Of a DNA stretch of 24,000 bases, positions 1 to 24,000 are shown piece by piece. Source of the DNA: an uncultured Coriobacteriaceae bacterium (GTDB lineage Bacteria; Actinomycetota; Coriobacteriia; Coriobacteriales; Atopobiaceae); the NCBI GenBank assembly GCA_902779675.1, contig CACZCK010000029.1:613-24612 (forward strand), read 5' to 3'. The translations under genes were made by a program, and so were the position numbers. Numbering within the stretch: position 1 is the stretch's first letter; the number at the start of each line of letters is the position of its first letter. The notes beneath the pieces were generated by a model. The model did not search any database and was not told where the DNA came from. It saw only the letters and a program-made list of their open reading frames with translations.

Positions 1-18
1 AAGCTCCTCGATAGTCAT
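1..18 (-). CDS. 5' end of a minus-strand gene running off the left edge (MTIEEL...); product unknown
   Basis: The start is the ATG at 18..16 (rc), preceded 8 nt upstream by AAGGAGG (rc of 27-33). Only 6 codons are visible. An in-frame ATG at 60..58 is an alternative start. The gene is divergent from lanM. Confidence 0.4.
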
Positions 19-183
19 ACGTAGCGCCTCCTTCTGTTGTTCGCCAGCTCCCTTGCTCATCCTATAGCTTATACGCTCGATTGGCTCATTCTATCCCACA
101 ATCGCTACGTTGGCCGAACCGTGAAGAGCTCCAAGCGCCGATACTGCCCCATCCCTCGATAAAGAGACCTTCTCCCGTCACCG

Positions 184-189
184 TATAAT
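184..189 (+). promoter_or_regulatory. Candidate -10 hexamer upstream of lanM
   Basis: A perfect TATAAT lies at 184-189, ~145 nt upstream of the lanM ATG. No convincing -35 is present (TCGATA sits at poor spacing). Confidence 0.25.
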
Positions 190-334
190 AGTCACGCGTA
201 CACAACCCTGTCCAAGAAGAGGAAGGCGCGCGCACCATGACCGTCTGCAGGCCACGTAGAAAGGCATTGATAGACGACGGAGGCAAGGCAAACCCCACCG
301 CTGTTGCCAAGAGCAATGCGAGTGTTACTCAAGC

Positions 335-3193
335 ATGGCAGTGCATATGGATGTAACAACCGCAATGGAACAACAGATGGCTCCACTGTACTCGCGAGTG
401 GTTGCGCCGTACCTGGATCAGGCGACTCGCTCACTCGCAGGTACGCGCTTCGAACTGCTGCTTTCGCCCTCATGTCAAAAAGCGCAGCTGATGAGACTCT
501 CGGACACGCTGTGTGCGTATGCACGGGATGTGCTTGCCCATCTTGTTGCCACGCAGCTCTCGCAAGAGAACCCTCTCTGGAGCATAGACGTCACGCTCGC
601 GCCAGTTGCAGAGTTTGCACGTGCAGCAGAGAAGGTAGCCGAGGACCTGAGGGACTCCGATGCGGCCGTGCTGGACGATGTGGCACCCCTCCTTCGCTCC
701 AAGCTTGCGCGGCAGATGAGGCGCTTTGTCTCTGTAAGCTTGGAATCATGCGAGCGAATCTGGCGCGACCGGAACGTACTATCCACTGAGCTCCTCGGTA
801 AGAGCTTTGGCCTTGTGACGGATTTGGCCACCGAACAGAGCGACTGCCATAACGGCGGACGGCACACCACCGTGGTGACCTGCGAGGGCGGGCGCTTCGT
901 GTACAAGCCACGCGACTGTCGCATCGACGTGTGGTTCAAGCAGATCTGTCACAAGTACTTACCCGGCGTGCTCTTGCAGCCGAAGACGATTCTGCGCGAA
1001 GACGATACGGGTTCTTGGGCCTATCAGGAGTTCATGACACGCGATCCCGTGGACGATGAAGGGGGAGTTGCCCTCTACTGGCGCAACATGGGTCGCGCGT
1101 TCGCGATCTTTCACATGCTGGGGTCAGAGGATCTTCACGCCGAGAACTTCGTGGCGGTCGGAGAGCAGCCATCTCTCATCGATTGCGAGACGGTGATTAC
1201 GGGTGAGCCCGCCATGCGCGGCGACCCGCTTGTAAGCCCCAACATGAGCCACGTCTCCAAAGGCTTTGGGCGCGACCTTGCTGCAACACTTGTCATGAGC
1301 GGTCTACTTCCCTCCCCCAAATGGCCGCAAGCTTTCGGGGGCACGCAACGCCTCGCCCCTTCGGGCGACACGAGTCCGCTCCTCGCCCACGGCAAGAGCT
1401 GCCTGCCCATGCTGGCAGGCAGCGAGTACGACGTGCTTGGATACGAGGACGAGCTCTTTGGCGGATTCGAGGAGAGTCTGGCAGCACTCTCCTCCGTCTC
1501 TGATGCGCTCTGCGACGATCTGCAATCGGCATCGGGCATTCCGGTACGCCGTCTCATGCGAGACACAAGCGTCTACGGGCACGTACTCGCACGATTGCAA
1601 CGCACCGATGCCTATGATCCAACTGTTCGCGAGAAACTCCTTGAGGCCCTACATCGACCGTTCGTGCGTGGTCAAGAGTCCGCGAGGTCGCCCCTCGCGC
1701 AGAGCGAGGCAGCGTCCCTGCTCGTGGGCGACATACCATACTTCTACGCTGACGCACAGTCGCGTACCATCATGGGTTCCGATGGCACAGCTGACGACCT
1801 CCTTCTGGAGTCCAGTGCCATAGAGCGGGCAGGTACGCGCATAACATCTCTGGATGCGCAGCAGAGCATCTTTGCACGCGCAGTGGTAAGGGCCAATGTG
1901 CGTCGCGCGCTCGTGCCAGACCAGTCGGATGCCCCTGCATGCGTGGCCGCAAGGGAGCCGCTCACTGTCGAGGAGGCTCTCACAGAGGCGGGACATGTGT
2001 TTGACACGCTCGAAGGAATGGCTTTGATGTCACCATCGGGAGAGGAATCGTGGCTCTTCCGCGGCGAACACAAGGGCACGCTTGGCCAATCCACGATAGC
2101 TTTCGCAAACGGGTTGGGAGGCGTAGCAGTGTTCTTGGCTGCGTTCGCGGCGAGAGCGACGACCGATACGGCGCGCAGCCGTGCATTCGAGCTGCTCGAT
2201 GGCTGTCTCTCTCGTGTGGATGAGGTGCTCGAGGTCTTGGAGAACACTCGAACCATACCGGAGCGTTCGGTAGGGCTGGGCATCGCCAACGGACTCGGAG
2301 GCGTCGTCCGCTCGCTTGATCTTGTAGTGCGAGCGCTCGGCACCAGTGACACATGCGAGAAGCCTGCAGCATGTGCCACCCAGCTCCTTCTGCGTAGCAT
2401 TCCAGTGCTCGAGAAGGCAGATATAGAGGGCGCTGTACATCTGGATGTCTACTCAGGAGCTGCGGGAATGCTTCTCGCGCTCTCACAGTGCGATCTCGCG
2501 AGGAGGAGCTCTCGGGCAAAGGGGGTTGCAAAACGCTTGGCCCTGCAGCTTCTCAATGCGCGGACCCTTGTGACGAAGGATGGAGCCAGGCTGTGTGACA
2601 CGATGGGCACAAACTGGCCTGCAAGCGGTTTTGGCCATGGCCAAGCAGGCATAGGCGTGGCGTTCTCGGCGGCATCGAAGGCGTATGGAATTGATGCAAA
2701 CGACGCCTGCCAAGACAGCCTTGCCTGGGAGCTCGCGGCCCACAGCGAAAGACTCGGCACCTGGCCCGACCTGCGCAGGCTCCCCCTCTCGAGCAGGCAC
2801 ATGCACGGTGTCTGTTCAGGTGCACCCGGCGTAGGCCTTTGCGCCCTCTCCGTGCGTGATGAGACAGCAGACGATGCGGCATGTCTGCTTGCCAACAGGC
2901 TGCTCGTGCGCGCTGACAAGGCATGTCGAACGCTCCCCCCCAACTATCGCGACACACTCTGTTGTGGCAATGGCTCCCTCATCGAGTATCTGGTGTCAGC
3001 AGGACGCACAGACGACGCAGGGTGCCTGCTTGCGGGCATAGTCAAGAGACAGCGGTTGCTTGGCCACTATGTGTTCATGCCCAAAGGCGTGCGCCCCACT
3101 GACGATCCAAGTCTCCTGTATGGCCTCGCCGGCATTGGCTATGAGCTGCTTCGCTACGCCGACCCCGCTCTCGTTGGCATCTTTGTAGGTTGA
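335..3193 (+). CDS. lanM: Class II lanthipeptide synthetase (LanM: dehydratase plus LanC-like cyclase)
   Basis: This is a 952-aa ORF. The N-terminal half carries LanM dehydratase (DUF4135-type) signatures: DCHNGGRHTTVVTCEGGRFVYKPRD and DLHAENFVAVGEQPSLIDCETV. The C-terminal half carries LanC-like signatures: GFGHGQAGIG, VCSGAPGVG, LCCGNGSLIEYL and LLYGLAGIGYELL. ATG 335 has no clear SD, so ATG 347, 365 or 377 are alternative starts. Confidence 0.9.
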   Translation: MAVHMDVTTAMEQQMAPLYSRVVAPYLDQATRSLAGTRFELLLSPSCQKAQLMRLSDTLCAYARDVLAHLVATQLSQENPLWSIDVTLAPVAEFARAAEKVAEDLRDSDAAVLDDVAPLLRSKLARQMRRFVSVSLESCERIWRDRNVLSTELLGKSFGLVTDLATEQSDCHNGGRHTTVVTCEGGRFVYKPRDCRIDVWFKQICHKYLPGVLLQPKTILREDDTGSWAYQEFMTRDPVDDEGGVALYWRNMGRAFAIFHMLGSEDLHAENFVAVGEQPSLIDCETVITGEPAMRGDPLVSPNMSHVSKGFGRDLAATLVMSGLLPSPKWPQAFGGTQRLAPSGDTSPLLAHGKSCLPMLAGSEYDVLGYEDELFGGFEESLAALSSVSDALCDDLQSASGIPVRRLMRDTSVYGHVLARLQRTDAYDPTVREKLLEALHRPFVRGQESARSPLAQSEAASLLVGDIPYFYADAQSRTIMGSDGTADDLLLESSAIERAGTRITSLDAQQSIFARAVVRANVRRALVPDQSDAPACVAAREPLTVEEALTEAGHVFDTLEGMALMSPSGEESWLFRGEHKGTLGQSTIAFANGLGGVAVFLAAFAARATTDTARSRAFELLDGCLSRVDEVLEVLENTRTIPERSVGLGIANGLGGVVRSLDLVVRALGTSDTCEKPAACATQLLLRSIPVLEKADIEGAVHLDVYSGAAGMLLALSQCDLARRSSRAKGVAKRLALQLLNARTLVTKDGARLCDTMGTNWPASGFGHGQAGIGVAFSAASKAYGIDANDACQDSLAWELAAHSERLGTWPDLRRLPLSSRHMHGVCSGAPGVGLCALSVRDETADDAACLLANRLLVRADKACRTLPPNYRDTLCCGNGSLIEYLVSAGRTDDAGCLLAGIVKRQRLLGHYVFMPKGVRPTDDPSLLYGLAGIGYELLRYADPALVGIFVG

Positions 3194-3222
3194 CCGGCCG
3201 GTCACAAGGGAGGTCACTCAAG

Positions 3223-4197
3223 ATGAGAGACATGCTGTTCTCTGTTCTGTGCGGAATGCTGGCCGCAAGAGGCAGAGACGAGTCGCTGCTCGGTGATGAT
3301 AGAGCGGAGGCGCAATCGGCTTTCGCCCGCATGATGCCAGAACTTGGCAGAATCCATGCATACTTTGAGGTTCCGCTTACGGGTGAGCGAGGTCTCGACG
3401 TGCACTGTTGTGTGGACGATGCGGTGCCTGCAAGCTGTGTGCCGGACTCTGCTGACCCTGCATGGAAAGACGCCCTCGCGTGGTTTAGCGGCATTGCCCC
3501 CGTGCAAGCCAAGAGCGGTAGGGTGCTGCTTATGGCCGAGGCGGATACGAGCATGAACCCTTGCGCTCGTCCCGGCACCTACCTGATTCAACGCGAACGA
3601 CACGATCTTGTGGAGCCCTACCTTGCGGCTGTCAAAGAGGACGGCAGGCTTTCCGGATGGCAGGATTATTGCGCTCATCTTCCAAGGGGATGGAAGACGA
3701 GCTACGTTGGCCTCTTTCCTGGACGAGCGGGTGGCCATCTGCGCGTGAACGCACACCCATCTGTCGAGGCCTTGTGTCTTGATGAGGTGCTTGCGGAGCT
3801 CGGGCTATCAGTGGACAAGGAGTCGCTCGACCTCTGCCAAGAGCTGGTGACCGATGCATTGGGCTATGACATACAGTTGGACATAGACGACTGGGGAGTA
3901 CCCTTACCGGACTTTGCATTGGAGGTCTTCCTCGAAGGCACCGTGCCGCCCCGAGCCCCCGGGAACGATGGTCGTGTTGAGCGCGTCTTCGCACGCATGG
4001 AAGCAAGTGGCGCTGCCGACGCTCGTTGGCACCACCTCATGGGTGCGGATGTCTCCAAGCGTGTGACGTTGCCCCATTCAGGTGCGATGATCCCTTGCGC
4101 CGTGAGTCTGCGCACGTTTTCTGCAAAGGTGAGGTTCTCGGGCGGCAAGCCGTCTCTCTCTAAGGCCTACCTACGTGGTGACGCATGCGCCTTCTAA
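3223..4197 (+). CDS. Hypothetical protein (324 aa), probably co-transcribed with lanM; no family recognised
   Basis: ATG 3223 lies 9 nt after AAGGGAGG (3206-3213) and 30 nt after the lanM stop. The ORF-track start at 3190 is a TTG overlapping the lanM stop and is less likely. Third-position GC bias looks coding-like. The protein has 10 Cys and many short beta-strand-like segments (YFEV, VLLMAEAD, TYLIQRE, LRVNAHP, YDIQLDID, FALEVFLE, AKVRFSGG, KAYLRG). Confidence 0.75.
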   Translation: MRDMLFSVLCGMLAARGRDESLLGDDRAEAQSAFARMMPELGRIHAYFEVPLTGERGLDVHCCVDDAVPASCVPDSADPAWKDALAWFSGIAPVQAKSGRVLLMAEADTSMNPCARPGTYLIQRERHDLVEPYLAAVKEDGRLSGWQDYCAHLPRGWKTSYVGLFPGRAGGHLRVNAHPSVEALCLDEVLAELGLSVDKESLDLCQELVTDALGYDIQLDIDDWGVPLPDFALEVFLEGTVPPRAPGNDGRVERVFARMEASGAADARWHHLMGADVSKRVTLPHSGAMIPCAVSLRTFSAKVRFSGGKPSLSKAYLRGDACAF

Positions 4198-4316
4198 CAA
4201 GGTTCGCGTTGCAACGAGGAGACTGGCCCTGGGCCGTAACGCGGATCTTGCCAGAAGAAACTGACTCCTCCCTTCCGGTGTGAATCATCCCAAGAGGAGC
4301 CTTTTCTAGTGAAGTA

Positions 4317-4616
4317 AAGTGGTGCGCCGATCTCTCGTACGCACCACTTCTGACCTGCGGTTTTGTTGTCTTTTGGGGCGGAGCGTGAAAGACCGTTGCG
4401 ACCCTATTTTCACTCCCACTCAATCAGGATTGCGTTGCTATGGTAGCCCTAGGTGGCTCGGAGCGAGCCCTCGTGCCCACGCTGTCCGTCGTAGTTCCGA
4501 CTATCGTCTCCGCAGACGTCAAAGCGACGTCACGCGCGCTGTTCCCGCACCCGTGACGTCGCCTCACTCGAAGTCGGGTGACGTCATGACGTCACCCGAC
4601 AGTGTTTGCGCTGGTA
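4317..4616. repeat. Copy A of a ~300-bp non-coding element (5' hairpin module, 87-nt divergent core, GACGTC-palindrome module)
   Basis: By hand alignment it is homologous to 5913-6210 in the same orientation: about 85/111 identity in the 5' module, 51/87 in the core and 92/102 in the 3' module. The 5' hairpin is AAGTGGTGCG (4317-4326) paired with CGCACCACTT (4339-4348). It has five GACGTC sites (4515, 4526, 4555, 4580, 4588) and a perfect 28-nt palindrome at 4573-4600. Confidence 0.85.
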
Positions 4617-4648
4617 ATCATATGTGTCGATTATCAAACGGCAGGCGT

Positions 4649-5002
4649 CTAGCGCAGGAGCTCGCCTTCGAAGTACTGCTCCTGAAAGCGAATCGCCCGC
4701 AGTATCTCCTCGTCAGGGTAATCGGAGCCATCCAGAGAGACAATCCACTTGTCCTCCACATCATCCAGGCGGTGATACACGGCTATGACCTTGCCTTCGA
4801 ACGACTCGATCGGCTCGTCAGTGCCGAGCACATAGACGTCCTGTTCCTCGCCGTCACCCGCGATGACTCCGTCTACGAAGCCGTAGTTCACGGGATACAC
4901 CATGTCAGAGTGCCGGGGATGGCGGCTCCCGATGGGACGGTCGATCGTGCCCACGACAATCCTCCCGATGACGTCTTTTGCCAGGTCGTCTCTCCAAACC
5001 AT
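4649..5002 (-). CDS. Short family-I inorganic pyrophosphatase-like protein (117 aa)
   Basis: YPVNYGFVDGVIAGDGEEQDVYVL and HRLDDVEDKWIV match the family-I PPase core (YPxNYGFxP..DGDxxDVxVL and D..DxK). The N-terminal strand bearing the EIPxGSxxKYE motif is reduced to IDRPIGSRHPRH. The SD GGGGAG lies 8 nt upstream of the ATG and overlaps the stop of the preceding ORF. Confidence 0.8.
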   Translation of the reverse strand: MVWRDDLAKDVIGRIVVGTIDRPIGSRHPRHSDMVYPVNYGFVDGVIAGDGEEQDVYVLGTDEPIESFEGKVIAVYHRLDDVEDKWIVSLDGSDYPDEEILRAIRFQEQYFEGELLR

Positions 5003-5015
5003 TGCCGCTGCTCCC

Positions 5016-5237
5016 CTACGCCCAGAGGCCTCTGCGCGAGACCGCGTAGAGCGGCACGTTGCGCATCCACTCCTGCTCTCGGTAGCCCGAGAGGCTGAAG
5101 CGCACGGCCGACACCTCGGGATGGGCGCCCTTGAACGCGCGGAGACTCTTCGCCCGCAGGTTCTCCTCGGCCTTCACCTCGGTGGCGAACGTGCTGCCGC
5201 CTCTCGGCATGATCTTCATTATGCTCATCTTCGCCAT
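5016..5237 (-). CDS. Small hypothetical protein (73 aa, MAKMSIMKIMPRGGSTFATEVKAEENL...)
   Basis: This is the internal ATG of the 5016..5483 ORF; the stretch upstream of it is Arg/Pro-rich nonsense that overlaps the P-loop gene. From the ATG onward third-position G/C bias is strong. Its TAG stop sits inside the SD of the downstream PPase-like gene, which suggests translational coupling. No family was recognised. Confidence 0.5.
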   Translation of the reverse strand: MAKMSIMKIMPRGGSTFATEVKAEENLRAKSLRAFKGAHPEVSAVRFSLSGYREQEWMRNVPLYAVSRRGLWA

Positions 5238-5302
5238 TCTCGCCTGCCTTATGGCCCTGCGTCTGCTGGCGTGCGGGCTGGTGGTGCTGTGTCTTCTCGC
5301 CC

Positions 5303-5797
5303 TTATCGGTGGATGATCCGATCCGCCGCCATCACGGGCGTGAGGCCGGTGGTGTCCATCTTCTCGCCACCCAGGGCGTCGTAGAGCGGGAGCCTTGCCA
5401 GGCTGCGGCCGATGACGTCGGGCTGGCGGATTCCCGCGGAGACGTCCTTCCCCAAGCGGCGGCAGAGCTCTTCCTCCGAGCACACGAGGGAAATCGTCCT
5501 CACCAGGCAGCTTGAAACGTCAAGGCGCGAAAGCAAATCGTTGACGATCTCCTGCTCGTGCATGACCCAGCAGAAGATGACATTCTCATAGGCGCTACAG
5601 CGAATGAAGTTGTTCAGCACGTGGCAGATGTTGTCCATCACCATAGCCTTGGTCTCGTCGGTCACCACGAAGGGGGCTGCGTCCCAGCACCAGTCTCCGT
5701 CGAGCAGCACCGCGTTCGGCAACATCCGTTTGAGCTCTTGGCACGTGGCCGTCTTGCCTACACCCATGGTTCCGCCTATGAGGTAGAGCGTCTTCAT
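5303..5797 (-). CDS. P-loop NTPase / small-molecule or nucleotide kinase-like protein (164 aa)
   Basis: A Walker A motif, GGTMGVGKT, occurs in MKTLYLIGGTMGVGKTATCQEL, followed by LLDGDWCW. The size and layout fit the shikimate/gluconate-kinase-like AAA fold. I place the start at ATG 5797 (AAAGGA lies 9 nt upstream) rather than the ORF-track 5833, which overlaps the predicted -10. Confidence 0.85.
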   Translation of the reverse strand: MKTLYLIGGTMGVGKTATCQELKRMLPNAVLLDGDWCWDAAPFVVTDETKAMVMDNICHVLNNFIRCSAYENVIFCWVMHEQEIVNDLLSRLDVSSCLVRTISLVCSEEELCRRLGKDVSAGIRQPDVIGRSLARLPLYDALGGEKMDTTGLTPVMAADRIIHR

Positions 5798-5831
5798 CGT
5801 GCGCGTCCTTTTCGTTCTCGCTCTTCCCATC

Positions 5832-5860
5832 ATTGTAAGCGGTGTTTTTGACGTGGGTCA
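5832..5860 (-). promoter_or_regulatory. Candidate promoter of the P-loop/small ORF/PPase-like operon
   Basis: On the minus strand, TGACCC (rc of 5855-5860) is followed by a 17-nt spacer and TACAAT (rc of 5832-5837). This sits ~30 nt upstream of ATG 5797. Confidence 0.35.
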
Positions 5861-5912
5861 TTCTTCATCTTGCCTATTCGCACGGTTGGAGGAGGTTACC
5901 GCCTGTGGGACG

Positions 5913-6210
5913 AAGTGGTGCTCCGAATTCTCGGACACACCACTTTTGCCCTGCGCAAACGTTGTAATTTGGGTAGACCGTGAAAGAGCGTTGCGAGCCT
6001 AAAAAACTCCCACCCAATCAGAGAGACGTGGATGTGGCAGATTGTGGTGGTTCGAGACGCTCCATCGTATCCCCTGTCTCCACCGTGGTTCTGACAATCC
6101 TCCCTGCGGACGTCAAAGCAACGTCACGGGCACCGTTCCCGCGCCCGTGACGTCGCCTCACTCGCAGTCGGGCGACGTCATGACGTCGCCCGACCGAGTT
6201 TGCGCTGGTA
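5913..6210. repeat. Copy B of the ~300-bp non-coding element
   Basis: It is homologous to 4317-4616. The 5' hairpin pairs AAGTGGTG (5913-5920) and TCCGA (5922-5926) with TCGGA (5931-5935) and CACCACTT (5938-5945), followed by TTG to give CACCACTTTTG. GACGTC sites lie at 6109, 6149, 6174 and 6182, with AACGTC at 6120. A perfect 28-nt palindrome lies at 6167-6194. Confidence 0.85.
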
Positions 6211-6333
6211 GCGATGGCAAAAGAACCGAAGCACACGCTTAGCTCATGACATAGCGAGTGCCGCGGCCTGAACCTTGGACGCGAATCAGGCCCTTGGCCA
6301 CATTTCTAAGGCCCCCGCGTGCCACGCCAATCG

Positions 6334-6936
6334 CTAGAACAGGCGAACGAGCCACACCATCAGCAGCCCGACTGCCGCACCGACGAGCATGCCGGCGAGC
6401 ACCTTCCCCATGACGCTCGCAGCGAACGGCCTCTGGACGCGCTGCGCCCTGATCTCGTCCAGGGGCTTGCCGTCCACGAACGCCCTTATCTCGCGATATG
6501 TCTGCACGTCGTACTTCTTCTTGGCCTTCTCGACGAGAAAGGTGAAGTACAGGGCGATCACGTAGACGAGCAGGCACATCGCGAGCGCGAGCCAGTTTTC
6601 GTGGTCGAACGCCACCCCCGCCACGACCAACGACACGATGGCAAGCGAGCTTGAGATTGCCGTGTTGCGCCTGAACTCCCTCACGTCCTCCTCCGCGGCC
6701 CTCGCGTCCTCTTCCTCGATTCTTGCAGCGATCATGGGTAGGTCTCCTTTCACGAGTTCGTCTATGGAGGTCCCGAAGTGGCCGGCGATAAGGCTCAGGC
6801 TCTGCACGTCCGGATAGGACTTGCCGTTCTCCCAATTCGAGATCGTCTGGCGGCTCACGAACGCCTTCTCTGCCAGCTCCTCCTGCGACATCCCGGCCTC
6901 CGTTCGCAGGTCGCGTATCACCTTGCCCACTTCCAT
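6334..6936 (-). CDS. XRE-family helix-turn-helix regulator with C-terminal transmembrane segments
   Basis: The N-terminus IRDLRTEAGMSQEELAEKAFVSRQTISNWENGKSYPDVQSLSLIAGHFGTSIDELV is a classic Cro/C1 HTH. Hydrophobic stretches are ISSSLAIVSLVVAGVAF, LALAMCLLVYVIALYFTFLV and VLAGMLVGAAVGLLMVWLV. The SD AGGAGG lies 6 nt upstream of ATG 6936. Confidence 0.9.
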   Translation of the reverse strand: MEVGKVIRDLRTEAGMSQEELAEKAFVSRQTISNWENGKSYPDVQSLSLIAGHFGTSIDELVKGDLPMIAARIEEEDARAAEEDVREFRRNTAISSSLAIVSLVVAGVAFDHENWLALAMCLLVYVIALYFTFLVEKAKKKYDVQTYREIRAFVDGKPLDEIRAQRVQRPFAASVMGKVLAGMLVGAAVGLLMVWLVRLF

Positions 6937-6993
6937 TTCTGCCTCCTTCCAAGCCTTGTGGATCCTACCCTAGATGGTCCTTGCGCCATTGTC

Positions 6994-7044
6994 TGTCAAA
7001 TGGCGTTGCGAAAGGGCCGAAAACGGTGTCAAAACCCTTTGACA
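6994..7044. promoter_or_regulatory. Candidate operator/promoter region of the XRE gene
   Basis: TGTCAAA occurs at 6994-7000 and 7027-7033. TTTGACA at 7038-7044 forms a perfect 7-bp inverted repeat with a 4-bp spacer (TGTCAAAACCCTTTGACA). The motifs contain TTGACA -35-like hexamers on both strands. No good -10 was found. Confidence 0.35.
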
Positions 7045-7266
7045 TCCGCCTTTTGCTGGGTTTCTTTCCGTCTTCATCGGGTCTGTGACAATGGAGGATG
7101 CTGCTGCCACCAAACGACGAAGGGGGCGGCATGCTCGACGGATACGGACTTCACATGATCATCTGGGATTCGGCGGACGAGCGACTGGGTGACTTCCTGG
7201 TCGCCTCGTGAACCCAGCCACAAAACGTTTGGCTAGCAGGCACACGAATCCTCAAGGCGCAATCGG

Positions 7267-7336
7267 GTAGGAGGCGCGCCATTAGTTGGCGCGCCGTCCT
7301 CCCACACCACCGTGCGTACCGTTCGGTACACGGCGG
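7267..7336 (-). ncRNA. Intron ribozyme domains V and VI
   Basis: Domain V is CCGCCGTGTACCG-AA-CGGTACGCACGGTGG (rc of 7307-7336), with a 2-nt bulge and a CGC catalytic triad in place of AGC, as in IIC introns. Domain VI is GGGAGGAC-GGCGCGCC-AACTAAT-GGCGCGCC-TCCT[A]CCC (rc of 7267-7303), with a bulged A ~7 nt from the predicted 3' splice site. Confidence 0.8.
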
Positions 7337-7345
7337 TTCCCGGAC

Positions 7346-8761
7346 TTAACACTTCGCCTGCAGGTAACGGGGGTAGAAGAGGGTCCAGCCAAGCTCCGTG
7401 GGCTTGGCGTTGTCGAGCGCCCGGTCTAGGATGCCGCTCCCGGCCACGCGCCAGTATGCCTTGCGCGAGTTCGCCCACTGCCACGCCCGTCCCCGGCTGA
7501 CGCCGAGGCGCACGAGGGCGCGGAGTCTGGTGCCAACCCGTTTCCAGCACTTCCAGTACACGCAGCGCACCTTTCGGCGCGCCCACTTGTCCATGCCGCG
7601 GAGCAGGCTCCTCATGTCCGCGAGCCTGAAGTACCCGACCCATCCGTAGACGAGGTCCCTGAGCATGGCTTTCCTTGTCCCGAAGGACCAACCGTTGGAG
7701 CGCGAGAGAATCATCCGCACCTTGTCCCTGAGCGCGGCGACCGACTTGGGGTGCACGCAAAAGCGCAGCTCCCCGTCCTTCTGGTAGAAGGCGTACCCCA
7801 AGTATCCCACCTCGTCAGATATCTTCGCCACGAAGGACTTCTCCCTGTTGACCTTGAGGAAAAGCCTCCCCTCGACGAATGCCGCCATCGACTCCATCGC
7901 GCGCTCCGCCGCCTTCCTCGACCTCTTCAGGATGATGAAGTCGTCGGCGTAGCGGACGAAGGCGTGGCCCCTGCGCTCAAGCTCCCAGTCCAGCTCGTTG
8001 AGCAGGATGTTCGCGAGCAGGGGCGAGAGCGGGCCTCCCTGAGGGGTGCCCTCGTCGGTCGGCATCACGACGCCGTCCACCATGACACCCGCCATCAGGA
8101 AGCGGTGGATGAGCGAGACCACCCGCTTGTCCACGAGCGAGTCCGACAGGAGCTGCACCAGCTTGGACTGGTTCACGGTGTCGAAGAAGCGCTCCAGGTC
8201 CATCGACGCGACCCACACGCTGCCTTCGTCGGCACGCCTCTTGGCTGCCAGGAGCGCGTCGTGCGCCGAGCGGTTCGGCCTGAAGCCGTATGAGTCCCCG
8301 TGGAACCTCGGTTCGAAGATGGGCGTGAGCTGCTGCGCCACAGCCTGCTGGACCATGCGGTCCACGACCGTGGGTATCCCCAGAAGCCTGACCTTTCCCT
8401 TCTCCTTCTTCGGAATCTCGACCCGCCTCACGGGTCTGGGCCGGTACCTCCCGTTGAGAATCCTCGCCTCGAGCGCGTCGTAGTTGTTCCGCAGCCAGTC
8501 GTCGAGCTCGTCCGCCCGCATCCCGTCCACGCCGCCCGCGCCTCGGTTCTGCGCCACGCGCCTATATGCCCCGCGCATGTTCTCGCGTGAGCAGATCCTT
8601 TCCAGCAGGAATCTCGTGTTGCCTTCATCCGTGTTGAGTTCGTCCTCTTCGGTGTTCCGTGCGCGCGTCGGCGCCTCCGGCTGCTCCCGGGATTCCGTCC
8701 CTACCCTCCCCGGCTGGCCCTCGAAGTCGATTCGAAGTTGTCTGCCTTCCATCGCGTGCAT
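7346..8761 (-). CDS. Group II intron reverse transcriptase/maturase (no endonuclease domain)
   Basis: RT motifs are present: NRGAGGVDGM, LLGIPTVVDRMVQQA, SYGFRPNRSAHDAL, TPQGGPLSPLLANILLNELD and FVRYADDFIIL. A maturase X/thumb region follows (YLGYAF, WVGYFRLA). No HNH tail is present. The N-terminal ~55 aa look like an extension, so the true start may be internal. Confidence 0.95.
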   Translation of the reverse strand: MHAMEGRQLRIDFEGQPGRVGTESREQPEAPTRARNTEEDELNTDEGNTRFLLERICSRENMRGAYRRVAQNRGAGGVDGMRADELDDWLRNNYDALEARILNGRYRPRPVRRVEIPKKEKGKVRLLGIPTVVDRMVQQAVAQQLTPIFEPRFHGDSYGFRPNRSAHDALLAAKRRADEGSVWVASMDLERFFDTVNQSKLVQLLSDSLVDKRVVSLIHRFLMAGVMVDGVVMPTDEGTPQGGPLSPLLANILLNELDWELERRGHAFVRYADDFIILKRSRKAAERAMESMAAFVEGRLFLKVNREKSFVAKISDEVGYLGYAFYQKDGELRFCVHPKSVAALRDKVRMILSRSNGWSFGTRKAMLRDLVYGWVGYFRLADMRSLLRGMDKWARRKVRCVYWKCWKRVGTRLRALVRLGVSRGRAWQWANSRKAYWRVAGSGILDRALDNAKPTELGWTLFYPRYLQAKC

Positions 8762-8864
8762 GGTCTCTCTCAGCGACTCCCTCCGTCTGGGTTCGGGCCT
8801 TCGCGGCTGGCGCCGCCGCTACTACGCCCTCTGCTGACTCCTCGCGGTTCGCTGTTGCTGCTCG

Positions 8865-8915
8865 GCTGGCCCTTTCGTCCAAATCCTCGAAGCTGGCCCT
8901 CTCGTCCAAATCCTC
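8865..8915. repeat. Tandem duplication (24-nt unit, 27-nt period, 2 copies) inside the intron
   Basis: The units are GCTGGCCCTTTCGTCCAAATCCTC (8865-8888) and GCTGGCCCTCTCGTCCAAATCCTC (8892-8915), with 23/24 identity. They lie ~100-150 nt 5' (intron sense) of the RT start. Confidence 0.8.
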
Positions 8916-9196
8916 TTAGCCTGCGAGGCCTCCCGGGTAAGGCACGCACCCTTCCCCTCAATACCCGCCGCATTTACGTGCGTGGCTTCCGTGCAGCCAT
9001 CGGGCTTCGATGTGTTTGGCCATCTCACCCGCCGCGCCCGCCTGATGCGGTTCGTGTTCCTCGGGCCGAGGTTTCGCCTCCGGCTTCCTTCAGACTCCGC
9101 CTCGCGACGGACGCCCTTGCCATCGGCTACGCGCTTCCCGCTGCCGGGCGCGCCGGGGACTTTCACCCCTTGGGTGTGTGCCATGCCCGGCACACC

Positions 9197-9228
9197 AAAA
9201 AGGGCGCCTCGGATTCTTCCGAGGCGCC
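9197..9228 (-). terminator. Rho-independent terminator of guaA
   Basis: The minus strand has an 11-bp stem GGCGCCTCGGA/TCCGAGGCGCC (9203-9213 paired with 9218-9228), a 4-nt loop and then TTTTT (rc of 9197-9201). It starts ~30 nt after the guaA stop. Confidence 0.85.
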
Positions 9229-9259
9229 TCGCGTTTTCGCAGGTAAATAAGCTAATCCG

Positions 9260-10258
9260 TTACTCCCACTCGACCGTCGCGATGGGCTTCGGCGAAAGCT
9301 CGTAGGCCACGCGGCAGATGCCGGGCACCTCGGCCAGGATGCGGTCGCACATCTTGTGCAGCAGCGCCCAGTCGAGCTCGGGCACCTCGGCGGTCATGAC
9401 GTCGACGGTGTTGATGCAACGGATGATGCACGGCCACTCGAAGGCGCGCTTGCCGTCGCGCACGCCCGTCGCGCGATAGTCGGGCACCACGCAGAAGTAC
9501 TGCCACGGACGCTCCATCTGGCCGGCGGCGGAGGCAGCGTCAATCTCCTCGCGCACGATGGCGTCGGCCTCGCGCAGGGCATTCAGGCGGTCGCGGGTGA
9601 TGGCGCCGGTGCAGCGCACGCCCAGGCCGGGGCCGGGGAACGGCTGACGGTCGACCATGCTGTCGGGCAGGCCAAGCTGGCGACCAACCACGCGGACCTC
9701 GTCCTTGAAGAGCAGCTTGACGGGCTCGACGAGCTCCCAGTTGAGCTCCTCGGGCAGGCCACCCACGTTGTGGTGCGCCTTGACGCCCGCCTCGGACTCC
9801 AGGATGTCGGGGTAGATGGTGCCCTGGCCGAGGAAGCCGATGCCCTCGAGCTTGGCGGCCTCCTCGTCAAAGACCTTGATGAACTCCTCGCCGATGATGT
9901 GGCGCTTGGCCTCGGGATCGGCCTCGCCGGCCAGCAGGTCGAGGAAGCGGTCAGTCGCGTCAACGTAGATGAGCTCGGCGCCCAGCTGGTTGCGGAACAC
10001 GTCGATGACCTGCTCGGACTCGCCCTTGCGCATGAGGCCGTGGTTGACGTGCACGCACACGAGCTGCTTGCCCAGGGCCTTGATCAGCAGGGCCGCGACC
10101 ACGCTGGAGTCCACGCCGCCGGAGAGGGCCAGCAGCACCTTGCCATCGCCCACCTGCTCGCGGGTGTAGGCAACGGCCTCCTCGATGAAGGCGTCGGCGA
10201 GCTCGGGGGTGGTGATGCGAACCATATCGTCGGGGCGGTGATTGCTGGTGAAGTCCAT
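9260..10258 (-). CDS. guaA: GMP synthase, ATP-pyrophosphatase plus dimerisation part only (332 aa, no GATase domain)
   Basis: It has the PP-loop LALSGGVDSSVVAALL, then VHVNHGLMRKGE and GQGTIYPDILES, and the typical C-terminal end KPIATVEWE. The SD AAGGAG lies 5 nt upstream of ATG 10258. The ORF aligns with the C-terminal ~330 residues of a full-length GuaA. Confidence 0.9.
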   Translation of the reverse strand: MDFTSNHRPDDMVRITTPELADAFIEEAVAYTREQVGDGKVLLALSGGVDSSVVAALLIKALGKQLVCVHVNHGLMRKGESEQVIDVFRNQLGAELIYVDATDRFLDLLAGEADPEAKRHIIGEEFIKVFDEEAAKLEGIGFLGQGTIYPDILESEAGVKAHHNVGGLPEELNWELVEPVKLLFKDEVRVVGRQLGLPDSMVDRQPFPGPGLGVRCTGAITRDRLNALREADAIVREEIDAASAAGQMERPWQYFCVVPDYRATGVRDGKRAFEWPCIIRCINTVDVMTAEVPELDWALLHKMCDRILAEVPGICRVAYELSPKPIATVEWE

Positions 10259-10744
10259 AGGGTCTCCTTCGAAAGGTAGGTATTTGGACGCAGACGAGTA
10301 TGACAGCTTGCAACGTCTCGTGGCACGTCACGACCTCATCACCATGAGATAACCCATCCTTGTGCCTCTACTGGCACGCATCCAAGCGAAAGCGAGCCCG
10401 CATCTCACACATGCATGATGAGATTGTTAACTTGTGGGTCCGCTTTCGAACTTTTTTGCGTTCTTCCCTCCATCAGTGACTCGTTGTGGTATGTTCAGCC
10501 TCGCTATACGCACTTGTCTGCATATCAGATAATGGTTATGCAATTAATGAGGAGAGCAATGCGGTCAGAGATTCACATCTGCCGTTCGAAGGAAATGGGG
10601 CCCTGCCAGGTGGAGGCGCGCGACGCCGCTCATCACCTGTTCCTGCGACGAGCTCGCTAGCCCTCCCGTCACTGCCGCTCTTCCATAACCGCATGTCGGT
10701 GCGCGCCCTTGGCCACACCGCCCCCTACCAGACAAGAGGATCCC

Positions 10745-12034
10745 ATGACCACACCTGACCTCATTCCCGTTCCCGCTTCCATCACCGACCCCGCATCCTT
10801 TGGCTTTGCTGCCTGCGAGGGCGGTGTGTGCGCCGCTGCAGGCATCCGTGCCACAGGCGTGCACGCGGGCTTCCGCGCCGACCCCAACCGCCTCGACATG
10901 GCTCTCGTCGCCGCCGATGAGCCCTGCGTCTGCGCGGCCACCTTCACGCAGAACCGCTTCTGTGCCGCCCCCGTGCAGGTCTCGCGCCCGCGCGCCGCGA
11001 GTGGCCACGCCCAGGCGGTCCTGCTCAACTCCGGCAATGCCAACGCCTCGACCGGCGAGCCTGGCGTGGCCTGCGCGCTCGCATCGGCCGCATGCGTGGC
11101 CAAGGAGCTCGGGTGCGCCGACGAGGACGTGCTCGTCGCCTCGACGGGCGTCATCGGCGTGCAGCAACCGCTCTGGCCCTTCGAGCAGGCCATGCCCGCA
11201 GCCGTCGAGTCGCTCGCGCACTCCCCCGCCGCCGCCCATGCCGCGGCGCGCGCCGTAATGACCACCGACACCGTGCCCAAGGAGGTCTCGCTCGAGGGAA
11301 CCGTTCCCTGCGGCCCTGATGGTGCACCCATAACCGTGCACGTGGGCGGCTTCGTCAAGGGGTCCGGCATGATCATGCCCAACATGGCCACCATGCTCTG
11401 CGTGCTCGCCACCGACGCTCCCCTCACGGCGCAAGCGGCCCAGAAGGCCCTCTCCGCAGCCGTGAGCGTCACGTTCAACAAGGTAACCGTCGACTCCGAC
11501 ACCTCCACCAACGACTCGTGCTTCCTGCTCGCCACGGGCGCGACCGGCGGCGAGCCCATCGACTGCGACTCGACGGCCTTTGCGCAGGTGGCAAATGCCA
11601 TCCGCTGCGCAGCCGAGCAGCTGGCACGCAAGATCGCCGCAGACGGCGAGGGTGCCACCAAGCTCGTGACCGTCGACGTCGTGGGTGCCGCGACCGATGC
11701 CGACGCCGACACCGTCGCACGCGCCATCGCCAACTCACCGCTGGTCAAGACCGCTATCTTTGGCCATGACGCCAACTGGGGCCGCGTGGCGGGCGCCGCC
11801 GGCAAGTGCGGTGTGGTCTTCGACCAGTACCAGGTGGACATCGACTTCCTCGGTGTGCCCGTGCTCCGTGCAGGCCTTCCGCTGCCCATGGACGAGGGCG
11901 ACATGCTCCGTCGCTTCGAGGAGCCAGAGGTGACCATAGCCGTCAACCTCGGCCAGGGCGATGCGAGCGCCCGCATCTGGACCTGCGACCTCACCCACGA
12001 CTACGTGACCATCAACGGCGACTACCGCACCTAA
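10745..12034 (+). CDS. argJ: Bifunctional ornithine acetyltransferase / N-acetylglutamate synthase
   Basis: It has GFAACEGGVCAAAGIRATGVHAGFR, the autoprocessing region MATMLCVLATDA, and STNDSCF, GHDANWGR and the end INGDYRT. I prefer ATG 10745 (AGAGGA SD a few nt upstream) over the ORF-track start at 10709. Confidence 0.93.
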   Translation: MTTPDLIPVPASITDPASFGFAACEGGVCAAAGIRATGVHAGFRADPNRLDMALVAADEPCVCAATFTQNRFCAAPVQVSRPRAASGHAQAVLLNSGNANASTGEPGVACALASAACVAKELGCADEDVLVASTGVIGVQQPLWPFEQAMPAAVESLAHSPAAAHAAARAVMTTDTVPKEVSLEGTVPCGPDGAPITVHVGGFVKGSGMIMPNMATMLCVLATDAPLTAQAAQKALSAAVSVTFNKVTVDSDTSTNDSCFLLATGATGGEPIDCDSTAFAQVANAIRCAAEQLARKIAADGEGATKLVTVDVVGAATDADADTVARAIANSPLVKTAIFGHDANWGRVAGAAGKCGVVFDQYQVDIDFLGVPVLRAGLPLPMDEGDMLRRFEEPEVTIAVNLGQGDASARIWTCDLTHDYVTINGDYRT

Positions 12035-12095
12035 ACCCACGGGCAGACGCCCATTTCGCAGCGACCAGAGAACACCCATGCGCAAAGGAGATGCC

Positions 12096-12980
12096 ATGAG
12101 AAAGCGCGACGCGATCGAACGCGACAAGGCCCTGGAGAAGGCCAAGATCCTGACGGAGGCCATGCCCTGGATCCACAGGCACAACGGCCAGACCATCGTG
12201 GTCAAATACGGCGGCGCGGCCATGGAGGACGAGCAGCTCATGCACGAGGTGATGAGCGACCTCGAGCTGCTCAAGCTCATGGGCGTACGCGTGGTGCTGG
12301 TGCACGGCGGCGGCAAGGCCATCAACAAGCTGCTCGGCCAGCTCGAGCTGCCCTCCGCCTTTAAGGGTGGGCTGCGCGTAACCGACGATGCCACCATGGA
12401 GGCCGTGCAGATGGTGCTCGTGGGAAAGGTCAACCAGCAGCTGGTATGGGCCCTCAACGAGTACGGACCGGTGGCCGTGGGCATCAGCGGCGCCGACGGC
12501 AAGACCTTCAAGTGCACCCAGGTCGACCCCGATCTCGGACGCGTGGGCAAGATCGTCGAGGTCAACACCCACCTCATCGAGGCGGTGCTCGACGACGGCT
12601 ACATCCCCGTCATCGCCACGGTGGGCTCGGGTCCCGATGGCTTCTACAACGTCAATGCCGACGTCGCCGCCAGCCAGGTGGCGCAGGCTTTGCACGCCGA
12701 GACCCTGGTGTACCTCACCGACGTAGACGGCTACTACCGCGACGTGGACGACAAGGAGAGCCTCATTGCCAACATGACCAGGGAAGAGGCTCACGAGCTA
12801 CTGTTCAGCGGCACGCTCACCACAGGAATGATCCCCAAGATCCGCTCCATCGTGGAGGCGCTCGATGCAGGCGTGCGCGACGTGCGCATCCTTAACGGCA
12901 CCTTCCCGCACTCGCTGCTGCTCGAAATCTTTACCGATGCCGGTATCGGCACCATGTTCACCCAGGGAGAGGAGGCCTAG
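12096..12980 (+). CDS. argB: Acetylglutamate kinase
   Basis: It has the sequences GQTIVVKYGGAAM, VLVHGGG and NVNADVAA. ATG 12096 lies 5 nt after AAGGAG (12085-12090), and ATG 12078 is an alternative start. Confidence 0.93.
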   Translation: MRKRDAIERDKALEKAKILTEAMPWIHRHNGQTIVVKYGGAAMEDEQLMHEVMSDLELLKLMGVRVVLVHGGGKAINKLLGQLELPSAFKGGLRVTDDATMEAVQMVLVGKVNQQLVWALNEYGPVAVGISGADGKTFKCTQVDPDLGRVGKIVEVNTHLIEAVLDDGYIPVIATVGSGPDGFYNVNADVAASQVAQALHAETLVYLTDVDGYYRDVDDKESLIANMTREEAHELLFSGTLTTGMIPKIRSIVEALDAGVRDVRILNGTFPHSLLLEIFTDAGIGTMFTQGEEA

Positions 12981-12982
12981 CC

Positions 12983-14236
12983 ATGGCCAAGCACATGAGC
13001 ACCAAGACGACCTTCGACGAGGCAAAGGCCCTCGACGACGCCTATGTCATGCACACCTACGGCCGCCTGCCCGTCGAGTTCGTATCGGGCAGCGGAGCGG
13101 AGCTGGTCGGGTCCGACGGCAAGATCTACCTCGACTTTCTGGCCGGCATCGGCTGCGTGAGCATGGGACACGCCAACCCGGTGGTGGCAGAGGCCATCCG
13201 TCAGCAGCTGGGCCGCGTCTGGCAGGTGGGTAACTACTACTACGTGGAGCATCGCGGCGAGCTGGCGCGCGCTCTCTCCGAGCTGCTCTCGACCATCACC
13301 GACGAGCAGGGCCACGCGCTGGGCTCGACCGGCACCACCTGGAAGACCTTCTTTGCCAACTCCGGCGCTGAGGCCAACGAGGGGGCACTCAAGGTTGCTC
13401 GCCGCTGGGGCGAGACCAACCTGGGCGGAGCCGCAGGCATCGTCTCGGCGCGCCAGAGCTTCCACGGACGGACGCTGGCCACACTCGCCGCGACCGGGCA
13501 GGACGTCTTCCACCAGAGCTTCGGGCCCTTCCCCGAGGGCTTTGCCTCGGTGCCGCTCAACGACATCGACTCCCTTGCAGCTGCGGTGGACGCAGGCGGC
13601 GTCTGCGCCGTCATGCTGGAGTGCGTGCAGGGCGAGGGTGGCGTCTGGCCCGCCGACCTTGACTACCTGCGTGCCGTGCGGCAGCTCTGCGACGAGCGCG
13701 GTCTGGCTCTCGTCATCGACGAGGTGCAGACGGGCTTCTTCCGCTGCGGCGCTCCCTTCTCCTACCAGCTCGCCGGCATCGAGCCCGACGTGGTGAGCAT
13801 GGCCAAGGGCATCGCCGACGGCTTCCCCATGGGGGCGGTGGCCGCCCGCGCCGAGCTGGCCGACCTCATGCGCCCCGGCGACCACGGCTCGACCTTCGGC
13901 GGCAATGCGCTCGCTGCGGCCGCGGGCCTGGCAACGGTGACGGCGCTGCAGGACTGGGAGATCGGCGAGCACGTGATTGCCACGGGCGCCTACCTCGCCC
14001 AAAAGCTGGCGGCTCTCCCCCACGTGAGCGAGGTGCGCGGACGCGGCCTCATGCGTGGCGCCCAGTTCGACGTGCCCATTGCCAACGAGGTCGTGAGCGA
14101 GGGGCTTGAGGCCGGCCTCGTACTCAACCACATCGGTGATTCCATCCTGCGCTTCCTGCCGCCGTTGGTCGTGACCAACGAGCAGATCGACGACATGGCC
14201 GAGCGCCTGGCGGCCCTCATCGAGCGACTGGCATAG
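12983..14236 (+). CDS. argD: Acetylornithine aminotransferase (class III PLP aminotransferase)
   Basis: It has the sequences HTYGRLPVEFVSGSGAELVGSDGKIYLDFLAGIGCVSMGHANP, FANSGAEANEGALK, IDEVQTGFFRCG and SMAKGIADGFPMGA. The ATG lies 3 nt after the argB stop. Confidence 0.93.
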   Translation: MAKHMSTKTTFDEAKALDDAYVMHTYGRLPVEFVSGSGAELVGSDGKIYLDFLAGIGCVSMGHANPVVAEAIRQQLGRVWQVGNYYYVEHRGELARALSELLSTITDEQGHALGSTGTTWKTFFANSGAEANEGALKVARRWGETNLGGAAGIVSARQSFHGRTLATLAATGQDVFHQSFGPFPEGFASVPLNDIDSLAAAVDAGGVCAVMLECVQGEGGVWPADLDYLRAVRQLCDERGLALVIDEVQTGFFRCGAPFSYQLAGIEPDVVSMAKGIADGFPMGAVAARAELADLMRPGDHGSTFGGNALAAAAGLATVTALQDWEIGEHVIATGAYLAQKLAALPHVSEVRGRGLMRGAQFDVPIANEVVSEGLEAGLVLNHIGDSILRFLPPLVVTNEQIDDMAERLAALIERLA

Positions 14237-14248
14237 GCGAGCATCGCA

Positions 14249-14320
14249 CCCGCTCCCTAGGAGCTTGCGTGCCACAGGGCATGGCCACGCCGTGTGGCAC
14301 GCAAGTTCCCGGGGAGCGGG
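14249..14320 (+). terminator. Long composite hairpin after argD (possible tail-less intrinsic terminator)
   Basis: The inner 13-bp stem is CTTGCGTGCCACA (14264-14276) paired with TGTGGCACGCAAG (14293-14305). The outer 9-bp stem is CCCGCTCCC (14249-14257) paired with GGGAGCGGG (14312-14320). No U-tract follows. Confidence 0.4.
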
Positions 14321-14331
14321 CGCGCCAGCTG

Positions 14332-14340
14332 TGGGATAAT
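14332..14340 (+). promoter_or_regulatory. Candidate extended -10 promoter of the metG-like gene
   Basis: TGgGATAAT lies at 14332-14340, 41 nt upstream of ATG 14381. No clear -35 is present. Confidence 0.35.
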
Positions 14341-14380
14341 GTGGGGTTACGTGAACACCCCGCACCACAAGGGAGCACCT

Positions 14381-16405
14381 ATGCCCGACACCTCCGCTCG
14401 TCCCACCTTCCCCAAGCGCGCCGTCATCACCGGCGGCATGCCCTATGGCAACAAGAACCTCCACTTTGGCCACATCGGTGGCGTCTTCGTACCCGCCGAC
14501 TTCTTTGCGCGCTTCCTGCGCGACCGTATCGGCGCCCAGAACGTCCTGTTCGTCTCCGGCACCGACTGCTATGGCTCGCCCATCATGGAGGGCTATCGCA
14601 AGAAGGTCGAGGAGGGCTACGAGGGCTCCATCTACGACTACGTCCAGGCCAACCACGAGGACCAGAAGCGCGCGCTCGACCGCTACGGCATCTCACTCGA
14701 CATCTTTGCCGGGTCGGGGCTCGAGCCTGCCAAGCCCTTCCACGCCCAGCTCAGCCATGACCTCATCACGCGCCTTCACGAGCGTGGCTATCTGCGCAAG
14801 ATGTCCACGCGCCAGTTCTACGACACCAAGGCGGAGCAGTTCCTCAACGGCCGTCAGGTTATTGGTCGCTGCCCTGTGCAGGGCTGCAAGAGCGAGAAGG
14901 CCTACGCCGACGAGTGCGACCTGGGCCACCAATTTGACCCCGAGGAGCTGATTGCCCCCATCTCGCAGCTCACTGGCACCGCGCCCGAGCTGCGCCCGGT
15001 TGACAACTGGTACTTTGACCTGCCCGCCTTCCGTCAGAGTCTCGAGAAGCTCATGGACGAGTGGGACGCCGACCCGCAGGTGCGCGCCATCGTGACGCAG
15101 ACCGTGCGCGAGTCGCTCGTTGACCCGGTCATCTACATCCAGAACAAGTTCCGCGCCGACTTCGAGGCCATCGAGGGGGGCCTGCCCGCCCACGAGATCA
15201 TCGAGCCGCAGGGCAACCAGTCGTCCTTCCAGGTCTCCTTTGGCAACTGGCAGGACCGCGACGCCGCCCGCGAGCGCCTCGAGGAGGCGGGCGTGCGCTT
15301 CCGCACGGGCAAGACGCTGCTGCCCTTCCGTCTGACGGGCAACATCGACTGGGGCGTGCCCGCGCCTGACCTCGAGGACGTCACCGGCCTCACCGTGTGG
15401 GTCTGGCCCGAGAGCCTCTGGGCCCCCATCTCCTTCGTGCAGACCGTATTGGACGGCGCCCCCGAGGGCCGCTACAGCTCGCGCGACTGGCACGACTGGT
15501 GGTGCGCCGACGATGCCCGCGTGTTCCAGTTCATCGGACAGGACAACATCTACTTCTACTGCGTGGCGCAGCCCGCGATGTGGGAGGCGCTGGACTGGGG
15601 CCTGTTCCAGGACACCCCCATCGCCAACTACCACATCCTGTTCATGAACAAGAAGGCCTCGAGCTCCGGCGCAATCAAACCGCCCATGGCCGAGGAGCTG
15701 CTCGACTTCTACACCCCCGAGCAGCTGCGCTGTCATTGGCTCAACCTGGGCCTCAGCCAGAAGGCCGTGAGCTTCAGCCCCAAGGCCTTCGACACCAGCG
15801 TGAGCCACAAGAACAAGAAGACCGGCGAGGAGGTGCTGGTCAAGGACGACCCGCGTGTGGCCGACCCCGCCCTCAAGGAGAGCGCCTTCCTCACCAACAT
15901 CTTCAACCGCCTGGCACGCAGCTGCCTCTATGGCGCCGGCAACGTGTGCGCCGGCCACCTGCCCACCATCGAGGCCGACGCCGACGTGCTCGATGCCTGT
16001 GAGCAGGCTACGCTCGCCTTCGAGCGTGCAGCCCACGGGTTCGACGCCCACGGCGCGCTTGCCGTGGCCGAGGAGTTCTGCCGCGCCGCCAACAAGCGCT
16101 GGGGCGACGAGAGCAAGGCAGCCAAGGGCGACGACGCAGCCTACGAGCACGCACTGGCCAACGCCTTCGCCGCACTGCGCACCACCACGCTGCTCATGCA
16201 CGCCGCTGCCCCCATGGGCTGCGAGCTGATCTGCGAGCACCTGGGCTTCGACAAGGACGTCTTCTTCTCGTGGGAGCACGCCTTCGAGACGCCCAGGCAG
16301 CTGGCGGAGGCGCTGGGCGAGACCGCCGAGAGCCACGCGATCGTGGAGCTGCCTCCGCGCTTCGACTTCTTCCGCGCCCACGAGAGCCAGGGCAAGAAGG
16401 GCTAA
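14381..16405 (+). CDS. metG: Methionine--tRNA ligase-like class I aminoacyl-tRNA synthetase (674 aa)
   Basis: The HIGH region is PYGNKNLHFGHIGGVFVPADFFARFLR, followed by GTDCYGSPI. It has a Zn-knuckle-like CPVQGCKSEKAYADECDLGH, then WYFDLPAF and FIGQDNIYFYCVAQPAMW. The KMSKS position reads NKKASSSG. ATG 14381 lies 5 nt after AAGGGAG. The ORF-track start at 14294 falls inside the upstream hairpin. Confidence 0.85.
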   Translation: MPDTSARPTFPKRAVITGGMPYGNKNLHFGHIGGVFVPADFFARFLRDRIGAQNVLFVSGTDCYGSPIMEGYRKKVEEGYEGSIYDYVQANHEDQKRALDRYGISLDIFAGSGLEPAKPFHAQLSHDLITRLHERGYLRKMSTRQFYDTKAEQFLNGRQVIGRCPVQGCKSEKAYADECDLGHQFDPEELIAPISQLTGTAPELRPVDNWYFDLPAFRQSLEKLMDEWDADPQVRAIVTQTVRESLVDPVIYIQNKFRADFEAIEGGLPAHEIIEPQGNQSSFQVSFGNWQDRDAARERLEEAGVRFRTGKTLLPFRLTGNIDWGVPAPDLEDVTGLTVWVWPESLWAPISFVQTVLDGAPEGRYSSRDWHDWWCADDARVFQFIGQDNIYFYCVAQPAMWEALDWGLFQDTPIANYHILFMNKKASSSGAIKPPMAEELLDFYTPEQLRCHWLNLGLSQKAVSFSPKAFDTSVSHKNKKTGEEVLVKDDPRVADPALKESAFLTNIFNRLARSCLYGAGNVCAGHLPTIEADADVLDACEQATLAFERAAHGFDAHGALAVAEEFCRAANKRWGDESKAAKGDDAAYEHALANAFAALRTTTLLMHAAAPMGCELICEHLGFDKDVFFSWEHAFETPRQLAEALGETAESHAIVELPPRFDFFRAHESQGKKG

Positions 16406-16426
16406 CCCGCACGCACCGTCCAACCA

Positions 16427-16450
16427 GGGCCAGCGCCGACACGCTGGCCC
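16427..16450 (+). terminator. Hairpin after metG
   Basis: GGGCCAGCG (16427-16435) pairs with CGCTGGCCC (16442-16450) around a 6-nt loop, followed by a weak tail TTCTCAT. Confidence 0.5.
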
Positions 16451-16468
16451 TTCTCATAAGGAGACATC

Positions 16469-17326
16469 ATGGCTGCCGTCCCTCCCCGCGTTCACTTTCC
16501 CAGCCCCTACGAGACGCCCACCATCGAGCCCACCTACGCCGAGCAGGTGTCCATGCCCGATGGCGCGCTGATCGCAACCTTCGTGTATGGCCGGCTCGGC
16601 TCGCTGGCATCCAGCTCCGCACCCGTACTGATGCTGCACGGCAACGGCGAGGAGCACGGGATCTTTGGCCCAACCATCGATGCGGCGGTCGCCGCGGGCA
16701 ACCCGGTGGTGGCCATCGACTCCCGCGCCCAGGGCAAGAGCACCCGTGGCACCGCACCGCTCACCTACGAGCTGATGGCGTCCGACTCGCTTGCCGTGCT
16801 CGACGCGCTCGGCGTCCCCGAGGCGCATGTCCTGGGCTTCTCGGACGGTGGCATCGAGGCCCTGCTGCTGGCGCGCGACCACGCGGAGCGAGTGCGCAGC
16901 CTCACGGTGCTGGGAGCCAACCTCACCCCCGAGGGCGTGATCGAGGACGAAGAGTGGGACGTCGCCGGCAGCATCGAGGCCAACCGCACCTGGAACGCCC
17001 GCTGGACCACGGCACCCGTGCCCGGGATCAACCCCGAGCTGCTGACCCCCACCCCCACCGAGGCGGCGGTGACCGCCGAGCTGCTGCAGCTCATGCTCGA
17101 TGAGCCGCACATCTCCGCACAGAGTCTGACGGCCATCAGCTGCCCGACTACCATCATGGTGGGCGAGTTCGACTGCATCGTGCCAAGCGAGACGGAGGCC
17201 ATCTGCCACGCCATCGACGGGGCGCGCCTCGTGGTGGTCCCCGAGGAGGGACACACCCTTCCCAAGCAGGTCCCCGAGCTCGTCACCCAGGAGCTGCTCG
17301 CCACCATCGCACGGGCCTCCCGCTAG
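16469..17326 (+). CDS. Alpha/beta-fold hydrolase
   Basis: It has VLMLHGNGEEHGIF, the nucleophile elbow HVLGFSDGGIEALL (GxSxG) and a C-terminal EEGHTLP. The SD AAGGAG lies 5 nt upstream. Confidence 0.85.
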   Translation: MAAVPPRVHFPSPYETPTIEPTYAEQVSMPDGALIATFVYGRLGSLASSSAPVLMLHGNGEEHGIFGPTIDAAVAAGNPVVAIDSRAQGKSTRGTAPLTYELMASDSLAVLDALGVPEAHVLGFSDGGIEALLLARDHAERVRSLTVLGANLTPEGVIEDEEWDVAGSIEANRTWNARWTTAPVPGINPELLTPTPTEAAVTAELLQLMLDEPHISAQSLTAISCPTTIMVGEFDCIVPSETEAICHAIDGARLVVVPEEGHTLPKQVPELVTQELLATIARASR

Positions 17327-17330
17327 GACC

Positions 17331-17365
17331 CCTCGCGCAAAAGGGAGTATCCCTTTCGCGCGAGG
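17331..17365 (+). terminator. 16-bp hairpin after the hydrolase gene
   Basis: CCTCGCGCAAAAGGGA-GTA-TCCCTTTCGCGCGAGG forms the hairpin with one mismatch. No U-tract follows. Confidence 0.45.
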
Positions 17366-17398
17366 TGATTCGCATGCCGCGTGGGTGCGCGTAGAGAT

Positions 17399-17437
17399 TG
17401 TGGCCATCGGCCACACGTGCGCCTTCCCTGCTATAGT
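17399..17437 (+). promoter_or_regulatory. Palindrome plus -10-like hexamer upstream of the GtrA-family gene
   Basis: TGTGGCC-ATC-GGCCACA lies at 17399-17415 and TATAGT at 17432-17437. ATG 17462 lies 24 nt further on. Confidence 0.25.
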
Positions 17438-17461
17438 CACCTACTTAAAGAAAGGGGGGCC

Positions 17462-18031
17462 ATGGCTCGAAAGCGGCATACCGGCACGCGTCTGCGCATG
17501 CGGGTCGAGGGAAGGGTGGCGCAGGCCAAGCGGCGTGCGGCGGCCAACGCTACACCCGTGCCGTCAGGCGGACGCGTCGCCCGGTTCCTGCGCTTCATGG
17601 GATCCTCGCTCGCCTGCACCGTCATCGACCAGGTGCTGGCCGGCGTCCTGTTCCTACTCCTTCGCAAGCCCATGAGAGGCATGGGGTTCCTGCGCATCCT
17701 CGTGGGAACCGTCATCGCGCGCGTCGTCTCGCAGACGGTCAACTACTCCCTCAACCACCGGCTCGTCTTTGCTGGCGGAAGTGCCCAGGCGCAACGTCCC
17801 TCCCGACGCGAGAGCCTGCCGCGCTTCCTCGCGGTCGCAGCCTTCGTGCTCTCGCTCTCCACCTTGGGTGTCTACCTGCTGCACACCCGCTTTGGCATCG
17901 TGGAGCCTGTCGCCAAGGTCGGCGTCGACGCCACGCTCTTCTTTCTCAACTACTACCTGCAGCGCAACTGGGTGTTTACCACCGAACCCACCATCAGTCC
18001 GCGCAAGGCACTCAAGAGACCTCGGAGCTAG
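17462..18031 (+). CDS. GtrA-family membrane protein
   Basis: It has FLRFMGSSLACTVIDQVLAGVLF, VNYSLNHRLVF and FFLNYYLQRNWVF across four hydrophobic segments. ATG 17462 lies 2 nt after AAAGGGGGG. Its 3' end overlaps the convergent kinase gene by 20 nt. Confidence 0.8.
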   Translation: MARKRHTGTRLRMRVEGRVAQAKRRAAANATPVPSGGRVARFLRFMGSSLACTVIDQVLAGVLFLLLRKPMRGMGFLRILVGTVIARVVSQTVNYSLNHRLVFAGGSAQAQRPSRRESLPRFLAVAAFVLSLSTLGVYLLHTRFGIVEPVAKVGVDATLFFLNYYLQRNWVFTTEPTISPRKALKRPRS

Positions 18032-19442
18032 GCGGGAGCGACGACGGGTCCTGCGCAGGGAAGCGCACAGTCACCGTGGTACCTACGTCCGTCTTGCTCG
18101 TGAGCGAGACCTCCGCCCCGTGCAGGTTTGCCGCGTGCTTGACGATGGCAAGGCCCAGGCCCGTGCCCCCACTCGCACGAGATCGCGACGCCTCAACGCG
18201 ATAGAATCGCTCGAACACCTTGACCTGCGACTCCTCGGGTATGCCGATGCCCGTGTCGGTCACCGATACCACCGGCTGGCCCTCCTCGAGCCCCACGCTC
18301 AGCACGACCTCGCCACCCTCCCGGTTATAGCGAATGGCGTTGCTGCAGAGATTGGCCACCATCTCATCGATGAGATGGGGAAAGCCCTGGACTGTGACCG
18401 CCTCGCCCTGCACCTCCAGACCGACGCCCAGACGGTCCGCACGGCCACCCATGCGCTCGGCCACATCGCGGCAGAGGGTGAGCAGGTTCACCGGCTCGGC
18501 GGTGCCAAAGAGCTCCTGGCTCTGGGCACGCTCCGACTCGTCGAGCCGCGAGAGGGTGAGAATGTCGTTGACGAGCGCGGAAAGGCGCTGCGACTCGTCG
18601 TTGATACGCGCTGCGAAACCGGGGATATCCTCCTCGAGCACAAAGCCGTCGCGCATCAGCTCGGAGGCGCCCATGATCGAGGCGATGGGCGTCTTGAGCT
18701 CGTGGGTCACGTTGGCGGTGAACTCGCGACGCAGCGCGTCCATGCTCTTGAGCTCGTCCATCTGCCGCAGCAGCTCGGCCTGCTGCAGGGCGAGGCGGTC
18801 GGTGAGCGGCTGCAGCTCCTCGTAGGGAGCCTCGTTGGTGAGCCGCGACGCATCGATCTGCAGGATGGGCTTGACCAGCCGCGACGCGAGTATGCGCGAT
18901 GCGACCCACGACACAGCCACCAGGCCCAGCAGAATCAGAGCGAGGATGCCCATGTCGCCCAGCAGCACGAACAGGATGCCCGCCCGGTCGACCGAGAGGC
19001 GGATAACGTTACCCGATGCGAGCAGGCGCGCCTGGTAGAGGCTCACATTGCCGAGCGTATCGCTCGCGCGCACCGACGACCCGCTTCCCTCCCTGAAGGC
19101 GGAGACGATCTCGGGCCTGCTTCCGTGGCCCACCAGCGTGGCGGGTTCCACGAGGCTGTCGAAGAGCACCTGCCCGTCGGGCGTCACCAGGGTCGCGCGC
19201 ATCTCGCCAAGCTCGAGCGACCCAAGCTCCGCGACCTCGTCGGCAGAGGCGTCGAGCGTCGAGGCGACCACCTCGCACTCGTGCCCGAGCTCGACCTGAG
19301 CCTCCCCCATCACCGTGGCCTGATGCAGCAGCGCTGAGGCGATGGTCGCGATGGTCGCCGAGAGCACCGAGATGGTGAGCAGCGTGGTGAACATCCGGTC
19401 CGCAAGCGTGATGCGCGCGCCCGGCGCCTGCCTGCTGGCCAT
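18012..19442 (-). CDS. Sensor histidine kinase (two TM segments, extracytoplasmic domain, HisKA plus HATPase_c)
   Basis: The H-box is FTANVTHELKTPIASI, the N-box is NLCSNAIRYN, and the G-boxes are TDTGIGIP and GGTGLGLAIVKH. Confidence 0.9.
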   Translation of the reverse strand: MASRQAPGARITLADRMFTTLLTISVLSATIATIASALLHQATVMGEAQVELGHECEVVASTLDASADEVAELGSLELGEMRATLVTPDGQVLFDSLVEPATLVGHGSRPEIVSAFREGSGSSVRASDTLGNVSLYQARLLASGNVIRLSVDRAGILFVLLGDMGILALILLGLVAVSWVASRILASRLVKPILQIDASRLTNEAPYEELQPLTDRLALQQAELLRQMDELKSMDALRREFTANVTHELKTPIASIMGASELMRDGFVLEEDIPGFAARINDESQRLSALVNDILTLSRLDESERAQSQELFGTAEPVNLLTLCRDVAERMGGRADRLGVGLEVQGEAVTVQGFPHLIDEMVANLCSNAIRYNREGGEVVLSVGLEEGQPVVSVTDTGIGIPEESQVKVFERFYRVEASRSRASGGTGLGLAIVKHAANLHGAEVSLTSKTDVGTTVTVRFPAQDPSSLPPSSEVS

Positions 19443-19445
19443 GGG

Positions 19446-20120
19446 CTACCCCTGGATCCGATAGCCCACGCCGCGGACCGTCTGGATGAGGCCCGCGCTC
19501 TCACCGAGCTTGGACCGCAGCGTCTGCACGTGGACGTCGACCGTGCGAGAGCCGCCGTCGAAGTCCCAGCCCCAGACGCGCCGCAGCAACGTCTCGCGCG
19601 AGAACACCTCGCCTGGCGAGCCCATCAGAAAGGCAAGCAGATCGAACTCGCGCATGGTGAGCGAGAGCGGCTGGCCGTCGAGCTCGGCCGTGCGGCGCGA
19701 GGGCCACAGCTTGACCAGACCCACCTCGAGCGGAGCGCTGGGCTCCTGTAGGCTTCGGTTGGAGCGCCTGAGCAGCGCGCGAACCCTGCTGACCATCTCC
19801 ATCATGCCGAAGGGCTTTGCCAGATAGTCGTCGGCGCCGCCGTCGAGGGCACGCACGGTGTCGAGCTCGCTGTCCTTGGCAGTGAGCATCATGACCGGAA
19901 CGTTGCGCATCTCCCTGCTGTGACGGATGCGCGCCAGAATGGCCAGGCCGTCGGTATCGGGAAGCATGATGTCGAGCAGCACGGCATCGGGCAGCCGCTC
20001 GGCACACGCCTGCCGGAACTCGGCGTCATCGGCGCATCCGCGTGCCTCGAGCCCCGCCTGCGTGAGCGCGTACACGGTGAGCTCACGGATGTTGGTGTCG
20101 TCCTCGACGTAATAGATCAT
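19446..20120 (-). CDS. OmpR/PhoB-family response regulator
   Basis: The receiver domain has MIYYVEDD, LLDIMLPDTDGL and MLTAKD. The winged-helix domain has VDVHVQTLRSKLG and IQTVRGVGYRI. ATG 20120 lies 5 nt after GAGGAGGG; the ORF-track start at 20147 is less likely. Confidence 0.93.
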   Translation of the reverse strand: MIYYVEDDTNIRELTVYALTQAGLEARGCADDAEFRQACAERLPDAVLLDIMLPDTDGLAILARIRHSREMRNVPVMMLTAKDSELDTVRALDGGADDYLAKPFGMMEMVSRVRALLRRSNRSLQEPSAPLEVGLVKLWPSRRTAELDGQPLSLTMREFDLLAFLMGSPGEVFSRETLLRRVWGWDFDGGSRTVDVHVQTLRSKLGESAGLIQTVRGVGYRIQG

Positions 20121-20177
20121 GGTGCCCTCCTCGTCTCGCGTTCCCATTGTATCGCGCCGAGCGCGAGTGCCCCCTCC

Positions 20178-20195
20178 CCTTACAGCCCCCTTACA
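20178..20195. promoter_or_regulatory. Direct repeat CCTTACA x2 at 11-bp phasing (candidate response-regulator box)
   Basis: CCTTACA occurs at 20178-20184 and again at 20189-20195, 58-75 bp upstream of the regulator start. OmpR/PhoB proteins typically bind direct repeats one helical turn apart. Confidence 0.3.
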
Positions 20196-20271
20196 TGCAC
20201 TTGTCTACAGCCTTTCGTTAGCCCCACCTGCACGATAATCGCTAGGTACCATGAAATATTCTCTCGGTACC

Positions 20272-20299
20272 TTGACATTCTCTATGGGAGGCATATCGT
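20272..20299 (+). promoter_or_regulatory. Candidate promoter of the MarR-ABC operon
   Basis: TTGACA (20272-20277) is followed by a 16-nt spacer and TATCGT (20294-20299). Two GGTACC sites 21 bp apart flank AAATATT just upstream and may be an operator. Confidence 0.35.
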
Positions 20300-20329
20300 A
20301 GAGATGGCCAAACAGGAGAAGGGAGCGGT

Positions 20330-20782
20330 ATGACAGACACGCCTGCCACCAGCCTGCCCCTGCCTCGCCACGTGCTGCATGACCTCGGCTTCTTTGGCCA
20401 TTACCTGCACCTCCATGCCGGAGGGCGCAGCGGCCAGCAGCACATCCTCGTCAAGCTCCACAAGAGCGGCGGACACATGACCCAAAGGGACCTCCAGGAG
20501 GCGGCTGGCATCAGCTCTGCCTCCATATCGGAGGTGCTCTCCAAGCTCGAGTGCGCCGGGCTCATCACCAGGACGAGGTCGGACGAGGACCGCAGGCAGC
20601 TGGACATCGCCCTCACACAGGAGGGCACCACCCGCGCCGAGGAGCTCATCGAGCGGCGGCGGGAGTTCGAGAGGCAATGCCTCTCGTGCCTCAGCGAGCA
20701 GGAGCAGGAGCAGCTCGTCACGTTGTTGGATCGCCTCGCCGAGCACTGGCGGGGCCTAGAGGGAGAGGGGGCATGCGCATGA
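20330..20782 (+). CDS. MarR-family transcriptional regulator
   Basis: It has the winged-HTH sequence MTQRDLQEAAGISSASISEVLSKLECAGLITRTRSDEDRRQLDIALTQEG. The SD GGAGAAGGGAG lies upstream. Confidence 0.9.
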   Translation: MTDTPATSLPLPRHVLHDLGFFGHYLHLHAGGRSGQQHILVKLHKSGGHMTQRDLQEAAGISSASISEVLSKLECAGLITRTRSDEDRRQLDIALTQEGTTRAEELIERRREFERQCLSCLSEQEQEQLVTLLDRLAEHWRGLEGEGACA

Positions 20783-22746
20783 GCCAACCGCAAGAGAAGA
20801 CCATGTCGCATCTGACGCTGGGGGAGATCTTCAAGACCCTCGGCGGGTCCATTCGTGAGAACAAGCGCAATTCCATCATCGCGCCGGTGTTCGTGTTGGG
20901 AGAGGTCATCATCGAATGCGCCATTCCCTTCATCACCGCGCGTCTGATCAACGAGATGAGCGCCGGGTGCGGCATCGACGTCATCGCGCGCTACGGCATC
21001 GTGCTCACCATCATGGCCCTCATCAGCCTGGCGTGCGGCACCATCGCCGGCATCGCGGCCTCCATCGCCTCGACCGGTTTCGCACGCAACCTGCGCCACG
21101 ACATGTTCGCATCCATCCAGCGGTTCAGCTTCTCCAACATCGACCGCTTTAGCACCAACTCGCTGGTCACGCGCCTCACCACCGACACGCAGAACGTGCA
21201 GATGGCCTACATGCAGATCATCCGCTCCGCGGTGCGCAGCCCCATGATGATCATCTTTGCCGCTACCATGGCCTTCATCACCGGCGGCAGGATGGCCGTC
21301 GTCTACGTCATCGTGGGATTCCTACTTGGCTTTGCCCTCATCAGCATCGCCCGCACCGTCATGCCCATCTTCCGCCGCATCTTCAAGAGGTACGACGCCC
21401 TCAACGAGAGTGTCGAGGAGAACGTCACCGGCATCCGCGTGGTCAAGAGCTTCGTGCGCGAGGAGTACGAGAACAAGAAGTTCCAGAAGGCCTCCGGCGA
21501 GGTGTTCCAGGACTTCTGGGGCGCCGAGCGCATCCTGGCCTGGAACCAGCCCATCATGACCTTTGCCGTCGACACCATCTACGCCTTCGTCGTCTACTTC
21601 GGCAGCAAGACCATCGTCAGCACGGCCGGTGCCGCCATGAACGTCGGCCAGATGTCGGCGCTCATCACCTACGGCTTCTCCATGCTCATGAGCCTCAATA
21701 TGCTCTCCATGATCTTCGTCATGATCACCATGGCCGAGGAGAGCTCGCGGCGCATCTGCGAGGTCCTGCTCGAGCAGCCCGACCTCGCCAACCCCGCCAA
21801 CCCCGTCTATGAGGTGGCCGACGGCTCCATCGACTTCGACAACGTGAGCTTCGCCTATCACCCGGAGAGCGGTCGCTACGCCCTGCACGACATCGACCTG
21901 CACATCAAGAGCGGCGAGGTCATCGGCATCATCGGTGGCACCGGCTCGTCGAAGTCGACGCTCATCCAGCTCATCAGCCGCCTGTACGATGCCACCCAGG
22001 GCACCGTGCGCGTGGGCGGGCTCGACGTGCGCGCCTACGACATGGATACCCTGCGCAACGAGGTCGCCGTGGTGCTGCAACGCAACGTGCTGTTCTCCGG
22101 CACCATCAAGGACAACCTGCGCTGGGGCAACGAGCACGCGACCGACGAGGAGCTTGTCGAGGCGTGCAAGCTCGCCCAGGCCGACGAGTTCGTGCAGCAG
22201 TTCCCCGACGGCTACGACACCTACATCGAGCAAGGCGGCACCAACGTCTCCGGCGGCCAGAAGCAGCGCCTGTGCATCGCGCGCGCCTTGCTCAAGAAGC
22301 CCAAGATCCTGATTCTCGACGACTCTACCAGTGCCGTCGACACCAAGACCGACAAGCTCATCCGCGAGGGCTTCCGCAGCTTCATCCCCGAGACCACCAA
22401 GATCATCATCGCCCAGCGCACGGGTTCGGTCGAGGACGCCGACCGCATCATCGTCATGGACGACGGAGGCATCAGCGCCGTGGGCACCCACGAGGAGCTG
22501 CTGCGCACCTCCGAGATCTACCGCGAGGTCTACCTCACCCAGAACAAGGCAAGCCACGACGAGAACGCCATCGTGGCCGAATCCGACAAGGTAACCGTGC
22601 TCGGCAAGGACGAGGTCCACGCGCACGCCGCAGCGGGCGGCAAGGCACCTCAGACCGGCACCTCCGCGCGCGACGGCCTCGCCGCCGAGCAGGAGCTCTC
22701 GGCCTTGGATGGCCAGCTTATGGAGGGAGGCGATCTGAATGCCTAA
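20779..22746 (+). CDS. ABC exporter, fused permease/ATPase subunit 1
   Basis: A six-TM domain is followed by Walker A GGTGSSKST, the signature VSGGQKQRLCIARA and Walker B ILILDDSTSAVD. The start ATG overlaps the marR-like stop (ATGA); ATG 20773 is an alternative. The portion of the ORF-track ORF upstream of this (from 20551) overlaps the MarR gene and is not coding. Confidence 0.93.
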   Translation: MSQPQEKTMSHLTLGEIFKTLGGSIRENKRNSIIAPVFVLGEVIIECAIPFITARLINEMSAGCGIDVIARYGIVLTIMALISLACGTIAGIAASIASTGFARNLRHDMFASIQRFSFSNIDRFSTNSLVTRLTTDTQNVQMAYMQIIRSAVRSPMMIIFAATMAFITGGRMAVVYVIVGFLLGFALISIARTVMPIFRRIFKRYDALNESVEENVTGIRVVKSFVREEYENKKFQKASGEVFQDFWGAERILAWNQPIMTFAVDTIYAFVVYFGSKTIVSTAGAAMNVGQMSALITYGFSMLMSLNMLSMIFVMITMAEESSRRICEVLLEQPDLANPANPVYEVADGSIDFDNVSFAYHPESGRYALHDIDLHIKSGEVIGIIGGTGSSKSTLIQLISRLYDATQGTVRVGGLDVRAYDMDTLRNEVAVVLQRNVLFSGTIKDNLRWGNEHATDEELVEACKLAQADEFVQQFPDGYDTYIEQGGTNVSGGQKQRLCIARALLKKPKILILDDSTSAVDTKTDKLIREGFRSFIPETTKIIIAQRTGSVEDADRIIVMDDGGISAVGTHEELLRTSEIYREVYLTQNKASHDENAIVAESDKVTVLGKDEVHAHAAAGGKAPQTGTSARDGLAAEQELSALDGQLMEGGDLNA

Positions 22747-24000
22747 GCAGAAGCTCAGCGCCGCAGAGCGCAGCATCATCAACGATCCCGCCCGCCTCAA
22801 GGACGCACCGGCGCCTGGCGGCAAGGACGACAACGCCAACAAGGGCGTGCCGGGCAAGGGCAGCCGAGGCCGTCGCGCCTCCAACCCCATGCAGGTCTTC
22901 CGCGGCACCGTCAAGCTCGTCTTCTCGTTCTACCCGCTGCAGTTCAGCATCATCATCCTGTGCATCGTGGCAGGCGCCGCCCTCTCGACCCTGCCTTCGG
23001 TCTTCCTGCAGCGCACCATCGAGGTCGTCACCCGCACCTGGCAGACGGGCGACTGGTCCGTCGCGCAGCCCGAGGTGGCACGCATCGTGCTGACGCTCAT
23101 CGCCGTTTACGTTGTCGTGCTGCTGGCTCAGATCGTCCAAGCCCAGCTCTCGGCATTCGTGGTACAGGGCACCCTCATGAACATCCGCAACAAGATGTTC
23201 GAGCACATGGAGAAGCTGCCCATCCGCTTCTTCGACCAGAACAAGCGCGGCGACGTCATGAGCTACTACACCAACGACGTCGATGCCCTGCGTCAGCTGG
23301 TGGGCGTCGCCCTGCCCAACCTGCTCAACATGATCATCGCCATGGTGTCAATCGTGGGCATCATGCTGTGGTACTCCATCCCCATGACCTGCGTCGTGCT
23401 CGTTATGGTGGGCTTCATGGGCTGGCTCACGCGCTACATGGGCGGCATGTCGGCCAAGTACTTCCTGGCACAGCAGCACGCCATCGGCCGTGCCGAGGGC
23501 TTTGCCGAGGAGGCCATGAACGGCGAGAAGGTCATCAAGGTCTTTACGCACGAGAAGCAGATGCAGGCGCAGTTCGACGAGGTCAACGACGAGCTCTTTG
23601 AGGCCGCCAAGTCCGCCAACATCTACTCCAACATCCTGGGCCCGATCCTGATGAACCTGGGCAACCTGGCCTACGTGGTCGTGGCGCTTGCAGGCGGCAT
23701 CTTCCTGGCCACGGGTATCCCCAATCCGTCCATCTCGGGCATGCTCCTGACCATCGACATCGTCATCCCCTTCCTCAACCTCACCAAGCGCTTCGCTGGC
23801 TCCATCGGCCAGATCTCCCACCAGATCAACTTCGTGGTCATGGGCCTCGCGGGTGCCGAGCGCATCTTCCAGCTGCTCGACGAGCTGCCCGAGGAGGACG
23901 AGGGCTACGTGGAGCTCGTGCGCGTACGCTACGACGACGCCATGGAGAACGTGATAGAGGAGGTCGACCGCCACGACCGCACGGGCATCTGGGCGTGGAA
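22739..24000 (+). CDS. ABC exporter, fused permease/ATPase subunit 2 (3' end outside the window)
   Basis: It is not in the ORF track because no stop lies in the window. ATG 22739 follows GGAGGGAGG and overlaps the subunit 1 stop by 8 nt. The translation reads MPKQKLSAAERS...FYPLQFSIIILCIVAG...IRFFDQNKRGDVMSYYTNDVDALRQLVG, which is a typical ABC transmembrane domain. Confidence 0.9.
   Translation, partial: MPKQKLSAAERSIINDPARLKDAPAPGGKDDNANKGVPGKGSRGRRASNPMQVFRGTVKLVFSFYPLQFSIIILCIVAGAALSTLPSVFLQRTIEVVTRTWQTGDWSVAQPEVARIVLTLIAVYVVVLLAQIVQAQLSAFVVQGTLMNIRNKMFEHMEKLPIRFFDQNKRGDVMSYYTNDVDALRQLVGVALPNLLNMIIAMVSIVGIMLWYSIPMTCVVLVMVGFMGWLTRYMGGMSAKYFLAQQHAIGRAEGFAEEAMNGEKVIKVFTHEKQMQAQFDEVNDELFEAAKSANIYSNILGPILMNLGNLAYVVVALAGGIFLATGIPNPSISGMLLTIDIVIPFLNLTKRFAGSIGQISHQINFVVMGLAGAERIFQLLDELPEEDEGYVELVRVRYDDAMENVIEEVDRHDRTGIWAW

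What the first reader, a model, noticed from the sequence alone, without database searches (positions are those of the whole stretch)
335..4197. Orphan LanM with a Cys-Cys-Gly cyclase motif and no visible precursor, transporter or protease
The 952-aa protein is a clear class II lanthipeptide synthetase. At the position of the usual Cys-His zinc ligands (CHG), its cyclase domain reads TLCCGNGS (C-C-G at 2960-2968). As I recall the ProcM literature, the CCG subgroup has three Cys zinc ligands. It is also associated with relaxed specificity and with many substrates encoded away from the enzyme. Consistent with that, I found no SD-preceded small ORF with a Cys/Ser/Thr-rich core in the 334 bp upstream or the ~450 bp downstream. 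No LanT-type peptidase-ABC transporter or LanP is adjacent either. The only partners are an unknown 324-aa protein and a divergent gene cut off by the window edge (MTIEEL...). A CCG-type LanM in a high-GC Gram-positive with an unknown companion would be an unusual RiPP locus.
Basis: partly seen in the sequence, partly recalled or inferred. Interest (0 to 1): 0.6.

Follow-up and report, generated by a model that had tools for sequence, protein, structure and literature searches.

The report
Likely prenylated lanthipeptide cluster, not orphan
The supposed orphan lanthipeptide synthetase has its precursor peptide gene, cut off by the window edge, and its unknown neighbour looks like a very divergent peptide prenyltransferase, so this rumen Coriobacteriaceae locus probably makes a lipid-tagged ring peptide of a kind so far shown only in cyanobacteria.

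Summary
The ORFs and the motif are real. ORF 335-3193 is a class II lanthipeptide synthetase, and its C876-C877-G878 lies in the alignment column where ordinary LanMs carry the Cys-His zinc ligands.

The "orphan" reading fails. The divergent gene cut by the left edge (MTIEEL...) is the precursor. Its full length was recovered from contigs that share the window's DNA. It is 91 aa: a Nif11-type leader with an L(X)4L motif that ends in ...EKVAGG, then a 21-aa core, TGYFEGVLSVVIMEPACFEDD.

The 324-aa companion has no Pfam, NCBIfam or PDB sequence match. Its AlphaFold model (pLDDT 90) is an ABBA prenyltransferase barrel, and all top 39 Foldseek PDB hits are aromatic prenyltransferases. A profile of its family aligns over its full length (HHalign probability 94%) with the MppC-position gene of a Moorena producens locus. 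In the published mpp cluster, a Nif11 precursor, a LanM and the prenyltransferase MppC make a geranylated lanthipeptide.

No LanT or LanP is adjacent here. Relatives carry a C39-peptidase ABC transporter, a second ABC transporter, a second prenyltransferase-like gene and a geranylgeranyl-reductase-like gene.

Best reading: a minimal three-gene prenyl-lanthipeptide cluster in a rumen Coriobacteriaceae genome. It is a new variant of a recently described kind, and its chemistry is untested.

The parts
1..18 (-). First six codons (MTIEEL) of lanA, the precursor gene, truncated by the window edge. The full 91-aa product is MTIEELYGKVLADEGLKAQLAEAAKAGKLSEWMAKQGVDATEEELLAYARALVEDGKELSEDELEKVAGG | TGYFEGVLSVVIMEPACFEDD.
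   Evidence: The full gene was read from contigs that share the window's DNA (L001:2386-2661(-); 99.9% DNA identity over window 1-4423 in L002, L004, L010 and L012). It matches TIGR03798 Nif11-like leader at E 2e-7 (31.1 bits, cut-off 32.3), and the profile match ends at the GG. Against the L049 variant, the 19 aligned core residues are identical while the leader differs at 11 of 70 positions, and dN/dS is 0.20.
185..214 (-). Promoter-like site (TGGACA-18-TATTAT) upstream of lanA in the divergent intergenic region.
   Evidence: Consensus scan, 10 of 12 matches. The count is not above the shuffle expectation, so this is weak.
335..3193 (+). lanM, a class II lanthipeptide synthetase of 952 aa.
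   Evidence: Pfam DUF4135 and LANC_like, and TIGR03897 above its cut-off. PDB relatives are LicM2 and CylM. dN/dS is 0.25 against the 75%-identical L049 orthologue.
686..1750 (+). Dehydratase (DUF4135) domain, residues 118-472.
   Evidence: The CylM alignment keeps the motifs SDCHNGGR / VYKPR / DLHAENF / IDCET opposite CylM GDSHSRGK / VYKPK / DLHYENI / IDNET.
2105..3166 (+). LanC-like cyclase domain, residues 591-944. It holds His768 (2636-2638), Cys827 (2813-2815) and Cys876-Cys877-Gly878 (2960-2968).
   Evidence: column-by-column alignment with CHG-type and CCG-type LanMs; residue positions.
2960..2968 (+). The CCG motif at the position of the second and third zinc ligands.
   Evidence: It is in the same alignment column as CHG in 12 generic LanMs and as CCG in Moorena MppM and P0041, P0044 and P0051. 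It aligns to CylM C911-H912.
3208..3213 (+). Shine-Dalgarno sequence GGGAGG of the prenyltransferase-like gene, 9 nt before the ATG at 3223. The lanM stop codon is at 3191-3193.
   Evidence: Sequence read.
3223..4197 (+). ABBA-fold (PT-barrel) prenyltransferase-like gene of 324 aa, here called lanPT. It is the proposed leader-dependent peptide prenyltransferase.
   Evidence: No Pfam, NCBIfam or PDB sequence hit. The AF2 model has pLDDT 90 and pTM 0.89 with repeated alpha-beta-beta-alpha units. The Foldseek PDB top 39 hits are all aromatic prenyltransferases. HHalign of the family against the Moorena MppC-position protein gives probability 93.8% over 301 columns. Invariant across 71 family members: E49, D108, R168, D266, R268, K302, Y316. 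dN/dS is 0.19.
4410..4423 (.). Right boundary of the conserved lanA-lanM-lanPT block. It is the junction of a variable integration site.
   Evidence: blastn of the window against L012, L004, L010 and L002.

Best explanation
The locus is a compact three-gene cluster for a prenylated class II lanthipeptide in a rumen Coriobacteriaceae bacterium.

1. lanA is divergent and mostly lies beyond the left edge. It gives a 91-aa precursor. Its Nif11-type leader has a helical N-terminal part, an acidic stretch with an L(X)4L motif (LSEDEL) and a double-glycine site.
2. LanM binds the leader and dehydrates Ser/Thr of the 21-aa core. Using a zinc site with three Cys ligands (C827, C876, C877; the ProcM-type CCG arrangement), it adds the single Cys17 to a dehydro residue. 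The most likely partner is Dha9, which would give a 9-residue lanthionine ring. A relative shares the motif S/T-h-h-I-x-E/Q-P-x-C.
3. The 324-aa ABBA-barrel enzyme then transfers an isoprenyl group from a prenyl diphosphate to the cyclised, still leader-bearing peptide. The core has no Trp, so the acceptor is probably an aromatic side chain, with Tyr3 the leading candidate.
4. Leader removal after GG and export must be done by a C39-peptidase ABC transporter encoded elsewhere. Relatives have one next to the cluster.

Shown: the gene identities, the position of the motif, the fold, the remote homology to the Moorena gene, the co-occurrence of the genes, and purifying selection. Inferred: every chemical step, the ring position, the prenyl donor and the acceptor residue.
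For: - **LanM identity and intact motifs:**
- **Precursor:** it matches TIGR03798 at E 2e-7, with the profile match ending exactly at GG. The core holds one Cys plus Thr1 and Ser9.
- **Companion protein:** a high-confidence ABBA barrel. Foldseek finds only prenyltransferases down to rank 39, after which probability collapses to 0.15 or less at ranks 40-43.
- **Conserved residues:** charged and Tyr residues fall on the predicted beta strands at alternating (i, i+2) positions. This is the pattern expected for residues that line a barrel and bind diphosphate.
- **Link to MppC:** the family profile aligns end to end with the 375-aa gene next to the MppE homologue in a Moorena producens locus (HMM 22 bits; HHalign probability 93.8%, E 1.7e-7). 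The LanM of that locus is also CCG-type.
- **Published precedent:** MppE (Nif11 leader), MppM (class II LanM) and MppC (ABBA prenyltransferase) give a lanthipeptide geranylated on Trp, and the prenylation depends on the leader (PMC12715784).
- **Co-occurrence:** seven non-redundant locus types carrying a LanM of this clade (window type, L015/L019, L018, L046, L047, L048, L049) all have a prenyltransferase-like gene next to it; in L046 only a partial match is seen near the end of the fetched DNA. A Nif11-type precursor was found in all of them except L018, which is cut off inside lanM.
- **Prenyl-chain enzyme in relatives:** the closest family match of the neighbouring flavoenzyme is the geranylgeranyl reductase family (TIGR02032, E 8e-38), below that model's cut-off (130.8 bits against 158.8).
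- **Selection:** dN/dS is about 0.2 for all three genes, and the 19 aligned core residues are unchanged at 75% LanM identity.
- **Prevalence:** the exact 324-aa protein is indexed in 86 blocks of the assembly collection.
Against: - No biochemical data exist for any member of this prenyltransferase-like family.
- Sequence identity to the Moorena gene is only 18%, and to solved prenyltransferases 8-14%. TM-scores are 0.4-0.55.
- The Nif11 match is 1.2 bits below NCBI's cut-off.
- The window core has no Trp, which is the acceptor in MppC, so the acceptor is a guess.
- No transporter or protease for maturation is in the window or in 7 kb of left flank. The cluster also lacks the second prenyltransferase-like gene, the reductase-like gene and the transporters seen in relatives, so it could be a reduced and non-productive remnant.
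- The Moorena gene I compared comes from a strain whose MppE is 87% identical to the published one. It was identified as the MppC counterpart by position and homology, not by accession.
Confidence: 0.6

Rival explanations
1. One reading: an orphan, promiscuous ProcM-type LanM whose real substrates are many precursors encoded elsewhere in the genome. The neighbouring genes would then be incidental.
For: - The CCG motif is the ProcM-type signature (PMC13509491).
- The same MAG carries other loci with double-glycine-leader peptides and prenyltransferase-like pairs but no LanM within the fetched DNA (L022, L025). Action in trans on further precursors is therefore possible.
Against: - A cognate Nif11-type precursor lies 317 bp upstream.
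- It co-varies with LanM in five other locus types of this clade.
- Its core is held constant.
- Only one precursor gene lies next to the enzyme, so nothing here requires a many-substrate system.
Confidence: 0.1
2. The cluster is a decaying remnant. lanA, lanM and the 324-aa gene persist, but without a transporter/protease, reductase or second prenyltransferase no mature product is made.
For: - Relatives (L015/L019, L014) carry a C39-peptidase ABC transporter, a second ABC transporter, a geranylgeranyl-reductase-like gene and a second prenyltransferase-like gene that are missing here.
- The locus sits beside an integration hot spot and toxin-antitoxin genes.
Against: - All three ORFs are intact.
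- dN/dS is 0.19-0.25 against a 75%-identical orthologous trio with the same three-gene layout.
- Identical proteins recur in many independent rumen assemblies.
- By established knowledge, prochlorosin systems also keep their transporter elsewhere in the genome.
Confidence: 0.15
3. The 324-aa protein has the ABBA fold but is not a prenyltransferase for the peptide. It could be a leader-binding scaffold or chaperone, an immunity protein, or a small-molecule aromatic prenyltransferase.
For: - It belongs to no curated prenyltransferase family.
- The structural match is only moderate (TM about 0.5).
- The window core lacks Trp.
Against: - To my knowledge, all characterised proteins with this fold are prenyltransferases.
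- Polar, basic and Tyr residues on the barrel strands are invariant across 71 divergent members.
- The gene is tightly linked, with near translational coupling (29 nt after the lanM stop), to RiPP precursors and LanM in several lineages.
- It is homologous to the MppC-position gene.
Confidence: 0.15

Closest known systems
mpp cluster of Moorena producens: MppE (Nif11-leader precursor), MppM (class II LanM) and MppC (ABBA prenyltransferase). Wakeel, McShan and Agarwal, JACS 2025, PMC12715784. Related: steromaze-type isoprenoid RiPPs, Hubrich et al., Chem 2024.
   Same: - A Nif11-type leader with an acidic L(X)4L stretch and a GG site.
- A CCG-type LanM (Moorena: HLCCGNFG; window: TLCCGNGS).
- A soluble ABBA-fold enzyme encoded beside them.
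- The prenyltransferase families are remotely homologous over their full length.
- Short cores with a single lanthionine-forming Cys.
   Different: - The prenyltransferases are only about 18% identical and cannot be linked by BLAST or Pfam.
- The host is an anaerobic rumen Coriobacteriaceae (Actinomycetota), not a cyanobacterium. The paper's network of MppC-like sequences is dominated by Cyanobacteriota, Myxococcota and Pseudomonadota, and its supplement mentions no Actinomycetota or Bacillota.
- The window core has no Trp, whereas MppC geranylates Trp82.
- The halogenase and oxidase genes seen in the Moorena locus are absent here.
- Relatives instead add a geranylgeranyl-reductase-like flavoenzyme.
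ProcM and the prochlorosins (and SyncM): CCG-type class II synthetases with Nif11/NHLP-leader substrates.
   Same: - CCG at the zinc-ligand position.
- A Nif11-like leader ending in GG.
- The transporter/protease is not adjacent.
   Different: - Only one adjacent precursor is seen, rather than many dispersed ones.
- A prenyltransferase-like tailoring gene immediately follows lanM (29 nt after its stop codon).
- LanM identity to generic LanMs outside its own clade is about 25%.
Cyanobactin F-family peptide prenyltransferases (PagF, PirF, KgpF, LimF) and small-molecule ABBA prenyltransferases (NphB, CloQ, DMATS).
   Same: - The same PT-barrel fold. PirF and KgpF are among the Foldseek hits, and DMATS1, NphB, EpzP and CloQ are at the top.
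   Different: - No detectable sequence similarity.
- Cyanobactin prenyltransferases act without a leader on N-C macrocycles. Here the context predicts leader-dependent action on a lanthipeptide.

Membership tests
Class II lanthipeptide synthetase (LanM) | N-terminal DUF4135 dehydratase domain plus C-terminal LanC-like cyclase domain in one polypeptide, scoring above the TIGR03897 cut-off | tested here: met
   DUF4135 6e-55; LANC_like 6e-21; TIGR03897 360.6 bits against a cut-off of 304.
Class II lanthipeptide synthetase (LanM) | Cyclase zinc ligands and the catalytic His are present | tested here: met
   His768 (GFGHG), Cys827 (CSGAPG) and Cys876/Cys877 lie in the conserved columns.
Class II lanthipeptide synthetase (LanM) | Dehydration and cyclisation activity on a precursor peptide | not testable with these tools
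   Needs expression and mass spectrometry.
ProcM-type (CCG) LanM subgroup | Cys-Cys-Gly replaces Cys-His-Gly at the second and third zinc-ligand positions | tested here: met
   Same alignment column as CHG of 12 generic LanMs and as CCG of Moorena MppM. Aligns to CylM C911-H912.
ProcM-type (CCG) LanM subgroup | Substrates carry Nif11- or NHLP-type leaders | tested here: met
   The adjacent precursor matches TIGR03798 (E 2e-7).
ProcM-type (CCG) LanM subgroup | One enzyme serves many dispersed precursors | tested here: inconclusive
   One adjacent lanA, and no other Nif11-like ORF in the 24-kb window. Other double-glycine-leader peptides exist on other contigs of the same MAG (L025). The whole genome could not be scanned.
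Nif11-like leader RiPP precursor (TIGR03798 / PF07862) | Match to the leader profile at the curated threshold | tested here: inconclusive
   TIGR03798 31.1 bits against a cut-off of 32.3 (E 2e-7), covering profile positions 7-68 of 68. PF07862 16.9 bits against 23.8.
Nif11-like leader RiPP precursor (TIGR03798 / PF07862) | Double-glycine cleavage site followed by a short Cys/Ser/Thr-containing core, next to a modifying enzyme | tested here: met
   ...ELSEDELEKVAGG | TGYFEGVLSVVIMEPACFEDD, divergent from lanM.
ABBA (PT-barrel) aromatic prenyltransferase superfamily | Repeated alpha-beta-beta-alpha units forming a central antiparallel barrel | tested here: met
   AF2 pLDDT 90 and the order of secondary-structure elements. 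The top 39 Foldseek PDB hits are all ABBA prenyltransferases (probability 0.84-1.00, best E 8e-7).
ABBA (PT-barrel) aromatic prenyltransferase superfamily | Sequence membership in a curated prenyltransferase family (PTase_Orf2, Trp_DMAT, LynF/TruF/PatF) | tested here: not met
   No Pfam or NCBIfam hit for the window protein or for the 9-10 distant family members scanned in each library. No PDB sequence hit.
ABBA (PT-barrel) aromatic prenyltransferase superfamily | Prenyl-diphosphate binding and transfer | not testable with these tools
   Only indirect support: invariant R168, R268, K302, Y316, E49 and D108 and near-invariant R174 and K314, mostly on the predicted strands.
MppC-like leader-dependent lanthipeptide prenyltransferases | Homology to MppC | tested here: met
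   Remote only: HHalign probability 93.8%, E 1.7e-7, 301 columns, 18% identity to the gene beside the MppE homologue in Moorena locus L045. The MppC sequence itself was not available.
MppC-like leader-dependent lanthipeptide prenyltransferases | Encoded with a class II LanM and a Nif11-leader precursor | tested here: met
   The window, plus L015/L019, L046, L047, L048 and L049.
MppC-like leader-dependent lanthipeptide prenyltransferases | Trp acceptor in the cyclised core | tested here: not met
   The window core TGYFEGVLSVVIMEPACFEDD has no Trp. Some relatives do have Trp (L015 second precursor, L046, L048).
Conventional lantibiotic cluster (lanA-lanM-lanT, with or without lanP) | Adjacent C39-peptidase ABC transporter or LanP protease | tested here: not met
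   None in the window or in the left flank of L002, L009 and L013. Present in the relatives L015/L019 and L014.

The most novel reading that the evidence does not exclude
The 324-aa protein would represent a large, unannotated clade of RiPP prenyltransferases in anaerobes of the rumen and the ruminant gut. The family has 379 representatives at the 50%-identity level, and the members that carry a name are called 'hypothetical protein'. Under this reading it lipidates lanthipeptides and other double-glycine-leader peptides on residues other than Trp: here Tyr or Phe, or conceivably a carboxylate or thiol. In some relatives a geranylgeranyl-reductase-like enzyme would then saturate the chain, giving ribosomal peptides with a saturated isoprenoid anchor. 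That chemistry is not known for RiPPs.
Probability: 0.25. Interest if true: 0.75.

Novelty: new variant of a known kind. Interest (0 to 1): 0.5.

Why it matters
Prenylated lanthipeptides were demonstrated only in 2024-2025, and only from cyanobacteria. If this locus is active, three things follow:

- The chemistry would extend to Actinomycetota of the anaerobic rumen.
- It would reveal a prenyltransferase family that current domain libraries, and therefore tools that depend on them, cannot name.
- It would offer a very small (3.9 kb plus lanA) three-gene system for making lipidated cyclic peptides, with an acceptor residue that cannot be Trp.

The case also shows that "orphan" CCG-type LanMs should be checked for divergent Nif11-type precursor genes before they are assumed to have remote substrates.

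Tried and rejected
- **Sequence searches for the 324-aa protein:** Pfam, NCBIfam and PDB sequence searches gave nothing. The hits at E 0.05 to fungal farnesyltransferase alpha and at E 0.015 to MbtH are short and unsupported by the fold, so I rejected them.
- **Locus search with the broad alignment:** The search for related loci failed with A2 because it has no conserved stretch. The narrower A1 pattern reached only Coriobacteriia.
- **ABC exporter at 20551-22746 as the LanT:** rejected. It has no C39 domain, lies 16 kb away and sits beside a two-component system.
- **Small ORFs at 37-356 and 4160-4423:** none matches the leader profile or has a plausible core.
- **Signals:** no intrinsic terminator was found in 1-4700, and the promoter scan is not above chance.
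- **MppC residue numbers:** the published numbers (W336, F340) could not be mapped with certainty onto the Moorena gene I fetched. I therefore treat the alignment of the window protein's C-terminal Phe324 with that region only as a lead.

Full report
**1. The observation**

The window contains ORF 335..3193 (+, 952 aa) and an ORF ending at 4197. The second ORF's best start is the ATG at 3223, which follows GGGAGG at 3208-3213, giving 324 aa.

The first protein matches Pfam DUF4135 (6e-55, residues 118-472) and LANC_like (6e-21, residues 591-944). It also matches NCBIfam TIGR03897 "type 2 lanthipeptide synthetase LanM" at 360.6 bits, above the cut-off of 304. Its only relatives among solved structures are LicM2 and CylM. 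In the CylM alignment the dehydratase motifs are kept: SDCHNGGR, VYKPR, DLHAENF and IDCET stand opposite GDSHSRGK, VYKPK, DLHYENI and IDNET.

Codons 2960-2968 encode C876-C877-G878. I aligned the cyclase domains of 30 LanMs: the window protein, its clade, generic LanMs and a Moorena MppM homologue.
- The triplet falls in the column where 12 generic enzymes have C-H-G.
- In that same column Moorena MppM and P0041, P0044 and P0051 have C-C-G.
- The other conserved positions are present: His768 in GFGHG and Cys827 in CSGAPG.
- HMMER independently pairs TLCCGNGS with CylM CLCHGN. From my knowledge of the CylM structure, those residues are the zinc ligands Cys911 and His912.

So the ORFs, the coordinates and the ligand-position claim are all correct.

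**2. The precursor is there**

The reverse complement of bases 1-18 reads MTIEEL.

Looking up the exact LanM and 324-aa proteins in public assemblies returned contigs that carry them. Four of these that I compared (L002, L004, L010, L012) are 99.9% identical to window 1-4423 and extend further left. In all of them the divergent gene is 91 aa:

MTIEELYGKVLADEGLKAQLAEAAKAGKLSEWMAKQGVDATEEELLAYARALVEDGKELSEDELEKVAGG | TGYFEGVLSVVIMEPACFEDD

- It matches TIGR03798 "Nif11-like leader peptide family RiPP precursor" with E 2e-7.
- The match covers profile positions 7-68 of 68 and ends exactly at the Gly-Gly.
- The score is 31.1 bits, 1.2 bits under the curated cut-off. The Pfam Nif11 match is weaker.
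- The leader has the acidic L(X)4L stretch (LSEDEL). The core has one Cys (C17), Thr1 and Ser9.

"No visible precursor" therefore fails. lanA starts inside the window and runs off its edge.

Further left lie RelB/ParE toxin-antitoxin genes, a glyoxalase, an HTH regulator and small unknown genes. There is no transporter or protease within about 7 kb. The only ABC exporter in the window, 20551-22746, has no C39 peptidase domain and sits beside a two-component system. "No adjacent LanT or LanP" therefore holds.

**3. The 324-aa companion**

It has no Pfam, NCBIfam or PDB sequence match.
- A word-indexed search of 5.8 billion proteins found 22 relatives, none with a name or a domain.
- A profile search of 1.84 billion cluster representatives found 379 at E up to 1e-3, almost all 320-370 aa.
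- The few members with a source name are "hypothetical protein" from Lachnospiraceae bacterium JC7, Oribacterium sp. C9 and Selenomonas ruminantium.
- Nine to ten distant members again hit no curated family.

An AlphaFold2 model built on the 20-sequence alignment is confident (pLDDT 90, pTM 0.89). It shows alpha-beta-beta-alpha units repeated along the chain.

Foldseek against the PDB returns only ABBA aromatic prenyltransferases for the first 39 ranks: DMATS1, NphB, EpzP, CloQ, MpnD, AtaPT, AmbP1, FamD1, IptA, FtmPT1 and the cyanobactin enzyme PirF. These have probability 0.84-1.00, a best E of 8e-7, TM 0.34-0.55 and 8-14% identity. Probability then collapses to 0.15 or less at ranks 40-43.

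Across 71 family members, down to 17% identity, E49, D108, R168, D266, R268, K302 and Y316 are invariant. D59, R174, Q218 and K314 are nearly invariant. Most of these residues lie on predicted strands at i, i+2 spacing. That is the pattern expected for residues lining the barrel lumen that bind diphosphate and Mg2+. This last point is inference, because I could not inspect the coordinates.

**4. Link to a characterised system**

A literature search found Wakeel, McShan and Agarwal (JACS 2025, PMC12715784).
- In the Moorena producens mpp cluster, the Nif11-leader precursor MppE is cyclised by the class II synthetase MppM.
- It is then geranylated on Trp82 by the ABBA enzyme MppC.
- MppC needs the whole leader, including the L(X)4L motif.
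- The paper cites Hubrich et al. 2024 for another prenylated lanthipeptide. I could not read that paper.

Using the published MppE sequence, I retrieved a Moorena producens locus whose MppE is 87% identical.
- The 375-aa gene next to it has no Pfam domain. It is the only protein of that locus hit by my family HMM at E below 0.01 (22 bits, three collinear segments).
- HHalign of the 71-sequence profile against it gives probability 93.8%, E 1.7e-7 and 301 aligned columns from end to end, at 18% identity. E49, D59, D108, R168, R174, K314 and Y316 are matched.
- The LanM of that locus is also CCG-type (HLCCGNFG).

The window trio therefore has the same architecture as mpp, and its third gene is a remote homologue of the gene at the mppC position.

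The paper's network of MppC-like sequences is dominated by Cyanobacteriota, Myxococcota and Pseudomonadota. Its supplement mentions no Actinomycetota or Bacillota. Full-text searches for rumen or Coriobacteriia together with lanthipeptide or prenyltransferase found nothing.

**5. Organism and relatives**

A scan of species-representative genomes places the window in "MAG: uncultured Coriobacteriaceae bacterium RUG12341", contig CACYWP010000029.1 (L017). The prenyltransferase-like match is reported at 100% identity by that scan and at 99.7% by my tblastn. Its gene sits 1,304 bp further into L017 than in the window (4527 against 3223), so the window begins about 1.3 kb inside the contig. The taxonomy is Actinomycetota, Coriobacteriia. 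All 28 genome hits are MAGs of Coriobacteriaceae, Atopobiaceae, Eggerthellaceae and related uncultured Coriobacteriia; where the record titles name a source, it is a ruminant gut.

The LanM clade is small. About 14 relatives score E below 1e-80, and then identity drops to about 25% with generic LanMs.

Seven non-redundant locus types carry a LanM of this clade. A prenyltransferase-like gene is adjacent in all of them, although in L046 only a partial match is seen near the end of the fetched DNA. A Nif11-type precursor was found in all of them except L018, which is cut off inside lanM.

| Locus type | Precursor core(s) found |
|---|---|
| Window type | TGYFEGVLSVVIMEPACFEDD |
| L049 | TGYFEGVLSVVIMEPACFD |
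| L015/L019 | DGESTHPSTKYIVTIIIPQPTCIG and DDSIFRTATWGTLECYGDFYDK |
| L046 | GYGSFIKSAWSSAKNMYTDYCALTTIF |
| L048 | YLTEIVCSVATLTACWW |
| L047 | partial precursor only |
| L018 | not available (locus cut off inside lanM) |

The fuller cluster L015/L019 reads: geranylgeranyl-reductase-like flavoenzyme, prenyltransferase-like gene, LanM (CCG), LanA, second prenyltransferase-like gene, ABC transporter, C39-peptidase ABC transporter, second LanA. The flavoenzyme's best match is the geranylgeranyl reductase family TIGR02032 at E 8e-38, 130.8 bits, below the 158.8 cut-off. The window version is a reduced form of this cluster.

The reduced form is nevertheless under constraint. Against the L049 orthologues (75% LanM identity, same three-gene layout), dN/dS is 0.20 for LanA, 0.25 for LanM and 0.19 for the prenyltransferase-like gene. 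The 19 aligned core residues are identical, while 11 of 70 leader positions differ.

**6. Most likely mechanism**

- *Shown:* the gene identities, the intact catalytic motifs, the fold, the remote homology, the linkage of the genes and the purifying selection.
- *Inferred, step 1:* LanM binds the Nif11 leader, dehydrates Thr1 and/or Ser9, and adds Cys17 to a dehydro residue. It would use a zinc ion held by three Cys ligands. The window core and the first L015 core share S/T-h-h-I-x-E/Q-P-x-C (SVVIMEPAC and TIIIPQPTC). This points to an i to i+8 ring between Ser9 and Cys17.
- *Inferred, step 2:* the ABBA enzyme prenylates the cyclised, leader-bearing peptide, by analogy with MppC. The core has no Trp, so the acceptor would be Tyr3 (less likely Phe4 or Phe18). 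A Tyr within the first three core residues recurs in the window type and L049 (the same core), L046 and L048. My confidence in the acceptor is low, about 0.3.
- *Inferred, step 3:* a C39-peptidase ABC transporter encoded elsewhere cleaves after GG and exports the product.
- *Unknown:* the prenyl donor. The reductase-like neighbour in relatives hints at longer chains there.

**7. Rivals**

- **A truly orphan, many-substrate ProcM-like enzyme.** This is unlikely as the main story, because a cognate and conserved precursor is adjacent. Action in trans on other double-glycine-leader peptides of the same MAG (L025) is not excluded.
- **A decaying remnant.** The missing transporter supports this. 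Intact ORFs, dN/dS near 0.2 and recurrence in many assemblies argue against it.
- **An ABBA-fold protein with a non-prenyltransferase role.** The invariant polar lumen residues and the linkage to RiPP genes argue against this. Only biochemistry can settle it.

**8. Novelty and verdict**

The "orphan" interpretation is wrong.

The locus is best filed as a new variant of the recently described prenylated class II lanthipeptide clusters. It has the same three-part logic as Moorena mpp. It differs in three ways:
- its prenyltransferase family is invisible to current domain libraries;
- it sits in a new phylum and habitat;
- its core cannot use the known Trp acceptor.

It is a good genome-mining lead rather than a categorically new system. 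I score interest at 0.5.

Noticed in passing
window 4424-9259 (junction 4410-4423 matches 9260-9273): Relative to the otherwise 99.8-99.9% identical contig L012 (the two junction ends are also seen in L004), the window carries a 4.8-kb insertion that starts 226 nt after the stop of the prenyltransferase-like gene. It holds a pyrophosphatase-like gene (4649-5002, -), an AAA_18 kinase-like gene (5303-5833, -), an HTH regulator (6334-6936, -) and a group II intron (RT/maturase 7346-8761, -; Rfam D1-D4 at 8796-9111, -). In L001 and L010 the same junction is followed by a prophage-like element (integrase, primase, terminase), and in L002 by other DNA. It looks like an integration hot spot.
   Followed up: partly
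window 4412-4616 and 6006-6210; also L002:1643-1845, L002:3849-4013, L009:2009-2211: A roughly 205-nt direct repeat (77-84% identity between copies) recurs on both sides of the lan genes. Where I checked, it lies just 3' of a minus-strand gene. It contains two long hairpins rich in GACGTCA. The RNA fold gives -96.8 kcal/mol with z = -4.9 against shuffles. There is no Rfam match. Its nature is unknown: a structured RNA, a REP-like element or a recombination site.
   Followed up: partly
L021, L024, L025, L029, L032, L034, L036, L038, L042 and others (rumen and gut Coriobacteriia); L022 and L025 are other contigs of the same MAG as the window: A more distant branch of the prenyltransferase-like family (about 30% identity), often as tandem pairs of paralogues, lies beside short double-glycine-leader peptides. 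Their leaders read ...ACK..(D/E)EL(V/I)ALA..EG(V/I)EL(T/S)D(D/E)QL..I(A/S)GG. Their cores are Trp- or Tyr-rich, for example SWYDCMNETW, TWYDCMNETW and DSWWCPTATSCPNYEVMR. Most have no LanM within the fetched DNA. Where a LanM is near and its cyclase motif could be read (L029, L038) it is again CCG-type; a further LanM fragment lies at the end of L027. Neighbours in L025 are a DUF362 protein and several proteins with no domain. This looks like an undescribed RiPP group.
   Followed up: partly
L015:4265-5263(-), L019:5537-6532(-), L014:234-1217(-), L028:7178-8146(-): A flavoenzyme of about 330 aa lies directly beside prenyltransferase-like genes in three non-redundant loci. Its best match is the geranylgeranyl reductase family (TIGR02032, E 8e-38, full-length but below the curated cut-off). 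It is absent from the window.
   Followed up: partly
L046:5046-10808 and L047:2958-9039: Some relatives carry two LanM genes side by side. One paralogue (P0027, L046:8001-10808) has WCG instead of CCG and GRG instead of the catalytic GHG. Its cyclase domain may be inactive.
   Followed up: no
left flank of the window, seen in L002, L004, L005, L009 and L010: A RelB/ParE toxin-antitoxin pair, a glyoxalase/bleomycin-resistance-like gene and an HTH regulator lie immediately beyond lanA. In L001 the ParE gene is reduced to a 46-aa ORF.
   Followed up: no
window 18012-22746: A two-component system (histidine kinase 18012-19442, -; response regulator 19446-20147, -) lies next to an ABC exporter without a C39 domain (20551-22746, +). 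It is probably unrelated to the lan genes, and I did not examine it for a role in lantibiotic sensing or immunity.
   Followed up: no

Follow-up and report, generated by a model that had tools for sequence, protein, structure and literature searches.

Direct repeats behind guaA in an Atopobiaceae genome are probably recombination junctions of stacked, integrase-less cassettes

Results

Organisation of the locus

The window, by which we mean the whole 24-kb stretch of DNA that was analysed, carries guaA, a group II intron, two small cargo units (X and Y) and two homologous non-coding repeats, A and B. The minus strand is the functional strand of A and B. The features of interest, from guaA onwards, are:

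9260–10258, minus strand: guaA, the ATP-pyrophosphatase/C-terminal part of GMP synthase, 332 aa (Pfam GMP_synt_C and PP-loop families)
9260–9271, minus strand: O1, GAGTGGGAGTAA, the last 12 nt of guaA with the stop codon; left direct-repeat copy, proposed attL-side core
9195–9259, minus strand: 'type 3' tail of 65 nt, with which the inserted DNA begins, bearing the intrinsic terminator GAGGCGCCTCGGAAGAATCCGAGGCGCC followed by TTTTT
7262–9196 (ends approximate), minus strand: group II intron with an RT/maturase reading frame at 7346–8761 (Rfam RF02001 and RF01998; Pfam RVT_1 and GIIM)
6334–6936, minus strand: unit X cargo, an XRE-family HTH protein of 200 aa with a C-terminal hydrophobic region (Pfam HTH_3)
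6239–6300, minus strand: fossil remnant of an AlbA_2/SLFN-type ATPase gene, namely its last 20 codons, with the stop codon 28 nt ahead of core B
6006–6210, minus strand: core B, conserved arm of ~205 nt and proposed P arm; P1 at 6167–6194, P2 at 6118–6156, five GACGTC motifs
6005–6016, minus strand: O2, TGGGTGGGAGTT, a degenerate 12-nt copy of the guaA end, overlapping the end of core B
5913–6004, minus strand: 'type 1' tail of B, closing with the hairpin AAGTGGTG..CACCACTT; shares homology with the flank natively found downstream of guaA; start of unit Y
4649–5797, minus strand: unit Y cargo, made up of the following three features (Pfam)
5303–5797, minus strand: AAA_18 P-loop kinase-like gene (Pfam)
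5016–5240, minus strand: fossil C-terminus (74 aa) of a DUF4143 ATPase, matching residues 374–430 of 439 of PADLOC PDC-S01
4649–5002, minus strand: short pyrophosphatase (PPase)-like gene (Pfam)
4412–4616, minus strand: core A, conserved arm of ~205 nt, 32 nt past the PPase-like stop; P1 at 4573–4600, P2 at 4524–4562, five GACGTC motifs
4410–4421, minus strand: O3, GAGTGGGAGTGA, right direct-repeat copy and proposed attR-side core, overlapping the last bases of core A
4265–4409, minus strand: tail of A, 'type 1', hairpin at 4317–4349; putative B′ arm, or P′ arm of phage type

Read on the minus strand, each repeat consists of a conserved core of ~205 nt, a 12-nt segment (O) and a tail of ~95 nt. 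The core begins with TACCAGCGCAAAC, shortly past the stop codon of a cargo gene, and contains P1, a perfect 28-bp palindrome (11-6-11), and P2, a 39-bp inverted repeat. The 123 nt ahead of B hold the remnant of a separate, mostly deleted gene of AlbA_2 type (ending GSGRGTRYVMS before the stop), and the same sequence ends intact genes in loci L003, L038, L025 and L091. The group II intron is a passenger outside the repeat, inserted directly past the type 3 terminator. A domain scan of the ORFs in the window detected neither a recombinase nor a relaxase, in agreement with the sequence-only reading, which had noticed neither integrase nor transposase. Integrase and transfer genes are thus absent from units that keep their att sites and are bounded by O1, O2 and O3, as in CIMEs (cis-mobilisable elements).

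Alignment of A and B

That reading had also described A and B as homologous over their full length, in the same orientation and in a mosaic fashion, and its per-segment identities are reproduced exactly by a MAFFT alignment of 4280–4660 with 5876–6250 that was then scored segment by segment. Over the whole of A and B, 228 of 300 positions are identical: 85 of 111 between 4317–4427 and 5913–6021, with two 1-nt gaps, 51 of 87 between 4428–4514 and 6022–6108, which align gap-free, and 92 of 102 between 4515–4616 and 6109–6210. The abrupt edges that it reported are equally real, identity in the flanks dropping to a random level (7/37 and 18/44), and its distances of 32 nt past the PPase-like stop and 123 nt past the XRE stop are right. 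A separate repeat search of the window recovered a direct repeat of 205 nt (4412–4616 and 6006–6210). The A/B repeat is not due to chance. When A is compared with copies in other genomes, the homology of its tail runs ~50 nt beyond 4317, to ~4265.

The 3′ end of guaA as integration target

guaA is the target gene of an integration hotspot. The identical GuaA protein is present in 21 contigs, and the DNA downstream of guaA differs among them. Both cores end in the guaA 12-mer, the copy in A being one base off and that in B degenerate, so that B may be an inactive fossil junction. In two loci with 100% identical GuaA (L049 and L053), guaA is joined directly to the tail of A, with two mismatches, and positions 4410–9259 (4,850 bp) have no counterpart; the additional DNA of the window therefore sits exactly between both repeats. 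As in the accretion of IMEs (integrative mobilisable elements) and CIMEs, direct repeats reproducing the 3′ end of the target gene flank the inserted DNA, and close relatives have an unoccupied site whose flanks meet exactly at the repeat. Two units at once separate the window from L049; a strain lacking just one unit was not seen, nor was an excised circle among the static assemblies. As to the ends of the element, the sequence-only reading was right that there are no terminal inverted repeats, with which the repeat search agrees, and missed the 12 nt of the guaA end; guaA itself lies 3 kb beyond its coordinates.

The idea that the core arose as a diverged copy of coding sequence from the 3′ part of guaA was rejected. 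Without the 12-mer, local DNA alignments do no better than those of shuffles, the translated core has no excess similarity to the GuaA C-terminus in the stop-codon frame, and the 'DVMT'-like GACGTCATG shares the frame of that stop in just 5 of 50 copies. Because the remainder of the core shows no homology to guaA at the DNA or protein level, the common segment represents a short att core rather than the product of a gene duplication.

Three types of tail are found after cores, and the same three occur directly after guaA in various strains and species. Types 2 and 3 have a clean intrinsic terminator and type 1 a strong hairpin. In the window the terminator of the type 3 tail now serves guaA, and L055 and L009 likewise have this tail after guaA. 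The strong hairpin with which the sequence-only reading opened its 5′ module is therefore present, but it belongs to the ordinary guaA downstream flank and not to a mobile module.

The core family in other genomes

A search of fetched loci with nhmmer found 73 core copies in 55 loci, which rules out the recent local duplication that the sequence-only reading had considered. Nearly all core-bearing loci are labelled Atopobiaceae/Coriobacteriaceae, and many are ruminant-gut metagenome assemblies. The cores of one locus are always co-oriented and never inverted, with a spacing of 1.0–9.4 kb, and guaA lies upstream of the cores wherever the locus extends far enough (L002, L009, L035, L052, L055, L058 and L141), so the link between core arrays and guaA is family-wide. 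The gap between the stop codon and the core is at most 40 nt in 27 of 58 copies. Between the cores lie toxin-antitoxin pairs, Thoeris, ApeA, Shedu, restriction-modification systems and DUF4143 and AlbA_2 ATPases, as well as glyoxalase/VOC and acetyltransferase genes. The core is 75–95% identical across genomes in which GuaA is merely 50% identical, and must therefore be constrained or spreading horizontally. Copy A has no blastn match in PLSDB or INPHARED, and a scan of IMG/VR with two core motifs found no true core.

The GACGTCAC/GTGACGTC motif occurs at 12.2 per kb inside cores and at 0.08 per kb elsewhere, GACGTCAC being ~150-fold enriched in cores. Rare clusters of the motif beyond the cores lie ~300 nt downstream of the core/O junction in L141, L136 and L140, and L035 has one match in the sequence downstream of guaA. 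Locus L035, from the cultured strain Parafannyhessea umbonata KHGC19, has just one unit, in which guaA-O is followed by methylase, Eco29kI and ApeA genes and then by core-O.

Integrase-bearing relatives

The core is linked to an integrase-bearing element. It terminates an IME in six loci: L141, L146–L149 and L014, the last with an integrase fragment. Besides a tyrosine integrase that has a domain for binding arm DNA, the genes of the IME encode an HTH protein resembling excisionases, proteins similar to NikA and to AAA_25 helicases, and a MobA/VirD2 relaxase. The integrase of such IMEs (for example L141 or L148) has 357 aa and the XRE protein 142 aa. In L141 the order is guaA-O-tail, a C5 methylase frame (a reading frame taken from the DNA without a domain scan), NgoMIV, relaxase, AAA_25, tyrosine integrase (Arm-DNA-bind_4, Phage_int_SAM_3 and Phage_integrase domains), HTH_17 protein, XRE, cargo and core-O-tail. 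L146–L149, reached through integrase homologues of 71–97% identity, agree with L141 in the end that bears the core and in its orientation, and in the minimal version of the IME the core starts 26 nt after the XRE stop. Autonomous elements with the same arm and an integrase thus exist, as IME/CIME accretion implies, and the core lies at their XRE-side end.

Exchange of modules

The gene with the first ~40 nt of the core, the remaining core and the tail assort independently of each other. Change-point mapping places the module breakpoints from the left edge through to the tail, some of them inside the core; many map to the left core boundary or within palindrome P1, and they are not limited to O. 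L055, for example, is 100% identical to the window as far as P1 and ~75% identical beyond, and several other pairs break nearby. Given this spread, P1 is not established as a unique site-specific crossover, and homologous recombination or gene conversion accounts for part of the pattern.

Discussion

We conclude, with a probability of roughly three in four, that A and B are site-specific recombination junctions at the 3′ end of guaA and that the units they delimit are stacked cassettes without an integrase of their own. We suggest that the core serves as P arm in the attachment site used by an Atopobiaceae IME family, that the 12-nt segment is the crossover segment, exchange taking place within GAGTGGGAGT, and that the tail is the normal downstream flank of guaA. 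The five GACGTC-containing motifs would be arm-type sites of the integrase or excisionase. The XRE unit ending in core B and the kinase/PPase unit ending in core A would retain only cargo, arm and crossover segment; as both lack recombination and transfer genes, they appear to be cis-mobilisable, decayed or miniature CIME-like derivatives. Successive integrations into one site would have stacked them (accretion). We infer that the IME integrase acts on the cassettes in trans, although no integrase or relaxase lies in the window and none was found within ~8 kb of most arrays, and homologous recombination between repeated cores probably shuffles modules in addition.

The scheme has published precedents. 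Tn5801, which has 11-bp repeats (PMC4844618), GIsul2 (PMC9376610), ATE-1 of the actinobacterium Trueperella pyogenes (PMC5704250) and phages use the guaA 3′ end as their attB. The three islands share with ours the last bases of guaA as target, short flanking direct repeats and a tyrosine integrase; the backbone (XRE, xis-like, int, NikA-like, AAA_25, relaxase) and the GACGTC-rich arm are, in contrast, specific to the present family. In GIsul2 an internal att site lets the integrase-less CR2-sul2 sub-unit excise and integrate in trans (PMC9376610), and CIMEs and their accretion with ICEs and IMEs are known from the Streptococcus thermophilus ICESt1/ICESt3 model (PMC5704250). The units of the window resemble CIMEs in lacking integration and transfer genes, in keeping att sites, in being lined up one behind another where a conserved gene ends, and in sharing their integration site with autonomous relatives that have a tyrosine integrase. 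They differ in being very small (1–9 kb) and numerous, in carrying mostly defence or toxin-antitoxin cargo, and in having one long (~205 nt), strongly conserved arm common to many Atopobiaceae/Coriobacteriaceae genomes; their mobilisation is presumed. IME/CIME accretion at the 3′ end of guaA is thus already known, and the locus presents neither a new RNA nor a new type of element. The sequence-only reading, which had thought of cassettes separated by recombination sites or of a non-autonomous mobile element, was essentially correct in that the units are tandem, integrase-less and provided with att arms; the novelty it attached to the kind of element does not stand.

The core also resembles an attP of lambda type: a long arm adjoins a short crossover segment, short motif copies stand in both orientations, and the integrase has an arm-DNA-binding domain. 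Unlike in lambda, the putative arm motif is palindromic and sits in two long inverted repeats that are able to fold as single strands. ssrA-specific genomic islands of Dehalococcoides reportedly stand one after another, with the 3′ end of that gene repeated in direct orientation. Target gene and phylum are different there (PMC3146451), and the comparison serves as a lead only.

A further step, which we regard as speculative and on balance doubtful, would make the core a self-sufficient, portable recombination module, the Actinomycetota analogue of the integron attC, possibly acting as a folded single strand. Cassettes of one to three genes, mostly anti-phage or toxin-antitoxin, would be captured, stacked and reshuffled at guaA by the IME integrase in trans. 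The strand bias in the inverted repeats is of interest here: their mismatches, read on the minus strand, are G·T in 164 cells and A·C in 13 (25 and 4 pair columns), an excess not expected if the arm only bound protein as a double strand. Single-strand action of the core would explain both this bias and the perfect palindrome P1, where many breakpoints lie.

The same bias is one reason to consider that the core might instead be a structured RNA in the 3′ untranslated region of cargo genes on the minus strand, a stabiliser, processing site or regulatory element that ends at the tail terminator and is connected with recombination junctions only secondarily. The 164 cells are G·U pairs in the RNA, the fold of copy A has a z score of −6.4 on the minus and −3.4 on the plus strand, the consensus energy is −48 against −27 kcal/mol, and the minus strand is the lower in 21 of 26 copies. 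The position of the core between a stop codon and a terminator (tail types 2 and 3) or strong hairpin (type 1) fits as well, as does the P1 palindrome of L148, which is altered on both arms with pairing retained. However, we consider this explanation unlikely. A and B match no Rfam family even at E≤10, just as the sequence-only reading had noted no similarity to an RNA family; a search of 4200–6350 against Rfam 15 gave nothing at gathering scores and two chance-level matches at E≤10. The covariation score is 0.154 against 0.153 for shuffled alignments, with 96.8% and 96.7% of cells paired. The four left/right combinations of the one variable pair in P1 occur in 16, 6, 2 and 2 copies where independent assortment expects 15.2, 6.8, 2.8 and 1.2, and compensatory changes do not exceed what conservation gives, double changes being found in three pairs against 0.9 expected, a value reached by 28 of 500 shuffles. 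The central 87 nt have no common fold, RNAalifold finding none and the local hairpins varying by subfamily. The helix arms are built from a palindromic hexamer, whose fivefold presence points to a motif for sequence-specific binding, and an RNA leaves the 12-nt guaA repeat and the link to the integrase unaccounted for. The paralogous ncRNA genes and the bidirectional terminator or insulator proposed from the sequence alone have no support either: covariation does not exceed shuffles, and no promoter is conserved ahead of the core because the upstream sequence varies from copy to copy. Several related candidates were tried and set aside. A riboswitch or attenuator for the downstream gene does not agree with downstream genes that are functionally unrelated and tails that are interchangeable, a bridge RNA or omega-RNA finds no support in the neighbourhoods examined, where no transposase, IS110-type or TnpB-type gene was found, and literature searches turned up nothing relevant on an RNA motif of Coriobacteriia or a DUF4143-associated RNA.

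A true integron-like system, in which the cores are portable sites recombined as folded single strands in the manner of attC and a recombinase acting in trans captures cassettes at guaA, is in our judgement very unlikely. The arrays are indeed integron-like in that co-oriented cassettes of 1–9 kb without a recombinase carry the site at their 3′ end, just past the stop codon, and the cargo (toxin-antitoxin, glyoxalase/VOC, acetyltransferase, defence) is like that of chromosomal integrons. Pairing is strand-specific with G·T tolerated, and a predicted helix joins CCGACU to AGUGGG of the crossover segment. Yet the array starts at the end of a housekeeping gene, neither an IntI-type integrase nor an integrase-adjacent attI was found, and no integrase lies in the window or by guaA where the downstream DNA was read or ORF-scanned. 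The sole core-linked integrase is of lambda/Tn916 type with an arm-binding domain, and such integrases act on double-stranded sites. attC sites are imperfect palindromes of 57–141 nt, conserved in structure and not in sequence, whereas the core is conserved at 75–95% identity over 205 nt, and its closing helix has just five pairs, without covariation.

Least credible of all is the proposal that the repeats have no site-specific role today and are old insertion remnants that persist and spread as 200–300 bp of homology for RecA-dependent exchange: the independent assortment of gene, core and tail, the breakpoints at several positions including the core interior and the degenerate crossover segment of B would suit it, but the core keeps 75–95% identity at 50% identity of GuaA, as constraint or horizontal spread would have it, is kept, always at one end, in intact elements with an integrase, and in the window the boundaries of the insertion coincide exactly with the 12-nt repeat. 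An IS, MITE, PATE or IS200/IS605-derived element was rejected on the lack of terminal inverted repeats and of a transposase in the neighbourhoods examined, and on the restriction of the co-oriented arrays to one type of locus.

With A and B read as recombination junctions at guaA, a puzzling non-coding repeat is explained as part of a recombination hotspot, and a previously undescribed family of guaA-targeting mobilisable elements with miniature derivatives comes to light in Atopobiaceae/Coriobacteriaceae. Since the arrays collect anti-phage and toxin-antitoxin cargo, the core together with the 12-nt guaA repeat offers a simple sequence handle by which metagenomes can be searched for defence cargo that varies. 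If the cassettes move singly in trans, they would constitute a natural gene-capture platform beyond the integron paradigm.

Viral contigs have the same O segment with other arms. In three IMG/VR contigs the O segment adjoins a type 1 tail, with phage lysis genes next where the downstream DNA was read, and the upstream arm at O is quite unlike the core; in L063 and L067 it has a repeated hexamer of its own, GACTAC. L066 encodes an integrase that shares the arm-binding domain of the IME integrase and is read toward the O segment. Different viral arms at the same O segment fit the notion of integrase-specific arms.

Organisation of the array

The sequence-only reading described two directly repeated elements of about 300 bp, A (4317-4616) and B (5913-6210), and likened them to recombination sites between cassettes. 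Its three-block colinear alignment was reproduced in full (85/111 identities with two 1-nt gaps in the 5' block, 51/87 ungapped in the central block and 92/102 in the 3' block; 228/300 overall), as were the abrupt edges, identity dropping to what chance gives in the next 37 and 44 columns (7/37 and 18/44), and the distances of 32 and 123 nt from the upstream stop codons to A and B. An independent repeat search recovered a 205-nt direct repeat (4412-4616 and 6006-6210), and each copy contains a perfect 28-bp palindrome (P1) and a 39-bp inverted repeat (P2). Neither a tRNA gene nor, in a domain search of its ORFs, a recombinase was found in the window, the latter in agreement with the earlier reading; nor do A and B match any Rfam family, at gathering scores or at E<=10. 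The idea of cassettes was near the mark and the repeats are real. We use core for the conserved arm of about 205 nt, O for a 12-nt segment equal to the 3' end of guaA, and tail for the roughly 95 nt after O. Read along the minus strand, the order is as follows.

9260-10258, minus: C-terminal/ATP-pyrophosphatase part of GMP synthase (guaA), ending ...GTCGAGTGGGAGTAA, the final 12 nt (O1, 9260-9271) identical to the core end
Unit X, minus: type 3 tail with terminator, group II intron (7262-9196; Rfam D1-D4 domains, RT and maturase ORF 7346-8761), XRE gene, fossil end of an AlbA_2 gene, core B (6006-6210)
6005-6016, minus: O2, degenerate, between units X and Y
Unit Y, minus: type 1 tail, AAA_18 kinase-like gene, fossil end of a DUF4143 gene, PPase-like gene, core A (4412-4616)
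4410-4421, minus: O3, followed by a type 1 tail and then lanthipeptide genes
335-4197, plus: next unit, a LanM-type lanthipeptide synthetase (DUF4135 and LANC_like) and a 335-aa ORF with no Pfam match

A and B are therefore ‘core + O + tail’ junctions joining consecutive units. In sister contigs the lanthipeptide unit ends about 100 nt beyond the point corresponding to the window start (L049 15391-15780, L058 9693-10080), its end being marked by a fossil guaA 3' end (..YDITLKPRDN/EWE*) together with a further GAGTGGGAGTAA and a type 2 tail. The array therefore runs on beyond the window.

Both gene fossils are internal to cassettes. That at 6239-6300 (minus) holds the final 20 codons of an AlbA_2/SLFN ATPase gene immediately before core B, and that at 5016-5240 (minus) is a 74-aa ORF that corresponds to the last 57 residues of a DUF4143 ATPase (PADLOC PDC-S01); three loci (L012, L028, and L044) likewise have 3' remnants of glyoxalase genes ahead of cores, behind DUF4143 genes. 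Cargo has evidently been replaced from the 5' side, with the gene end and the core retained.

The guaA end as a probable attachment site

Contigs encoding exactly the same GuaA protein differ in what follows the gene. In L049 and L053, guaA is joined directly to the type 1 tail of copy A, then the window's convergent 324-aa gene and the LanM gene; L055 and L058 have a layout similar to the window, five strains (L048, L050, L051, L054, and L056) carry a prophage, and L052 has other genes and then cores. Compared with L049, the window therefore has 4,850 extra bases (4410-9259), lying exactly between GAGTGGGAGTAA (9260-9271) and GAGTGGGAGTGA (4410-4421). The core is not a duplicate of guaA, as its remainder is unrelated to the gene in DNA and in translation, which argues that the shared piece is a short attachment-site core (O).

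A first scan with a 20-nt palindrome motif over one genome per species, followed by local blastn/nhmmer on the returned loci, identified about 25 loci with genuine core copies, their labels being Atopobiaceae, Coriobacteriaceae, Coriobacteriales, Olsenella, uncultured actinobacterium MAGs, and Parafannyhessea umbonata; a second scan, of metagenomes with a different core motif, gave 22 further core-bearing loci. Copies frequently occur two or three per 8 kb, and the majority cover just positions 94-300 of the element as first drawn. On the window's minus strand the core starts with TACCAGCGCAAAC, runs for about 205 nt and ends with CTGATTGAGTGGGAGTAA; a same-strand stop codon lies within 40 nt of its start in 27/58 copies. 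It is followed by one of three interchangeable tails: type 1 (the 5' module of the sequence-only reading, including its strong hairpin), type 2 (GACCGCTACAAAATTGTGCGATTCTCC, then a textbook intrinsic terminator), or type 3 (CGGATTAGCTTATTTACCTGCG, then a terminator). All three are also found directly 3' of guaA in different strains or species, as expected if each tail is the opposite arm of an element integrating at O.

Integrase-bearing elements

No recombinase domains were found adjoining most arrays. L141 has a single 11-kb unit, bounded by guaA-O-type 2 tail on one side and core-O-type 1 tail on the other, which encodes a predicted C5 methylase (a reading frame read from the DNA) with NgoMIV, a MobA/VirD2 relaxase, an AAA_25 protein, a 357-aa tyrosine integrase (Arm-DNA-bind_4, Phage_int_SAM_3, and Phage_integrase domains), an HTH_17 (excisionase-like) protein, and an XRE protein with cargo. 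Contigs with homologues of this integrase (71-97% identity) share a backbone of XRE and then, divergently, a xis-like gene, the integrase, a NikA-like gene, AAA_25, and the relaxase. In 4/4 of those long enough, the core keeps one orientation and lies at the end on the XRE side; it begins 26 nt past the XRE stop in L148 and L149, and ahead of it are inserted an ApeA gene (L146), a Shedu gene (L147), or a Thoeris system (L014, which also holds a fragment of an L141-type integrase). This constant end and orientation argue that the core is an element end, in lambda terms the P arm, and that the elements form an integrative mobilizable family targeting the guaA end.

The motif GACGTCAC/GTGACGTC has a density of 12.2 per kb within cores versus 0.08 per kb elsewhere. 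Five copies per core, in both orientations, make up P1 (GTCGGGYGACG TCATGA CGTCRCCCGAC) and P2, where the integrase or the excisionase-like protein would bind them as arm-type sites. Rare clusters outside cores lie about 300 nt 3' of a core/O junction in L141, L136, and L140; L035 has one match, in sequence downstream of guaA. This second small cluster of the same motif, GATGACGTCAAAACGACGTCACGG...GGACGTCACG (L141 about 11,440-11,480, L035 2,660-2,690, L136 730-770, L140 about 7,200-7,230), recurs at that distance upstream of cargo genes. It may be the counterpart set of sites on the opposite arm, or serve as an operator.

Viral contigs (IMG/VR loci L063, L066, and L067) have the same O segment adjoining a type 1 tail, followed by phage genes in the two read downstream (L063 and L067), and their arm upstream of O is unrelated to the core. 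In L063 and L067 that arm has many copies of another hexamer, GACTAC, which fits arms being specific to each integrase. L066 encodes a 462-aa tyrosine integrase with the same arm-binding domain, reading towards the upstream arm and O, and the upstream region of L063 holds a Gabija-like OLD nuclease and a UvrD helicase. The prophage of the five same-GuaA strains (GH25 lysin, tail genes) starts at 10,984, right after guaA-O-type 1 tail. The 12-nt site appears to be common to at least two integrase families.

Relation to known systems

The guaA 3' end is a published integration site of several elements (PMC4844618, PMC9376610, PMC5704250, PMC9782041): Tn5801-like elements with 11-bp direct repeats (PMC4844618), GIsul2, whose integrase also moves an integrase-less sub-unit via an internal att site (PMC9376610), and ATE-1 of the actinobacterium Trueperella, a Brucella island, and phages (PMC5704250, PMC9782041). 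In an established model (PMC5704250), integrated elements decay to att-flanked ‘cis-mobilizable elements’, which accrete in tandem with newly arriving ones; the window's units fit that kind of system. The kind of system is already known; what is new is the element family itself, its unusually long, well conserved GACGTC-rich arm and its many very small cassettes of only cargo and arm (1.0-9.4 kb core to core). Cargo includes RelB/ParE and Phd/ParE-like pairs, glyoxalase, DUF4143 and AlbA_2 ATPases, Thoeris, ApeA, Shedu, two restriction-modification systems, and bile-salt hydrolase, among others. We think it unlikely that single cassettes are captured, integron-like, via a portable 205-nt site, possibly as a folded strand.

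A reading of the core as a structured RNA was also weighed. Predicted folding is stronger on the minus than on the plus strand (copy A z -6.4 vs -3.4; consensus energy -48 vs -27 kcal/mol), and helix mismatches on the minus strand are G·U in 164 cells vs A·C in 13 (25 vs 4 pair columns). Covariation in the core alignment is nil (score 0.154 vs 0.153 in shuffles, with 96.8% vs 96.7% of cells paired), the left and right letters of the variable P1 pair combine as under independent assortment, and the central 87 nt have no fold in common; we have therefore not filed the core as a structured RNA. Given the strand bias, the transcript may have some role, since the core precedes the terminator within the 3' UTR of the cargo gene; single-stranded DNA may have one too. 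We retain the reading of the core as the probable P arm of an integrase's attachment site, with cassettes accreted at guaA.

Recombination among copies

Pairwise comparison of all copies showed that three modules assort independently: the cargo gene with the first 40 nt or so of the core, the remaining core, and the tail. Between the window and L055, identity is 100% from the XRE gene to mid-P1 and about 75% beyond it, and a single glyoxalase-gene end precedes at least three distinct cores. Breakpoints are enriched around the left edge/P1 and O, and some fall within core and tail, which suggests that homologous recombination or gene conversion between repeats adds to site-specific events. The comparison did not demonstrate P1 as an independent crossover site.

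Among identical-GuaA strains the synonymous base just before the repeat (window 9272; L049 10,987 etc.) gives GTC or GTT, and a position within the repeat gives GGGAGT or GGGAAT. Both pairs of variants recur where cores end, as would follow from repeated recombination swapping sequence at this spot. At L025 6,887, L010 about 1,029 and L142 about 3,476, the core after ..GATTGAG joins unrelated ACAGCTCTGCTCG.., splitting the 12-nt segment midway, and the unrelated sequence continues into a relaxase operon from its 3' side; L142 has in addition lost P1, by a deletion between two GACGTC motifs. The three junctions may mark the true position of strand exchange, or be deletions.

The group II intron of unit X is inserted directly behind the intrinsic terminator 3' of guaA, and L024 (about 7600-7700) has a related intron behind the equivalent terminator of a type 2 tail. 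Class C introns are known to target terminators, and by analogy both placements would reflect this behaviour.
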